DNA from: an uncultured Lachnospiraceae bacterium
GTDB taxonomy: Bacteria > Bacillota > Clostridia > Lachnospirales > Lachnospiraceae
Assembly: GCA_934293575.1 (NCBI GenBank)
Contig: CAKQYU010000005.1
Location: 46,147 to 110,146 of the forward strand
Direction of reading: 5' to 3'
Length of the DNA stretch: 64,000 bases
In this document: piece by piece, positions 1 through 64,000 of the stretch
Layout of the letters: every line of letters starts with the position of its first letter
How positions within the stretch are numbered: the first letter of the stretch is position 1
The notes under the pieces: generated by a model
Database searches by the model: none
The model's input: the letters and a program-made list of their open reading frames with translations, nothing else
Told to the model about the DNA's origin: nothing
Made by a program: the position numbers and the translations under genes

Positions 1-395
1 CGTATGCGGAATCCATATATGAGGTAAGAAATCTGCTGGCAGGGGGGAAAGTTTCTTATGTGAAATCAGCCTCAACCTGGAGCACGGATTTGAATAATCT
101 TGCATTATCAAAGGATAAGAAGTCGGATTCCGGGTTATCTTACAATGATTATCTGTTATTAATGTTTGGAATGAAGTCCAAAAATCAGATAAATGTCTGT
201 TATAGCAGGATGTTGGATTTGATGGAACTAAATATTCAACAGTCAAACCCGAATTTTCAAATAGAAAATTGCGTTGGAAGTTTTTATATGCAGGGAAAAA
301 TCAGTTTAAATCCACTTTTTTTATCCGGAGCATCGGTTTCGTCATATGATTATTACTTTATGGATTTTATTTGTTATGAGGAGAGTACCCGGTAA
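1..395 (+). CDS. C-terminal fragment of a gene that starts upstream of the window; hypothetical protein, probably part of the Tad-like pilus locus
   Basis: The frame is open from nt 3 to the stop at 393-395 with no in-frame stop. The ORF-track start at 60 is an internal GTG. TadE-like genes lie immediately downstream. Confidence 0.4.
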   Translation, partial: YAESIYEVRNLLAGGKVSYVKSASTWSTDLNNLALSKDKKSDSGLSYNDYLLLMFGMKSKNQINVCYSRMLDLMELNIQQSNPNFQIENCVGSFYMQGKISLNPLFLSGASVSSYDYYFMDFICYEESTR

Positions 396-523
396 TTCTG
401 TTTTTAAAAAGCTCTTATAGAATACCATCTAAAAAATTTTCTTAAAATAATTGTATATCTACACTCCAAGTATGAACAAGGTTCTATAAGGGTTTTTTTA
501 AGACAGAAAGAAAGGGGAAAGGT

Positions 524-1321
524 ATGAATTTAAAAAAATGTCAATTGAAAAATAATTGTGGGGTGGCAACGGTAGAGGCATGTATTGTAATTCCTGTATT
601 TTTATTTTTCTTTTTAAGTATTGCTTCTATTATTATGATTTTTTTTGCGGAAACGCATATTCACCAAAGCCTTGCAGAGACCTGTAATGAATTATCCGTA
701 AATTGTTTTTATGAAGATTGTGTAAATCAAAACATTCAGGACAGGGAAGAGACAAAGAATAATGGGGTAGATATTGCATTTGAATATCTTAGACTCAATA
801 AAGCATTTGTTCAATATCTGGGTAATGATTTCTTTGTTGAACGCGTTGTAAGGAATGGAAAAAAAGGAATTTTTCTGACAGTAAAGAATGATGAAAAGAA
901 CAAAAAAATATTTTACGGGCAGGCAGAGTATACGGTTAATCTATATGTGCCAATGATTGGTATGTTTGCTATGGAACGTCAATTATCCATAAAGCAAAAA
1001 AGATTTGTAGGATATACATATGGCGAAGAAGCGGTTGAGGAATATGTTTATGTGACACCGTATGAATCGGTTTATCATACAAATCGAGGTTGTACACATT
1101 TATCATTATCCGTTCAAAGTATGAATGCCAGTCAGACAGATAATTATAAAATGTGTGCATTTTGTAAGAAATCAGAAAATAACAGTTCCTTGATATATGT
1201 TGCAAAAACATCCGATATTTGTCATACAAATAAAAATTGCAGTGGATTAAAGAGAACGGTTACCCGTGTTAAAAAAAGTACGATAGGAGGATTGGCACCA
1301 TGCAGTCGATGCGGAAAATAA
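524..1321 (+). CDS. TadE/TadG-like pilus assembly protein with a Cys-rich duplicated C-terminal module
   Basis: N-terminus CGVATVEACIVIPVFLFFFLSIASI matches the TadE-like signature (G..TVE.A...P....) followed by a hydrophobic helix. The C-terminus carries two copies of a Y-HTN-x-C ... C-x2-C-x-K motif. RBS aaagggga precedes the ATG. Confidence 0.55.
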   Translation: MNLKKCQLKNNCGVATVEACIVIPVFLFFFLSIASIIMIFFAETHIHQSLAETCNELSVNCFYEDCVNQNIQDREETKNNGVDIAFEYLRLNKAFVQYLGNDFFVERVVRNGKKGIFLTVKNDEKNKKIFYGQAEYTVNLYVPMIGMFAMERQLSIKQKRFVGYTYGEEAVEEYVYVTPYESVYHTNRGCTHLSLSVQSMNASQTDNYKMCAFCKKSENNSSLIYVAKTSDICHTNKNCSGLKRTVTRVKKSTIGGLAPCSRCGK

Positions 1322-1623
1322 AAAATAACCAAGGCAGTATTACAGTGGAAATGACATTACTAATTCCGTTTGTTTTAGGAATTATTTTTATGTATATCAT
1401 GTATCTGTTATTTTCAATTCAGACTGCCCGGAGTATGTATCAACAGATGGAAATTATATATGAAAAAGAGGATGAAAGTGCAATTGTTTTAAATCAGGAA
1501 AGTTTGAATTTTAATTTGTTTCATAGTAAAGAATATAAAGCAGAAATAGAACTAAAAGTATATGAAAAAAATCCCATTACATCCATAAGGAGGTGGCAGC
1601 TTGCAGCAGGGGCAATATCATAA
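1300..1623 (+). CDS. TadE-like pilus assembly protein (small)
   Basis: N-terminus NNQGSITVEMTLLIPFVLGIIFMYIMYLLF matches the TadE-like motif plus a TM helix. It overlaps the upstream gene's end, indicating an operon. Confidence 0.5.
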   Translation: MQSMRKIKNNQGSITVEMTLLIPFVLGIIFMYIMYLLFSIQTARSMYQQMEIIYEKEDESAIVLNQESLNFNLFHSKEYKAEIELKVYEKNPITSIRRWQLAAGAIS

Positions 1624-2857
1624 GGAAGGTGTGCGTCAGTATATTTATCTTCCGGTATGTAATTATGAGAATAATTACAGTAATCAATTGTTACAGTTTC
1701 ATTCTGTACCGGGACTTATGTCATATGAAATCCGTACATTAAATAATAAAAATTATATTTATTACAAATTAAAATATAAAACATCGTTGAAGGCGGTTGG
1801 AGATTATATTCGATTACAGGAAACAACGGTATTGAATATGATAGATTCTATAGCTAATATTATTCAAAATACAAAAGATTACCTGTTAGATATTAATCAT
1901 ATCATATGGTCATTTGATTACATTTTTGTAGATGTGGAGAGCGGAAAACTGGAATTTTGTTATTATCCGGAAAAACTATCCGATAATAGTCTGACAGATT
2001 TTTTATCGGAGCTGATTTCTTTTATCGGAAGAAAAAACAAATCTGTAGTTATGCCGCTTCTTCAGTTTTTTGATTATATAACAGATCCTCAGACAGACGT
2101 GGCTTTTACAGAATTTCAAAATAAAATATTAAAAAAAGAAGAAAATACAGAAAAGGATGATTGGGAAGGCTATAAAGAGGAGATGGAGATTGATAAGCCA
2201 TTACAGGAAAAAAAGAAACATAATTTACCGGATATCGGTATTGTTATTTTGGCAGTTGCAAATGTTACCGTATTATCTCTTTTCTTATTTCAAATTCTTC
2301 CGTATAAGTATTTTCCTCTTATGATTATCTTGTTAGTTAGCTTCATTGTTGCAGTTATTATTACATCCTTTATCACAAAAGAAGATACACCGGATAAAAT
2401 CATGGAAGAATATTTTAATGAGGAAGAAGAGAATAAAAAACTATCTGTGAAAGAGGAAAATTCCAATGCGTATTACGGAGAAACCAGTATTTTAATTAAG
2501 GATAATCCGGATGAAAGGGAACAAATTGTAATAGAAAATATGCCAAAGGAGTTATTTCTGGTACCGGCTAATGAAAGGGATTATCGGGAAATTAATATTG
2601 AAGAGGGAAGCATTGTCGTTGGCTGTATGCAGGAAAGCTGCGATTATATAATAAAAGAAAAGGGAATTAGCCGCCTGCATGCAAAGTTTTTCAAAAAAGA
2701 GGATATGTTATATTTGATCGACTTGCATTCTACAAACGGTACATTTCTGAATGGAGAATCCATTGAAGGGGGAAAAGAATATTTGCTGGAGGAGGGAGAT
2801 GCAATTTCTTTTTTTCAAACCGTCTTTTATGTGACTTCACGAAGAGATGAAAAATAG
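1601..2857 (+). CDS. FHA-domain membrane protein (accessory protein of Tad-type pilus loci)
   Basis: C-terminal FHA-like segment (GSIVVGCMQESCDYII...SRLHAKFFKKEDMLYLIDLHSTNGTFLNGESI...EGDAISF). Central TM helix (IGIVILAVANVTVLSLFLF / LMIILLVSFIVAVIITSFI). The start is uncertain: TTG in the track, with ATGs downstream. Confidence 0.55.
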   Translation: MQQGQYHKEGVRQYIYLPVCNYENNYSNQLLQFHSVPGLMSYEIRTLNNKNYIYYKLKYKTSLKAVGDYIRLQETTVLNMIDSIANIIQNTKDYLLDINHIIWSFDYIFVDVESGKLEFCYYPEKLSDNSLTDFLSELISFIGRKNKSVVMPLLQFFDYITDPQTDVAFTEFQNKILKKEENTEKDDWEGYKEEMEIDKPLQEKKKHNLPDIGIVILAVANVTVLSLFLFQILPYKYFPLMIILLVSFIVAVIITSFITKEDTPDKIMEEYFNEEEENKKLSVKEENSNAYYGETSILIKDNPDEREQIVIENMPKELFLVPANERDYREINIEEGSIVVGCMQESCDYIIKEKGISRLHAKFFKKEDMLYLIDLHSTNGTFLNGESIEGGKEYLLEEGDAISFFQTVFYVTSRRDEK

Positions 2858-2962
2858 AGACAATAGGATTTGGAGGTAAGAATTAATTTTAAATAGTAGA
2901 CAGCATCCGCAATAGGGTTTTTGTTGTCATTTTGCATATTTTCAGCTATACTTATAATAGGT

Positions 2963-4108
2963 ATGCGAAAAGAGGTGATTGCCACGAAAATTAATATTTA
3001 TTACGGTGGTCGGGGCGTTTTAGAGGACCCTACAATTTATGTTTTAAATAAAATGACAGAAGTATTAAAAGAGCTTCGTGTAGAAGTGAATCGATATAAT
3101 ATATTTGAGGATAAGAACGCAATTGCAACTTTGCCGGCAACACTAAAGGATGCAGATGGAGTGATATTGGCAACCACGGTTGAGTGGTTCGGTATTGGCG
3201 GATATATGCAGCAATTTTTAGATATGTGCTGGTTATATGCAGATAAAGAGGCGTTGCAGGATAAATATATGCTGCCGGTTGTAATGGCAACAACCTATGG
3301 TGAGCGGGATGCAGAATTAAGTCTTGTAAAGGCTTGGGAAACATTAGGTGGAATACCGATAACGGGTCTGGTTGCCTATGTTGAAAATTTAGATGAATTT
3401 GAAGAAAATAAGAACTATATTCAAATTATAGAAAAGAAAACAGAAGCACTTTATCGTTCTGTAAATCAAAAGACCCAGAGCCTTCCGACAAGTAATCTTG
3501 CGGTTAAGACCAATCTTTTAAAGACACGTACAATTGAATTGACGCCACAGGAAAGTGAACAGTTATCAAAGTTTGTAAGTGATGAATCTTATGTGAAGCA
3601 GCAAAAAGAAGATATTGAAGAGTTATCCGCAATGTTTAAAAAGATGCTGCATGATAATAATTCGGATAGGGAAGATGAGAAAGAAACGGAAGAGGATACG
3701 GTAGAGGAGTCAAGCATTGAGGACGTAGATGAACCAAAGGTTAAGGAACCTGCTTCTTCAAAGGATAATCCATCCGAAAAAAGAATTGATGCGGCAGCGG
3801 ATAATCTGGTTATGTCTTTTATCAAACATTACAATCCGCAACCGGATTTTGTTGCTTCCTATGCAATTATAATTTCAGATAAGGATTTGATTTTACATCT
3901 GGAGGCAACACCAAATCATGTAAAATGTTTTTATGCAGCCACAGATGAAGCGGATGTGATTCTTCGGACGAATACAGGTGTTTTGAATAATATACTTGCA
4001 GGCAGGAATACTTTTCAAAGAGGCTTTATGGCAGGAGAAATTTCGGCAAAGGGTAATTTTAAAACGTTACGAATGTTGGATGATATTTTTAAATTTCAGA
4101 AATCATAA
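2963..4108 (+). CDS. Flavodoxin-like fold oxidoreductase fused to a C-terminal SCP2 sterol-carrier-like domain
   Basis: N-terminus KINIYYGGRG...ILATTVEWFGIGGYMQQFLD resembles the NAD(P)H-dependent FMN reductase/flavodoxin fold. An acidic linker follows. The C-terminus (FVASYAII...GEISAKGNFKTLRMLD) resembles SCP2. The start is taken at MRKEV and is uncertain. Confidence 0.45.
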   Translation: MRKEVIATKINIYYGGRGVLEDPTIYVLNKMTEVLKELRVEVNRYNIFEDKNAIATLPATLKDADGVILATTVEWFGIGGYMQQFLDMCWLYADKEALQDKYMLPVVMATTYGERDAELSLVKAWETLGGIPITGLVAYVENLDEFEENKNYIQIIEKKTEALYRSVNQKTQSLPTSNLAVKTNLLKTRTIELTPQESEQLSKFVSDESYVKQQKEDIEELSAMFKKMLHDNNSDREDEKETEEDTVEESSIEDVDEPKVKEPASSKDNPSEKRIDAAADNLVMSFIKHYNPQPDFVASYAIIISDKDLILHLEATPNHVKCFYAATDEADVILRTNTGVLNNILAGRNTFQRGFMAGEISAKGNFKTLRMLDDIFKFQKS

Positions 4109-4152
4109 AATGAGACTATTATTTTAGATTTCAGGACAGGAAGGTAATAAAA

Positions 4153-5778
4153 ATGTCTTATATGGCGTTATATAGAAAGTGGCGACCGGATGAATTTGAA
4201 GAGGTAAAAGGTCAGGAACATGTGGTCACCACTTTAAAGAATCAGATTACACATGATCGTGTTGGGCATGCCTATTTATTTTGTGGAACGAGAGGAACAG
4301 GAAAAACCACAGTTGCAAAATTGTTTGCAAAGGCGGTGAATTGTGAGCATCCGAAGGAAGACGGAAGTCCATGTAATGAATGTCCAACCTGTAAGGCGAT
4401 TAATGCCGGAAATTCACTTAATGTAATAGAAATTGATGCCGCATCGAATAACGGCGTAGATAATATCCGGGATATAAAGGATGAGGTGCAGTATTCTCCA
4501 ACCGAGGGAAAATACAAGGTATATATCATTGATGAGGTGCATATGCTTTCTATTGGAGCATTTAATGCACTTTTAAAAACATTAGAGGAGCCGCCTTCTT
4601 ATGTTATTTTTATCTTAGCGACAACAGAAGCGCATAAGATACCAATAACAATTATGTCAAGATGCCAAAGATATGATTTTCGAAGAATCAGTATTGAGAC
4701 AATATATGAAAGATTGGACGATTTGTTAAAGAGAGAGGGCATTGAAGCAGAAGAAAAAGCAATCCGTTATGTCGCAAAAGCAGCGGATGGCTCGATGCGA
4801 GATGCTTTAAGTTTAATGGATCAGTGTATTTCTTTTTATCTTGGTCAGAAATTAACCTATGAGAATGTGTTAGATGTATTAGGCGCGGTGGATATCGATG
4901 TTTTTAATCGCTTGATGGAGACCGTAATTGCCAATCATACGATGGATGCATTGGACGTGATTAATGAAATTGTTTGGCAGGGAAGAGAATTGTCACAATT
5001 TGTAACAGATTTTACATGGTATATGCGAAATCTTCTTTTGATAAAATCGTCAGAAGATATAAAGGATCAGCTGGATTTATCCGCTGAAAATCTTGAAAGT
5101 ATGAAACAGCTTGCTCAGAAAACATCGATGGATTTATTGATTCGAAGTATTCGTATTTTTTCGGAGTTATCGAATCAGATTCGATATGCGACCCAGAAGA
5201 GAGTAACCTTGGAACTCGCAATTATTAAGATGACCACGCCGCAGATGGAGCAGGATATGACTTCTCTTTTGGAGCGGATAAGGGTTTTAGAGGACAAGTT
5301 AGATCATATTGGTGAAATGGATTTTAGTGCTATGAATCAGAATATGCAGATTGTTTCTGATGACACTTCATCCAAACAGGAACCTGCAATTAATAGAGAT
5401 GAAATAGTTAAAAATGAATTAACGCCGGCACAGTATGAGGATTTGGGAACAATTATCAACTGTATCAAAAACTTCAAAAATGATGAAGAGGTTTGTGGTA
5501 TAATTGGTAAGGGAACACTTACCATGCTGGATACAGCGGCAATTAATATTGGTCCGGATAAGAAATCAATCCGGCTTGTATTTGAAGATACGGCTTATGG
5601 TGATATGGATTATACAAGATTTTGCAACGATGGAATTTTAGATAAGATTCATAAAGTGATAGAGGACAAAACCGGAAAAACGGTAGATATCACTACAAGT
5701 CTGAAAAAAGATATGATAGAAAATGATATTAGTAATGTAAATTTATCTATGGTCAACTTTCCTGTTGATTTTGAATAA
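4153..5778 (+). CDS. dnaX: DNA polymerase III subunits gamma/tau
   Basis: ALYRKWRP...GQEHVV..L.N......HAYLFCGTRGTGKTT Walker A motif, Zn-finger CNECPTC, and the conserved dnaX-ybaB-recR gene order. Confidence 0.9.
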   Translation: MSYMALYRKWRPDEFEEVKGQEHVVTTLKNQITHDRVGHAYLFCGTRGTGKTTVAKLFAKAVNCEHPKEDGSPCNECPTCKAINAGNSLNVIEIDAASNNGVDNIRDIKDEVQYSPTEGKYKVYIIDEVHMLSIGAFNALLKTLEEPPSYVIFILATTEAHKIPITIMSRCQRYDFRRISIETIYERLDDLLKREGIEAEEKAIRYVAKAADGSMRDALSLMDQCISFYLGQKLTYENVLDVLGAVDIDVFNRLMETVIANHTMDALDVINEIVWQGRELSQFVTDFTWYMRNLLLIKSSEDIKDQLDLSAENLESMKQLAQKTSMDLLIRSIRIFSELSNQIRYATQKRVTLELAIIKMTTPQMEQDMTSLLERIRVLEDKLDHIGEMDFSAMNQNMQIVSDDTSSKQEPAINRDEIVKNELTPAQYEDLGTIINCIKNFKNDEEVCGIIGKGTLTMLDTAAINIGPDKKSIRLVFEDTAYGDMDYTRFCNDGILDKIHKVIEDKTGKTVDITTSLKKDMIENDISNVNLSMVNFPVDFE

Positions 5779-5804
5779 TGATTTAATCTAAAGGAGGAAC
5801 AACA

Positions 5805-6161
5805 ATGGCAAAAAGAGGAGGATATCCCGGAGGAATGGGAATGCCTGGTAATATGGGCAACTTAATGAAACAGGCACAGAAAATGCAAAAACAGATGGAA
5901 GAACAGGCAAAGGCACTGGAAGAAAAAACATATGAAGCAACAGCCGGTGGCGGTGTGGTTAAAGTTGTAATTTCAGGGAAAAAAGAAATTACAGAAGTGC
6001 ATTTAGATCCTGAGGTTGTAGATCCGGATGATATCGAGATGTTGGAAGATTTGGTTATGGCAGCAGTGAATGAAGCAATCCGTATGCAGGATGAAGATCA
6101 GAATGCATCTATGTCAAAGATTACCGGTAATATGGGCGGATTAGGAGGACTTCCGTTTTAA
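5805..6161 (+). CDS. ybaB: Nucleoid-associated protein YbaB/EbfC
   Basis: Gly/Met-rich N-terminus, MKQAQKMQKQMEE...GGGVVKVVISG motif, sits between dnaX and recR, strong RBS. Confidence 0.9.
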   Translation: MAKRGGYPGGMGMPGNMGNLMKQAQKMQKQMEEQAKALEEKTYEATAGGGVVKVVISGKKEITEVHLDPEVVDPDDIEMLEDLVMAAVNEAIRMQDEDQNASMSKITGNMGGLGGLPF

Positions 6162-6757
6162 TGGATTTATATAGTGAACAGGTAAATCTTTTGGTAGAAG
6201 AACTGGGCAGACTTCCGGGTATTGGAAGCAAATCAGCACAACGGCTGGCGTATCACATTATTAATATGCCGATGGATCAGGTTAAATCCTTATCGGATTC
6301 CATTATAAACGCCAGAGAAAATGTCAGATATTGCGAGCAGTGTTATACCTTGACAGATAAGAAAATCTGTCCGATATGTGCTTCACAAAATCGAGACCAT
6401 AAAACAATTATGGTAGTGGAGACACCAAGAGATTTAGCAGCATATGAACGTATAGGCAAATATAATGGTGTTTACCATGTATTACATGGAGCAATTTCTC
6501 CCAAACTTGGAATCGGACAAGATGATATTAAATTAAAAGAATTGATTCTACGATTAAAAGACGATGTGAATGAGTTGATTATTGCTACAAATTCCGGTGT
6601 TGAGGGTGAGATTACAGCTATGTATATCAGCAAATTAGTGAAACCAATGGGAATTAAAGTGTCCAGAATTGCATCCGGTATACCGGTAGGCGGTGATTTG
6701 GAATGTATTGATGAGGTTACATTGCTCCGGGCTTTGGATGGTAGAACCGATTTGTAG
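6161..6757 (+). CDS. recR: Recombination protein RecR
   Basis: LPGIGSKSAQRLAYHI helix-hairpin-helix, C-x2-C...C-x2-C zinc finger, Toprim region; the start overlaps the ybaB stop (TAATG). Confidence 0.9.
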   Translation: MDLYSEQVNLLVEELGRLPGIGSKSAQRLAYHIINMPMDQVKSLSDSIINARENVRYCEQCYTLTDKKICPICASQNRDHKTIMVVETPRDLAAYERIGKYNGVYHVLHGAISPKLGIGQDDIKLKELILRLKDDVNELIIATNSGVEGEITAMYISKLVKPMGIKVSRIASGIPVGGDLECIDEVTLLRALDGRTDL

Positions 6758-6798
6758 ATGGTGATTCATACATATACGAAGGAAAGGAAGGTAGTAGG

Positions 6799-7878
6799 AT
6801 GAAAAGAATAGGAATGTTAACAAGTGGTGGTGATTGTCAGGCACTGAATGCAACTATGAGGGGTGTTGTTAAGGGTTTAACCAACATGTATAAGAAAGAA
6901 GTAGAAATATACGGATTTCTTGAAGGATACAAAGGTTTGATCCGGAATAATTACAAATTGTTGAAAGCTTCTGATTTTTCAGGCATTCTGACAAAGGGTG
7001 GAACCATTCTTGGCAGTTCAAGAACACCATTTAAACTGATTGATGAGCCGACAGAGGACGGTATCAATAAAGTAGAGGCAATGAAGGAAACTTACAAGAA
7101 TCTGAAACTGGATTGTCTTGTTGTATTAGGTGGAAATGGTTCACAAAAGACGGCAAACAGACTTCGTGAAGAAGGATTGAATGTTATTGGACTTCCAAAG
7201 ACGATTGATAACGATTTATGGGGTACGGATATGACATTTGGTTTCCAATCCGCAGTAGACATTGCTACACAGGCAATTGACTGCATCCATACAACAGCAG
7301 CTTCCCATAATCGTGTATTTATTGTTGAAATTATGGGTCACAAGGTTGGTCATATTACATTACATGCCGGAATTGCCGGTGGTGCGGATGTAATCCTGTT
7401 ACCGGAGATACCATATGACATTAAGAATGTATGTGCAGCTCTTGAAAAGAGAACAAAACAGGGAAAAGGATTTTCAATCATTGCAGTAGCTGAAGGTGCA
7501 ATTTCAAAAGAAGACGCAGCGTTGCCAAAGAAGAAGAGAAAAGAGAAAATTGCAAATCGGGCATATCCTTCAGTTTCCTATGAAATTGCAGATCAGATTA
7601 AAGAAACTTGTGGATGTGAGGTTCGTGTAACAGTTCCGGGCCATACACAACGTGGAGGTAGTCCGGATGCATATGACAGAGTGCTTTCATCAAGATTCGG
7701 AGCATATGCAGCGTCCCTGATAAAGGAACAAAAGTATGGAAGATTGGTTGTCTTAAAGGACAATGATGTAACAGATATCGGGTTAGAGGAATCAGCCGGC
7801 AAATTAAAATATGTTTCACCGGAAGACAGTATTGTAAAGAATGCAAGGGCATTGGGAATTTCCTTTGGTGATGAATAG
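6799..7878 (+). CDS. pfkA: 6-phosphofructokinase
   Basis: N-terminus RIGMLTSGGDCQALNATMRGVV, GGNGS, and the PKTIDND catalytic region. Confidence 0.85.
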   Translation: MKRIGMLTSGGDCQALNATMRGVVKGLTNMYKKEVEIYGFLEGYKGLIRNNYKLLKASDFSGILTKGGTILGSSRTPFKLIDEPTEDGINKVEAMKETYKNLKLDCLVVLGGNGSQKTANRLREEGLNVIGLPKTIDNDLWGTDMTFGFQSAVDIATQAIDCIHTTAASHNRVFIVEIMGHKVGHITLHAGIAGGADVILLPEIPYDIKNVCAALEKRTKQGKGFSIIAVAEGAISKEDAALPKKKRKEKIANRAYPSVSYEIADQIKETCGCEVRVTVPGHTQRGGSPDAYDRVLSSRFGAYAASLIKEQKYGRLVVLKDNDVTDIGLEESAGKLKYVSPEDSIVKNARALGISFGDE

Positions 7879-7891
7879 GTAGATATAAACA

Positions 7892-7925
7892 GCGGACGGG
7901 TAGATGTATTCGTCCGCCTTATGGT
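7892..7925 (+). terminator. Weak hairpin downstream of pfkA (possible terminator)
   Basis: gcggacg-N12-cgtccgc stem followed by a poor U-tract. Confidence 0.25.
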
Positions 7926-7982
7926 GTTTAGCAATTTTAAAAAGTTTGCATATTTTGTATATATGGAAGAATTATAAGGAGT

Positions 7983-8378
7983 ATGTCTATGTATATGCAG
8001 GATATGGATTTTGATAAAATGTTTCCTCAAGTTCCGGAATGTATAGAGGATGAGAGAAGATATATATCAGACTACAATTATTTTAAGAATATGTATCCTG
8101 CCAGATTACGGCTGGTAGCAGGAATCATAGAAGATTATTTGGATCGATTTGAGTATGAAGGAAGTTCCATTTATATGGAATATCCGGATCAGGTTAGCAT
8201 ATACCGGATAGCAAGTCATATTTATAATATGTTTTGTCAGGTAAACAGAGAAGAGTTTGAAGATACACAGGAAATAATAAAATTTAAAGAAGTAATTCAG
8301 ATTATGGTTTGTCAGGAAATTTATATCCGAAGACGAAGAAAAGAACGTTTTATGAAACGGTTTTACAATGTAAGATAG
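7983..8378 (+). CDS. Hypothetical small protein
   Basis: ORF with RBS aaggag; no recognisable domain. Confidence 0.4.
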   Translation: MSMYMQDMDFDKMFPQVPECIEDERRYISDYNYFKNMYPARLRLVAGIIEDYLDRFEYEGSSIYMEYPDQVSIYRIASHIYNMFCQVNREEFEDTQEIIKFKEVIQIMVCQEIYIRRRRKERFMKRFYNVR

Positions 8379-8406
8379 AGACAGAAAATTATTTAGGAGC
8401 ATTGAT

Positions 8407-10956
8407 ATGGACGGAAGAGTAATATGGAGAATTCTGGTTTTACTGATAATATTTGTTGCCACGATTTTTCTTGTAAATAAATTGGATAATGCAGGTGTGG
8501 AGGATGTTTCCATCGAGATGGAGCAGGCAACCCTTCCGATTGTGTATGTCAGATATAATGATGATTTTATAAATACACTGCACGGATATACGGGTAAGGT
8601 AGATACAACCTATTTTCGTGATACGATTACACCTATGGATTATGGAAGATCCATTGAGTTATGGGTGGATCAGACAAAGAAGAATTATTCCTCTTATGAA
8701 TATGAATTGCGTAGTCAGTATCAGGGAGATTTAATTGAGAATGGTGCAGTAACGGATATTAATCATGCAGATGGTTATGATAAAATGTCCATTTCTTTTC
8801 GTACGAAATTAGAGGAATTGCAGGAGTATGTATTAGTTATAAAGGCAATGGATGATAATGAGTCGGCGGTTCGTTATTATACAAGAGTTGTTGTGGAAAA
8901 TGATTTTCATGCACCGGCATTACTTGACTATGTAGAGGGATTTAATGATGCATTATTTGATAAGGATAAGGCGGAATCGTATATTACCAAAAGTATTGAA
9001 CCAAATGAAGACGGTAATAACGAATATCTGTCAAAAGTAAATATTCATTCCAGTTTTGATACGATTACATTTGCTGATTTGAATCCTACAAGAATAACAA
9101 AACCAATTCCGAGTATTAAGGAAATTGATGACAGTTATGCAATCATACAGCTAAAATATATGATTTCGGCAGAAGAAAATAAAGTAGTAGAAAATTATTT
9201 TGTGACGGAAGAGTACAGAGTGCGCTATGCGGGTGGGGATAATGTATATCTTTTGGATTATAACCGTTCACAGGAAGCAATGTTTACCATAGACAATATT
9301 GATGCAGCTTCCAATGTTTTCAAATTGGGAGTTTTAGAGGATGATAATTTCCAGTATAAAACAAGCTCAGACTCGAAGAAGGTAGCATTTACACAGGCAA
9401 GACAGTTGTGGTATTACGATTATGATGCCGGAACGATAACGAATGTTTATGGCTTTTATCAGAACGATAATTATACCGATGTTCGTGTGACTTACGATGA
9501 AAATAATATAAAAATTTTGCGGATGAACGATAATGGTAATATTACATTTGCTGTCTATGGTTATATGAACCGTGGTAAAAATGAAGGAAAAGTAGGAATC
9601 GGTGTTTATGAATTTAATGCCGAAAAAGATAAAGTACAGGAAGTTTTGTTTGTTGAAAACAATAAACCATATAATATTTTAAAAGAAGATATGGAGACGT
9701 TACTTTATCTGAATGATGATGGAGAGTTTTACTATTTTGATAATGATTGTGTTATAAAAATTAATACAAAAACCAGACAATCAGAGATTTTTATTGAAGA
9801 TGTATTAAATGAAAATCTGGCAGTTTCTCAGGATAATCATTTGATTGGTTATCCGGATGCATTGTTGACGGAAAATACAACCAAGATAACGGTTTATGAT
9901 TTGGATTCGAAGGAAAGCAGAGAAATTGATGCGAAGAGTGGTGAACGATTATCGGCAATCGGATTTGTAGAGAATGATTTGGTACTTGGAAGAATCCGGG
10001 AGGGCGATATTGTTGAGGCACTTGATAAAACCGTTACCTGTCCGGCATCAACGATAGATATTATTGATAAAAATAATAATGTTGTAAAAACATACGGAAC
10101 AACCGGTGTATATGTTACGGATGCGGTAGCAAAGGACAACGTCATTTATTTGAACAGGGTAAGAAAAATAAATGGTGGATTCGAAGAAACGACACAGGAT
10201 TTTATCACATATAAGGAAGAGGAAAACAAGGGATCGTTATCTGTCGTATATAAGAATACGGATAAAGGATATAATCAGTTATATATGACATTCCCTTCTA
10301 CTATTTTTGTATCAGCGAATCCAAAACTGATGATTACAAAGTCGGTTGTCAATGATGAAGATACAACTGTTAAGATTACATTTGATCACACAAATAAAAA
10401 ATATTATGCATATGGACAGGGAAAATATATGACAGATTATTTGAATCTGAATGCTGCTGTTCGTGCTGCATATGAAAATGCCGGTGTTGTATTGGATGAA
10501 AATGGTGTAATTGTATGGAGAAAGATTGCAGTTAAGGATTACCATACAGTTGCAGATAAGATTAAGATTCATACGGTGGAATCAATTGATGATACGCTGG
10601 GTGCATGTATTTACATGATGGGAGTTTATGAAGGTAAAACACCTGACTATGCAGTTATGCAGCAAGAATTAAAAGATGCATCAAAGTCGATAGAAGATAT
10701 TATTCTGGAATATACGGGTCGTCAGGGAACGGATATTACGGGATGTGACTTTGAGAATGGATTGTATTATCTTTGTAAAGATGCTCCGGTTATCACAAGA
10801 TTTGCAGATGGAACCTATGTATTGGTTACCAGTTATAATGGAGAAAAGGTACGTTATATTAATCCGTTAGAACCGACCGATATTGTTGAATCGCGTGCAG
10901 AATTTGAAGAGAAGGTAAAGGATAGTGGTAATGTCTTTATCAGTTATGTAAGATAA
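8407..10956 (+). CDS. Large membrane-anchored or secreted hypothetical protein (849 aa)
   Basis: RBS aggag; N-terminal signal anchor ILVLLIIFVATIFLV; long Asn/Asp/Tyr-rich extracytoplasmic region; C-terminal segment containing LGACIYMMG. Confidence 0.5.
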   Translation: MDGRVIWRILVLLIIFVATIFLVNKLDNAGVEDVSIEMEQATLPIVYVRYNDDFINTLHGYTGKVDTTYFRDTITPMDYGRSIELWVDQTKKNYSSYEYELRSQYQGDLIENGAVTDINHADGYDKMSISFRTKLEELQEYVLVIKAMDDNESAVRYYTRVVVENDFHAPALLDYVEGFNDALFDKDKAESYITKSIEPNEDGNNEYLSKVNIHSSFDTITFADLNPTRITKPIPSIKEIDDSYAIIQLKYMISAEENKVVENYFVTEEYRVRYAGGDNVYLLDYNRSQEAMFTIDNIDAASNVFKLGVLEDDNFQYKTSSDSKKVAFTQARQLWYYDYDAGTITNVYGFYQNDNYTDVRVTYDENNIKILRMNDNGNITFAVYGYMNRGKNEGKVGIGVYEFNAEKDKVQEVLFVENNKPYNILKEDMETLLYLNDDGEFYYFDNDCVIKINTKTRQSEIFIEDVLNENLAVSQDNHLIGYPDALLTENTTKITVYDLDSKESREIDAKSGERLSAIGFVENDLVLGRIREGDIVEALDKTVTCPASTIDIIDKNNNVVKTYGTTGVYVTDAVAKDNVIYLNRVRKINGGFEETTQDFITYKEEENKGSLSVVYKNTDKGYNQLYMTFPSTIFVSANPKLMITKSVVNDEDTTVKITFDHTNKKYYAYGQGKYMTDYLNLNAAVRAAYENAGVVLDENGVIVWRKIAVKDYHTVADKIKIHTVESIDDTLGACIYMMGVYEGKTPDYAVMQQELKDASKSIEDIILEYTGRQGTDITGCDFENGLYYLCKDAPVITRFADGTYVLVTSYNGEKVRYINPLEPTDIVESRAEFEEKVKDSGNVFISYVR

Positions 10957-10967
10957 ATATAAGTAAA

Positions 10968-10999
10968 ATAAAAAAGGTGGCAACCGCCACCTTTTTTAT
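10968..10999. terminator. Bidirectional rho-independent terminator between convergent genes
   Basis: aaaaa-GGTGGC-aacc-GCCACC-tttttt: a perfect 6-bp GC-rich stem flanked by an A-run and a T-run. Confidence 0.6.
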
Positions 11000-11169
11000 T
11001 ACTCTTCAGAGATTACTCCTGTAGGGCATGTTCCTGCACATGAACCACAAGAAATGCATGTATCTGCATCGATTTCAAACTTGCCGTCGCCTTCAGAAAT
11101 AGCGCCAACAGGACAAGAACCTGCGCATGCTCCACATGATACACATCCATCATTAATAACAAATGCCAT
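10999..11169 (-). CDS. 2x[4Fe-4S] ferredoxin (56 aa), absent from the ORF track
   Basis: Hand translation of the minus strand gives MAFVINDGCVSCGACAGSCPVGAISEGDGKFEIDADTCISCGSCAGTCPTGVISEE, with two C-x2-C-x2-C-x3-CP motifs. RBS aggagga lies 6 nt upstream. Confidence 0.7.
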   Translation of the reverse strand: MAFVINDGCVSCGACAGSCPVGAISEGDGKFEIDADTCISCGSCAGTCPTGVISEE

Positions 11170-11279
11170 AGTAGATTCCTCCTTATAAAATTGTATATGT
11201 TATTCGTATATAGGTAAAATACCTTATTACAAATATTTTAAAACAAGTACTATTAGATAGCAAGTATTTTTTTGGATAC

Positions 11280-12038
11280 TTACTGTATGTTATCATCTTG
11301 TCTTCTGCGTTTCATAGCAGCTAAAATTACTTCTCTTGCATGGATAGCGGATTCTTTTGGTAAATCCTTCAGACCCTTTAATGGATAATCGATACCAAGT
11401 TTTTCATACTTCACAACACCCATTCCGTGATAAGGAAGACAATCCAAAGCCGTTATATTTTTGAATTGACCGATAAAATATCCTAATTGGTCAAGGTATT
11501 TGTCGTTTAAGGTAATTCCTTCCACAATGACATGACGAATCCAGGTATTAATATTTTTTTCGCTTAAATATTTTAAGAAATCTAAAATATTGTCATTTGG
11601 CTGCTGGCAAAGTTTCTGGTGTTCAACCGGATCGATATGTTTAATATCTAACATAACCAAATCGGTTACTTTCATCAGACGGTCAAATTTTTTGAGTAAC
11701 TCCGCATTCTCTCTGTGGAAAATAACACCGGAAGTATCTAAACAGGTGTGAATGCCTTTTTCTTTACAAGCTTCAAATAACTCAGTTAAAAAATCAATCT
11801 GAACGAGAGGTTCTCCTCCGGTAGCTGTAAGACCGCCATTTGCATAAAATGATTTCATGGATTCATATTGATCCAACAAATCTTTTACCGTGTGTTTTTC
11901 TGCACCTTCCATGCTCCACGTATCCGGGTTGTGGCAATATTTACAACGCATAGGACATCCCTTAAAAAATACGACAAATCGCATTCCCGGACCATCTACT
12001 GTTCCACATGTTTCAATTGAATGAATATATCCTGTCAT
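11280..12038 (-). CDS. pflA: Pyruvate formate-lyase activating enzyme (glycyl-radical enzyme activase, radical SAM)
   Basis: N-terminus GYIHSIETCGTVDGPGMRFVVFFKGCPMRCKYCHNPDTW (C-x3-C-x2-C). Confidence 0.9.
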   Translation of the reverse strand: MTGYIHSIETCGTVDGPGMRFVVFFKGCPMRCKYCHNPDTWSMEGAEKHTVKDLLDQYESMKSFYANGGLTATGGEPLVQIDFLTELFEACKEKGIHTCLDTSGVIFHRENAELLKKFDRLMKVTDLVMLDIKHIDPVEHQKLCQQPNDNILDFLKYLSEKNINTWIRHVIVEGITLNDKYLDQLGYFIGQFKNITALDCLPYHGMGVVKYEKLGIDYPLKGLKDLPKESAIHAREVILAAMKRRRQDDNIQ

Positions 12039-12164
12039 TTATTAATCCCTTTCTTTCCTAAATATATAATTTGTTTGTTGTTAAATATTATGTATAAAAC
12101 AATTGTGATTCTATTCAATAACACAAATAAATATTTTGTGTAAAAACAGTTATTTCTATTATTG

Positions 12165-12202
12165 ATTGAAAAGAAAGGCAAGGGCGAATAAATGCCCCTG
12201 CC
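12165..12202 (-). terminator. Terminator after the glycyl-radical ORF on the minus strand
   Basis: Minus-strand hairpin GGCAGGGGC-atttattc-GCCCTTGCC followed by tttcttttc. Confidence 0.45.
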
Positions 12203-12241
12203 TATATAGTTTGATTTGTAGTTATTCAAAAACTTCTTAGA

Positions 12242-12481
12242 TTACATAGACTCATGGAATGTTCTTGAAATAACGTCTGCCTGCTGCTCTGGTGTTAACT
12301 TAACGAAGTTAACAGCATATCCAGATACACGGATTGTTAACTGTGGATAGTTCTCCGGATGTTTCTGAGCATCAATTAATGTTTCACGGTTTAATACGTT
12401 AACATTAAGATGATATCCACCTTTTTCTACATAACCATCTAACATATTTACTAAGTTATCTACCTGCTGTGTACTAGCCAT
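12242..12481 (-). CDS. Stand-alone glycyl-radical domain protein (GrcA/YfiD-like; equivalent to the C-terminal ~70 aa of PFL)
   Basis: [66 protein letters not shown] contains the RVSGY glycyl-radical motif. Own RBS aaggagga 7 nt upstream. Confidence 0.8.
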
Positions 12482-12513
12482 TTTATTATCCTCCTTATCA
12501 AAATTATACCGGA

Positions 12514-12729
12514 TTAATCTTCGTGTAACTCTTCGTCCATGCCCTCCATTAAAGTAGGAACACTACATGCAAGGTCACCCTTTGCACAATCAAGACATCC
12601 AAGAGTTTCTTCTGTTTTTTCTCCGGCTGCAACGGTATCGTCCACGGACACATTAATGTGTCCATGTCCGTTTGTAACCATATCATCTAACATTGCAACA
12701 ATGTCATCTACTTGATCTTTGTCTGTCAT
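12514..12729 (-). CDS. Cys-containing acidic small protein; diverged partial paralog of the glycyl-radical domain N-terminus, lacking the radical glycine
   Basis: [29 protein letters not shown] parallels [29 protein letters not shown] of the downstream ORF. It then diverges into [14 protein letters not shown]...EELHED. RBS ggagg 8 nt upstream. Confidence 0.5.
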
Positions 12730-12769
12730 ACTAAAACCTCCAAGCTAAACATTGTTTGAACAATCATTA

Positions 12770-14812
12770 TTATTTGTTAAGATCGATTTCGATATCTCCT
12801 GCAAATACCTGATCTTCTTTACCAAGAGCACCTGGAACGATAGAGAATGTATTTGAAATACCATCCTGAGCGTCTCTGAAAGGAATCTTAGCTACAGAAG
12901 AAAGTGATGCTACTGCACCATGAGTATCTCTCTTATGAAGTGGGTTAGCACCTGGAGCAAATGGTGCACCATGCTTACGTCCACAAGGAGTATCACCTGT
13001 ATTCTTACCATATGTTACGTTTGAAGTAATTGTAAGGATTGACTGTGTAGGGATACCATTACGATATACATGCTGCTGACGAAGCTTATCCATAAATGTT
13101 GTAACGATGCTTGTAGCAATTTCATCTACACGGTCATCATTGTTACCATATTTAGGGAAGTCACCCTCTGTCTCGTAGCTTGTTACGATACCCTGCTCGT
13201 TACGAATAACTTTAACCTTAGCATACTTGATAGCTGATAATGAGTCAGCAACGATTGAAAGACCAGCAACACCTGTTGCGAAGTATCTCTTTACGTCTCT
13301 GTCATGTAATGCCATCTGAATTCTTTCATAAGCATACTTATCATGCATATAGTGGATAATGTTAAGTGCGCTAACATAAACTTTAGCTAACCAATCCATC
13401 ATATCGTTGAACTTATCCATTACATCATCATAGTCAAGGTAGTCACCTTCAACCGGACGATACTTAGGTCCAACCTGAACACCTGTACACTCATCAACAC
13501 CACCGTTGATAGCGTAAAGTAAACATTTAGCTAAGTTAGCACGAGCTCCGAAGAACTGCATCTCTTTACCAATAACCATTGAAGATACACAACAAGCAAT
13601 ACCATAATCATCACCGTGAAGAGGTCTCATTAAGTCATCGTTCTCATACTGGATAGAAGAAGACTTGATAGACATCTTTGCACAGAACTGCTTCCATCCA
13701 AGTGGAAGTTTCTTTGCCCAAAGAACAGTCATGTTTGGCTCTGGAGCTGCACCTAAGTTATTTAATGTATTAACGAAACGGAATGACATCTTTGTTACTA
13801 ATGTACGTCCATCAACACCCATACCACCAAGAGACTCTGTTACCCAAACTGGGTCACCAGCGAAGATCTGGTTGTACTCTGGTGTACGTGCAAACTTAAC
13901 GCAACGTAACTTCATAACGAAATGATCGATGAACTCCTGAATCTGCTCTTCTGTAAACTTGCCGGCAGCTAAATCTCTTTCTGCATATACATCAAAGAAT
14001 GTAGATGTACGACCAAGTGACATAGCAGCACCGTTCTGCTCCTTAACTGCTCCAAGGTATCCGAAGTATGTCCACTGGATAGCTTCCTGAACGTTAGTAG
14101 CTGGCTTAGAAATATCAAATCCATAGAATGAAGCCATCTTTGTTAATTCTTTAAGAGCCTTAATCTGCTCTGCGATTTCTTCCTTACCACGGATAACATC
14201 ATCTGTGTAAACCTTACCGAAAGATTCCTTCTGAGCTAATTTATCTTCAATTAATCTATCTGTACCATAAAGAGCAACTCTTCTGTAGTCACCAATGATA
14301 CGTCCACGTCCATAAGCATCAGGAAGACCTGTTACGATATGATTTGTACGGCATTTTCTGATTTCTGAATCATATACATCGAATACACCTTCGTTATGTG
14401 TCTTTCTATGTTTTGAGAAGAAATCAACAACTTCAGGATCTACTGTATATCCGTTATCTTCACAAGCTTTCATAGCCATACGAAGACCACCGTATACATT
14501 CATACCTCTCTTGAAAGGCTTGTCTGTCTGGAAACCAACGATAGTTTCTTTGTCCTTATCAAGATATCCTGCACCGTGTGAAGTTAAAGTAGAAACAACC
14601 TTAGTATCCATATCAAGAACACCGCCAGCTTCTCTTTCCTTCTTTGTTAAATCCATAACTTCAGCCCACAAATCTTTTGTGTTCTGAGTAGGTCCTGCTA
14701 AGAAACTATCATCACCTTCATATGGAGTATAGTTCTTCTGAATAAAGTCACGTACGTCGATAAATTTCTCCCAGTTACCGCCGTTGAAACCATTCCATGC
14801 TTCTGATTTCAT
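12770..14812 (-). CDS. pflB: Pyruvate formate-lyase catalytic subunit, naturally truncated before the glycyl-radical domain (680 aa)
   Basis: Collinear with E. coli PflB from the N-terminus (VRDFIQKNYTPYEGD...GLPDAYGRGRIIGDYRRVALYG) through the active-site region. It ends at ...GDIEIDLNK, about 70 residues short. RBS ggagga. Confidence 0.9.
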   Translation of the reverse strand: MKSEAWNGFNGGNWEKFIDVRDFIQKNYTPYEGDDSFLAGPTQNTKDLWAEVMDLTKKEREAGGVLDMDTKVVSTLTSHGAGYLDKDKETIVGFQTDKPFKRGMNVYGGLRMAMKACEDNGYTVDPEVVDFFSKHRKTHNEGVFDVYDSEIRKCRTNHIVTGLPDAYGRGRIIGDYRRVALYGTDRLIEDKLAQKESFGKVYTDDVIRGKEEIAEQIKALKELTKMASFYGFDISKPATNVQEAIQWTYFGYLGAVKEQNGAAMSLGRTSTFFDVYAERDLAAGKFTEEQIQEFIDHFVMKLRCVKFARTPEYNQIFAGDPVWVTESLGGMGVDGRTLVTKMSFRFVNTLNNLGAAPEPNMTVLWAKKLPLGWKQFCAKMSIKSSSIQYENDDLMRPLHGDDYGIACCVSSMVIGKEMQFFGARANLAKCLLYAINGGVDECTGVQVGPKYRPVEGDYLDYDDVMDKFNDMMDWLAKVYVSALNIIHYMHDKYAYERIQMALHDRDVKRYFATGVAGLSIVADSLSAIKYAKVKVIRNEQGIVTSYETEGDFPKYGNNDDRVDEIATSIVTTFMDKLRQQHVYRNGIPTQSILTITSNVTYGKNTGDTPCGRKHGAPFAPGANPLHKRDTHGAVASLSSVAKIPFRDAQDGISNTFSIVPGALGKEDQVFAGDIEIDLNK

Positions 14813-15159
14813 TATAAATTTCCTCCTTTTAAAATAAAATATTTGTGAAATTCATCTTATGTGTGTAAGTATCCACCCAATACAGAATGCTTAAGGAAAA
14901 TATTTACAGATTCCTGATGAAATTCTCATGGTTTCATTATAGTTTTTTATTGTATACAAGTCAACGGAAATTCCCTGCAATTCTTGTATTTTTTCTGGTA
15001 CAAAAATGAGAAAAAGAAATGTAAAATTTATAAAAAATTAAAGAAAAATCAGTATTTTGAGAAAGAAAAAATTGTATACACAATATGTAGGGTTTTGTTA
15101 AAATCGTATCTATGATACAATGAAGAATTGTGAAAAGAATGATTGATTAGGGTAAAGAA

Positions 15160-15972
15160 ATGGGAATGCAGCAGGATATTACAAAAATTGAAAACGGAAC
15201 GGAAAAAATAGAGAAAAAAGAATATCTGGGTAATCGGAACCTGTATCATATTTATCTGCCGGAAAGTATTTTGATGTTAGAGGACTGGTGCTTTGCACAC
15301 TGTAAGAATCTGCAGACGGTGTGGATGCCGCGAAAGGTGGTATTAACAGGAAGGGATGTTTTCCTTGGCTGTGATAAGCTTTCCAATGTATATATCTATG
15401 ATAAGGAATATATATATGAAGAATTTTCGGAAAATCTGGCATTTGGAATAAAGAATTTTTTGAAAGGTGAACGATTTGATCTTTCAGTATATGGAACGAC
15501 GGAATGGTTTTGTCAATATGATGAACAGTTGGCAAAGTATATAAATGAGCCGGATGAGGCAAACTTTGAACCATTTCTGGCGGGTGGGGAAGAAGATTAT
15601 GAAGATCCTTCCAATAATATAGAAAGTTTTTGCCGGCAAAAAAGAACGAACAAAATAAAAGGAATTTTTTTCAGGCTGAGAGTAGAAAATAAAGACAGAG
15701 TGACCGGAAAAATTGATTCGGACAGAAAAAAGGATTGGGTTTCCTATATAAAACAGAATGAAAAAGAAACATTGGAATTTTTGAAGGAAAGAAAAGAAGA
15801 AGCAGTTACCTATTTTAAAATAATGAAAGAAGAACGTATTTTGGCTGCCGGGAATATTTCATATTTTATTGATGGGATGGCGGGCCCGGCATTTACGGAA
15901 AGTAAGGCCTATCTGTTAAAAGAGCAGGAAAACTTATCGGTGGAAGATGTGTGGAAGCAGTTTCAGATATGA
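15160..15972 (+). CDS. Hypothetical protein with a BspA-type leucine-rich-repeat-like motif
   Basis: IYLPESILMLEDWCFAHCKNLQTVWMP resembles BspA-type LRR units; the rest is uncharacterised. First gene of a tightly packed 4-gene cassette. Confidence 0.45.
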   Translation: MGMQQDITKIENGTEKIEKKEYLGNRNLYHIYLPESILMLEDWCFAHCKNLQTVWMPRKVVLTGRDVFLGCDKLSNVYIYDKEYIYEEFSENLAFGIKNFLKGERFDLSVYGTTEWFCQYDEQLAKYINEPDEANFEPFLAGGEEDYEDPSNNIESFCRQKRTNKIKGIFFRLRVENKDRVTGKIDSDRKKDWVSYIKQNEKETLEFLKERKEEAVTYFKIMKEERILAAGNISYFIDGMAGPAFTESKAYLLKEQENLSVEDVWKQFQI

Positions 15973-15983
15973 AGGGAGCTGTC

Positions 15984-17294
15984 ATGGAAGAAAAGACAGA
16001 AAAGCAGGAAAGAATAACTGAATATGCAAGGAAAATAATGAATCTGGCAAGGGATACCATTACGGTGCGTTTTCGTTTTTTTGACCGGGCATTGACAAGG
16101 CTGGAAAGTATCGAAAAGCCGGGAATCGGTGGATTTGTTACGGATGGGAATCATCTTTTTTATGATCCGGCGGCACTGTTGGTTACTTATTTGGAGGAGC
16201 CCAATGTTGCGGTGCGGGCATATCTGCATGTGTTAATGCATTGTGTGTTTTATCATTATTTTTCCGTAGAAAATAAAAATCCGGAATATTGGAATCTTGC
16301 GGTTGATATTGCAGTGGAAAATATTATTCTGGATTTGGATTTGTCGGCGGCGGCTTTGTCAAAGGATGGAGAAATAAAAGATCAGCTTCGCAAAATCCGA
16401 AAGTGGGTGCCGGAACTGACCGCTGAAAAGATATATCGAGAATTTATGGTTCACGGATTGTCGAGGGATGCACAAAGAACATATCAGAGATTGTTTACCG
16501 TGGATGTGCATGATATATGGTATCAAAAATCGGATCGTCCGACGGAAGAAATTATAATTACACAAAATCAATGGAAACAGATTTCGGAACGAATTAAAAC
16601 GGAACTGAAGACCTTTACAAAAAATCAGGAAGGAATGGATGACTTTCTGGGTAATTTAGAGGAAGCTACGAAGCAACGGTATAATTATGAGGAGATTTTA
16701 GAACGGTTTTCCGTAACTGGGGAAGAGATTGCAATAAATGATGATGAGTTTGATTACATTTATTATACATACGGATTGCAGACTTACGGAAATCTTCCGT
16801 TGATTGAACCGTTAGAATATAAAGAGGTAAAGAAGGTTCGGGAATTTGTGATTGCGATTGATACTTCCGCATCCTGCAGAGGCGATATCGTTAAGGGATT
16901 TTTACAGGAAACATATGAGATATTGAAAAAAAGCGAGAATTTTTTCCATAAAATCAATATCCATATTATTCAGTGTGACGCAACGATTCAGTCAGACACC
17001 CTTATTACCGGGGATGAAGATTTTAAACAGTTTATAAAAAACGGGAAATTGAACGGGTTCGGGGCAACGGACTTTCGACCTGTATTTTCTTACGTCGATA
17101 CTTTGTTGGAAGAAGGTGCATTTGAAAACTTAAAAGGTTTGATTTATTTTACGGACGGTTACGGAATATATCCGGAACGAATGCCGGTTTATGATGTGAT
17201 ATTTGCATTTTTAAATGAAGATAAAAACCGCCAAAAGGTTCCGGGATGGGCAATGGAAGTGATATTAGAGGAGGACAGATATGAATATAAATGA
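15984..17294 (+). CDS. VWA-domain protein with N-terminal putative metallopeptidase-like domain (DUF2201-like); partner of a MoxR ATPase
   Basis: C-terminal VWA with MIDAS-like motif VIAIDTSASCRGD...GATDF...YFTDGYG; N-terminal HVLMHCVFYH. The start is taken at MEEK (RBS aagggag); the track's GTG at 15951 is possible. Confidence 0.6.
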   Translation: MEEKTEKQERITEYARKIMNLARDTITVRFRFFDRALTRLESIEKPGIGGFVTDGNHLFYDPAALLVTYLEEPNVAVRAYLHVLMHCVFYHYFSVENKNPEYWNLAVDIAVENIILDLDLSAAALSKDGEIKDQLRKIRKWVPELTAEKIYREFMVHGLSRDAQRTYQRLFTVDVHDIWYQKSDRPTEEIIITQNQWKQISERIKTELKTFTKNQEGMDDFLGNLEEATKQRYNYEEILERFSVTGEEIAINDDEFDYIYYTYGLQTYGNLPLIEPLEYKEVKKVREFVIAIDTSASCRGDIVKGFLQETYEILKKSENFFHKINIHIIQCDATIQSDTLITGDEDFKQFIKNGKLNGFGATDFRPVFSYVDTLLEEGAFENLKGLIYFTDGYGIYPERMPVYDVIFAFLNEDKNRQKVPGWAMEVILEEDRYEYK

Positions 17295-18777
17295 AGCAAA
17301 GGATTATATTAAACATTCTATACAGGTATACTTAAAAAAGGATGAATTCGGAGATTATAAGATACCGGTTGTGAGACAGCGTCCGATTTTTCTGCTGGGA
17401 GCACCCGGAATCGGTAAAACCGCAATTATGGAACAGATTGCACAGGAAATGGGAATTGCATTGGTTTCGTATTCTATGACGCATCATACAAGACAGTCTG
17501 CGCTTGGTCTGCCGTTTATTAAGCAGAAGGAGTATGGGGGAAAGATATATGATGTATCGGAATATACCATGAGTGAAATTATTGCATCTATATATGAAAC
17601 GATGGAGCAAAGCGGCGTTAAGGAAGGCGTATTATTCTTAGATGAGATTAACTGTGTTTCGGAAACGTTAGCACCATCGATGCTTCAATTTCTGCAATAC
17701 AAAGTGTTTGGCAAGCATAAAGTGCCGGAAGGGTGGGTAATTGTGACTGCCGGAAACCCACCGGAATACAACAAATCGGTTCGGGAATTTGATGTGGTTA
17801 CAATGGATCGTCTTAAGGTATTATCGGTTGAAGCAGATTATAAAACATGGAAAATATATGCACAGGAAAAGGGAATACACGGAGCAATCCTGAATTTTCT
17901 GGAGCTGAAAAGAGATTATTTTTATCATATGGAGACAACCGGAGCGGGACGTTCTTATGTAACGGCAAGAGGATGGGAGGACTTATCACAGGTCATTCTT
18001 TTGTATGAGGAGGATGGACTGAAGGTTGATGAGACATTATTTTCCCAGTATCTGCAAAATGAAAAGATAGTAAAAGAATTTGCGGCTTATTATGATTTAT
18101 ACAATAAATATAAGCAGGATTATCAGGTCGAAGAGTTATTAAACGGTCATATAAAAGAGGAAGCGGTTATAAAAGCGCAGAAAGCATCTTTTGATGAGCG
18201 GTTATCTTTGCTTGGGCTGTTACTTGATAAGATGCAGCTGGAAATGAAGGATGTAATGGAAATGTCAGCCTATCTGTCAGATTTGATGATACCGTTGAAG
18301 GCAATAAAGGGAGCAGATTCCGTATATGAAATGCTTCCGGTGCAGGAAGAGGCAAGAGAAACATATCTTAAAAATCTGGAAAGCGCAAATTCGTTATCAA
18401 CAGAGGAGCGCAGAAAACAAAAGCGGATTCAGGCTTTTTTGAAAACGGTCAGAAAGGAAATAACAGAACAAAATATTGCAGATGGGCAGGAAGCATTTTC
18501 CTATATAAAAGAAAAATTTGACAATCAGGTTGCTGATATGAAAAAGAAGGTTGAAACGACAGGCAGGCGTCTGCATGCAATGTTTGAATTTGCGGCAAAG
18601 GCATTTCAGGAGGGGAATGAAATGCTGGTGTTGGTAACGGAACTTACCGTAAATAAATACAGTTCCCGCTATATCAGTATGTACGGATGTGAGGATTATC
18701 AGAAGTATAACCGTTTGTTGATGGTTTCTGACAGAAAAGAAAACCTGAAGGAAGAGATTAAAGATTTGATTTTGTAG
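17281..18777 (+). CDS. MoxR-like AAA+ ATPase
   Basis: Walker A LLGAPGIGKTA, Walker B VLFLDEIN, sensor region VIVTAGNPPEY. Start overlaps the upstream stop (ATGA). Confidence 0.7.
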   Translation: MNINEAKDYIKHSIQVYLKKDEFGDYKIPVVRQRPIFLLGAPGIGKTAIMEQIAQEMGIALVSYSMTHHTRQSALGLPFIKQKEYGGKIYDVSEYTMSEIIASIYETMEQSGVKEGVLFLDEINCVSETLAPSMLQFLQYKVFGKHKVPEGWVIVTAGNPPEYNKSVREFDVVTMDRLKVLSVEADYKTWKIYAQEKGIHGAILNFLELKRDYFYHMETTGAGRSYVTARGWEDLSQVILLYEEDGLKVDETLFSQYLQNEKIVKEFAAYYDLYNKYKQDYQVEELLNGHIKEEAVIKAQKASFDERLSLLGLLLDKMQLEMKDVMEMSAYLSDLMIPLKAIKGADSVYEMLPVQEEARETYLKNLESANSLSTEERRKQKRIQAFLKTVRKEITEQNIADGQEAFSYIKEKFDNQVADMKKKVETTGRRLHAMFEFAAKAFQEGNEMLVLVTELTVNKYSSRYISMYGCEDYQKYNRLLMVSDRKENLKEEIKDLIL

Positions 18778-18806
18778 TTTGAAATAAGATTAAAGAGAGG
18801 TCAAAG

Positions 18807-19703
18807 ATGACATCATTTGAAATAGAAGCAGGCGATTATAAACTGACATATAAAATAGGAGAAAACGGCGCAGTTGTTACAGATATAAGAGGAAATGGAA
18901 GTGTGCTGGACATTCCGAAAGAAATTATCTGCAAAGACAAGCCATATTTTATATGTGAAATTGCAAAAAAGGCGGCACTTGCCTGTAAAACATTAAGAGA
19001 TGTAAGGATTCCGGAAACGGTCACGAAAATTGGAGATTGGGCATTTGCGCAATGCGGGCAGCTGGAATGTGTCAGTATTCCTGCCGACATTTTGCTTGGA
19101 GTCGGAGTATTTGAAGGTTGTCAGCATTTGTACCGGATACGGATACAGGGGAAGGATGAGGATACTTTGCCAAGATTGCTTGCCTGCTGTGTTACAGAAT
19201 TTCAAGCGGAAGATTTGATTGGTGACAATGGAGCGGGACAGGATGACTGGTATGAAAAATGGGATCAGAGATTACTTTCTTTTTTGCAGGAGGCCGATGA
19301 GGAAGGCTATCAGACGATGGTTTTGTGCGGAGAGGAGGATATACGAAAGGATATTCCGCAATATGTCATGGAACGTAAGATGGATAAATGTGACCTGTGT
19401 ATGACAAGACTTTTTCATAAGAAGGGTTTGTCAGAGGATATGGAAAATCGGATTACGGAATATATTTTACGGCATATAAAAGGATGTGAACAGGAAGCCG
19501 CATGGGAACTTATGAAAGGGAGATATGGCAATCATTTGGAATACTATGAATTGTTGGCGGATATCGGTGGTATTACAAAGGATAATATTGAAGCCATGAT
19601 AGAAGATCTGGATGAAAAACATGCGGAGGCAAAGGCATATTTAATTCAGTACAAGCAGGGACATTTTGGGGTAGAGGATGTTTTTGCGGGATTTGAGTTG
19701 TAA
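18807..19703 (+). CDS. Hypothetical protein, paralog of the 15160 ORF (shared LRR-like motif)
   Basis: IPETVTKIGDWAFAQCGQLECVSIP parallels LPESILMLEDWCFAHCKNLQTVWMP. Confidence 0.45.
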   Translation: MTSFEIEAGDYKLTYKIGENGAVVTDIRGNGSVLDIPKEIICKDKPYFICEIAKKAALACKTLRDVRIPETVTKIGDWAFAQCGQLECVSIPADILLGVGVFEGCQHLYRIRIQGKDEDTLPRLLACCVTEFQAEDLIGDNGAGQDDWYEKWDQRLLSFLQEADEEGYQTMVLCGEEDIRKDIPQYVMERKMDKCDLCMTRLFHKKGLSEDMENRITEYILRHIKGCEQEAAWELMKGRYGNHLEYYELLADIGGITKDNIEAMIEDLDEKHAEAKAYLIQYKQGHFGVEDVFAGFEL

Positions 19704-19862
19704 GACAGACAAAATTTGAAAAATTTTTTTGTTTGCTATAAAATATTAGTGACAGATGGTCGAAATATCTGTTAGAAATATTTTAAAATGTTTTGTAACT
19801 ATTTATTAATGTCATTCTGATTGCAAGAGAATGACGGGAATCACACACGGAGGTGAATGATT

Positions 19863-20312
19863 ATGGGAATCGAAGCAATTCAAACAGCAGTAGTACCAAA
19901 ACAACAGATGGTGCAGAAAGTAGAACCGGTTACAACGGATGGTAACTACGATTCGACAAGTATTAAGGTAACGCCTATGGAAACCACACCTGTTCAGGCA
20001 AGACAGGATAATTATGATTCAGATGCACAACAGGGTTCGTCCTATCAACAGGGAAAAAAGGATGAAGGAAAGAACATTCAGGATGTAAATCCTGAAAAGG
20101 TAAAAAGTGCAATCGCAGATATTAATAAGAAAATTGCACCGACTCGTACACAATGTGAATTTAAGTATCATGAAAAAACACATCGTATATCTATTACAGT
20201 AAGAGATAAGGATACCGATAAGGTGATTAAAGAAATTCCGCCGGAGAAAACTCTGGATATGATAGCAAAATCCTTAGAACTGGCGGGAATCTTAGTGGAT
20301 GAAAAACGTTAG
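19863..20312 (+). CDS. flaG: Flagellar protein FlaG
   Basis: FlaG-like C-terminus (EFKYHEKTHRISITVRDKDTDKVIKEIPPEKTLDMIAKSLEL); located upstream of fliD-fliS. Start chosen 7 nt after ggaggtg. Confidence 0.7.
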   Translation: MGIEAIQTAVVPKQQMVQKVEPVTTDGNYDSTSIKVTPMETTPVQARQDNYDSDAQQGSSYQQGKKDEGKNIQDVNPEKVKSAIADINKKIAPTRTQCEFKYHEKTHRISITVRDKDTDKVIKEIPPEKTLDMIAKSLELAGILVDEKR

Positions 20313-20323
20313 GAGGGAAAGAT

Positions 20324-22240
20324 ATGGCAGGAGTCAGAATGACAGGACTTGCTTCCGGGCTTGATACGGAAAGTCTGGTAGGTGAATTATCGAAAGCATA
20401 TCAGACGAAAGTGGATAATGCCAAAAAGGCTCAGACAAAGGCAGAGTGGAAAAAGGAAGCATGGTCTTCTTTGAATACAAAATTATTAAATTTCTACAAA
20501 GGCGCTCTTTCCACCTTTAAAAGTACCAGTACTTATAACACAAAGTCTGTTAAAGGTAATTTAACAGGTATGAAGATTACAGCCAATGCAAAAGCAGTCA
20601 GCGGTAATCATACGGTGAAGGTTAACAGTACGGCAAGTGCCCAGATGTGGACCGGGTATCGTATCGGAGGTAAAGGAAAGACCGTTGACGCAACGACTTA
20701 CGAAGCAGCCACAGAGGGAAGTAAGAAGATATCAGATCTTAAGAATGCACAGGGCTACAGTATCCAGAATGCATTAAACGGTTCCTGCTTTAAGGTAAGT
20801 GCCAATGGTGCAGATACAGAGGTTAAGATTCACATTGATGAGAATACAACCGTCGACGATATGGTTGCGGATATCAACAATCAGTTATCAGGAACCGGAT
20901 TGACAGCCAGCTTTGAGAAAGGGGCGCTTAAGTTTGCCAATACTTCTGTTGGTGCAGACGGTAATGCCGGTTATGATATTTCTATTGAGGCATTAAATGA
21001 AACAAGTGCTACAGCTTTGGGAATATCGAAGGATGCAACGACCATCAAACCATTAGGAGAAGGCAATACAGAGAATACATATAAGGCAGGTACTTTTGCT
21101 TATGCGGAGAAGAAAACACCGGATTCTGCCGTAACCGGCTCTACAAAGCTTACGGATCTTGGCATTGCAGAGAATACGGTAATTAAGGTAAATGGCACCG
21201 AAATTAATGTTGACCGGAATATGACCTTATCAGGACTTGCAACCGCGATGGGTAATACCGGTATGAATGCAAGCTATGATGCAGTTCAGGGAAGATTTTA
21301 TCTAAGTGCAAAGAATACAGGAACAGAGAATGCATTTACGGTAGAAGCAGATGACGATACATTAGATAAGTTAGGGTTAAAATTTGCTGATGATTATAAA
21401 GGAAAAATTGATGCAAGAGATGCATCCATTACTTATAACGGTGTAGAGTATACCCAGGCAACCAACACCTTTAACATTAATGGTCTTACTATCGAAGCAA
21501 GCGGTACTGGTGAGGAGCAGACCTTTACGGTAGATAACGATATAGATGGTATTTATGATAAGGTAAAGAGCTTCGTAAAAGAGTACAATGAACTGATTAC
21601 AGAGATGAATAAACTCTATAATGCGGACAGTACCAGAGGATATGAGCCATTGACCTCTGATGAGAAGGAGGCCATGAATGATGAGGATATTAAGAACTGG
21701 GAAGATAAGATAAAAGGTTCTTTACTTCGTAGAGACAGTACCATCAGCTCACTGCTTACCAATATGCGTACCATATTTAATAAAGCAGTCGATGTAACGA
21801 ATCCGGATGGAACAACTTCAAAATATTCATTGGCATCCTTTGGAATTGTAACCAGTAATTATACAGAGAAGGGACAGTTACATATTCAGGGTGACTCGGG
21901 GGATTCCGACTTTATGGATAAGGATGACAAATTAAAAGCAGCTCTTGCTGCGAATTCGGATGCTGTAACCAAGACTTTAACTTCTCTTGGTACCGAGGTT
22001 TATAATCATCTTTTCAAAGCAATGAAAAAGACGGAGACCAGCAGTGCCATGACGTTCTATAATGATGTTACTTTAGATAAAGATATCAAGCAGAAAAAGG
22101 AAGATGTAACATCCATTCAGGAAAAGCTTGCAGCAGAAGAGGACAAATACTACAAACAGTTTTCGTCAATGGAGACTGCATTATCAAAGCTACAGTCCCA
22201 GCAGACATACATAGCACAGTTGTTTAGTGGAATGTCATAA
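20324..22240 (+). CDS. fliD: Flagellar filament cap protein FliD (hook-associated protein 2)
   Basis: N-terminus GLASGLDTESLVGELSKAYQTKVDN...W....L.TKL; C-terminal coiled coil; Thr/Asn-rich middle. Confidence 0.85.
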   Translation: MAGVRMTGLASGLDTESLVGELSKAYQTKVDNAKKAQTKAEWKKEAWSSLNTKLLNFYKGALSTFKSTSTYNTKSVKGNLTGMKITANAKAVSGNHTVKVNSTASAQMWTGYRIGGKGKTVDATTYEAATEGSKKISDLKNAQGYSIQNALNGSCFKVSANGADTEVKIHIDENTTVDDMVADINNQLSGTGLTASFEKGALKFANTSVGADGNAGYDISIEALNETSATALGISKDATTIKPLGEGNTENTYKAGTFAYAEKKTPDSAVTGSTKLTDLGIAENTVIKVNGTEINVDRNMTLSGLATAMGNTGMNASYDAVQGRFYLSAKNTGTENAFTVEADDDTLDKLGLKFADDYKGKIDARDASITYNGVEYTQATNTFNINGLTIEASGTGEEQTFTVDNDIDGIYDKVKSFVKEYNELITEMNKLYNADSTRGYEPLTSDEKEAMNDEDIKNWEDKIKGSLLRRDSTISSLLTNMRTIFNKAVDVTNPDGTTSKYSLASFGIVTSNYTEKGQLHIQGDSGDSDFMDKDDKLKAALAANSDAVTKTLTSLGTEVYNHLFKAMKKTETSSAMTFYNDVTLDKDIKQKKEDVTSIQEKLAAEEDKYYKQFSSMETALSKLQSQQTYIAQLFSGMS

Positions 22241-22249
22241 TAAAAAACA

Positions 22250-22282
22250 AACACCGGAGGGATCAAAACTCCGGTGTTATTA
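22250..22282 (+). terminator. Hairpin between fliD and fliS (partial terminator or attenuator)
   Basis: CACCGGAG-ggatcaaaa-CTCCGGTG followed by ttatt. Confidence 0.35.
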
Positions 22283-22299
22283 CTCAAAGGAGATAGGAT

Positions 22300-22674
22300 A
22301 TGGCACAGGGAAATCCATATGCAAAATATACAAATAACAGAGTTTTGACAGCATCATCGGCAGAATTAACGTTGATGCTCTATGAGGGGGCTATTAAGTT
22401 CTGCAATCTTGCAAAGATTGATTTGGAAAAAAATGAATATGGAGATGCGATGCACCATGTACAGCGGGCAAGAGCGATTATTGCGGAATTACAGTCAACA
22501 CTTGATTTTAAATATCCGGTTGCAAAGGATTTTGATATTATATACACCTATGTATTACAGCTCATGAAGGATTGTAATAAGAATCATGATATGGAAACAT
22601 TAGAAGAGATATTGGTTCAGTTGAGAGAACTTAGAGATACATGGAAGCAGGTTATGAAAACAGGAAGACAGTAG
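22300..22674 (+). CDS. fliS: Flagellin-specific chaperone FliS
   Basis: YTNNRVLTASSAELTLMLYEGAIKF... Confidence 0.85.
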   Translation: MAQGNPYAKYTNNRVLTASSAELTLMLYEGAIKFCNLAKIDLEKNEYGDAMHHVQRARAIIAELQSTLDFKYPVAKDFDIIYTYVLQLMKDCNKNHDMETLEEILVQLRELRDTWKQVMKTGRQ

Positions 22675-22690
22675 TCTGAGAGGAAAGAAA

Positions 22691-23170
22691 ATGGAAAAAA
22701 AAGAAAAAGACAGTTATGTTGGAATGTTGTTACAAACCTTGCAAAAGCAGGAGGAGACACTTCGGGAGGTCTTAGCTGTTACCAAGGATCAGTGTAAGCT
22801 TGCAGATTCTGGCAGCTTTGATGAGGATTGCTTTCAGGATACTTTGAACCAGAAGGAAATCCTGATTTCCCGGTTGAATAGTCTGGATGATGGATTTGCT
22901 TCCGTATACGGAAGAGTCCGTAATGTAATTTTGCAGGAAAAGAACAATTACCGGGATGAGATAAGGAGGATGCAGGAGCTTATTAAGAGCTGTACGGATT
23001 TGGGGGTAGAGATTAAGGTATTGGAAGAACGTAACCGGGATAAGCTGGCAAAGTGTTTTTCCCAAAAACATAAAATGTATGGTGCACGCCTTACAGCCGC
23101 AACGGTAGCTTCCAAATATCATCAGACTATGAACTCCGGACAGATTGGTGGCTCTAATTACAAATTATAA
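22691..23170 (+). CDS. Hypothetical flagellar-operon protein (FliT/FlgN-like position)
   Basis: Helical 159-aa ORF immediately after fliS with a good RBS; no definite motif. Confidence 0.4.
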   Translation: MEKKEKDSYVGMLLQTLQKQEETLREVLAVTKDQCKLADSGSFDEDCFQDTLNQKEILISRLNSLDDGFASVYGRVRNVILQEKNNYRDEIRRMQELIKSCTDLGVEIKVLEERNRDKLAKCFSQKHKMYGARLTAATVASKYHQTMNSGQIGGSNYKL

Positions 23171-23270
23171 GCAATGATATACGACATATAGAGAAAAGAA
23201 GCTTGTCTTTTCTATATATGGTTACGGACGAGAAATGGTAAGAATTTTTTTAGAAATTTACAAAAAACTA

Positions 23271-23298
23271 TAAAGTATTATCGGGATATACCGATATA
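23271..23298 (+). promoter_or_regulatory. SigD (sigma-28)-type promoter of flagellin gene 1
   Basis: TAAA-N16-CCGATAT, matching the flagellar sigma-factor consensus. Confidence 0.6.
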
Positions 23299-23402
23299 TA
23301 TGGTGTAAGGATAATACAACCTTATTACAATTACATAACTTGTGATAATAGCTCGTAAGAGATATTATAAAACTATCAACGGTGGCGAAGCCACTAGTAC
23401 AT

Positions 23403-23434
23403 GTTGCAAGGATGCAACATTATATTCAAGGAGG
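23403..23434 (+). promoter_or_regulatory. Putative CsrA-binding sites in the flagellin-1 leader (hairpin with GGA loop, plus a site overlapping the SD)
   Basis: Perfect hairpin gttgca-AGGA-tgcaac, then caAGGAGGa overlapping the RBS. This is the same layout as the B. subtilis hag BS1/BS2 sites. Confidence 0.45.
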
Positions 23435-23441
23435 AATTATT

Positions 23442-24308
23442 ATGGTAGTACAACACAACATGCAGGCAGCAAATGCAAACAGAATGCTGGGAATGAACGT
23501 TAAGGCAGTAGCTAAGTCTACAGAGAAGTTATCTTCAGGATACAAAGTAAACCGTGCAGCAGATGATGCAGCAGGACTTTCTATTTCTGAGAAGATGAGA
23601 AACCAGATCCGTGGTATCAATCAGGCAGTTTCAAACTCTGAGGACGGTCAGTATTTAATCCAGACAGCTGAAGGAAACTTGAATGAGATTCATTCTATCT
23701 TACAGCGTATGGGTGAGCTTGCTACAAAGGGTGCCAACGAAGTTAATGCAACTGATGACCGTAAGGCTATCGCTGATGAGTTACATCAGTTAGCCTGTGA
23801 GATTGATAGTATCTCAGCTAAGGCTCAGTTCAACGGTAAGTACTTATTAAGCGAGGATAAAAATCCGGATCTTGCAAAAGGATTAGACTTACAGGTTGGT
23901 GCTAATTCAGGAGAGACTATGAACATTAAGTTGCAGAAAATCAACACAGAAGCACTTAAGGTAGATGATCTTAAGGATGATGTAACAGCTGGTGCAGATT
24001 ATGCAAATGGTACATCAACAGGAACAGATAAGTACAGAGATTTGATGACAACTGTAACATCAGCAGTTAAGACTGTATCTGATACTCGTTCACAGCTTGG
24101 TGCTATCCAGAACCGTTTGGATTACACAATCAACAACTTAGAGAACTATTCGGAGAACTTAACATCATCTGAGTCAAATATCCGTGATACAGATATGGCT
24201 AAAGAGATGGTTAACTACTCTAAGAATAACATTCTTCAGCAGGCTGCACAGTCTATGCTTGCACAAGCTAACCAGTCTAACCAGGGCGTATTATCATTAC
24301 TTCAGTAA
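23442..24308 (+). CDS. fliC: Flagellin (short type, 288 aa)
   Basis: MVVQHNMQAANANRML...LSSGYKVNRAADDAAGL N-terminus and QAAQSMLAQANQ...VLSLLQ C-terminus. The ORF-track start at 23382 is an upstream in-frame extension; the RBS aaggagg supports 23442. Confidence 0.9.
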   Translation: MVVQHNMQAANANRMLGMNVKAVAKSTEKLSSGYKVNRAADDAAGLSISEKMRNQIRGINQAVSNSEDGQYLIQTAEGNLNEIHSILQRMGELATKGANEVNATDDRKAIADELHQLACEIDSISAKAQFNGKYLLSEDKNPDLAKGLDLQVGANSGETMNIKLQKINTEALKVDDLKDDVTAGADYANGTSTGTDKYRDLMTTVTSAVKTVSDTRSQLGAIQNRLDYTINNLENYSENLTSSESNIRDTDMAKEMVNYSKNNILQQAAQSMLAQANQSNQGVLSLLQ

Positions 24309-24336
24309 TCTAGTTACTAGATTCGGAAGACAATCA

Positions 24337-24366
24337 GAACCAATCCGTAAGGGTTGGTTCTTTTTG
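24337..24366 (+). terminator. Rho-independent terminator after flagellin 1
   Basis: GAACCAA-N10-TTGGTTC followed by tttttgt. Confidence 0.6.
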
Positions 24367-24394
24367 TATTTATAAAAAAATTTTAAATTAACTA

Positions 24395-24421
24395 TAAAGT
24401 ATTTAAAAATTCCTCCGATAT
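24395..24421 (+). promoter_or_regulatory. SigD-type promoter of flagellin gene 2
   Basis: TAAA-N16-CCGATAT. Confidence 0.6.
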
Positions 24422-24495
24422 ATGTAGTGTAAGGAACAACAAAAGGATTTGAGTTTCCTGATGGAAAATAATAAGATAAAGAAGAATGGATTCAA

Positions 24496-24527
24496 ATCAA
24501 AAGGATTTGATATCTCAAGGAGGAATT
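24496..24527 (+). promoter_or_regulatory. Putative CsrA-binding hairpin plus a site overlapping the SD in the flagellin-2 leader
   Basis: atcaaa-AGGA-tttgat hairpin, then caAGGAGGa. Confidence 0.4.
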
Positions 24528-24531
24528 TATT

Positions 24532-25398
24532 ATGGTAGTACAGCACAATATGCAGGCAGCAAATGCAAACAGAATGTTAGGTCAGAATGTAAAGGCAGTA
24601 GCTAAGAACACAGAGAAGTTATCTTCAGGTTATAAAGTAAACCGTGCAGCAGACGATGCAGCAGGACTTTCTATTTCTGAGAAGATGAGAAACCAGATCC
24701 GTGGTATCAATCAGGCAGTTTCAAACTCTGAGGATGGTCAGTATTTAATTCAGACAGCTGAAGGAAACCTGAATGAGATTCACTCTATCTTACAGCGTAT
24801 GGGTGAGCTTGCTACGAAGGGTGCCAATGAAGTTAATGCGACGGATGACCGTAAAGCGATTGCTGATGAGTTACATCAGTTAGCTTGTGAGATTGACAGT
24901 ATCTCAGCAAAGGCACAGTTCAATGGTAAATATTTGTTAAGTGAAGAAAAGAATCCAGATATTGATAATGGTATTGCATTACAGGTTGGTGCAAATGCTG
25001 GTGAATCAATGACAATTCAATTAAAGAAAATTAACACAGAATCACTTAAGGTAGATGATCTTAAGGATGATGTAGCAATTGGTACTGATTACGCAGATGG
25101 TACATCAACAGGAACAGATAAGTACAGAGATTTGATGACAACTGTAACATCAGCAGTTAAGACTGTATCTGATACTCGTTCACAGCTTGGTGCTATCCAG
25201 AACCGTTTGGATTACACAATCAACAACTTGGAGAACTATTCAGAGAACTTAACATCATCTGAATCAAATATCCGTGATACAGATATGGCAACAGAGATGG
25301 TTAACTACTCTAAGAATAATATCTTACAGCAGGCTGCACAGTCTATGCTTGCACAGGCAAATCAGTCAACTCAGGGCGTATTGAACTTATTACAGTAA
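24532..25398 (+). CDS. fliC: Flagellin (tandem paralog, 288 aa)
   Basis: Near-identical to the first copy except for the central ~60 residues. Confidence 0.9.
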   Translation: MVVQHNMQAANANRMLGQNVKAVAKNTEKLSSGYKVNRAADDAAGLSISEKMRNQIRGINQAVSNSEDGQYLIQTAEGNLNEIHSILQRMGELATKGANEVNATDDRKAIADELHQLACEIDSISAKAQFNGKYLLSEEKNPDIDNGIALQVGANAGESMTIQLKKINTESLKVDDLKDDVAIGTDYADGTSTGTDKYRDLMTTVTSAVKTVSDTRSQLGAIQNRLDYTINNLENYSENLTSSESNIRDTDMATEMVNYSKNNILQQAAQSMLAQANQSTQGVLNLLQ

Positions 25399-25408
25399 TT
25401 TATATAAT

Positions 25409-25438
25409 GGGGGGTATCCTATGGAAAGGATAGCCCCC
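25409..25438 (+). terminator. Hairpin after flagellin 2 (probable terminator)
   Basis: ggggggtatcct-atggaa-aggatagccccc (one mismatch) followed by an AT-rich tract. Confidence 0.35.
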
Positions 25439-25578
25439 TATGTATTATTTAATTCTATAGTTTCAGAATGAATTCTTGGAAGAAGATTTGGTATTATGAC
25501 ACGTTCAAGTATATTGGCGTGTTTTTTTATTCTTCCTGTTTTGTTATAATAAATTAAAATGGTTAAAGGAACACATAC

Positions 25579-27462
25579 ATGAAAGAAAAAATTCTAAGAG
25601 CAGTTGAATTATTATATCAGTCAAACGTTAAAGAAGCTTATGAAATAATTGCAGCAATGATACAAGATATGGAGGGGATACTAAATGGATTATCCCCACA
25701 AAGCTATCCACAGGTTATAGCAATACTATCGCGTATTATACAGTTGATGAATGACAAAAAAACACTTGAATTGGCACAAACATTACAATTTGATTTTTTA
25801 CCTTTTGTATATGGGGAAGTTATAGATGGTATATCCAGAGAACAGGCAGCGGCAAACGGTTTTGCAGCGCAATATAAAAATGTTGAGGAAGATGCAGTTA
25901 TTGTTGTATTTGGTATATTGAATAAAGAATATATTACAACAATACAAAATAATTGCAACAACAATCTTGTTATTTTCTACCATCCGGGTATATGGGATAT
26001 GGAAGATATGGAAAAGCTTCCTTCTAATGTATATCTTTTAGCGGATTTTGATAAAGATGAAAAATTAAGCGATAAACATAAGTATGACCGAACGGAATTT
26101 CCTTTGGTTTTAAAAGAATGTATAACGGAAGCAAATAAAAATAAAGTATATATTTCAGCATTGCCGGGAAATAAGGAACAGTACAAAGCGGAATATGAGA
26201 CTTTCAAAGAAAAGATTCAATTCCGGTTAGAAATGGTAAGTATTAATTCTTATACTGCAAAAGCATTGGGGCATATAGTTGTTAAGAATAATTTGAATAT
26301 TTTTCCGTTTTTGTTAAATGGTTACTGTATTGATTCATTTGTTGGCAGTTTTCCGGATAATCTGGCGGCAATTATTGTTTCAGCGGGACCGTCATTGCTT
26401 CAAAATGTTGAACAATTAAAAAATATTAAGGGAAAGGCTTTGATTGTATGTGTGGATACAGCTGCTCATACATTGTTAGAACGGGATATCATTCCGGATT
26501 TTATTGTGACAGTTGATCCGAGAAAGGATTTATCCCTTTTTGATGATGTGCGGATAAAAGATATTCCCATTATTGGATCTTCCGATATGAGCTGTAATGT
26601 GCTTTCTAAAATACAGTGCAGAAATCTTATAATGGCAAGTGTAAAGAATCCGTTTATTCAAAAACTTTATGAACGTGAGAAGCATCATGTTGATGAATTA
26701 GAAAGTGGTGGTTCCGTTGCTACCTTTGCATATTCTTTTTGTAAATTTGTTGGGATAAAGAAAATTGTATTTATAGGGCAGGATTTGGCATTGACAGGTA
26801 ATCAGATGTATGCGGGAAAAGAAAAAATAAATATGGATAAGTTTAACAGAGAACTGATTTCTGTAGAGAAATATGGTGGTGGAACAGTTTATACAACAAG
26901 AGATTATTACAGCTATTTAATTTGGTTTGAACAACAGGTGCAAATGAATAAAGATATTGTTCATTTGAATGCAACACAAGGGGGGGCTAGAATCCATGGT
27001 GTTCAAGAGTGTTCACTTGAGGAAGTAATACAAAAGTGGGCAGTTGAAAATATGGATGTGAAAGGATATATCAATCATTCTATGATTCCGGTATTTGATG
27101 ACAAGGAGAAGGCGAAGGATGAAATTTATAATTATGAACAAAGATATTTTGAGATAGGGATTCAGTTAGAACGTGCAGGAAATGCTGCAAAACGGTTACA
27201 AAACAATGGTGTACTCAGTAAAGATGAAAAAAAACAAGCGGAAGATATAATACAGAATACGGTTAAGATGTTTGATGAAAGTACGCAGGCATTTTTGATT
27301 TTGAGGGAAGTGGATGCTACAAATCTGGATGAATATATGGATATATGTTCTACAGAGGTTGAGAAAAATACTTTGGAACATTATCGGTTGTTGGGAAGAT
27401 ATTTTGCATGTTTGTTACGGGCAACAAAAAATATACAAAATATTATTTTGGAGAAAAGATAA
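25579..27462 (+). CDS. Motility-accessory-factor (Maf)-like flagellin glycosyltransferase, MptE-like/DUF115 core
   Basis: Shares a Rossmann-like core with the 30495 ORF (AIIVSAGPSL...DFIVTVDPRKD vs IIVGAGPSL...DYIIITDPKE). The two flank nonulosonic-acid genes beside the flagellins, as Campylobacter maf genes do. Confidence 0.6.
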   Translation: MKEKILRAVELLYQSNVKEAYEIIAAMIQDMEGILNGLSPQSYPQVIAILSRIIQLMNDKKTLELAQTLQFDFLPFVYGEVIDGISREQAAANGFAAQYKNVEEDAVIVVFGILNKEYITTIQNNCNNNLVIFYHPGIWDMEDMEKLPSNVYLLADFDKDEKLSDKHKYDRTEFPLVLKECITEANKNKVYISALPGNKEQYKAEYETFKEKIQFRLEMVSINSYTAKALGHIVVKNNLNIFPFLLNGYCIDSFVGSFPDNLAAIIVSAGPSLLQNVEQLKNIKGKALIVCVDTAAHTLLERDIIPDFIVTVDPRKDLSLFDDVRIKDIPIIGSSDMSCNVLSKIQCRNLIMASVKNPFIQKLYEREKHHVDELESGGSVATFAYSFCKFVGIKKIVFIGQDLALTGNQMYAGKEKINMDKFNRELISVEKYGGGTVYTTRDYYSYLIWFEQQVQMNKDIVHLNATQGGARIHGVQECSLEEVIQKWAVENMDVKGYINHSMIPVFDDKEKAKDEIYNYEQRYFEIGIQLERAGNAAKRLQNNGVLSKDEKKQAEDIIQNTVKMFDESTQAFLILREVDATNLDEYMDICSTEVEKNTLEHYRLLGRYFACLLRATKNIQNIILEKR

Positions 27463-27464
27463 AT

Positions 27465-28160
27465 CTAGTTCATCTGCAAATAATCCTTTGCACGTTTTAA
27501 ATCATCAAAACTATCGATATCAATGGAAACTTCCTTTGACATAATATAAGGGAGACGGTTGTCATTTAAACTGGTTTGTTCGTTAAAATTATCATCGATT
27601 CGATTAATATAAATGGAGCCGTTAACCGTATATACGGCTGGAAAATCCTGACGCCGCACGGTACTTGAAATTGGAAGGATGGATTGTAAATGTCCATCTT
27701 CTTTTATTGTACGCATCAAAATTGGATGTTGTGTTACGGGACATACACTTACCAGAGAATTTTCATCTGAATTAAGCAAAAGTTCAATGGCTTCATCAAT
27801 CCATTGCGGTTGTCGAATGGGTTGAGTAGGTTGTAAAAGAACGACATAATCGTAGTAATCCCCTTGAGCCTTCAAATAGTCTATCGCATGTAACATACAG
27901 TCAATTGTTTTGGATGTATCCATAGAAAGAACGGCAGGTCTTAAAAATGGAGCACTTGCACCATAGGAGATTGCGATATTCTGGATAACGGAAGAATCTG
28001 TGGATACTAAAACATTATCAATATATGTACTTTTCAGTCCGGATTCAATAGAGTATGAAATCAATGGTTTTCCGCATAAATCTATTATATTTTTATTTGG
28101 GATTCCCTTGCTGCCACCTCTTGCGGGAATGATTGCAAGGATACGTTTGTTTTTGTACAT
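27465..28160 (-). CDS. CMP-nonulosonic acid synthetase (acylneuraminate cytidylyltransferase family; NeuA/LegF/PseF-like)
   Basis: ILAIIPARGGSKGIPNKNI N-terminal motif. Confidence 0.8.
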   Translation of the reverse strand: MYKNKRILAIIPARGGSKGIPNKNIIDLCGKPLISYSIESGLKSTYIDNVLVSTDSSVIQNIAISYGASAPFLRPAVLSMDTSKTIDCMLHAIDYLKAQGDYYDYVVLLQPTQPIRQPQWIDEAIELLLNSDENSLVSVCPVTQHPILMRTIKEDGHLQSILPISSTVRRQDFPAVYTVNGSIYINRIDDNFNEQTSLNDNRLPYIMSKEVSIDIDSFDDLKRAKDYLQMN

Positions 28161-28172
28161 TCCTGTTAACCT

Positions 28173-29327
28173 CTATATATCAATATCAATAAAATTCTTT
28201 TGGATGGTTGTATTCCAGATGTAAGAATCCAATAGAATACTTTCAAATATCTTATCACTGTCACCTTTTCCAAAGTAAGATGTCGATTCCAGTTTTTTCT
28301 GCTTTGCCTGTGAAAGAACCTGTGTTGTAAACTGATCTTCATCGATATGTGTAATATGTGTATTTTTGTTTGGGTTATATCTTCCTTTTTGTCTGGAACC
28401 CAAGTCAATAGCCGGAATTCCGTAAATACATGCTTCACGGATACCGGAGCTTGAATTTCCGATAATACAGTCAGAAGATTGAAGCAGCGTTAAAAAATAT
28501 TCAAAACGCATAGATGGAATAATCCGAAAATGATGATTTCCCTGCAATTGATTATAGGTAGCTAATATTTGTTCGCTTCCGGCATCATTATTTGGATAAA
28601 TTACTACAAAATTTTCCTTGGATTCCGTTAAAGTATGAACCAAACATTGAGTGTGATTTGTTATCATATTAAGTTCTGTAGTTACCGGATGATATAATAC
28701 TATATTATAGGAATCAAAAGGCAATTCATAATAATTTTTGACTTCGGATAAAGATGGTAATTTTTTTGAATACATAATGTCTATATCCGGTGAACCGAAA
28801 ATAAAAATATGATCTGCCGGTTCACCAAGCTGGATAATTCTTTTTTTTGCATCTTCGTTTGCAACAAAATGAAAATGCGAAAATTTGCTGATGGCGTGTC
28901 GGATGGATTCATCTATAGTTCCGGAAACTTCGCCGCCCTCAATATGAAATACCCGGATATTATGAAATGCTCCCACAATGGCACCGGCCAAGGCCTCCAA
29001 GCGGTCACCATGGACAACAATAGCATCCGGAGATAATTCATTTATGTAGTTGCTAAAACCGGTAATCGTATTACTAAGTGCAATATCCATATCGGTGGAG
29101 CTGTTTTGATTAACAAATGTATAGATATTAGGAAAACCGTCTTTTATTATTTCTTTATAAGTGGAACCGTATCGTGCCAGCATATGCATTCCGGTAGCAA
29201 AAATATGTACATCAAATTTATCGTTATTATTTAATATGCGAATTAAAGATTTTAATTTTCCGTAGTCTGCCCGGGTTCCGGTTAAAAACACAATTTTTCG
29301 GCGCTGACAGTTATCTTTTGTGCTCAT
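28173..29327 (-). CDS. UDP-N-acetylglucosamine 2-epimerase (hydrolysing), NeuC/LegG-like
   Basis: KIVFLTGTRADYGKL...HIEGGEVSG. Start trimmed to MSTKDN (RBS aaggagaa); the longer track ORF overlaps neuB. Confidence 0.8.
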   Translation of the reverse strand: MSTKDNCQRRKIVFLTGTRADYGKLKSLIRILNNNDKFDVHIFATGMHMLARYGSTYKEIIKDGFPNIYTFVNQNSSTDMDIALSNTITGFSNYINELSPDAIVVHGDRLEALAGAIVGAFHNIRVFHIEGGEVSGTIDESIRHAISKFSHFHFVANEDAKKRIIQLGEPADHIFIFGSPDIDIMYSKKLPSLSEVKNYYELPFDSYNIVLYHPVTTELNMITNHTQCLVHTLTESKENFVVIYPNNDAGSEQILATYNQLQGNHHFRIIPSMRFEYFLTLLQSSDCIIGNSSSGIREACIYGIPAIDLGSRQKGRYNPNKNTHITHIDEDQFTTQVLSQAKQKKLESTSYFGKGDSDKIFESILLDSYIWNTTIQKNFIDIDI

Positions 29328-29341
29328 TTGATTCTCCTTAT

Positions 29342-30373
29342 TTATAATGATACATCCTGCATGGTAAGGTGTTCGCCTTTTGGGATATCCCGTCTGGCAA
29401 TTTGTCCAAGGCATTGATTAAAATATTCGGCTTTTATCTGTCCGGTTCCGGGACGTTTTACCCAAATGTTATCCTTAGAAAAAGGTTCACCCTTTTTGAT
29501 GTCTTTTATTGTAACGACTGTTGCAAAAGCAAAATCAATGGTTACCTGTTCTTCCGGCAATGCCTGTTTGCTTCCTCCGCGCATTAAGAAGATTTCTTTT
29601 GAATCATGGATAAGGGAAGATAAAGCAACGGTGTCCATGGAACAGATGATATCAGGTCCCTCTCTGTACATACTATCCGTAAAATGCCGTTCTAAAAGGC
29701 TTGCGCCTAAGGCTGTAGCAGCGAGGCAGGCATTATTGTTCAAACTGTGGTCGGATAATCCGATTGGTATACCCGGAAATTGTTCCATAAGTTCTTTCAT
29801 GGCTCCAAGTCGGATGTATTCCGGTTTGGTTGGATAAATGTTTGTACAGTGCATAAGTGCATAATCAATATGATATTTTTCTAAAATAGTAACTGTTTTT
29901 TTGATACTTGCGATATCGTTCATACCCGTAGAGACAATCATCGGTTTACCAAACTGAGCGATATGTTCAATTAACGGATAGTTGTTACATTCGCCGGAAC
30001 CGATTTTATAGGCGGAAACATTCATACGTTCCAATCGGTCGGCAGCTGCTCTGGAAAAAGGAGTACTTAAAAAAATCATACCTTTTGATTCAACGTAGTT
30101 TTTTAATTGACATTCTTCTTCCTCTGACAGCGCACAACGAGCCATAATATCATAAATGGAAACATCTGCGTTGCCGGGTATTACATTTTTGGCAGCCGGA
30201 GACATTTCGTCTTCTACGACATGCGTTTGGTGTTTGATAATCTCTGCGCCTGCATTTTTTGCAGCGTCTACCATTTCAAAAGCGGTTTGTAATGAACCTT
30301 CATGATTAATTCCTATTTCTGCAATAACAAGAGGTGGAAATTCCGGTCCGATTTTACGATTTTCAATCTGCAT
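29342..30373 (-). CDS. N-acylneuraminate-9-phosphate/nonulosonic acid synthase (NeuB/LegI/PseI-like) with C-terminal SAF domain
   Basis: [16 protein letters not shown]-terminus, TIM-barrel motifs; C-terminal antifreeze-like domain (VKRPGTGQI...). Confidence 0.85.
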
Positions 30374-30494
30374 AAAGAGTCCTCTTTTCCTTTAACTTAC
30401 AATGATTATACAATGCCGGGTATGCAAAAGCAAATAGATTTATCGGGGGTGCTATGCTATAATATTTTAGAAATATTTTAGAAATGGAGATTGT

Positions 30495-32168
30495 ATGAAA
30501 CACATTTATGATGAAAATAAAATTCTGATACAACAGGTATATCAGATGAAAGAGTATATTAATAAACAGGAGAATGTAAGAATTTTATGGTTGATTACAC
30601 AACTGGCACAACGTATTGCCAAATTACTTACGGAAGTAATTGAAAAACGCGATGCTTTTGCACAATTGGGAATGGAAATAAATGAGGAATATATTTTTTC
30701 TGTTTTAAATCAGATGCTTGGTGCACAGGAGGCAGAAGATTATATTTTATACGGAGATATTTTACAACTTCAGATGTTGCCGATTCTTTTGGAAATACAA
30801 AATGCGATTCAGAGTAGTTGTGAGGACTTAACGGAATCTTTTTGGGATCAAAATATGGATGCTTTAAAAAAGAATGATGTTGAATTGTATGAGCAGATGT
30901 TAAATTGTGAAGCATTGCATGCAAAATCTCCTTATTGTAATGATGTATATTCAATTGAAAATACAAATGTTGGGGCATTGACCTTGGCGGTTGATAATGG
31001 GGAATATCGGATTTATCTGCATAGCAATGAAAATCCAATGGATTCAGCCAGACAATTGATAGATGCGTATTACGATCCGTATAAGAATGATTACGTGATA
31101 TATGGGTTAGGTCTTTGCTATCATTGTAGATATCTTGCATCGCTGGATTATGATTTGGATATTACAATTATAGAAAATGATATTGGAATTTTGCAACTTG
31201 CTATGAACTATATGGATATGAGCTGGTATTTTAACCATCCGGGTGTAAAGATAATTTATGATGGGGATTGGAAAAAATGGGGAACAATTTTGAAGGAGCG
31301 AGAAGATGCAGTTGTTTTACTTCATCAACCATCTGTGAGACGGATTAAAAATCAGGAGATTCAGCAGCAAATTCAGAAATTCATGGTGCATGAGGGTTCA
31401 ATGCGGGCAAGAAGTAACCGGATGATACGGAATTTCCTTTATAATACAAAGCATTGTGAATTAGATATCACTGCCTTGCAACAGGACTTCCGAGGAAAGA
31501 ACGTGATTATTGTGGGAGCGGGACCTTCCCTGGATTTGAATGTGCAGCTGTTGAAGGAGAAAAAGGAAAATACCATTATTCTGGCGATGGGAGCCGTTTG
31601 CCGTAAATTATATAATCTGGGTATTCCTATGGATTATATTATTATTACAGATCCGAAAGAGATATCCAACGGACAGATTGCCGGTCTGGAACACCTTGAG
31701 ATACCGATGATTTTAATGTCTACTGCAACAAAAGGTGTGGCAAGATATTATCACGGAAAAAAATATCTGCTTTGTCAAAAAGGGTTTCCGGATGCCGAGC
31801 AGCTGGCAACTAAGAAGAATCTTCCGTTATTTGAAACCGGCGGTTCTGTGGCAACCACGGCTGTTGATATGTGTATCCGGTTTGATGTAAATAAAATTAT
31901 CTTTGTGGGAATGGATCTGGCATACACCGATAACAAAAACCATGCGTCCGGAGCCAGGGATGAGGGGATTACGGATTATTCCGGCATGATTATGGTAGAG
32001 GATGTATATGGAAAAGAGGTTCCAACCACAAGGCCGTTTTTGATGTACCGGGAATGGATTGAACGGCGGATTGCAAGGAAGGATGTTACGATGCCTGTAA
32101 TTGATGCCACAGAAGGCGGCGCACGGATTCAGGGCAGTGAAGTAAGAAAGCTTTCGGATGTGTTATGA
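30495..32168 (+). CDS. Maf-like flagellin glycosyltransferase, second paralog
   Basis: DUF115-like core GKNVIIVGAGPSLD...DYIIITDPKE...ETGGSVATTAVD; paralog of the 25579 ORF. Confidence 0.6.
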   Translation: MKHIYDENKILIQQVYQMKEYINKQENVRILWLITQLAQRIAKLLTEVIEKRDAFAQLGMEINEEYIFSVLNQMLGAQEAEDYILYGDILQLQMLPILLEIQNAIQSSCEDLTESFWDQNMDALKKNDVELYEQMLNCEALHAKSPYCNDVYSIENTNVGALTLAVDNGEYRIYLHSNENPMDSARQLIDAYYDPYKNDYVIYGLGLCYHCRYLASLDYDLDITIIENDIGILQLAMNYMDMSWYFNHPGVKIIYDGDWKKWGTILKEREDAVVLLHQPSVRRIKNQEIQQQIQKFMVHEGSMRARSNRMIRNFLYNTKHCELDITALQQDFRGKNVIIVGAGPSLDLNVQLLKEKKENTIILAMGAVCRKLYNLGIPMDYIIITDPKEISNGQIAGLEHLEIPMILMSTATKGVARYYHGKKYLLCQKGFPDAEQLATKKNLPLFETGGSVATTAVDMCIRFDVNKIIFVGMDLAYTDNKNHASGARDEGITDYSGMIMVEDVYGKEVPTTRPFLMYREWIERRIARKDVTMPVIDATEGGARIQGSEVRKLSDVL

Positions 32169-32294
32169 GGGGGATTACCGATAATACATAAATGATGATA
32201 TAAGTATAAAGATTATTGCAAGAGTTACCGATACTAGTAGTGCAAGGATGCTGGAAATGTTTAAAGGATGTAAGGATCTAATATAGATATTTGA

Positions 32295-32329
32295 AAGCCA
32301 TATTTGCAACGGAATATGGCTTTTGTTTT
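32295..32329 (+). terminator. Rho-independent terminator after the maf paralog; may also act as a leader attenuator of the next gene
   Basis: AAGCCATATT-tgcaacgg-AATATGGCTT followed by ttgtttt. Confidence 0.5.
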
Positions 32330-32354
32330 ATATTGTTACAACAGGGAGAAGACG

Positions 32355-33347
32355 ATGATTCGTATTAGACAGGCAGAGTATGAAGATATACCGCTTATTA
32401 TGAAATTTATAGATGAGCACTGGAAGAAGGATCATATTTTTGCAAGGGATAGGAAATTTTTTGAATGGCAGTTTGTTGAAAATGGAAAAGTAAATTTTTA
32501 TTTAGGAATTGATGAGGAACAAAAAAAGATTTATGGTGTGTTAGGAGTGATTCTGTATAATCATAGCGAACATCCTGATATATCGGGAACCATATGGAAA
32601 ACGATTAAAAGTGATAATCCAATATTAGGTATTGAGATAGATCGTTATATGTTTTATGCTTTACAAACAAGGTATGCCTGCTCAGCCGGCATAAGTGAAA
32701 AGGCAAAAAGAATTTATCAGATGATGGGGCATAAAATTGTTTTGATGGATCATTTTTATCGGTTGGGTGACTTTAATGAGTATAAAATTGCTAAAATAAA
32801 AAACAAGAAGATTCCACAAATAGAAAATACAGATTATGAATTAAGAAAAATTTTTTCTCTGAGTGAAATGAAAGCAATTATATCCGAGGAAAATTTAAAA
32901 AATAGTGTTATGAGCAAGGATTATGATTATATTGAAAAAAGATATTTTGAACACCCCATTTATAATTATGATATTTGGAAAATCCAAAACTCAAAACGGA
33001 TAGGAGAAGCTGTATTGGTTACTAGAGAGGAGCAGGTCGCAAACAGTAAAATATGTAAAATTATAGACTATTACGGAGATGCAAAATTGTTAGGAAAAAT
33101 AACCCCTGCACTTGATCGATTGATAATGGAAAAATCATATGAGTATGTTGATGTTTATTCTTACGGAGTAGATAGACAGATATACGAGCAGGCAGGATTT
33201 ATTTCCGTGGAGGAAAATGATGAGAATATTATCCCCAATTATTTTCATCCCTTTGAGAAAAAAAATGTTTTTCTGAATATGCTTGATCCCCAAATTGCTG
33301 GTCTTCGTTTATTTCGAGGAGATGGGGATCAGGATAGACCGTGTTAA
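32355..33347 (+). CDS. Acetyltransferase-like protein (GNAT-like N-terminal region plus a second domain), putative
   Basis: IRIRQAEYEDIPLIMKFI resembles a GNAT start; RBS gggagaag. Weak, motif-level only. Confidence 0.35.
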   Translation: MIRIRQAEYEDIPLIMKFIDEHWKKDHIFARDRKFFEWQFVENGKVNFYLGIDEEQKKIYGVLGVILYNHSEHPDISGTIWKTIKSDNPILGIEIDRYMFYALQTRYACSAGISEKAKRIYQMMGHKIVLMDHFYRLGDFNEYKIAKIKNKKIPQIENTDYELRKIFSLSEMKAIISEENLKNSVMSKDYDYIEKRYFEHPIYNYDIWKIQNSKRIGEAVLVTREEQVANSKICKIIDYYGDAKLLGKITPALDRLIMEKSYEYVDVYSYGVDRQIYEQAGFISVEENDENIIPNYFHPFEKKNVFLNMLDPQIAGLRLFRGDGDQDRPC

Positions 33348-33373
33348 TATAAAGAGTTATAAAGGATGAGAAA

Positions 33374-34099
33374 ATGAAATATTATTTAGTAACAGGTGCC
33401 TCTTCCGGTATTGGAAGAGAAGTTGCAAAACAAATATCAAATGAAGATACAACTGTTGTCTTAGTAGCAAGAAGAGAAGATAAATTAAAGGAGTTACAAT
33501 TAGAATTAATGGGACCCTCCGTTGTAATACCTTGTGATTTGCGGCGGAGTGTGGATATAAAAAATGTTTTTGATGAATTGAGTAAGAAAAAAATAAAACT
33601 TGATGGTTTGGTGTATTGTGCCGGAATATGTTTTGTAAAACCAATTAAAATTATGGAAGAAAATGAATTGCAGGATATGTTTCAGATTAATGTATTTGCT
33701 TTTTACGAAATGTGTAGGTATTTTTCGCAGGTTAGTGTTTCTAACAAAGGTGCCTGTATTGTTGGTGTTTCATCTTATGCAGCGGTTTCTAAAGAAGCTG
33801 GGATGTCTGCATATGCCATGACGAAAGAATCTATGAATGTCCAAACACAGGTTTTGGCACAGGAATTTTTAAAAAGAAAAATCAGAATAAACACTGTAAT
33901 GCCGGCACATGTTATGTCAAAGATGGCAGAGGATGAAAATACATGGACTGAGGAAGAATTAGAGATTGTAAAATGTAAACAACCATTGGGAATTATACCA
34001 ATCGATAATGTTGTCAAGGTTATAAAGTTTTTGTTATCAAGGGATGCCCAATATATTACTGGTCAGTCTATTTCGATAAATGCAGGTTATATAAAGTAG
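33374..34099 (+). CDS. SDR-family oxidoreductase (ketoacyl-ACP reductase-like)
   Basis: TGASSGIGREVAK Rossmann motif, NVFAF, S..AY....K catalytic pattern. Confidence 0.8.
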   Translation: MKYYLVTGASSGIGREVAKQISNEDTTVVLVARREDKLKELQLELMGPSVVIPCDLRRSVDIKNVFDELSKKKIKLDGLVYCAGICFVKPIKIMEENELQDMFQINVFAFYEMCRYFSQVSVSNKGACIVGVSSYAAVSKEAGMSAYAMTKESMNVQTQVLAQEFLKRKIRINTVMPAHVMSKMAEDENTWTEEELEIVKCKQPLGIIPIDNVVKVIKFLLSRDAQYITGQSISINAGYIK

Positions 34100-34113
34100 A
34101 GGGGTGTTAGACA

Positions 34114-35766
34114 ATGAAGGGTACGTTTAATAATGTAAAAATCGAAGGTGTTGCATCGGCAGTTCCTTGTTATGTGATGGACAATATGGATTATGTTGAT
34201 TTGTTTGGTAAGAGGAGAGTAACAAAACAAATCAAGATGACAGGTGTTCGAAAACATCATATGTCATTAAGGTATCAAAAAACATCTGATTTATGCATAC
34301 GAGCAGCTAGAGATCTAATTAGGCATTTGGAGTGGGAAAAAAATGAAATAAAAATATTGGTTTTTTGTACGCAATCCGCAGATTATGAAATTCCAACAAC
34401 TGCCATTGATTTGGCGGAACGATTGGGACTGGGTCATGATTGCATGGCTTTTGATATAAATATAGGCTGTTCAGCTTTTGATTTGGGGATTCAAACTGTA
34501 GGAAGTTTGTTACAAAGTCAGCCGGATGGAACAAAGGCAATTTTATTGACTGGTGATGTATCGAGCGCCCTGCAAGGTGGAGATGTTTTAAAGAAAGAGG
34601 ATATCATTAATTCCATGATGTTTGGTTCGGCAGGTTCGGCGGTTGCTATTAAAAAGGAATCAGGGCATCAGATAGTTTTTCAGAATTTTAGTGATGGTTC
34701 TGGTTGGGATGCAATTTTAAGATATCGTCGTTCAAAGACAAAAATGCAAGGAAACCGGGTTTTTGAATTTGCAATTTATGATGTGGCAGAGCATGTGATG
34801 AATTTGAAAGAATCACTTCAGGTTGAGGATAGGGATATTGACTATTATTGTTTTAATCAGTCTCAGAAATTAATCTTGGAATGTTTGGTGGATACTTGTG
34901 GCTTGAATGGAGAAAAGGTTCTTTATTCCTATGAGGAATATGGAAACACATCTGGAGCATCCATTCCGGTTACGTTATGCCATAACAGGAATAAATTCCT
35001 AAATAAAGAGTCTATAAATATTTGCAGCTGCGGTTTTGGCGTTGGATTATCCTGTGGTATTTCTGTATTTCAGATTAATCCTAAGAATATTTTACCAATC
35101 ATTGAAACGGATGAGCATTTTGATGAACATATCAAGCATTGTAGTTTTCTAGACGAAAGATATGCTCTTTTGATGGATACATCTTCAGACATAGGACAGT
35201 TGATTGGAAGACAATTGGATCGGGATGGTTGTAATCTTGGTTTGTTTGGAGATACAAAGAGTGCTGCTGCTTTAACGGAGCAATTTTTTTGGAAGGATTG
35301 TGAAGTCTACGAAAGGGATGATTTAAAATCCATTGTGTCGCGTGGAGTCCAATATCATGCAGTCGTTTATAATTTAAACTGCATAGAAAAGGAGAAAATC
35401 CAAAAAGAGGTTTTGTATTTATATCAAAATCAGACACTACAGAACAATGCGGTTATTATTTTAATTTCGGAGGCTTGCGAAGAGGCTGATCTGAGGCTGT
35501 TTTTACAGAATTTAGAAGAACAATGCGACTATGGAATTCGGGCTAATGCAGTTCTTTATATTCGTGAAAGTATGGATTTATATCCTGATATTGGGGATCG
35601 TATGGATTGGGTAGAAAGAAAACTGGCGATGCTGGATTCACAGAATATGGATCGCCCATTTTATTTGACAAATGTTGTGGCGAGATTAGTGTCGTCAAAG
35701 TTTGCTGGAGTTTCACAGTCGGTTATTCATATTTCGGATGGCAACATAAATATGAGAGACTGTTAA
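34114..35766 (+). CDS. KASIII (FabH)-like protein no. 1 with a C-terminal degenerate Rossmann/SDR-like extension
   Basis: DINIGCSAFDLG (active-site Cys), FNQSQ in place of the HQAN His motif, and EYGNTSGASIP (Asn). The last ~200 aa include LLMDTSSDIGQLIG, reminiscent of VTGASSGIG. Confidence 0.65.
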   Translation: MKGTFNNVKIEGVASAVPCYVMDNMDYVDLFGKRRVTKQIKMTGVRKHHMSLRYQKTSDLCIRAARDLIRHLEWEKNEIKILVFCTQSADYEIPTTAIDLAERLGLGHDCMAFDINIGCSAFDLGIQTVGSLLQSQPDGTKAILLTGDVSSALQGGDVLKKEDIINSMMFGSAGSAVAIKKESGHQIVFQNFSDGSGWDAILRYRRSKTKMQGNRVFEFAIYDVAEHVMNLKESLQVEDRDIDYYCFNQSQKLILECLVDTCGLNGEKVLYSYEEYGNTSGASIPVTLCHNRNKFLNKESINICSCGFGVGLSCGISVFQINPKNILPIIETDEHFDEHIKHCSFLDERYALLMDTSSDIGQLIGRQLDRDGCNLGLFGDTKSAAALTEQFFWKDCEVYERDDLKSIVSRGVQYHAVVYNLNCIEKEKIQKEVLYLYQNQTLQNNAVIILISEACEEADLRLFLQNLEEQCDYGIRANAVLYIRESMDLYPDIGDRMDWVERKLAMLDSQNMDRPFYLTNVVARLVSSKFAGVSQSVIHISDGNINMRDC

Positions 35767-35796
35767 AAGATATATTTTATTATGGAGGATAAGATT

Positions 35797-36018
35797 ATGA
35801 CATTACAAGAGAAAATCGAAATGTTAGAGGAAGTTATGGATGTTGAAGAAGGAGAATTAAGTGAAGAGATGGTACTAAACGAGATTGAAGAATGGGATTC
35901 GTTAAGTACACTTTCATTAACCGTTGAAATGAAAAAAAGATTTGGAATGAATCTTACAGAGGAACAGATAAAAAACTTTCATACGGTGGGAGATATTTGT
36001 AATTATATTCCGGATTGA
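35797..36018 (+). CDS. Acyl carrier protein (subfamily A, 1 of 3)
   Basis: 74-aa acidic helical protein with an EEWDSLSTLSL phosphopantetheine-attachment motif. Start set 7 nt after ggagga. Confidence 0.7.
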   Translation: MTLQEKIEMLEEVMDVEEGELSEEMVLNEIEEWDSLSTLSLTVEMKKRFGMNLTEEQIKNFHTVGDICNYIPD

Positions 36019-36062
36019 GAAAAGATTACTTTGAAAATTTTGGTGAGGTGTTAATAAGTACT

Positions 36063-37067
36063 ATGTACGGAGAATATCATAATATTAAAATCTGTGGTAT
36101 TGCTGCTGCAGTTCCAAAGAATACAATTGATAATGAGATATATGCAGAAAAATTAGGAAACCGACGTGCAAAAAAACAGGTATTATATACTGGAATTCGT
36201 CATCGTCATTGCGTAGAACAGGGGCAGTCTGCCTCTGATTTGAGTTGCTACTCAGCAGAGAAATTGTTAAGTGAATTGCATTGGAATCGAGATGAAATTC
36301 GTGTTTTGGTGAATGTAACACAATCTGCTGATTTGTATACGCCCTCTACAGCTATGATTATACAAAAACGTTTGGGTATTGGTCAGGATTGTATTGCATT
36401 TGATGTAAATTTAGGGTGTACAGGGTATGTAAGTGGACTACAAATTGTAGCAGCTTTGCTACAGAATACTGGTGGAAAAGGTCTTCTTTTGGTTGGAGAT
36501 GGAAGATATCATGAAATGCCGGAAGTTCCGACTACTGATTCTTTGCTGTTTGGAGATGGAGGTGCAGCAACGGCAATAGAATTAGAGGAAAACCATACAA
36601 TGCAGTATTCTCAAAAAACAGATGGTAATAGATATAATTTGTTATATACTGCGTTAGACGGAACTATGAAAATGGATGGAAATGCTGTTCTTCTTTTTTC
36701 CTTAAACGAGGTATGTGAAAGTATAAGGGAGTTTCGTGAGTATTTTCAAGTACGGGAAACTTCAATTGATTATTATATTCTGCATCAGGCACAAAAAATG
36801 ATCTTAGATGGTATTGCAAGAGAATGTAATATAGAAGCAGAAAAAATACCGCAATCTTATGAGGAATATGGAAATACATCAACGGCATCGATTCCAATAA
36901 CAATATGTAGTAATATAGAGGAAATAAGAAAAAAGCATCATGCCAGATTATTCTTATGTGGATTTGGAATTGGTTTGGCATGGTCAAATGTGGTTGTTGA
37001 CTTGGATACAACATGTATTTATCCGCTTCTAGAGACAGATTTTTGTTATAAGGATTTAGGAGAATAA
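36063..37067 (+). CDS. KASIII (FabH)-like protein no. 2 (canonical Cys-His-Asn)
   Basis: DVNLGCTGY, LHQAQKM, EEYGNTSTASIP. Start set at MYGEYHNIKICG by analogy with FabH N-termini; the track's TTG at 36015 is possible. Confidence 0.7.
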   Translation: MYGEYHNIKICGIAAAVPKNTIDNEIYAEKLGNRRAKKQVLYTGIRHRHCVEQGQSASDLSCYSAEKLLSELHWNRDEIRVLVNVTQSADLYTPSTAMIIQKRLGIGQDCIAFDVNLGCTGYVSGLQIVAALLQNTGGKGLLLVGDGRYHEMPEVPTTDSLLFGDGGAATAIELEENHTMQYSQKTDGNRYNLLYTALDGTMKMDGNAVLLFSLNEVCESIREFREYFQVRETSIDYYILHQAQKMILDGIARECNIEAEKIPQSYEEYGNTSTASIPITICSNIEEIRKKHHARLFLCGFGIGLAWSNVVVDLDTTCIYPLLETDFCYKDLGE

Positions 37068-37203
37068 TAAAGGATGAGTTAAGGGTAAAAATGAGATTGC
37101 AAATTGGAAACCGAATGGTTTATACAAATCTGTAAATTTTTTACAACATGCATTAGACGAATGTATTAAAAAAATCTAATAAAAAGATATGGAGGAATAA
37201 GAT

Positions 37204-37425
37204 ATGACGAGAGAAGAAAAAATGGAAGTGATTGCAGATATTTTAGAAATTGAGGTAAGTGATTTATCGGAGGATAAAATTTTAGAGGATTATGATACAT
37301 GGGATTCGGTTGCAGTGTTATCTGTAATTGCATTTATGAACGAGCAGTATAATCGTTTCCCACATGCATCTGAGATTCGAGCTTATAAAACAGTAGGGGA
37401 TTTAATGAATTATATGACTGAATAG
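37204..37425 (+). CDS. Acyl carrier protein (subfamily A, 2 of 3)
   Basis: DTWDSVAVLSV motif; paralog of the 35797 ORF. Confidence 0.7.
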   Translation: MTREEKMEVIADILEIEVSDLSEDKILEDYDTWDSVAVLSVIAFMNEQYNRFPHASEIRAYKTVGDLMNYMTE

Positions 37426-37465
37426 AGGCTATGTAGATATAATCAGTAAGAAAGAGAAGGAGCAT

Positions 37466-38203
37466 ATGGACAATTTTTTAAAACTTGGCGGTAAACGGGT
37501 TTTAGTAACCGGGGCTTCATCTGGGATTGGAAAAGCAACTGCAATTGCCTTGAGTGAACAAGGCGCAAATGTAATCATTATCGGACGTCGGGAAAATGAA
37601 TTAAATAATACCTATCAACAACTGTATGGAGATGGGCATGTTATGATTGTTGCAGATTTAACGGAGTTTGATCGATATACAGAGATATTTAAGCTTGCGA
37701 CTCAGCAAGGAAAATTAGATGGTTTAGTACATTGTGCAGGATTAGCAAAGCCTGTTCCTGCAAAAATGGTTTCTGAAAAATTGATAAAAGAGACATTTGA
37801 CGTAAATTTTGTGGCGTTTATGGAATTAGTTAAACATTTTATTAAACGAAAGAATTCTGAAAGAGGAAGTATTGTTGCTGTATCTTCTTATTTGGCAAAT
37901 AGGCCGCATATGTGCATGAGTATATATGCAGCTTCAAAGGGTGCCTTAGATAGTGCGGTAAAGTCCCTGGCATATGAATTCCTGGACAAGAATTATCGTG
38001 TAAATACGGTGGTCCCAGGATGGGTGGAAACACCGATGGTAACAGATTCTGCCAAAGTGTATGAAACAAATGTTGTGGAAGAACCTTCGTTGGGGGTTGC
38101 ACAGCCGTCGGATATTGCAAATGCAATTTTATTTTTAATAAGCGATGTTTCAAGATATGTAACCGGACGTAGTTATTATGTTGATGGAGGAAGGCTAACA
38201 TAA
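37466..38203 (+). CDS. SDR-family oxidoreductase (second copy)
   Basis: TGASSGIGKATA, NVIIIGRR, S..YAASK catalytic motif. Confidence 0.8.
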   Translation: MDNFLKLGGKRVLVTGASSGIGKATAIALSEQGANVIIIGRRENELNNTYQQLYGDGHVMIVADLTEFDRYTEIFKLATQQGKLDGLVHCAGLAKPVPAKMVSEKLIKETFDVNFVAFMELVKHFIKRKNSERGSIVAVSSYLANRPHMCMSIYAASKGALDSAVKSLAYEFLDKNYRVNTVVPGWVETPMVTDSAKVYETNVVEEPSLGVAQPSDIANAILFLISDVSRYVTGRSYYVDGGRLT

Positions 38204-38215
38204 GATAGGGGAAAT

Positions 38216-39022
38216 ATGAATATTCAGGAAGTAAAAATTGTTATAACCGATTTAAAAAGAAAGTATGGAAAACTATATTCTAATATTATTTGGCCCGATC
38301 TTACCTTACATGAAATCGTTGAAACTTATGAAGGTGAAAAAGGACTGGTTCTTGTGGTTGCTGAGGAGAATCGTAATAAGATTTTTTATGCGGTCACAGA
38401 TATTTCAATATTAAAAGAATTATTAATGCAAATTCAGAGAACAGCAGTTTTGGAGTATCACTACAAGGACATAAATGATATGGATGATGTGTTCCTTGTG
38501 GCCGGATTAATTCATTACGCAAATTATATTCGAGTAACCTCAACCTATTTGGAAAAACCATGTTGGGGAGGATCGAAACGACAAGATATGTTAAATGAAT
38601 TATATAACCCAGATTGTGGGGAATATCCCGTTCTTGAAGATGTGGAGGAGTTAGATCAATTAACAAGAACAAGCTTTGATCCTCTAATTGATGATGTTTT
38701 TTCTTTAGAAGAATGGAAAAATATTATACAGAATAAAGAATGCTTTGTAATAAAAGAAAATGGAAAAATAGTTACTTATTATGTGTGGCGGAGGGAAGGA
38801 AAAAAATTATATAGTAATATGTCATTGAATCTTGGACCTGCCAACTATATGTATAATTTGGAACGAAGGGTATTTGAAACAATGTGGAATGAAGGCATTC
38901 GAACGTTTTATGCATGGTATAATGAAGAAAATACCCGGGCTATAAAGCGAGGTATTTTTCCGGAATGTGCAAGAAATAACTGTATACATGATGCTATTTA
39001 TATAAATAAAAAGAGTGAATAA
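38216..39022 (+). CDS. Hypothetical protein inside the acyl cassette (possible acyltransferase)
   Basis: ORF with RBS; no clear motif. Confidence 0.35.
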   Translation: MNIQEVKIVITDLKRKYGKLYSNIIWPDLTLHEIVETYEGEKGLVLVVAEENRNKIFYAVTDISILKELLMQIQRTAVLEYHYKDINDMDDVFLVAGLIHYANYIRVTSTYLEKPCWGGSKRQDMLNELYNPDCGEYPVLEDVEELDQLTRTSFDPLIDDVFSLEEWKNIIQNKECFVIKENGKIVTYYVWRREGKKLYSNMSLNLGPANYMYNLERRVFETMWNEGIRTFYAWYNEENTRAIKRGIFPECARNNCIHDAIYINKKSE

Positions 39023-39040
39023 GAGAAAAGAGGGTTTAAG

Positions 39041-39259
39041 ATGAGTAACGAACAAAAAATTGAACTTCTAGAGGATATGATGGAAGTAGATGGAGGTAGT
39101 TTGGCAGGGGACATGTTGTTGGAAGATATTGACGAATACGATTCATTTTTTAAGTTATATCTTGTAACCTATGTGAAAAAAGAAATGGGGCAGAAATTAA
39201 CCGTAGAGGAAATTGCCCAATTTAAAACAGTGCAGGATATTTGTGATTATTTAAATTGA
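39041..39259 (+). CDS. Acyl carrier protein (subfamily A, 3 of 3)
   Basis: DEYDSFFKLYL motif; paralog of ACPs 1 and 2. Confidence 0.65.
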   Translation: MSNEQKIELLEDMMEVDGGSLAGDMLLEDIDEYDSFFKLYLVTYVKKEMGQKLTVEEIAQFKTVQDICDYLN

Positions 39260-39311
39260 TATATAATTGACTCTGACAAGATTATATATGAAATGTAAGG
39301 AGAGGATATAG

Positions 39312-40835
39312 TTGAGAAATTCTGTTTTATGCTATTTAGAGGAAAGTGTTGATAAATTTCCTCAAAAGATTGCACTTACTGATGCACAAGGAGATTATAC
39401 TTTTACACAGTGGAAATCCATGGCGCTTTGTATTGCAAATGCTATTATTGAAAAGAAAATGGGGAATAAGATTCCGATATTGGTGTACTTGCCGAAATCG
39501 GCAATGACGTTAATTTCTTTTGCGGGTGTTTTGTATAGTGGTAACTATTATACACCCACAGATGTGAAATTTCCCTTTGAAAAGGTCAATTCCATTATAA
39601 AATGCCTCCATCCTGAAATAATCGTAACTGATAAAAAGCATGGTAAATTCTTGAGCGATAATGGAATAGATGAGAAACGGTTTGTTTATGTAGATGAACT
39701 GGATTTTTCTATTACATACAAGAATGCACAATTGTTAAATAGTCAGATTATTGACACAGATTTGGCATATGTGTTCTTTACTTCCGGTTCTACCGGCGTC
39801 CCAAAGGGCGTTGCTATTAGACATAAAAGTATTATGGATTACATTGATTGGGCTGGTGAAAAATTCTCGATTGATAGTGATACTAGAATTGCCAATCAGG
39901 CACCGTTTTATTTTGATAATTCAATTTTGGATATCTATTTATGTATGAGTAAGGGAGCACATTTATTTGTTACTCCTGAGATGTATTTTGCATTTACTGC
40001 AAAATTGCTGGAATTTATCCGAGACAATCAGATTAATTTCATTTTTTGGGTACCATCGGCATTAATTAATGTTGCAAATAGCAAATTGTTAGAGCAAATT
40101 GATTGTAGCTGCATAAAAAAGGTTTTATTCTGTGGTGAGGTAATGCCGAATAGACATTTAAATTATTGGAGAAAGGAATTACCGGATGTTCTATATGCAA
40201 ATCTTTATGGACCGACTGAAATCACAGATGTTTGTTCGTATTATATAGTTAATCGAACATTTGATGATGATGAACCGCTGCCAATAGGTTTTGCATGTGA
40301 AAATACGCAAATTATGTTGTTAAATGATGAGAATATGCTTATTACAAGTCCGGAAGAAATGGGAGAATTGTGTGTTCGTGGGACAAGTTTATCGGCAGGA
40401 TATTACAATAATCCCGAAAAAACGGCTGAGGCATTTGTTCAAAATCCTTTAAATTCACATTATGAAGAAAAAATTTACAGGACAGGAGATTTGGCACATT
40501 ATAATCAATATGGTGAAATTATGTTTGATGGAAGAAAAGATTTTCAGATTAAACATATGGGATATCGTATTGAATTGGGAGAGATTGAGACAGCACTTTT
40601 AAGTATGGATGCAGTATATAATGCATGTTGTATTTATGATACAAAGAATAGTAAAATAGTAGCATTTTGTAAAACGGATCAAGTGATTACAGAAGTAGCG
40701 ATTCGGAAGTGCTTAGGTGGAATCTTACCTAAATATATGATTCCGTCTCAATATGTTCTATTGGAGGAGCTGCCATATAACGATAATGGTAAAATAGATC
40801 GTAAGGAATTAAAGAAAAAATATATAGATGAATAA
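39312..40835 (+). CDS. Adenylate-forming enzyme (AMP-binding superfamily; DltA-like or acyl/aminoacyl-ACP ligase-like)
   Basis: YVFFTSGSTGVPKGV core motif, YGPTE, GDLA...DG...GRKD. TTG start after RBS aaggagagg. Confidence 0.8.
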   Translation: MRNSVLCYLEESVDKFPQKIALTDAQGDYTFTQWKSMALCIANAIIEKKMGNKIPILVYLPKSAMTLISFAGVLYSGNYYTPTDVKFPFEKVNSIIKCLHPEIIVTDKKHGKFLSDNGIDEKRFVYVDELDFSITYKNAQLLNSQIIDTDLAYVFFTSGSTGVPKGVAIRHKSIMDYIDWAGEKFSIDSDTRIANQAPFYFDNSILDIYLCMSKGAHLFVTPEMYFAFTAKLLEFIRDNQINFIFWVPSALINVANSKLLEQIDCSCIKKVLFCGEVMPNRHLNYWRKELPDVLYANLYGPTEITDVCSYYIVNRTFDDDEPLPIGFACENTQIMLLNDENMLITSPEEMGELCVRGTSLSAGYYNNPEKTAEAFVQNPLNSHYEEKIYRTGDLAHYNQYGEIMFDGRKDFQIKHMGYRIELGEIETALLSMDAVYNACCIYDTKNSKIVAFCKTDQVITEVAIRKCLGGILPKYMIPSQYVLLEELPYNDNGKIDRKELKKKYIDE

Positions 40836-40873
40836 ATAGATGACTTTGTTTATAGTATGACAGGAGGATTAAA

Positions 40874-41104
40874 ATGGATAAAATATTAGATATATTAAAT
40901 GAAATACATCCAGAATTTAATTATGAAAATAGTAGTGATTTTATTGAAGATGCTTTACTAGATTCTTATGATGTAATTGAATTAGTTGCTCGTCTTGAAG
41001 AAGTATATGAAATACAGATAGATGGTATGGATATTCTTCCAGAATATTTTTGTGACTTGGAGGCAATCAAACGGATTATAGTTAAAAATGGTGGAAGCGT
41101 ATGA
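40874..41104 (+). CDS. Acyl/peptidyl carrier protein (subfamily B, 1 of 2)
   Basis: LLDSYDVIELVARLEE motif; paralog of the 43094 ORF. Confidence 0.65.
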   Translation: MDKILDILNEIHPEFNYENSSDFIEDALLDSYDVIELVARLEEVYEIQIDGMDILPEYFCDLEAIKRIIVKNGGSV

Positions 41105-42045
41105 AAGCAAAGTGGAGCGGAAAGAGGATAGCTGGCATTTTATCAATTTTAGATTCAGATAAAAAACGTGCTGTTTCTGAAATGCATGTTTATGCAGCTA
41201 AAGTCTTGCTTTCGAAGAAAATGATTCAAAAAAGCGAAATAGGTGCAATTGTCGTTATAACTTTAACACCAGATTATTATTTGCCTCAAGTCAGTATGAT
41301 TTTGCATGATGAGCTTAACTTGAGTGAAGACGTTATTTGTGTCGATATTGCACAAGGTGGAACAGGTTATATTGTTGGTTTGACACAGGCATTTATGTTA
41401 TTGGAACATATCAAGGATAAAAAGGTTCTTTTGTTTACTGGGGATATAATGAGTTGTTCTAGTCAGAATGCGTCAAGAGTGTTTACGGTTTCTGTCATTG
41501 AGAACAATAATTCTTATGGTAAGATTTACTGCGAAATAGACTCAGATATGGAAAGTTCTAAAAAGATGATCCTTCCTTGTGGAGGGTTTCGCCATCCCGT
41601 ATTTCATGACAATGATGCTTATATTGCAATGCAAAATGGTCAGATTGGTAATGGGTTAGAATTGCAGATAGATACGGAAGCGTTCGAAAAATATTTTCTT
41701 GTGCAGGAACCTATATTGTTTAAGACTCTACTTCAAGATAGTCGATTTAGTATAGAAGATATTAAAAAAATTTTTTTTCAATTACCATTTAAATCTAACG
41801 CACATTTTATATTAGATTGTATTAATCTTAATAAAGAAACTGTGAAATATGAGCAAACAGAAACGGTAGACAATATAAGTGCTTCTGCAATACCACGAAT
41901 TATTTGTAAAGAGATGCAGGAATCTTTTTCGAGTGAAAAGGAATACTGTTTATTAATGAGCTGTGGGTCTGGATTTAGTCTGGCTGGGCTAATTATGGAG
42001 ATTGGTTGTATGGATTTTTGTGAAGTGATAGAAACAATAATCTGA
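41101..42045 (+). CDS. KASIII-like protein no. 3 lacking the active-site cysteine
   Basis: FabH-like fold; CVDIAQGGTGY has Gly where the nucleophilic Cys sits in paralogs (LGCTGY, AGCSGY, QACTGF). NISASAIP retains the Asn; the His motif is altered. Confidence 0.6.
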   Translation: MKAKWSGKRIAGILSILDSDKKRAVSEMHVYAAKVLLSKKMIQKSEIGAIVVITLTPDYYLPQVSMILHDELNLSEDVICVDIAQGGTGYIVGLTQAFMLLEHIKDKKVLLFTGDIMSCSSQNASRVFTVSVIENNNSYGKIYCEIDSDMESSKKMILPCGGFRHPVFHDNDAYIAMQNGQIGNGLELQIDTEAFEKYFLVQEPILFKTLLQDSRFSIEDIKKIFFQLPFKSNAHFILDCINLNKETVKYEQTETVDNISASAIPRIICKEMQESFSSEKEYCLLMSCGSGFSLAGLIMEIGCMDFCEVIETII

Positions 42046-42053
42046 GGTGTGTT

Positions 42054-43082
42054 ATGAATACGTTTTTTTATGATAAAAGGATAAGTGGGGTATTGGGTAT
42101 TTTGCCTGAAACCGTAAAATATTACGAAGACGAATTAATTGATGGGTTTAGTAAACGAAATCAAATGATTAAAAAAAATATGGGTTATGGAAAAAGATAT
42201 CATGCAAAACCGACTACTACTACTGCTGATTTATGTATGAGTGGATTGCAGTATTTGTTCGATAAAAAATTAATCGACAAAGAGGATATTTCTGCTATTA
42301 TTGTGGCAACTTTTACCCCCGATTATTTTGTGCCACAAATATCGACATTGATTCATCAGGGCTTTGGATTTTCAAGTGATGTATTTAATTTGGATATATG
42401 GGCTGGTTGTAGCGGGTATGTGGAAGGATTATTGCAGGCATTTTTGTTTTTAGAAACCAATCCTCAAAAAAAAGTATTATTGTTTACTGGAGATGTTATA
42501 AATCGAATGGAAGAAACCATTTACAAATATGAAGAACCATATTATGGTGGTGATGGGGCGAGTATTTCCATTGTTGAAAATTCACCATCACAAAAAATTC
42601 CATTTTTGTTGATGTGTGATGGAAAAGGGAAAGATTTGATTACATTTCAACAGGGAGCATTTGCAGATATTTATCATCAAAAATTAGTTAGTACTGTACA
42701 GAACAATCCAATGGAATCATTTCGATATTTTCAAGAAAAAGTACCAAACCTTATAGAACGATTGTTAGAGTATGGTTCTATTAAGAAAGAAGATATTGAT
42801 CATTATTTTCTGATTCACGCAAACAAATTGGCAGTGTTGAAAATGGCAGATCGACTGCAGATAAGCAGAGAAGCGGTATCTTCTGATATAGTAGAAAAAT
42901 ATGGCGATATAAGTGCTTCTCTTAATCCAGTTTCCATTATTGACTATTATGGAGAAAAAATGCTGAAAAAACAAACCCAAAAAGTGGTTTTATGCGGATA
43001 TGGGGCTGGTGCCAGATGGGGAGCCACCGTTATGGATATTGGAAATATGAATTTTTGTGAAAATTATTATACGGATTTATAA
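42054..43082 (+). CDS. KASIII-like protein no. 4 (Cys and His present, Asn to Asp)
   Basis: LDIWAGCSGYVEG, LIHANKL, EKYGDISASLNP. Confidence 0.65.
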   Translation: MNTFFYDKRISGVLGILPETVKYYEDELIDGFSKRNQMIKKNMGYGKRYHAKPTTTTADLCMSGLQYLFDKKLIDKEDISAIIVATFTPDYFVPQISTLIHQGFGFSSDVFNLDIWAGCSGYVEGLLQAFLFLETNPQKKVLLFTGDVINRMEETIYKYEEPYYGGDGASISIVENSPSQKIPFLLMCDGKGKDLITFQQGAFADIYHQKLVSTVQNNPMESFRYFQEKVPNLIERLLEYGSIKKEDIDHYFLIHANKLAVLKMADRLQISREAVSSDIVEKYGDISASLNPVSIIDYYGEKMLKKQTQKVVLCGYGAGARWGATVMDIGNMNFCENYYTDL

Positions 43083-43093
43083 GGAGAATAAGA

Positions 43094-43324
43094 ATGGAAC
43101 AAATTAAAGAATTATTGATGACAATAAGACCAGAATTTAATTTTGAAACAAGTGATAATTATATTGAAGATGGATATTTGGATTCACTTGATATAACAAC
43201 TTTGATATCAGTATTAGAGGAAACATATGGAATTGTAATTGATGCACTAGAAATAGTGCCGGAAAATTTTTATAACACTGCAACGATTATCAATCTTGTG
43301 AGGAAAAGTGGAGGAGAGGTCTGA
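43094..43324 (+). CDS. Acyl/peptidyl carrier protein (subfamily B, 2 of 2)
   Basis: YLDSLDITTLISVLEE motif. Confidence 0.65.
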   Translation: MEQIKELLMTIRPEFNFETSDNYIEDGYLDSLDITTLISVLEETYGIVIDALEIVPENFYNTATIINLVRKSGGEV

Positions 43325-43326
43325 TT

Positions 43327-44391
43327 ATGCAGTTTGTGTTCAAGGGGAAAAAAATAACTGGTATGTTGGGGGTTTTGCCAGAAAATGAGTATTTGTTTGA
43401 AGATGAAACTCGTGATTTTTCATCAAGTCATGCAAGGCGATTGAAAAAGATAATGGGATATGGAAAGCGAAGAAGAGTGAAAAAAGATACAACTACCTCT
43501 GATTTGTGTATCTTTGGTATGAATTACCTTTTAGAGAATGATTTGATAAAGAAAGAAGATGTAGGTGCGATTATTGTCAGTACAATGACTCCGGATTATT
43601 TTCTTCCACATGTGAGCAACATTGTTCACGGAGAATGTGGATTTTCTGATGAAGTTGTATGTTTAGATATTCCTCAAGCCTGTACAGGTTTTTTACTGGG
43701 CTTACTTCAGGCATTCATGTTGCTGGATCATATGAAGGATAAAAAAGTAGTTGTATTTACAGCCGATGTATTGAATCGCAAAATATACGATGAAGAAGTT
43801 TTTACGGAGCCACCATTTGGAGGGGATGCTGCTACAGTTACAATTGTTGAAAATGATGGGGCAGCTGAAGATATCTATTTTGACATTCGAATGGATGGAA
43901 AGGACAGAAATTGTTTGATTATGCCAACGGGTGGATTTCGTATGCCATGGACCGAGTCTGATGAAAAGGTAGATATTGGTGATGGCATTTTAAGGGATGC
44001 AAATCGATTAAATATGGATGGCTCGACTGTATTTAATTTTGTACAACAGAAGGTACCTCCTTTAATTGATGATTTAATGAAATTTGCAAATAAGTCAAAG
44101 GAAGATATGGATTGGTTTTTATTCCATCAGCCTAATAAATTTATGCTTCAAAAACTTGCAGAAAAATTAGGCGTTCCATATGAAAAAATGTTTATGAATA
44201 TTGTTGAAGAATATGGAAATTCCAGTGGTTCTGTAATTGGAATTAATATTGTTCATAATTTGGGCTCCAAGCTTGAAGATGATTTGTATGAGTGCTGTTT
44301 ATCCGCTTTTGGTGGAGGGTTGTCATGGGGAGCCCTGGTAATGCAGCTTGGAAACATGGATTTTTGTGAGATGATAGAAAGTAATCTATAA
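43327..44391 (+). CDS. KASIII (FabH)-like protein no. 5 (canonical Cys-His-Asn)
   Basis: LDIPQACTGFLLG, FHQPNKF, EEYGNSSGSVIG. Confidence 0.7.
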   Translation: MQFVFKGKKITGMLGVLPENEYLFEDETRDFSSSHARRLKKIMGYGKRRRVKKDTTTSDLCIFGMNYLLENDLIKKEDVGAIIVSTMTPDYFLPHVSNIVHGECGFSDEVVCLDIPQACTGFLLGLLQAFMLLDHMKDKKVVVFTADVLNRKIYDEEVFTEPPFGGDAATVTIVENDGAAEDIYFDIRMDGKDRNCLIMPTGGFRMPWTESDEKVDIGDGILRDANRLNMDGSTVFNFVQQKVPPLIDDLMKFANKSKEDMDWFLFHQPNKFMLQKLAEKLGVPYEKMFMNIVEEYGNSSGSVIGINIVHNLGSKLEDDLYECCLSAFGGGLSWGALVMQLGNMDFCEMIESNL

Positions 44392-44600
44392 AACCATTCT
44401 AATTAATGTAGTGAGAGTGTGTAAAGTTTTATTTTGGGAGAATGAAAATTGAAATATAAAAAAGTAGTTGTAATCGGTTCTAATACAATTGCTGTTGAAT
44501 GTGTAAGGATTTTATTTAAGGAATATCGTATTGAAGATTTGGCTGTAGCGGAATATTTGTTGTAAAACAGGAGCGTTTTGTTAAAGGGGTCATATGTTGA

Positions 44601-45401
44601 ATGAGTAATAAAAACGATAAAATAAATGATATAATTAGTCATTGTATTGGAAAATCCAATAGAACAAATTGTTACTTGTCCTATTCCCAGGTTGAAGAGA
44701 TACTACAAGCAGGTAGAAGTCAACTTATAGTAGGAGCAAATGTAGTGTATCTTTTAGTGCCTAATGATAATTATAATGAGTTGATTTTTTTTGCATACGA
44801 TAATGCGCTTAATATGATTGAAAATCAGGATTTGTTGCTAAAAAATTTATCTTCTGAAAAAAAATGTGTGATAAATATTGTTTCTAAGGATGAGTCAAAA
44901 TACAAAGAGATTGTAGACGCACTTGGTTTTAATTTATATAAAAGGTATGTTAGAAAAGCAATAAAAACAAAAGAAGATTTTTTTCCGATATTTGAGCATA
45001 AAAGTTATGATTTTGTTGATATAAGTGAAATTATGCTGATTCAGAATATGATGATGGAAACATTTGATTTAATATCTGATAAAATTCCAAGTAAAGCGGA
45101 ATTAGAAAAGTTAATTGAACAAAAGTGTATTTTAAAATATTCGGTGGATGATAAAATTCGGGGATTTTTAATTTATGAACATCAGGGGAAAAGGTCATAT
45201 TTGCGTATGCTTTGTATACAGGAAGATTTTAGAGGACAAGGAATAGGAAAAATTCTGTTGAAAAGATATTTTATGTTAGAGGCGAATCATACAGAATTGT
45301 TTTATTTATGGGTTGATTCTGAAAATTTGGATGCAATTGGTTTATATGAAAAAAATGGTTATATTTCTGATGGTCTAAAACAATATATTTACATAAGATG
45401 A
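44601..45401 (+). CDS. GNAT-family N-acetyltransferase
   Basis: C-terminal RMLCIQEDFRGQGIGKILLK, the GNAT acetyl-CoA-binding motif A. Confidence 0.7.
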   Translation: MSNKNDKINDIISHCIGKSNRTNCYLSYSQVEEILQAGRSQLIVGANVVYLLVPNDNYNELIFFAYDNALNMIENQDLLLKNLSSEKKCVINIVSKDESKYKEIVDALGFNLYKRYVRKAIKTKEDFFPIFEHKSYDFVDISEIMLIQNMMMETFDLISDKIPSKAELEKLIEQKCILKYSVDDKIRGFLIYEHQGKRSYLRMLCIQEDFRGQGIGKILLKRYFMLEANHTELFYLWVDSENLDAIGLYEKNGYISDGLKQYIYIR

Positions 45402-45430
45402 GTTGAACATATACAATAGGAGCTATTAGT

Positions 45431-46384
45431 ATGAATAATCTCGAAATCGTAATGTACCATTACGTCCGACCAATTAAAAACAGCAAATATCCCAATATCA
45501 AGGGGCTGGAACTGGAATTATTCAAGCAGCAATTGGATTTTTTTAAGGCAAATTTTTCCGTTGTAACAATGGGGGAGGTAATTGACTCCTTGTCCGGAAA
45601 ATGTACCCTCCCGGATAATGCGGTTCTTTTAACTTTTGATGACGGATACATGGATCATTATCAGCATGTGTTTCCATTGTTAAAACAGTATAATATGCAG
45701 GGCTCATTTTTTGTTCCGTCCGGTATACTAAAATATGAACAGGTTTTGGACGTCAATAAGATACATTTTATTCTTGCATGTATGCAGCTTGAGGAGTTGT
45801 TGCCAAAGGTTTATGCCATGCTGCGGGAATATCGGGATAAGGGGTATGAGCTGGAATCGGATGATGTATTGTTTTCTAAATTGGCAGTGGCGAACCGGTG
45901 GGATTCCAAGGAAGTTATTTTTGTAAAACGACTGCTACAGTCCTATCTGGATGAAAGTCTTCGAGGGGAAATGGTAAATCGGTTGTTTGAGGAAGCTGTT
46001 GGAGTGCCGGAGCGGGAATTTTCCCATGAGCTTTACGTGAATTTAGAGCAGATTAAAGAAATGAAGAATGCAGGAATGTATTTTGGATTACACGGAGAGC
46101 GGCATTATTGGTTGAATCATTTACCGGTTGATAAGATGAAAGAGGATATTAATAACAGTCTGGAATATTTTCGGGATGTAATGGACATGAACTATCTTGC
46201 GATGAATTATCCATACGGTGGTTATAATGAGGACGTGTTAGCGTATTGTAAATCCATTGGTTGTAAGCTTGGATTTTCCGTGGAAGCCAGACATGTGGAT
46301 TTTGACCGAGATAATCCGTTGGCGGTACCAAGATTAGATACCAATGATTTTCCGCCGAAGAGTGAAAATTATAAAAATATGTGA
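45431..46384 (+). CDS. Polysaccharide deacetylase (NodB homology domain)
   Basis: VLLTFDDGYMDHY metal-binding motif; HGERHYW. Confidence 0.75.
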   Translation: MNNLEIVMYHYVRPIKNSKYPNIKGLELELFKQQLDFFKANFSVVTMGEVIDSLSGKCTLPDNAVLLTFDDGYMDHYQHVFPLLKQYNMQGSFFVPSGILKYEQVLDVNKIHFILACMQLEELLPKVYAMLREYRDKGYELESDDVLFSKLAVANRWDSKEVIFVKRLLQSYLDESLRGEMVNRLFEEAVGVPEREFSHELYVNLEQIKEMKNAGMYFGLHGERHYWLNHLPVDKMKEDINNSLEYFRDVMDMNYLAMNYPYGGYNEDVLAYCKSIGCKLGFSVEARHVDFDRDNPLAVPRLDTNDFPPKSENYKNM

Positions 46385-46407
46385 GACAATAAAAGAGGTA
46401 TAATATT

Positions 46408-47088
46408 ATGAAATGCAAGTACAAAATAGATGGAATCGATGTTTATAAATATATTATGCCGGTGATTCGTTCGAATATGTATATTATGCTTGTTGATAAT
46501 CAAGCATTAATTATTGATCCCAATATAAACGAAGATGCAGTGGATTTGCTAAAGGATAATCATGTGAAGATGGTTACAATCATTTTGACGCATGAACATT
46601 ATGACCATATTTCGGGAGTGAATTATTTTCGAAAATATTTCCGGTGTACGGTAATTGGTAATGAAAAGTGCAAGGATATGACTGTGGATCCGACAAAGAA
46701 TATGGCAGCCTTTTTTATGGCAATGTTTATTGATAAATCAGAAGCAGAACGGCAAAGCGTAAACGATATATTAAGTGAAACCTATAGTTGTAATGTGGAT
46801 TTGGGATTTATAAACGAGAAGGAATACGTCATTGGATCATTGCATTTATTGTTAAGGGAAACTCCGGGTCATTCTCCTGGAAGTATATGTATAGAAGTAA
46901 ATCGTAGTTATGTTTTTTCCGGAGACAGTCTTGTAGATGGAGCTAAAATTATAACTAGATTACCGGGCGGAAATAAGAAGGATTATCAAGAGATTACAAG
47001 GCCATATTTGGAATCATTAGATGATAATATAATTATATTTCCCGGACATGGAAATGAGGGTAAAATAAGTGAATTTAAAATAGGATAG
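46408..47088 (+). CDS. MBL-fold metallo-hydrolase
   Basis: ILTHEHYDHISG (HxHxDH), downstream GDS and PGHG motifs. Confidence 0.75.
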   Translation: MKCKYKIDGIDVYKYIMPVIRSNMYIMLVDNQALIIDPNINEDAVDLLKDNHVKMVTIILTHEHYDHISGVNYFRKYFRCTVIGNEKCKDMTVDPTKNMAAFFMAMFIDKSEAERQSVNDILSETYSCNVDLGFINEKEYVIGSLHLLLRETPGHSPGSICIEVNRSYVFSGDSLVDGAKIITRLPGGNKKDYQEITRPYLESLDDNIIIFPGHGNEGKISEFKIG

Positions 47089-47195
47089 GTACAGATGACA
47101 TAAGGTGTATTTTCTATATGTTTTTGTACCTTAATATTATTTCGTATTCTTTGTATGAATATTTTCTGTTGTGGTAGTTACTGCATAAAACCAAT

Positions 47196-47235
47196 AAAAC
47201 CATCGTTTTTTCAAAAAACGATGGTTTTTTCTAAA
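47196..47235. terminator. Strong bidirectional terminator at the end of the glycosylation island
   Basis: aaaaccatcgtttttt-caa-aaaacgatggtttttt: ~14-bp perfect stem flanked by A- and T-runs. Confidence 0.65.
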
Positions 47236-47269
47236 AAAAAACATATATAATAGTAAAAAAGGTGATTAT

Positions 47270-48352
47270 ATGAAAGCTTATATTGCAAAAAAATTACCAA
47301 TTGAATATAAAATTGATAAAGAATTGCTTCGATTATTAGCGGAAGCAAATCAAAAATACGGAGAATATAAATCGTTACTAAATACATTGGAGTTTGATCC
47401 ATCATTTTTTCTTGATTCTGTATTGTTAACGGAAAGTTTTAAATCAACACAGATAGAGGGAACTCAAATTTCCCAGGATGAAATGTATTACTTAAAATAC
47501 AAAGACATTACGGACGATAGCCGTGAATTGCAGAATTTGAAGAATGCGATTGAATATGCATACAAACAAATTCAGGAAGGAAAAATAATAGATTTTTCCT
47601 TGGTTAATGAAATGCATAAAATAATCTTAGATAGTGTAAGAGGTTCAGGCAAGGAACCGGGAAAAATAAGAACAACACAGAATTGGATTGGTCCGAAGGG
47701 CGTGTCTATTGAAGGTGCAACCTTTGTATCACCGATTCCTGAGCAGGTGCCGGAATTGCTTATAAATCTTTATGAATATATGAATGATGCTTTTATTGAT
47801 CCATGTGTAATTAATATAGCATTAGCTCATGCACAATTTGAAACAATTCATGCATATAAAGATGGCAATGGAAGATTAGGACGAGCACTGATTCCGGTAC
47901 AATTAGCATTGCTTGATGAGACTAAACCAATTTTATTTATGTCGGAAATTTTGGAATTGTATAAGCCTTCATATCAAAGATATTTAATGGAAAGTAGAAA
48001 AGGAAATTATGCAGGATATATCAAATTTTTCTTACAGTGTGTAATTGACCAATGTAGAAATTATATTTATAAATTAAATCGTATAAAAGAAATTTACCAT
48101 CATGACATGGATATCATTAAAAAAATTAAAGGAAATACCGTGTATCGTATTATGCCAATTCTTATGCGGCAAATTGTATTTACGAAAAAGGAAGTAGAAA
48201 AAATGTCGGGGGCATCGGCTACTACAGTTTCTAAAATTATCAATCAGTTGGTGGATTTAGGGGTAATCGAAACAGATACAACAGTTTTGAAAAAAGGATA
48301 TCGATATCAAAGCATATATAATCTTTTTGTGGCAGAAGACGATGGATGCTAG
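47270..48352 (+). CDS. Fic-family protein (AMPylase/Doc-like)
   Basis: HAYKDGNGRLGRAL matches the Fic core motif HxFx(D/E)GNGRxxR; C-terminal wHTH-like region. Confidence 0.8.
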   Translation: MKAYIAKKLPIEYKIDKELLRLLAEANQKYGEYKSLLNTLEFDPSFFLDSVLLTESFKSTQIEGTQISQDEMYYLKYKDITDDSRELQNLKNAIEYAYKQIQEGKIIDFSLVNEMHKIILDSVRGSGKEPGKIRTTQNWIGPKGVSIEGATFVSPIPEQVPELLINLYEYMNDAFIDPCVINIALAHAQFETIHAYKDGNGRLGRALIPVQLALLDETKPILFMSEILELYKPSYQRYLMESRKGNYAGYIKFFLQCVIDQCRNYIYKLNRIKEIYHHDMDIIKKIKGNTVYRIMPILMRQIVFTKKEVEKMSGASATTVSKIINQLVDLGVIETDTTVLKKGYRYQSIYNLFVAEDDGC

Positions 48353-48698
48353 AAGATTAGATTCTTGCAATATAATTGATATAATGTTATATTCTAATCA
48401 AAGCAGATTTATTCATTTGCAGACGAACGTATTCGTTTTACTTTAGGAATGATTATATACACTCGAATATTGGCTGAGTCGTCATCTTTATTCTATTTAT
48501 TATTTATTTTATTCTCTGCTTTTATTTCAACTATTTTAAAATAAGCAGGGGATAGGCTCATGTTGTCTCCTGCCATCATTGATTCAGATGTTAGAGATAT
48601 TGTTATCAAAGAAAAAGAACCGGGAAGTGAAAGAATTACTGGTTAAGAACCATGGAATGATTATGGAATTACCGGGAACGGAACAGGAGGTAAACAGA

Positions 48699-48878
48699 AT
48701 GTGTAATTTAGGGGAAGCGTTATATGAAGATGCGAAGCAGGAAGGAATTGAGCAAGGAATTGAGTTAAAATCAAAAGAAATTATTACGAATATGTATAAA
48801 AAAGGAATGGATATCTCCGAAATAGCCGAATTGGTAGGAAAGGACGAAGAATATGTTCGTAAGATATTATTGCAGTGA
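48699..48878 (+). pseudogene. Remnant of an Rpn/YhgA-like (PD-(D/E)XK transposase-related) gene; only the C-terminal module is present
   Basis: MCNLGEALYEDAKQEGIEQGIELKSKEIITNMYKKGMDISEIAELVGKDEEYVRKILL resembles the repeat-containing C-terminal tail of Rpn-family proteins. RBS aggagg; imperfect inverted repeats upstream (48353-48400). Confidence 0.35.
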
Positions 48879-48962
48879 CTGAAAATAAAATATTATGAGT
48901 AATTGAAAATCCCACGGTTTGGTGTTATGAACAAATCGTGGGATTTTGGTTGGAATTGATTA

Positions 48963-50018
48963 TTATCTCTCCATCTTCTTCATCATATCATTCCTTAATC
49001 CAAGGAATGTTTTTTCGTCTAATGCATAATCCAGCAGTTTGAGCATGACATTGTCAAACTGGTTGCTTTCCCATTTACGGTATGGATTTTTTTGATAATC
49101 CGGACACAGGTTTTTTACGGTTTTCTGCATTTGTAGAAAGCAGGCATATGAGCGGTCGGGAAATTCATGAAATATTTCCCATAGCATGTATACATAGTAT
49201 TTTTCTAAAAACATCCACTCAATGGCATCGTGATTGACACTTTCCTCTTCGGTTGTTGGATTATCAACAAATAAACCTCTGTTTTTACATTCCAATAGGA
49301 AACCTACGGCAATATCCATCTTGTCAAATTGATATTCCTGACTTTTTCTTTGAACAGTGCCCTCCGGATTTACAAAATAATGGTACAGTTCATCATCCAT
49401 TCGATAGTAGGATTTTGCGTAAATAAATGCAAGATAGCAAAAGAAAATGTCTTCATATCGGATTTGTTCCGGACAAAAGATATCATTATCAATTAAAAAA
49501 GATTTCTTGAAAACTTTATTCCAAAGTGCGGTTAATCCGATTTGTGTTCCGATAAATTCTTCTTTTGTCTTTGTATCCGTTAAATCATAATACCCCGGCA
49601 TGCCAAGTTTTTTGACGGAACTGGCATATTGTTCATTCTTAGCCAGATCCCATCGACATTCTACAAAATCACAATCATATTTCTTGATAGCGGTAAGCAT
49701 TTTTTGGAACATACGATGATCTACCCAGTCATCGGAATCAACATAACCGATATATGGAGCAGAAGCATATTCAAGTGCTACATTACGCGCGGTTCCCTGA
49801 CGTTTGTTTTCTTCAAAATTAATAACAATAATGTTATCCGTATATTTTGATTCCATTTCCGTCAATTTATCCAATGTATGATCTGTTGATGCATCATTTA
49901 CAAAGATTAATTCCATATTTTCAAAACCAAGCGTTTGATGTTTCAGGCTGTTAAAACACCGATCTAAATATTGTTCTACATTATAACAGGGAATTATAAT
50001 ACTAATTAATTTATCCAT
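48963..50018 (-). CDS. Family 2 glycosyltransferase
   Basis: LISIIIPCYNVEQYLDRCFNSL...FVNDASTDHT...YVDSDDW (GT-A DxD). Confidence 0.8.
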   Translation of the reverse strand: MDKLISIIIPCYNVEQYLDRCFNSLKHQTLGFENMELIFVNDASTDHTLDKLTEMESKYTDNIIVINFEENKRQGTARNVALEYASAPYIGYVDSDDWVDHRMFQKMLTAIKKYDCDFVECRWDLAKNEQYASSVKKLGMPGYYDLTDTKTKEEFIGTQIGLTALWNKVFKKSFLIDNDIFCPEQIRYEDIFFCYLAFIYAKSYYRMDDELYHYFVNPEGTVQRKSQEYQFDKMDIAVGFLLECKNRGLFVDNPTTEEESVNHDAIEWMFLEKYYVYMLWEIFHEFPDRSYACFLQMQKTVKNLCPDYQKNPYRKWESNQFDNVMLKLLDYALDEKTFLGLRNDMMKKMER

Positions 50019-50156
50019 GGAAACCCCTCTCCTAAGTTAATGACATAATTGTATCATGTAAAAATATAATTGTAACTATTAACTTTATTTTAGGGGGCTT
50101 TTAATTTCCCATTTTATAAAATATTCCATAAATCTCCACAACATGACATTTTCATA

Positions 50157-50186
50157 TTGACAATAGAACAAATGTTCTGGTATAAT
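50157..50186 (+). promoter_or_regulatory. Sigma-A-type promoter
   Basis: TTGACA-N18-TATAAT directly upstream of the 50217 ORF. Confidence 0.4.
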
Positions 50187-50216
50187 ACAACCATAATATA
50201 TTTGGGAGGTATCTGT

Positions 50217-51215
50217 ATGAGAGAAGTGTACGAATGTTTTAACAAACTAATCGGGGGAATTTTTAATTTATCATCAGTGGCTGTGATAGATTTGATTAAT
50301 GGTCTCTATCATTGTGATTATGAGGCTGACAGTAAAATATCTATATACCGGACAGATAATACAGATGTGAATATGGATAGGAATACGGATATCTTTTGCG
50401 TGCAGTTACAGGAGCATGATATGTATTATTTCCAAACAAAATTATTGGATAATGGAGATATTGTTTTATTAAGTTTTTCCTTTTTGGGAGATAAGGCTAT
50501 GGAGACTCCTATGCTTGAACAGGTTGATTATTTTATGCCGGAGATTAGGATATGGGCCGTTTATCATAGGGAAGATATTACGGATAGCGGTAAGATTTAT
50601 ATTCATGCAGGAGATGATAGAAAAGAAGGGATACCGGTATCGATTGTAGACGTGGCAGATTTGTCTTTGGAGGATTATAAGACACAGAATATCCTGATAT
50701 TTATGCCGTTTATTTTGTTTGGACAATGCTGTCATATGTCAGAGGGCGGTCTGCGGGAACATATGATAATATTGAAAAATATGGTGTTCAATGATATAAT
50801 TCCAAGCATGCAGGACAGTTATGAATCGGGGGATATTACCGGAGAAGATTTAGCGCATTTGAAGGAATTGCTTTATAGCACTTATGATAGATTATATGTA
50901 TATTTTTGTGAATCGGAAGATTATAAGCAATTGGAACAGAAAATGTCAGACACCCAGATGAAACTGACGAAGATAAAGAGCAATTTATTACAGACGGAAC
51001 AGGATTTATTTGAAGCAGAGCAGAAGCTGTTTTATGCAGAAGAGGACAATCATTCAATGCAGAATCAGTTGGAGAAGGCTGAGCGGGAATTGACAGAAAA
51101 AACAATGATTATGGCAGCCAAAAACAGGCTTTTACTGGAAAAAGAGCGGGAATTATCTGAAAAGAATATGAAGATAAGACAATTACAGAATTATATACAT
51201 ACATTGCAAAGTTAA
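50217..51215 (+). CDS. Hypothetical protein with a C-terminal coiled coil
   Basis: RBS gggagg; the C-terminal ~100 aa are heptad-like and QEL-rich. Confidence 0.45.
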   Translation: MREVYECFNKLIGGIFNLSSVAVIDLINGLYHCDYEADSKISIYRTDNTDVNMDRNTDIFCVQLQEHDMYYFQTKLLDNGDIVLLSFSFLGDKAMETPMLEQVDYFMPEIRIWAVYHREDITDSGKIYIHAGDDRKEGIPVSIVDVADLSLEDYKTQNILIFMPFILFGQCCHMSEGGLREHMIILKNMVFNDIIPSMQDSYESGDITGEDLAHLKELLYSTYDRLYVYFCESEDYKQLEQKMSDTQMKLTKIKSNLLQTEQDLFEAEQKLFYAEEDNHSMQNQLEKAERELTEKTMIMAAKNRLLLEKERELSEKNMKIRQLQNYIHTLQS

Positions 51216-51351
51216 AAAAGTTTTGCAACGTATAATGAAAAGGTGTATAGTAACTAAGTGCACAAACTAATAAAAAATGTGTAATAATTATCTTGGTAAC
51301 GAATGACAATTAAGTAAGAACATACTCAATCAGAATAAGGAGGTACTGTTT

Positions 51352-52896
51352 GTGAGTTGGGATAAAGCAATTGATGAATTAGAAGAACGTCGAAGAATGT
51401 CATATATTGGAGGCGGAGAGGAAGCCATTGAGAAACAGCATGATAAAGGAAAATTAACAGCCAGAGAAAGACTGGAGATTTTATTTGATGAAGGAACCTT
51501 TGTTGAGGTTGATGATTTGGTAGAATCCAGAATTGATGATTTTGGATTAGATAAGAAAAGAATTCCCGGAGATGGTGTGATTACCGGTTATGGTAAAATT
51601 AATGGAAGGACAGTATTTGCATCATCTGAAGATTTTACGGTAATCGGAGGAAGTCTTGGGGAATATCATTCCCGTAAAATTATTCACATTCAGGATATGG
51701 CACTTCGTATGAGATGCCCGATTGTTACAATTAATGATAGCGGTGGAGCAAGAATAGAGGAAGGAATTGATTCTTTAAGTGGCTATTCCGGCATATTTGA
51801 ACGGAATACGATAGCATCCGGTGTCATTCCACAGATTGCAGTTATTTTAGGACCATGTTCGGGCGGAGCATGTTATTCTCCTGCTATTTGTGATTTTATC
51901 TTTGTTGTAGATGAAGTCAGTAAAATGTTTATTACAGGTCCACAGGTTGTAAAGACTGTAATTGGAGAAGAATTATCTGCTGATGAATTGGGTGGAGCAA
52001 TAACGCATGCGCAGAAGTCCGGTGTTGCACACTTCCTTTATAAAAATGAACGAAATTGTTTAGGTGGCGTAAGGGAATTGTTGTCTTACCTTCCGGATAG
52101 CAACATGGGTTCGATTCCGGTTAAGTACGGAAAGACGGTTGATAACTGCAAGAATCTGACATCGATTGTTCCGGATAATAAAAAGAAATCATATGATGTT
52201 CATGATGTGATTTATACAATGATAGATAAGGACAGTTTTTTTGAGGTGCAGAAAAACTGGGCGAAAAATGCCGTTGTTGGATTTGGAAGAATGGAAGGAA
52301 GAACCGTAGGTTTTGTGTGTAATCAGGCAAATAATAAGGGCGGTTCATTGGATATTGATGCCTCAGATAAAATGGCAAGATTTATTCGTTTTTGCGATTG
52401 TTTTAATATTCCGATTGTGTCGTTAATTGATGTACCTGCATTTTTACCGGGTTCAGAACAGGAACATAACGGAATTATCCGTCATGGTGCTAAGATATTA
52501 TACGCATATTCAGAGGCGACAGTTCCTAAGATTTCATTGATTATGCGTAAAGCATATGGGGGTGCATATATAGCAATGAATTCGAAGCATATGGGTGCGG
52601 ATATTGTATATGCATGGCCGATTGCTGAAATTGCCGTAATGGGAGCAGAAGGCGCAATTAATATTATTGGAAGAAAGCAAATTGCTGCGGCAGAGGATAA
52701 AGAGGCAAAGAGGAAAGAGATGATTCAGGAATATGAGGATAAGTTTTTGAATCCGTATATAGCTGCAAAGAGGGGATTTGTTGATGAGGTAATTCGACCG
52801 GATGAAACAAGAGAAAAAATTATTGCCGCACTTGATATGTTAGAAACAAAAGAAGTGGAGAGACCATATAAGAAACACGGAAATATTCCGTTATAA
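51352..52896 (+). CDS. Acyl-CoA carboxylase carboxyltransferase subunit (propionyl-CoA carboxylase beta / methylmalonyl-CoA decarboxylase alpha family)
   Basis: GTG start after aaggagg; crotonase-fold carboxyltransferase motifs (GG..R...G.L.AR.R, GGAYIAM). Confidence 0.85.
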   Translation: MSWDKAIDELEERRRMSYIGGGEEAIEKQHDKGKLTARERLEILFDEGTFVEVDDLVESRIDDFGLDKKRIPGDGVITGYGKINGRTVFASSEDFTVIGGSLGEYHSRKIIHIQDMALRMRCPIVTINDSGGARIEEGIDSLSGYSGIFERNTIASGVIPQIAVILGPCSGGACYSPAICDFIFVVDEVSKMFITGPQVVKTVIGEELSADELGGAITHAQKSGVAHFLYKNERNCLGGVRELLSYLPDSNMGSIPVKYGKTVDNCKNLTSIVPDNKKKSYDVHDVIYTMIDKDSFFEVQKNWAKNAVVGFGRMEGRTVGFVCNQANNKGGSLDIDASDKMARFIRFCDCFNIPIVSLIDVPAFLPGSEQEHNGIIRHGAKILYAYSEATVPKISLIMRKAYGGAYIAMNSKHMGADIVYAWPIAEIAVMGAEGAINIIGRKQIAAAEDKEAKRKEMIQEYEDKFLNPYIAAKRGFVDEVIRPDETREKIIAALDMLETKEVERPYKKHGNIPL

Positions 52897-52907
52897 GGAG
52901 GAGGATT

Positions 52908-53942
52908 ATGAAAAAGAAACAAATGACATGGCTTATTGTTGCTGCAATAATTTTTGTTGCAGTAGGCATAATTAGTGTAGTGACCAACACAATATCCGGT
53001 TTGTTTACATCAACGGTAAATGATTCCGGATTGGGAAGCACAATTATGTCGGAACTTTACGGTGCCACAGACAGCTATGAATTTTCAGATATGCCGATGG
53101 ATGATTTTATTGCTGTTGTATCTGTTGAGGGTACAATACAGGCATCTTCAAGTAGTTCCGGGGTTTATGGCAGCAGTTCCGGATATGATCATGATTTTTT
53201 GATGAGTTATGTAGATGCTTTGATTGATAATGAGTATAATAAGGGAATTATATTGCGAATGGATACACCGGGTGGAGCTGTGTACGAAGCGGATGAATTA
53301 TATCTGAAGCTTGAAGAATACAAAGAAAAGACACACAGACCAATTTGGGCATATATGGAAAGTTATTGTTGTTCCGGTGGTGTTTACATTGCATCGGCAG
53401 CAGATGAACAGTATGCAAACCGGAATTCCACAACCGGATCAATTGGAGTAATTATTTCCAACTATGACATGTCCGGTTTGTACGAGAAGCTGGGAATCAA
53501 AGAAGTAAATATTGTTTCTGCCGAGAATAAAGATATGGGAAGTTCCGGAAAAGAAATGACTGCGGAACAGAGGGCAATTTATCAGAGTGTAGTAGATGAA
53601 GCGTATGAGCAGTTTGTAGATGTTGTGTCAAAGGGTCGGAATATGTCTGTGGATGAAGTTAAGAAGCTGGCAGATGGACGTATCTATACAGCAAGACAGG
53701 CAGTAGATAATGGATTGATTGACGGAATTAAGGGATCAGAAGAGTTTGACCAATATGTGAGAAAACAAAGCGGAGTGGATGAATTTTATGAGCCGGTACA
53801 GATAGAGACAGGATATCTTTCATCTATATTTGGAATGGTGAATGATTCGAAAGAGAAGTCAGAGGCTGAGGTACTTGTAGATTTAATGAACAAATTGGGA
53901 AATGGGGTGCCAATGTATTATGCAAATGTCTATGGAAAATAG
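52908..53942 (+). CDS. sppA: Signal peptide peptidase SppA (36K type)
   Basis: N-terminal TM anchor, ClpP/crotonase-fold region with Ser motif (YIASAADEQYA...GSIGV). Confidence 0.8.
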   Translation: MKKKQMTWLIVAAIIFVAVGIISVVTNTISGLFTSTVNDSGLGSTIMSELYGATDSYEFSDMPMDDFIAVVSVEGTIQASSSSSGVYGSSSGYDHDFLMSYVDALIDNEYNKGIILRMDTPGGAVYEADELYLKLEEYKEKTHRPIWAYMESYCCSGGVYIASAADEQYANRNSTTGSIGVIISNYDMSGLYEKLGIKEVNIVSAENKDMGSSGKEMTAEQRAIYQSVVDEAYEQFVDVVSKGRNMSVDEVKKLADGRIYTARQAVDNGLIDGIKGSEEFDQYVRKQSGVDEFYEPVQIETGYLSSIFGMVNDSKEKSEAEVLVDLMNKLGNGVPMYYANVYGK

Positions 53943-54570
53943 AGTGAGTGCCGGATTTTTTGTAAGATTGGTTGCCTATCTGATTGATAGCCTGATTGCG
54001 GCAATTGTGGTTTTGATTGTGAAGTTTCCTTTGAGCCTGGCATCGAATACATTTTCTTTTTTGAGTGGGAATTTTTTATTTCAATATTCAATTATCGACG
54101 TGATTTCTTATCTTGGTGTTGCGGCGTACTTTGTTTTGCTGACTTATTTTGCACACACAACTTTGGGAAAGATGTTGTTTCGATTAGAAGTGATTACAGA
54201 GGATGGAAGTTGGAGTTTCGTTAATGTTTTGTATCGTGAGACGATAGGAAGATTTTTATCTTCACTGTTGTGCATTGGCTATTTTGCGGTTATAGTAACG
54301 CCAAATCACAGGGGATTTCATGATATGTTATGTGATACCAGAGTGGTATATAAGAATATGTTATCAGTGTCATCCAAACCAATACAGGCAAAGCCAATTC
54401 AATCGAAAGTACAACCGGAACAACCGATGCAGGCAAGACCGGTTCAATCGGAAGTACAACCGGAACAACCGATGCAGGCAAGACCGGTTCGGCCGGAAGT
54501 ACAACCGGAACAACCGATGCAGACAAGACAACCGGTTCAACCAGTAGTTCAACCACCAACATATCATTAA
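53926..54570 (+). CDS. RDD-family membrane protein with a Pro/Gln-rich repetitive C-terminal tail
   Basis: RDD-like TM region (FFVRLVAYLIDSLIAAIVVLIV...ETIGRFL); tail with three VQPEQPMQARP repeats. The start is uncertain because it overlaps the sppA end. Confidence 0.55.
   Translation: MSMENRVSAGFFVRLVAYLIDSLIAAIVVLIVKFPLSLASNTFSFLSGNFLFQYSIIDVISYLGVAAYFVLLTYFAHTTLGKMLFRLEVITEDGSWSFVNVLYRETIGRFLSSLLCIGYFAVIVTPNHRGFHDMLCDTRVVYKNMLSVSSKPIQAKPIQSKVQPEQPMQARPVQSEVQPEQPMQARPVRPEVQPEQPMQTRQPVQPVVQPPTYH
54406..54540 (+). repeat. In-frame 45-nt tandem repeat (3 copies) encoding (K/E)VQPEQPMQARPVQS-like units
   Basis: gtacaaccggaacaaccgatgcaggcaagaccggttc... occurs three times with minor variation. 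Confidence 0.6.
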
Positions 54571-54637
54571 TTATATTTGATTGAATAAAATTCAGAATGC
54601 CGTCAATCCTATAAAAAAAGGATTGGGGGCATTTTTT

Positions 54638-55432
54638 GTGAATCGTAAGGTCAAAATAAGTTGTCTGATTTTGATATGGGGACTTGTGATCATACAGACA
54701 TACGTTAATTTTATGAATCCTGGTGCGTTGTGTAAGCATACGGTTTTTTCCTATGACAGTTATAAAAAATCAAAAGAGGCAATCACAGCTTTTTCTGTAA
54801 TTGAGGATAATGCAACCGATAAAATATTAAAAGGTTTCGGATATTACAAAACAGATAATATGAGTGAAGGGGAAAAAAGAAAATTATTGATTGATTTTGC
54901 AAAGAGGCTTGGAATTAAAGACGGTTACACGTTTGCCGGAGGTGAGGGTAGTAATTATATAAAACTGGAGCTGCAAAAAGACGGAAAATATGGGACAACG
55001 AGAATTTCCTGTATCAGTCTGATAGATGAAAATTCAGAGCCGGAACAATATATTTATCTGGATATTCATGTCAATTCCGAAGAAGAAAAAATATATAATT
55101 TGTATCAGAATGTTAAAAATGCATATCAGAATTATGGTATGAATTCCAATGTAAATTTAGAATATACCACTTCGGTAAGTGGCAATATAGAGACGGATAA
55201 TCAGGAAAGAAAACAATATATAGAGAAAATATTAGATAAACTGTCCGCACAGGTTGTAGATGTTATGGATACAGGAGATTATCATACCGTTTATGCATAT
55301 ACGGAAAAAGAAAAAAATTCTTATAATCTGGATGGAAAACAGGTTAATATTCAGATTGTATTTTCTTATTCCGAAACGGATGACATGACCTATATAAAAA
55401 TAGGATGTCCAATTGTAAATTCCTCTTATTAA
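54638..55432 (+). CDS. Hypothetical membrane-anchored protein
   Basis: Probable GTG start after ggattggggg; N-terminus NRKVKISCLILIWGLVIIQTYV is a signal anchor. No defined domain. The track's TTG at 54581 is possible. Confidence 0.4.
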   Translation: MNRKVKISCLILIWGLVIIQTYVNFMNPGALCKHTVFSYDSYKKSKEAITAFSVIEDNATDKILKGFGYYKTDNMSEGEKRKLLIDFAKRLGIKDGYTFAGGEGSNYIKLELQKDGKYGTTRISCISLIDENSEPEQYIYLDIHVNSEEEKIYNLYQNVKNAYQNYGMNSNVNLEYTTSVSGNIETDNQERKQYIEKILDKLSAQVVDVMDTGDYHTVYAYTEKEKNSYNLDGKQVNIQIVFSYSETDDMTYIKIGCPIVNSSY

Positions 55433-55533
55433 TTTTTGTAAATTTTTTAGAATTTGACAGAGCTTGTCCAACTGAGATGATAAATTAATATCAGATCATG
55501 ATTTAAGAAATTTGAAAGGACAAGGTGATAAGA

Positions 55534-55641
55534 ATGGAAAGAGTCGTTTGTTTATTAAAAGAATATTGTGGATGTATTGTAGGTTTAGTATCATTTCTTT
55601 TATTTGTAGGAGAAATATTTAACTGGATGCTTTATGTATAG
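55534..55641 (+). CDS. Small hydrophobic peptide (35 aa)
   Basis: MERVVCLLKEYCGCIVGLVSFLLFVGEIFNWMLYV; ggtga 6 nt upstream; immediately followed by a bidirectional terminator. Confidence 0.25.
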   Translation: MERVVCLLKEYCGCIVGLVSFLLFVGEIFNWMLYV

Positions 55642-55660
55642 ACAATTCATTCGTGTTAAC

Positions 55661-55705
55661 AAGAAAAAGCTGTTGGTCTAAAGTAGGCTAACAGCTTTTT
55701 GCTTT
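55661..55705. terminator. Bidirectional rho-independent terminator
   Basis: aaaagctgttgg-N9-ctaacagctttt with an A-run and a T-run on either side. Confidence 0.55.
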
Positions 55706-55719
55706 TATAAGAATCGTAT

Positions 55720-56367
55720 TTATAACTTAGAATAACCGTAACTGTTTACAATTGCTTCAATACGGGAACCTCTCTGACACATTGGACACTGGTTGTGTGG
55801 ATAGGTACTGTAATTAGGTAAATCATCCGCCTTAAATAATGTGTGAACCTTCTGTCCGGCAATTTCATCACTTGCTGAAAAGATTGCAGATACACCGGCT
55901 ACTAATCCGCCGTAATAACTGATGCACTCCAGACTTCTTTCAATTGTACGGCCGGTTGTTGCCGATGCCAATAATAACAATACATGTTTGCCTTTAATCA
56001 TTGGCTGGATATTATCACGGAATATCATTTGTCCGGCAGAGTTAAATTCAGGTGTAACGATATACATTGCTTGATGCTGATTCATGGAATGAATACCGGA
56101 AACGGTGAGTTCCTCAGCAAGGTAAGCTCCGATTACCTCTGTTCCGTCCATACAGATAATGGTATCGACAACGGTAGAAGCAACATATTCACTTGCGATG
56201 GAAACAGCGGCAGCTCTTGCCATCGTCTGACGTGTTTTTAAAACTGACATATCAAGATAATGTGTGATATGAGAGTGATTCGTAGCAAAATGACCAGGGA
56301 TTGCCCGAATTTTTACTTTGTTATTATAGTGCGAAACGATTGCTTGTGGTTCATTTTCGAATGTCAT
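55720..56367 (-). CDS. Phosphoribosyltransferase-family protein (type I PRTase fold)
   Basis: PRPP-binding-like motif VLLLLASATTGRT; C-terminal C-x2-C. Confidence 0.5.
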   Translation of the reverse strand: MTFENEPQAIVSHYNNKVKIRAIPGHFATNHSHITHYLDMSVLKTRQTMARAAAVSIASEYVASTVVDTIICMDGTEVIGAYLAEELTVSGIHSMNQHQAMYIVTPEFNSAGQMIFRDNIQPMIKGKHVLLLLASATTGRTIERSLECISYYGGLVAGVSAIFSASDEIAGQKVHTLFKADDLPNYSTYPHNQCPMCQRGSRIEAIVNSYGYSKL

Positions 56368-56749
56368 AAGACCCCTCCTTTTATGCGATTAATACTATAT
56401 CTATTTTATCGTAGTTTCTATTCTATTTCAAGAGAAAGCCTGAAATTCCAACTGTTTTTCCGTATCCGGAATGTAAAATTTTCAAGACATATATATTACA
56501 AAAACATTACGAAAGAATATAAAATTTGATTTTTCGACAGGTATATCTGTCAATTATTGGGGAATAGTAAAAATTCCCATGGAATATGTTAGGAAATGCG
56601 TTTGCAATATTTAGGGTTATCCTGTATTAATATTACAAAATTGTTACAAAATATTAACGAGAATGTTATATAAATATTTTTTCAACATACATTAGAAACA
56701 GGAAATTATGTTTGTTGGGAATTTGTAGCAGAGGAAAGGAAATAGAAAT

Positions 56750-57253
56750 ATGATGAAATTAGGAAAATGGATTGTTACATTTATGATAATCGGATTAATG
56801 ATGGGAGGGTTACATGGAACTGTAAATGCGACGTCGTTTACAACAGATACCAGATACAGTGCAAATGATCTTCGCTATCTGACCGCCATTATTTATTGTG
56901 AGGCAAGGGGAGAAAGTTATGCGGGAAAAAAGGCAGTTGGAATTGTTGTTATGAATCGTGTGGAAAGCGAATTGTTTCCAAATGATGTAGAGAAAGTGAT
57001 TTATCAGAGCGGACAGTTTTCTCCGGTGGGAAATGGAAGCTTGTCTGTTGCGTTGTCACAATATGACTATCAGAAAAACAGCGGAAAATGGGATAAAACA
57101 ATGTTGACCTGTTTTCAGGCTGCGGAAGAAGTGTTGGAAGGTTCCAGGGAAGTTGATTACATGGATAATGCTACAAACCTGGAAGGATATTTGTTCTTTT
57201 CAAGATATATTAGCGGTGCCAGATTACAGTTGGGGAATCATATGTTCCGCTAG
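56750..57253 (+). CDS. Cell wall hydrolase (SleB/CwlJ-like, Hydrolase_2 family)
   Basis: Signal peptide, then DLRYLTAIIYCEARGESYAGKKAVGIVVMNRV, the signature of SleB-type cortex-lytic enzymes. Confidence 0.75.
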   Translation: MMKLGKWIVTFMIIGLMMGGLHGTVNATSFTTDTRYSANDLRYLTAIIYCEARGESYAGKKAVGIVVMNRVESELFPNDVEKVIYQSGQFSPVGNGSLSVALSQYDYQKNSGKWDKTMLTCFQAAEEVLEGSREVDYMDNATNLEGYLFFSRYISGARLQLGNHMFR

Positions 57254-57307
57254 GACATTTTAAGTTCTGATTATCTTCCTGTTTTCATATAATAAATTTA
57301 GAGAAAT

Positions 57308-57748
57308 ATGAAGATGTGTGATGGATTGAAAAGAAATTTGAAATTAATCATTGTAGGAATAATGGTGTTCGTTTTTTTCCTGATTTGCCTGACGGGTTGT
57401 GAGGTAAGCAAAACCAGTGAAAAGAAAATAAAAGATTTGGAATTTACGGTATGTGATGAAAACAGGCTGCCCACAGCTTTAGTCGGGATTATTCAGGAAA
57501 AACGAAAGGAACCATTTAAGATGACATATAATACAAAGGATTATATGTATATTGTCGTTGGGTATGGTGCGGAAGACCGGAAGGATGTGGGTGTATCGGT
57601 GTCGGAGCTGTATATGACGAAGAATTCAATATTTATTGATACCAATCTTGTTGTACAGGAAGGAGATGCTTTAGAGAATGGATTAGTTTCTTATCCATGG
57701 ATTGCGGTTAAGTGTGAAAAATATGATATGCCTGTGATATTTAAGTAA
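57308..57748 (+). CDS. Putative lipoprotein
   Basis: N-terminal signal with lipobox LTGC. Confidence 0.45.
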   Translation: MKMCDGLKRNLKLIIVGIMVFVFFLICLTGCEVSKTSEKKIKDLEFTVCDENRLPTALVGIIQEKRKEPFKMTYNTKDYMYIVVGYGAEDRKDVGVSVSELYMTKNSIFIDTNLVVQEGDALENGLVSYPWIAVKCEKYDMPVIFK

Positions 57749-57858
57749 GGAACCTTTTGAAATGAAGTTATTTTTTTATGGATTGTGCATATAATGATGT
57801 AGATGTTAAAGGATGAGTAGTTCTTTTATGACATAGGCTGTGGCGATAAGGAGGTAAC

Positions 57859-59421
57859 ATGGAACTAATCAAAAAAGAAATTCACAACTACGCATGGAAA
57901 ACAAAGAGTGCAATGCAATTTACAATTGATGATACAATCAATGTGCCGGACAATTTGATGGACATGGAAAGGCTGGTTTTAGTAAAAGGAAATGTTGTAA
58001 TTGAAGAGACGCAGGCAATGGTTGACCGCTTTCAGGTAAAGGGAAGTTTAAATTATCAGATTTTGTACTGTGGTAATGAATTGGAAACGGCATTTGACAG
58101 CATGGTGGGTAAAATTCCATTTGTTGAATATATAAATGCAGATGGTACGGAACCGGAGGATTACATAGAGGTTCATACCTGTCTGAATGATTTGACGGTC
58201 ACAATGTTACATTCCAGAAAAATCAGTATTAAGGCATTGGTTGGAATGGATTATCAGGTAAAAGCCAGTGAAAATATACAGATTGTAACGGATGTTGAGG
58301 ACAATCGGGGTGTGGAAAATGATATCCGGGTATTAAGTGGAAATGTATCGATGATGAGCCTGCAAATGCAGGAGAAAAAATGGATACAGATTAGTGAAAA
58401 GGTAGAAATTCCATCGAATAAGCCGAATATTTATCAGGTAATATGGAAAAGTCTGGCTCCGTCCGCTTTAAATATAAAACCGGAGGACGGATATCTTCTT
58501 GTTACCGGAAATTTGAATGTTTTTCTGGTTTATACGGCGGAAGATGAAGGTATGCCGATTCAGTATTTTACAATGGAAATTCCGTTTGAGCAGAAGGTGA
58601 TGTCGGATGCCGTGAATGCAGATATGATATCCGGCAGTTTTATGTGTTTGGATCAGTATCATATGACGGTAATGTCGGATGAACATGGAGAGGACCGGTT
58701 GATTGATATTTCCTGTGACTTTACCTTGGAGATGAAGTTATACGGATTGGAAAGCATGAATTTGATTCAGGATGTATATTCGACCAGAATGGATATCTGT
58801 CCGGTCTGGAAAGACTTTACTGTGCAGCATTTACTTCTCCGGAATATGGCAAAAACAAAGGTTGTGGATGTTGTGGAGCTGCCGGCACCGCAGACAATTT
58901 TGCAGATATGTAATGTAGAAGGTTCGGTTTCCATTGAGGAAACCAGTCGTACGGCATATGGTATTATGGTTGAAGGTGTTGTGGGAGCACAGATAACATA
59001 TCTGAATAAGAATAACAATGGAAATTTATCATCGGCTACCTTTGATATACCGTTTTCGTATGAGATAGAGGTAAATGGAATTAATGAAGAAGTGACGTAT
59101 TCCATTGTTCCGTTTATTGAACGGATTGGTGCTGTTCAGATGGATGATACATCGGTGGAATTAAAGGCAGAGGTATCTTTGGATGTTGTGGCATTTATGA
59201 ATGAAACAACGAAAGCCGTATTGGATATGGAAGAAAAACCAATGGATATGGAGAGAAGAAAGCGGCTTCCGGGTATGATTGGTTATATCGTAAAGCAAGG
59301 AGATACGCTGTGGTCGATTGCCAAGGCATACTATACAACCGTAGAGCGTATCAAGGAAGTAAATGAGCTGGATTCCGATTTGATTGGAATTGGCGATAAA
59401 TTGGTAATTGTAAAAGAATAG
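57859..59421 (+). CDS. DUF3794 (SPOCS) repeat protein with C-terminal LysM (SipL-like spore morphogenesis protein)
   Basis: C-terminal LysM (KQGDTLWSIAKAYYTTVERIKEVNELDSDLIGIGDKLVI). Architecture and size resemble clostridial SipL. Confidence 0.6.
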   Translation: MELIKKEIHNYAWKTKSAMQFTIDDTINVPDNLMDMERLVLVKGNVVIEETQAMVDRFQVKGSLNYQILYCGNELETAFDSMVGKIPFVEYINADGTEPEDYIEVHTCLNDLTVTMLHSRKISIKALVGMDYQVKASENIQIVTDVEDNRGVENDIRVLSGNVSMMSLQMQEKKWIQISEKVEIPSNKPNIYQVIWKSLAPSALNIKPEDGYLLVTGNLNVFLVYTAEDEGMPIQYFTMEIPFEQKVMSDAVNADMISGSFMCLDQYHMTVMSDEHGEDRLIDISCDFTLEMKLYGLESMNLIQDVYSTRMDICPVWKDFTVQHLLLRNMAKTKVVDVVELPAPQTILQICNVEGSVSIEETSRTAYGIMVEGVVGAQITYLNKNNNGNLSSATFDIPFSYEIEVNGINEEVTYSIVPFIERIGAVQMDDTSVELKAEVSLDVVAFMNETTKAVLDMEEKPMDMERRKRLPGMIGYIVKQGDTLWSIAKAYYTTVERIKEVNELDSDLIGIGDKLVIVKE

Positions 59422-59431
59422 AGGAAAGATA

Positions 59432-60517
59432 TTATAAAATTGCAATAATATTAAGTTCCGGGTGTTTGGTCAGGTCAATGTATTCGCCACTGACTAAAAT
59501 GCCCGGTTTTGATATTGCGGCTTTATTTGTCAAAATGATTTCGCCCTCCCGTCCGTCATTTAAAAGGATATTGTTATGCAAATAGGTATCAGAAATTCCC
59601 TGCAAAAAAGGAATCAGATATTTAGGGTCATATTTGGTATATCCCTCATCTTCAAACATGGAAATAACGGAAAAAGGACAGATTCCCTGCCGGTAAACAC
59701 GGTTTGCCGTCATTGCTTCATAGATATCAATGATGGTAATCAGTTTTGCAAGGTCGTTAATTTTATCTCCGTGTAATTTTAACGGATAGCCGGAGCCATC
59801 ACATTTTTCATGATGAAGCAGGGCAGCCTGACAGATGTTTTCATCAATATGCTGTGATTTTAATAATTTGTATCCTTTCAGTGGATGTTGTTTAATGATT
59901 TCAAATTCTTCTTTTGTCAGACGTTCCGGTTTTTTAATGATTTTAGCCGGAATTAAAACTTTGCCGATGTCATGCAGCATGCCGGCAACGGTTAATATTT
60001 TTAAGTCATGTTCGTCAAAATGCAGCCAGCGACCTAAAATGTTGGCAAGCATGGCAACATTGAGAGAATGGGCATAGGTGGAATCATCAAAATACTGAAT
60101 GTTACTTAAGATATCCATTAACTGGTAGGTATTTGTCATACCGGACATCATATCATCTGCCACCTCAAAAAGACTGTCAATGTTAACTTCTTTGTTGCGG
60201 CTGGCAATATCATTTAACGTATATGTAAATTCTTCTGTGGTTTCTTCAAAATCTTCTTCAAATTTTATGAATTCTTTTGTTTCACGGATTGTTTCCGAAT
60301 GTGTTTTTTTCGGGATTTTAATTGTGGTTGTATTTTTCTGGGAAGCATCTTTTCCGTAGACAGGCACAGCTACAATAGAGGAATAGCGCAGAATTTTCAA
60401 AACCTCATCATCAACAATCGTACCCTTTTGAACCAGGAGCTGGGAATTACGATAAATATCTTCTGCAATTGTCATTCCTAATGTAACTTTATGTAACATT
60501 ACCTGTACAATATTCAT
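59432..60517 (-). CDS. HD-GYP domain phosphodiesterase
   Basis: HSLNVAMLA...LHDIGK...HHEKCDGSGYP. Start reassigned to MNIVQV (RBS ggaggag); the track start is an upstream TTG. Confidence 0.8.
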   Translation of the reverse strand: MNIVQVMLHKVTLGMTIAEDIYRNSQLLVQKGTIVDDEVLKILRYSSIVAVPVYGKDASQKNTTTIKIPKKTHSETIRETKEFIKFEEDFEETTEEFTYTLNDIASRNKEVNIDSLFEVADDMMSGMTNTYQLMDILSNIQYFDDSTYAHSLNVAMLANILGRWLHFDEHDLKILTVAGMLHDIGKVLIPAKIIKKPERLTKEEFEIIKQHPLKGYKLLKSQHIDENICQAALLHHEKCDGSGYPLKLHGDKINDLAKLITIIDIYEAMTANRVYRQGICPFSVISMFEDEGYTKYDPKYLIPFLQGISDTYLHNNILLNDGREGEIILTNKAAISKPGILVSGEYIDLTKHPELNIIAIL

Positions 60518-60583
60518 AGGCTCCTCCGTAAATGATATTTGAAAATAATTATAAAAAAAATACAATTATAAGTCAAACAGTTG

Positions 60584-60612
60584 TTGACCATAATAGGGAT
60601 ATGGTGTATAGT
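60584..60612 (+). promoter_or_regulatory. Sigma-A-type promoter for the SAM riboswitch-metK transcript
   Basis: TTGACC-N17-TATAGT. Confidence 0.45.
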
Positions 60613-60627
60613 GTCAATGTAAAAACT

Positions 60628-60737
60628 CTCTCTTATTCAGAGTGGTGGAGTCAGAAGGGACTATGAAGCCACGGCAACCCCCATTTGGGAAGGTGCCGGC
60701 CTGAGGCGGGACATAAATGTACCGATCAATAAGAGGA
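60628..60737 (+). promoter_or_regulatory. SAM-I (S-box) riboswitch
   Basis: P1 ctcttatt...aataagag, with conserved core elements (agagnggnggag, gaagccacggcaacc, gaaggtgcc) upstream of metK. Confidence 0.8.
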
Positions 60738-60757
60738 CTGAAATCATTGATTATATC

Positions 60758-60790
60758 AACTCTCAGTTCCTCGGCACTGGGAGTTTTTTA
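60758..60790 (+). terminator. Riboswitch expression-platform terminator
   Basis: aactctcagt-N8-actgggagtt followed by ttttt. Confidence 0.5.
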
Positions 60791-60842
60791 ATGGGCATAA
60801 GAATGCCGGATACTGTAAATGAAAAAATAGGAGGACAAACAG

Positions 60843-62030
60843 ATGGAAAAATTATTATTTACATCAGAATCTGTTACAGAAGGACATCCGGATAAAATCT
60901 GTGATCAGATTTCCGATGCTGTATTGGATGCATTGATGGAACAGGATCCGAACAGCCGTGTTGCCTGTGAGACAGCAATTACAACCGGTCTGGTTTTGGT
61001 TATGGGTGAAATTACAACAAATGGATATGTGGATATTCAGAAAATTGTGCGGGAAACAATTCGTGAAATCGGATATGATCGTGCAAAATATGGTTTTGAC
61101 TGTGATACATGTGGTGTAATTACCGCAATTGATGAACAGTCATCCGATATTGCTATGGGTGTAGATAAAGCATTAGAGGCAAAAGAGCATTTGATGAGTG
61201 ATGCAGATATTGAGGCAATCGGAGCTGGAGATCAGGGTATGATGTTCGGATATGCAACAAATGAAACCGCAGAATATATGCCATATCCAATTTCACTTGC
61301 ACATAAGCTTGCAAGAAAATTAACGGAAGTTCGTAAGAATGGAACATTACCTTATCTTCGTCCGGATGGAAAGACACAGGTATCGGTAGAATATGATGAA
61401 AACGGTAAACCGGTTCGTTTAGAGGCAGTTGTACTTTCGACACAGCATGATGCGGAGGTTAGTCAGGAACAGATTCATGAGGATATTAAAAAGTATGTTT
61501 TTGATCCGGTACTTCCAAAAGAATTGGTAGATGAGGATACAAAATTCTTTATTAATCCAACAGGAAGATTTGTAATTGGCGGACCAAACGGAGATTCCGG
61601 TTTGACAGGACGTAAAATTATTGTAGACACATATGGTGGATATGCACGTCATGGTGGTGGAGCATTCTCCGGAAAAGACTGTACAAAGGTAGACCGTTCT
61701 GCTGCATATGCTGCACGTTATGTTGCGAAGAATCTTGTTGCGGCAGGTTTAGCAGAAAAATGTGAAATTCAGTTGTCATATGCAATTGGAGTAGCACGAC
61801 CAACTTCTATCCGTGTGGATACATTTGGAACCGGTAAATTGGATGAATTGAAATTAGTGGAAATCATTCGCGATAATTTTGATCTGCGTCCGGCAGGAAT
61901 TATCAAGATGCTTGATTTGCGTCGCCCAATTTACAAGCAGACAGCTGCTTACGGACATTTTGGAAGAATCGATTTGGATTTGCCATGGGAAAAATTAGAC
62001 ATGGTAGATACATTGAAAAAGTATTTATAG
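60843..62030 (+). CDS. metK: S-adenosylmethionine synthetase
   Basis: [22 protein letters not shown]..., [15 protein letters not shown] motifs. Confidence 0.95.
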
Positions 62031-62082
62031 GAAGATAAAACAAAAGCTTGTCGGTATGAAGCCGGCAAGCTTTTTTCATGTA

Positions 62083-62295
62083 TTAATTATTCTTTTTTTC
62101 AAGATATTCATTGATTGTGTGAAGTAAATCATCAACATTCATGTTATGAACCTGACAGGCTTCTTCTAATGTTTCACCCTGTGCAGCCGGACATCCCGGA
62201 CAGTGCATACCGTTTGCCATAAGAATTGCGGCATTTCCCGGATCAATCATGATGATTTCACCAATTAATGTATCTTTATTAACAGTTTGTGCCAT
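62083..62295 (-). CDS. DUF1858-domain protein (hybrid-cluster-protein-associated redox disulfide domain)
   Basis: DTLIGEIIMIDPGNAAILMANGMHCPGCPAAQGETLEEAC. Start set at MAQTV after ggagga. Confidence 0.7.
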   Translation of the reverse strand: MAQTVNKDTLIGEIIMIDPGNAAILMANGMHCPGCPAAQGETLEEACQVHNMNVDDLLHTINEYLEKKNN

Positions 62296-62348
62296 GTTTT
62301 CCTCCAAAGTTCTTTTGTAATAGTATTGACGGATTCAACCGGTTCATA

Positions 62349-63161
62349 CTAGATATTTGCCAGTGTTTCGATGGCGTGGTCTTTGATGATTACCTTAAAA
62401 TGTTCAAAAAAGTAAAATGGTGTTGCATAGTTTGATTTTACTTTCGAACCATATTCACTTAAGCAATTGCATACTTTCTGGTAATTTTCCAGATTGTGAT
62501 TTCCCTGATAGCTTACTAACAGATAGTAATGGTTGTTAAGCGGACTCTTGTAAAGGATACTGTCATCCTCAAAGATGTTAGCAACCATATTGGAAGCCTT
62601 GCTCAATTCATTAATATTGGTAAATGTAAATATATTATAGTGGTAAGAATCATCTTTCGCCTGCTTTGCTTCATTTTCCTTCTTGTCTGTGGAAGCCTTA
62701 AGTGGCTTGAAGGATGTTTCTGTATCTGTATCTCTTGTACTTTGCCGTTTGACCTGTTCGATATTTTCTACAATGTCAGAAATGGTTTCCATAAGGGAAG
62801 CAGCATTCGATAAGAATTCAGCCTTCTCATCCGTGTCATCCGAATCCTCCTCATCTTCAACATCAATATCTGTATATTTTGAAAAACGGGCAAAACGAGT
62901 ATCTAATTCTTCCGGATCATCTACTTTTGTAATGATAAGAATTAAACATTCCGGAGAAACAGGAATTGCCTCAATCATTAAATGAATATCATTTACCTCA
63001 AAACCAAGCTCTTCGGATGCCTGCTCCATAATATCCCGGAACAGTTCTTTTGCTTTGTCGGTTCCATATGCCAATTCATTTAACATAAGTTCTCTATCTG
63101 CTAAATCATTTTTGTTAAGAGTACAGCGAATCTGATTCTCGCTTAGTCGTTCTAACTTCAT
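62349..63161 (-). CDS. mecA: Adaptor protein MecA
   Basis: MKLERLSENQIRCTLNKNDLADREL...ELGFEVNDIHLMIEAIPV, acidic linker, C-terminal ClpC-binding domain. Confidence 0.8.
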   Translation of the reverse strand: MKLERLSENQIRCTLNKNDLADRELMLNELAYGTDKAKELFRDIMEQASEELGFEVNDIHLMIEAIPVSPECLILIITKVDDPEELDTRFARFSKYTDIDVEDEEDSDDTDEKAEFLSNAASLMETISDIVENIEQVKRQSTRDTDTETSFKPLKASTDKKENEAKQAKDDSYHYNIFTFTNINELSKASNMVANIFEDDSILYKSPLNNHYYLLVSYQGNHNLENYQKVCNCLSEYGSKVKSNYATPFYFFEHFKVIIKDHAIETLANI

Positions 63162-63436
63162 AGAATCATCTCCTTTTATAAAAGAAAATATAGGATTTAA
63201 CTATATTAATATAATATGCCATGAAATGCAAATATTTAAAATCCATTTTATAATTAGTATATCGGTTTCATTTAAAAAAATGATTCGATTAAAATGGAGA
63301 AAATATTAACAGTTGTTCCATATATAGTTTAGCACAAATCGGTTTCAAGTAAAGAACTTCATAGAAAATACACAATTTTTAATAAAATTTAGCGAACTTA
63401 TTTCAAGGTGGTTACAATATATAGATGTAAGGACAA

Positions 63437-63994
63437 ATGTTCTTGCTATTCGCGAATAAACAGAAAGAAACGAAAATTATGACGATTTGGGAATTAGAAA
63501 AATTTATAAATGAATATGGTGGTAACATATATTCTTTTTGCAGAAAATTATGTCTGGATACAGATACTGCAGAGGAATTGTACCAAGATGTATGGTTAAT
63601 GGCAATGCAACATATTGATGAAATTGAAGTGGGAGGGAATGTAAAAAGCTATCTTATCTCTGTTGCAATCGGAATATGGAGAAACAACAAGAAAAAATAT
63701 GCGATCAGAAATCGAATAGCCCCACAAGAAACAATACCGGAACGAAGGGAAGAAGTTGTATCCGAAGAAGAAAGTGCTTTGAATGGGATTTTAAAGAGAG
63801 AAAGGGAAGAAGCAGTACTTCGGGAGATAAATGCACTCGATGACAGGTATAAAATACCAGTGTTGTTGTACTACATGCAGGAACAATCTGTAAAGGAAAT
63901 TGCACAATTGCTTTCCATACCAGAAGGTACGGTAAAAAGAAGATTATGGACAGCCAGAAAAAAATTGTCAATTAGGTTGGAGGAGTATATATGA
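63437..63994 (+). CDS. RNA polymerase sigma-70 family factor (ECF-like)
   Basis: Region 2 (ELYQDVWLMAMQHID) and region 4 HTH (QSVKEIAQLLSIPEGTVKRRLWTARKKL). Confidence 0.7.
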   Translation: MFLLFANKQKETKIMTIWELEKFINEYGGNIYSFCRKLCLDTDTAEELYQDVWLMAMQHIDEIEVGGNVKSYLISVAIGIWRNNKKKYAIRNRIAPQETIPERREEVVSEEESALNGILKREREEAVLREINALDDRYKIPVLLYYMQEQSVKEIAQLLSIPEGTVKRRLWTARKKLSIRLEEYI

Positions 63995-64000
63995 ATAAAA

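Follow-up and report, generated by a model that had tools for sequence, protein, structure and literature searches.

Two-module side-chain assembly as the probable context of five KASIII-like proteins with differing catalytic triads in a flagellin glycosylation island of an uncultured Lachnospiraceae bacterium

Introduction

Why does a single locus of an uncultured Lachnospiraceae bacterium contain five genes for KASIII-like proteins (K1–K5, in 5′ to 3′ order) that differ in their catalytic residues, and do these differences have a common origin? KASIII-like enzymes can form amide or ester bonds via an acyl-Cys intermediate (PMC12186527, PMC9573744), FabH-like heterodimers can consist of one dead and one active half (PMC4807248), and flagellin glycosylation islands can hold FAS-like genes (PMC4875605, PMC7874193). 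Also, decoration of sugars with alanyl and 3-hydroxybutanoyl-alanyl groups is indicated by PMC7371886 and by the reference list of PMC7685785.

Materials and methods

In this study, a window of 64,000 nt (the whole stretch of DNA analyzed) from an uncultured Lachnospiraceae bacterium (GCA_934293575.1, contig CAKQYU010000005.1, positions 46,147–110,146, forward strand) was used. Triad residues were assigned by MAFFT with E. coli FabH (Cys112/His244/Asn274) as reference, the sequence of which is identical to that of PDB 1hn9, in alignments with 6, 105, 58, 123, and 156 sequences. The interpretation was based directly on residue assignments and conservation patterns, on synteny and gene context, and on the derivation of the K1 tail from an SDR.

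Results and discussion

Gene organization of the locus

All five KASIII-like ORFs were confirmed on the plus strand of the window. Their products share the thiolase fold and Pfam ACP_syn_III(_C) with FabH/KAS III (1hn9), the closest solved relative being 4efi from Burkholderia xenovorans; ACP_syn_III_C was matched by all five, by K3 with 25.8 bits slightly below the cutoff of 26.6, and the ncbifam FabH scores of K1–K5 were all below the cutoffs. The genes do not form part of a fab operon but belong to a flagellin glycosylation island and have their own carrier proteins; at 23382..32168, this island holds two flagellin genes, two Maf (MptE-like) genes, and genes of the NeuA, NeuC, and NeuB types (Pfam). 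A dehydratase and an aminotransferase, as would be expected if a di-amino nonulosonate were made, are not encoded in the island.

Five carrier protein genes (A1–A5), absent from the initial annotation, are interspersed among K1–K5. An intact short-chain reductase gene of the KR type (SDRa, 33374..34099, +; adh_short_C2, E = 2e-42) immediately precedes K1 (34114..35766, +), followed by A1 (35782..36018, +; 78 aa, motif EEWDSL; PP-binding, 31 bits), K2 (36015..37067, +), A2 (37204..37425, +; 73 aa; PP-binding, 21 bits), and a second intact KR-type reductase gene (SDRb, 37466..38203, +; adh_short_C2, E = 1.9e-51). Further downstream, A3 (39041..39259, +; 72 aa; weak PP-binding match of 17.5 bits, DSF serine motif) and the gene of a DltA-like amino-acid adenylating enzyme (39312..40835, +; TIGR01733, AMP-binding) are followed by A4 (40874..41104, +), K3 (41101..42045, +), K4 (42054..43082, +), A5 (43094..43324, +), and K5 (43327..44391, +). 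A4 and A5 are DltC-like carriers of 76 aa each (PP-binding search; A4 also ncbifam). For the GNAT, polysaccharide de-N-acetylase-type, and MBL hydrolase genes at 44601..47088 (+; Pfam, ncbifam), a tailoring role is likely.

The adenylating enzyme scored 327 bits with TIGR01733 (cutoff 317.4) and 330 bits with the DltA subfamily, below the cutoff of the latter. As in DltA/DltC, an adenylating enzyme of ~505 aa is followed by a carrier of ~76 aa with an LLDS motif; however, neither protein of the pair reaches its equivalog cutoff (DltA or DltC), KASIII-like genes come next, and DltB and DltD are absent alongside it. Flagellin islands of Aeromonas and Enterobacteriaceae likewise contain ACP, FabG-type reductase, and AMP-dependent ligase genes amid nonulosonate and maf genes, and an acyl component of the glycan was proposed to originate from these FAS-like sets (PMC7874193, PMC4875605). 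They include LuxC and LuxE, with KASIII not listed, whereas the present locus combines five KASIII-like genes with five carriers and with a DltA-like adenylase.

From this context, we propose that K1–K5 are the thiolase-fold parts of a side-chain assembly section (~32.3–47.1 kb) in two modules in this gut Lachnospiraceae species. In module 1 (SDRa-K1-A1-K2-A2-SDRb), K2 as a normal decarboxylating KASIII, together with ACPs and ketoreductases, would provide a short 3-hydroxyacyl-ACP. In module 2 (A3-adenylase-A4-K3-K4-A5-K5), the DltA-like enzyme would charge a DltC-like carrier with an amino acid or another acid, and K5 would serve as canonical condensing enzyme. With these presumed substrates, the side chain produced is likely of the hydroxyacyl/aminoacyl kind and attached to a nonulosonic acid, and the gene context makes transfer to a sugar acceptor plausible.

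Catalytic triads of the five proteins

Identical triads were obtained in all alignments, namely Cys/Asn248/Asn for K1, Cys/His/Asn for K2 and K5, Gly87/Gln227/Asn for K3, and Cys119/Ile254/Asp285 for K4. The complete FabH triad is confined to K2 and K5, while K1, K3, and K4 each lack at least one residue; the initial annotation had read K1, K2, K3, K5, and the Asn-to-Asp exchange of K4 correctly. Cys/His/Asn was present in 140 of the 150 closest 50%-cluster representatives, and triad loss as seen here is atypical for the KASIII family.

A sequencing or assembly artefact was rejected since the residues recur in independent assemblies from different samples. The same substitutions were found in L001, L009, L010, and L011 (~99% nucleotide identity) and in the clusters P0001, P0100, and P0136 with 20–36 member sequences each; no point in favor of an artefact was found, and its probability is practically nil.

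The divergence had also been called systematic, with K1, K3, and K4 as purpose-built acyltransferases or chain-length/priming factors and a division of labor between elongation (K2, K5) and transfer. In line with such roles, the ORFs of K1–K5 are intact and possess ribosome binding sites in several strains. However, the changes in K1 and K3 are limited to this species and their closest orthologs are canonical, and with the further evidence given below we regard purpose-built functions of all three as improbable. With a probability of roughly 0.6, the best explanation is the two-module side-chain section, in which the triad differences would have three unrelated origins, i.e. a conserved family (K4), a decayed, dead copy (K3), and a recent single substitution (K1).

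The K4 clade

A catalytic His had been ascribed to K4, but in its segment FLIHANK an Ile occupies the His244 column and the His the Gln245 column, and this register was unchanged in HMMER alignments to PDB 4efi and 3gwa. His255 is lineage-specific, and more distant K4 relatives all read F-[I/L/V]-QANK. The combination of Cys, Ile, Leu or Val, and Asp was found in all of ~28 clusters of the small and old K4 clade (down to 44% identity) and in the representative P0256 (39%), and this constancy throughout the clade speaks for K4 as a purpose-built enzyme. A clade-specific His208, present in 23 of 24 sequences, might substitute for the absent catalytic His. The AF2 model of K4 (pLDDT 93.3) has a FabH-like fold with a TM score of 0.89 on 4efi, and the top 50 Foldseek matches were all FabH-like KAS III-fold enzymes (FabH, PqsD, BioZ).

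The acyltransferases CerJ, ChlB3, ChlB6, and AfcL also have the thiolase fold, with a Cys/His/Asp triad, and CerJ/ChlB3-type enzymes pass the acyl group on Cys to O, N, or S acceptors, among them amines and carrier proteins (PMC9573744, PMC12186527), a chemistry which by analogy may apply to K4. However, their His and Asp are 5–6 residues apart (ChlB3 His296/Asp301), whereas the Asp of K4 is located at FabH Asn274 and a canonical His is missing. Likeness to CerJ/DpsC-type acyltransferases was seen in none of the paralog sequences, and CerJ/ChlB3-type proteins were neither matched by K4 at E < 0.01 nor present in its Foldseek top 50. The resemblance of K4 to CerJ, DpsC, and ChlB3 is thereby restricted to the shared fold, which counts against a purpose-built acyltransferase of this type.

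The idea of K4 as transfer or partner enzyme holds insofar as the clade is conserved, the Cys is kept, and both decarboxylation residues are gone; the retained catalytic His it included does not exist. Judged by its residues, K4 fits a transfer or partner role better than Claisen condensation. It would plausibly form an acyl-S-Cys, and the missing His/Asn pair would exclude decarboxylative condensation that way; most likely, it would hand on an acyl or aminoacyl group, with either a carrier or a nonulosonate amino group as acceptor. Alternatively, it may form a heterodimer with the neighboring canonical KASIII, as the specialized half of the pair.

In 7 of 8 other loci (L004, L005, L007, L012, L013, L014, L021), a canonical KASIII of 353–358 aa, the type to which K5 belongs, is encoded directly upstream (≤ ~13 bp) of the K4-type gene and itself follows a DltC-like carrier gene, and the overlap of carrier and K5-type gene is kept in L004, L005, L007, L012, and L013. 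A DltA-like adenylase gene is present elsewhere in each K4-type locus of sufficient length. In L028, a K5-type gene is missing upstream of the K4-type gene, and the idea of an obligate pair is therefore weakened.

The degenerate copy K3

K3 is the positional ortholog of the canonical KASIII partner preceding K4-type genes. The ortholog in the nearest relative L007 (K355) has 355 aa and Cys/His/Asn, while K3 has three in-frame deletions, of 26 + 6 aa near the N-terminus and of the 9-aa FGGD loop. A shifted Cys was not found, as the Cys of the nearby ICVDIAQGG shares its column with a Cys of canonical K5-type proteins and offers no replacement; the initially reported loss of the nucleophile was thereby confirmed. 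K3 is therefore no acyltransferase, and the missing nucleophile and two missing loops contradict a purpose-built function. Chain-length factors (CLF) belong to the KAS I/II type and have Gln in place of the Cys. None of the paralogs is a CLF, and K3 has Gly where CLF or KSQ proteins have Gln.

Identity to the L007 counterparts is 70% for K4 vs 44–48% for K3; it is 62% for A4, and 54% for A5 with the carrier 3′ of the K4 ortholog. The K3 branch is ~3-fold longer than that of its ortholog (~0.66 vs 0.20). Homologs of K3 between 99% and 38% identity were not found, and K3 occurs in this species only, the sole other cluster being P0001 (99% identity). The accelerated branch, the multiple deletions, and the loss of two of three triad residues would suit a pseudogene in the making, with K3 and perhaps K1 functionless and redundant with K5 and K2. 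We consider this reading possible; however, stop codons or frameshifts were found in neither K1 nor K3 in any assembly, and alternative frames left no trace in K3.

Another reading, which we consider equally possible, combines K3 and K4 to a PqsB/PqsC-like heterodimer, in which dead K3 would be selected as structural half and K5 would condense separately. PqsBC of the Pseudomonas quinolone signal (PDB 5dwz, 6esz) is also encoded by two neighboring FabH-like genes; like K3, PqsB is shorter and without a working triad, and like K4, PqsC has kept the Cys and lost the Asn (PMC4807248). The gap between K3 and K4 is 8 bp, the stop codon of A4 overlaps with the start codon of K3 (ATGA), and this coupling is kept in all five assemblies with intact K3, i.e. 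this and four further ones. The adjacency of K5-type and K4-type genes in 7 of 8 other loci and a second, very degenerate KASIII-like ORF close to the K4-type gene in L028 also agree with a heterodimer. However, the K3 dead state is limited to one species, and the strain-level substitutions in K3 (5 nonsynonymous, 3 synonymous), too few to discriminate among the readings, give no evident purifying selection. Furthermore, PqsC has the canonical His and Val at the Asn position whereas K4 has Ile and Asp there, PqsC was not among the sequence matches of K4, and among K4 relatives the partner is a fully canonical enzyme. According to the preferred two-module explanation, K3 is catalytically dead and persists either as a relic or as a scaffold that has been kept.

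The intact ORF, the ribosome binding site (GGTGGA), and the start-stop coupling of K3 in five assemblies also fit a selected non-catalytic role.

The fusion protein K1

K1 consists of a KASIII domain (aa 1 to ~335) and a degenerate SDR domain (aa ~338–550). The latter had been taken for a degenerate SDR-like, perhaps non-catalytic domain, which agrees with our data: the Gly motif is missing and the YxxxK motif deleted, the profile of the tail matched the SDRs of the window with 47–50 bits, PDB matches were SDRs without exception, and the Foldseek top 50 contained SDR, FabI, or FabG only. An SDR gene next to a K1-type gene is kept in L008, L012, and L004, and A1 is 81% identical to the carrier 3′ of the K1 ortholog in L008.

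Asn248 is encoded by AAT at 34855. Cys/His/Asn was found in 115 of 120 scored members (96%) of the K1 family (>1,245 members); the nearest relative (69% identity) reads FHQAQK, and the nearest orthologs (P0137/L008) are canonical. The His-to-Asn exchange is species-specific and due to one changed codon. Cys/Ser/Asp or Cys/Gln/Asn triads arose independently in other family members, which can be read as a hint at a viable non-condensing role or, as repeated triad losses, in favor of decay; the absence of a K1-type gene from L013 likewise points to dispensability. A decaying K1 is opposed by its single active-site change and a nonsynonymous/synonymous ratio of 4:7 at strain level. The exchange probably weakens malonyl decarboxylation and leaves Cys acylation intact. 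K1 may still condense; replacement of the catalytic His in FabH reportedly decreased activity only about 10-fold (PMC4807248).

The canonical copy K2

The TTG start codon of K2 is uncertain, and an ATG 16 codons 3′ agrees with a 335-aa ortholog. K2 also showed a weak match to PqsC (E ~1e-6).

Gene organization of the KASIII section

The five KASIII (FabH-like) paralogs are all encoded on the forward strand, each with a KASIII domain: K1 at 34114–35766 (550 aa), K2 at 36015–37067 (350 aa), K3 at 41101–42045 (314 aa), K4 at 42054–43082 (342 aa), and K5 at 43327–44391 (354 aa). Pairwise BLAST splits them into two subfamilies, one consisting of K1 and K2 (39% identity) and the other of K3, K4, and K5 (30–40%). 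Five small carrier-protein genes, absent from the initial annotation, stand alone between the KASIII genes: A1 (35782–36018), A2 (37204–37425), A3 (39041–39259), and the DltC-like A4 (40874–41104) and A5 (43094–43324), in each of which a D-S phosphopantetheine motif accompanies a weak match to PP-binding. Two intact SDR reductases (33374–34099 and 37466–38203) and a DltA-like adenylating enzyme (39312–40835), which scores above the TIGR01733 cutoff for amino-acid adenylation, are also encoded here.

On the 5′ side, Pfam identified two flagellin genes, FlaG, FliD, two Maf/MptE-like genes, a CMP-sugar transferase, NeuC, and NeuB, while a GNAT gene and genes for a polysaccharide-deacetylase-type protein, an MBL hydrolase, a Fic protein, and a GT2 follow on the 3′ side. 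With flagellin, Maf, and NeuB/NeuC genes on one side and GNAT, deacetylase, and GT2 genes on the other, the locus is a flagellin glycosylation island. By its Pfam assignments, it has the linkage of flagellin genes to Maf-type transferases and NeuB/NeuC/CMP-transferase genes that marks a nonulosonate-type island. The ORFs scanned, all of them beyond position 15000, include no gene recognized as encoding a dehydratase or aminotransferase for making a di-amino nonulosonate. A carboxyltransferase (51352–52896) was considered as supplier of malonyl-CoA and was not assigned to the locus, as it lies past the GT2/Fic end of the island among unrelated genes. FAS-like genes within islands for flagellin glycosylation were pointed out earlier without ever being characterised (PMC4875605, PMC7874193), and our literature searches found no functional work on Lachnospiraceae flagellin glycans or on Cj1303/Cj1307.

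Active-site residues of the five paralogs

As reference we used the E. coli FabH sequence, which is identical to that of PDB 1hn9 and has the triad Cys112, His244, and Asn274 (PMC4807248). The triad columns were the same in MAFFT alignments of growing depth, with Cys/Asn248/Asn in K1, Cys/His/Asn in K2, Gly87/Gln227/Asn in K3, Cys119/Ile254/Asp285 in K4, and Cys/His/Asn in K5. Thus, only K2 and K5 have the full FabH triad, while the thiolase-fold domain ACP_syn_III_C is found by Pfam in all five (K3 at 25.8 bits, against a cutoff of 26.6). The same residues recur in independent assemblies and are therefore not sequence errors. Relatives seldom deviate from the canonical triad: among the top 150 representatives from a library of 1.84 billion proteins, 140 have Cys/His/Asn, as do 115 of the 120 best K1 relatives.

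These assignments agree with those of the initial annotation for K1, K2, K3, K5, and the Asp of K4; a His ascribed to K4 is a register error. In the K4 motif FLIHANK, Ile takes the place of the catalytic His and the His that of Gln245, both in MAFFT and in HMMER pairwise alignments to the solved KASIII structures 4efi and 3gwa. Apart from this error the observed divergence is real; its interpretation was partly right. The divergence is no uniform, systematic division of labour among the paralogs; K4 contributes a conserved design to it, K3 a copy that has decayed, and K1 a substitution of recent date. More generally, active-site differences between paralogs of one genome may blend ancient design and recent decay, which can be separated only through ortholog comparison. 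A relationship to chain-length factors also found no support: K1–K5 are all of the KAS III type, unlike the type II PKS KS/CLF pairs with their KAS I/II fold, in which the CLF has Gln in place of Cys, where K3 has Gly.

A conserved clade of K4-type proteins

The Ile and Asp of K4 are shared by its relatives. WxGC, [I/L/V]QANK, and YGD occur in all of about 28 clusters down to 44% identity and also in a further representative at 39% (P0256), with remoter relatives having the motif F-[I/L/V]-Q-A-N-K. A His at the following position is limited to the sublineage of the window (P0100, 99%; P0101, 70%). His255 was rejected as catalytic His on the register of the alignments and on the consensus of the clade, IQANK. 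A different His, His208, is present in 23 of 24 sequences of the clade and sits in a loop that is an insertion compared with FabH; Asp285, Asn291, Tyr49, Asn42, and Arg35 are further residues invariant in the clade versus the sister clade of canonical K5-type proteins. The clade is small, as clustering at 50% identity left just three full-length representatives. With K4 as query, a scan of genome contigs yielded the source MAG and otherwise just two distant loci; among the 20 loci from a metagenome scan, three contained true K4-type genes.

The neighborhood is conserved as well. In L004, L005/L006, L007, L012, L013, L014, and L021, the K4-type gene is located at most about 13 bp downstream of a gene for a canonical Cys/His/Asn KASIII of 353–358 aa, and in the five gene-called loci L004, L005, L007, L012, and L013 this KASIII gene overlaps the stop codon of a gene for a DltC-like carrier of 76–77 aa. 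A DltA-like adenylase gene was found at variable position in every locus long enough to show one. The exception is the metagenome locus L028 (positions 4001–5038 and 5932–6948), where two carriers instead of a K5-type gene precede the K4-type gene; two genes downstream of the latter is a very degenerate KASIII-like ORF with Ala/Asn/Lys at the triad columns and no Pfam match.

The AlphaFold2 model of K4 (pLDDT 93.3) has a FabH-like fold. Its best PDB neighbor in Foldseek is 4efi (TM 0.89), and the top 50 matches are all FabH-like proteins of the KAS III fold (FabH, PqsD, BioZ). A resemblance of the non-canonical paralogs to KASIII-derived acyltransferases had been proposed. In this group, CerJ, ChlB3, and DpsC use a Cys(Ser)/His/Asp triad whose His and Asp are 5–6 residues apart in the C-terminal half (PMC9573744). 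Asp285 of K4 aligns with Asn274 of FabH and has no His 5–6 residues before it, and K1 and K3 carry Asn instead of Asp in this column. Moreover, CerJ, DpsC, and ChlB3 were found neither at E < 0.01 in a phmmer search of K4 against the PDB nor among the top 50 Foldseek matches; by sequence and structure, K4 is not closer to CerJ/DpsC than to FabH. PqsBC resembles the K3–K4 pair in its adjacent genes, here 8 bp apart, for a triad-less subunit (K3, Gly/Gln/Asn) and a Cys-bearing one (K4, Cys/Ile/Asp). The Cys/His dyad of the active PqsBC subunit is missing, though, as K4 has Ile in the His column.

Possibly, although we consider this unlikely, the K4 type is an unrecognised class of thiolase-fold N-acyltransferases acting with an adjacent canonical KASIII and DltC-like carriers, with K3 showing how the partner can turn into a pure scaffold. 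Under this doubtful assumption, Cys119, the clade-specific His208, and Asp285 would be the predicted alternative catalytic set. The role of such an enzyme, just as tentatively, would be to place aminoacyl or hydroxyacyl chains onto the nonulosonic acids of gut Clostridia flagellins.

K3 as a decayed copy

By position, K3 is the ortholog, in degenerate form, of the canonical KASIII that precedes K4-type genes. In L007, which carries orthologs of K4 (70% identical) and A4 (62% identical), the gene between these two encodes a 355-aa protein with Cys/His/Asn that is collinear with K3. Compared to this ortholog, K3 has lost 26 + 6 residues near the N-terminus, in the region aligned with the Arg36-Thr37-Gly38 segment of FabH, as well as a 9-residue FGGD loop; Cys is changed to Gly and His to Gln, and the HQPN motif is scrambled. 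Three-point distances give a branch of about 0.66 for K3 versus about 0.20 for the L007 ortholog. Only one other K3 cluster (99% identity) was found among 5.8 billion proteins, the next matches being canonical K5-type proteins at 38%.

The lack of a nucleophilic Cys in K3 was corroborated, and no displaced one replaces it: the Cys seven residues upstream, a candidate for a shifted nucleophile, is conserved in canonical relatives too. K3 therefore cannot be the acyltransferase that had been suggested. A frameshift as origin of the scrambled His motif was rejected, since tblastn of the canonical ortholog against the DNA of K3 gave one continuous single-frame alignment and noise elsewhere. Directly 5′ of this motif, at 41764–41778, is an A7T8 homopolymer run, which may be a slippage site or due to chance in AT-rich DNA.

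The ORF is intact in five assemblies and has kept its ribosome binding site and an ATGA overlap with the A4 stop codon, as the carrier/K5-type genes have in five other loci. Strains differ in K3 by 3 synonymous and 5 nonsynonymous changes, eight in all and too few to judge selection; the synonymous:nonsynonymous counts are 13:1 in K2 and 10:2 in the adenylase gene. Two readings are left for K3, that of a relic and that of a PqsB-like partner without catalytic function (PMC4807248). It provides a natural example of a condensing enzyme becoming a dead paralog beside its partner.

K1 and its pseudo-SDR tail

K1 shows a recent point change in a family that is otherwise canonical. Its closest relative (69% identity, L008) has FHQAQK versus FNQSQK in K1, and the Asn248 codon is AAT in all strains. 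The architecture of KASIII plus tail has more than 1,245 homologs, the best 120 of which are 528–573 aa long except for six shorter ones (338–465 aa). Among these 120 relatives are four at 55–57% identity with Cys/Ser/Asp and one with Cys/Gln/Asn, and L013 is without any K1-type gene. The family therefore tolerates loss of the decarboxylation residues, which were lost repeatedly within it. Members with Cys/Ser/Asp or Cys/Gln/Asn are encoded in L012 (7382–9016) and L004 (3450–5090) and include the proteins P0143, P0146, P0148, P0153, and P0152. According to the PqsBC study, replacement of the catalytic His of FabH reduced activity only some 10-fold (PMC4807248). K1 may thus still condense weakly, and the view that only two of the paralogs are competent was overstated.

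The tail of K1 had been described as a degenerate SDR with TSSDIGQ in place of the Gly motif, which is borne out by homology and fold. An HMM built from 118 tails of the family matched the SDRs of the window with 47–50 bits and E. coli FabG with 25 bits over the full SDR length, and a profile of 20 tails matched only SDRs in the PDB. Modeled with AF2 (pLDDT 90.8), the tail shows the beta-alpha pattern of a Rossmann fold, and SDR, FabI, or FabG proteins make up all of its top 50 PDB matches in Foldseek. The TGxxxGxG cofactor motif is missing, as MDTSSDIGQ stands in place of the SDR sequence TGASSGIG. The Ser-Tyr-Lys catalytic set of SDRs is not preserved either, the segment with YxxxK having been deleted from K1 and its close relatives; Y-x-x-x-K is retained in some of the distant members of the family. 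With SDR homology and fold but an altered Gly motif and no YxxxK, the tail is a pseudo-SDR. It may plausibly have a docking role, e.g., by pairing with the SDR encoded directly upstream.

Proposed pathway

In gut Lachnospiraceae, the flagellins are major antigens for the immune system; of their glycans, to our knowledge, almost nothing is known. The locus type recurs across many gut Clostridia metagenomes and points to an unusually elaborate acyl/aminoacyl decoration of flagellin by FAS/NRPS-like parts acting in trans. It also defines two uncharacterised families, the Cys/Ile/Asp KASIII-like clade and the KASIII-pseudoSDR fusion with more than 1,000 members.

In a first module, K2 together with ACPs and ketoreductases would form a short 3-hydroxyacyl-ACP, and as this module has no dehydratase or enoyl reductase, the product would stay at the 3-hydroxyacyl stage. 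In a second module, a DltC-like carrier would receive an amino or other acid from the adenylase; K5 would be able to condense, and K4, with Cys present and His/Asn absent, would hold and hand on the acyl group. AfcL, ChlB3, and CerJ are KASIII-like enzymes that form amide, ester, or thioester bonds through an acyl-Cys (PMC12186527, PMC9573744). The products of the de-N-acetylase-type and GNAT genes could free an amino group and then re-acylate it. Sugars with alanyl or N-(3-hydroxybutanoyl)-alanyl groups are on record (PMC7371886; reference list of PMC7685785).

Strain variation and further observations

The DNA of the window is about 99% identical to that of an uncultured Lachnospiraceae MAG from a Hadza gut sample. 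The source-species MAG L001 is 99% identical over the KASIII section and differs at 44548–45445 and 48969–50018: the stretch with the GNAT gene is missing from it, and identity in the GT2 gene drops to only 81%. Therefore, the distal end of the island varies between strains. Between its MBL hydrolase and GT2 genes, the island contains a gene of the Fic/DOC family (47270–48352) whose product has an HTH domain at the C-terminus.

The listed TTG start of K2 at 36015 overlaps the A1 stop codon, and an ATG follows 16 codons downstream at 36063; with the latter, K2 would have 334 aa, near the 335 aa of its ortholog in L008. The true start may be either of the two. On the reverse strand, the longest NeuC-type ORF (28173–29414) overlaps the NeuB-type ORF (29342–30373) by 73 bp. 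Since NeuC orthologs have 384–386 aa, the true NeuC start probably lies about 28 codons inside this ORF. Two conserved island proteins, encoded at 38216–39022 (268 aa) and 32304–33347 (347 aa), have zero matches in Pfam or NCBIfam, and in the gene of the 268-aa protein, strain differences are more often nonsynonymous than synonymous (15 versus 6, two haplotypes summed).
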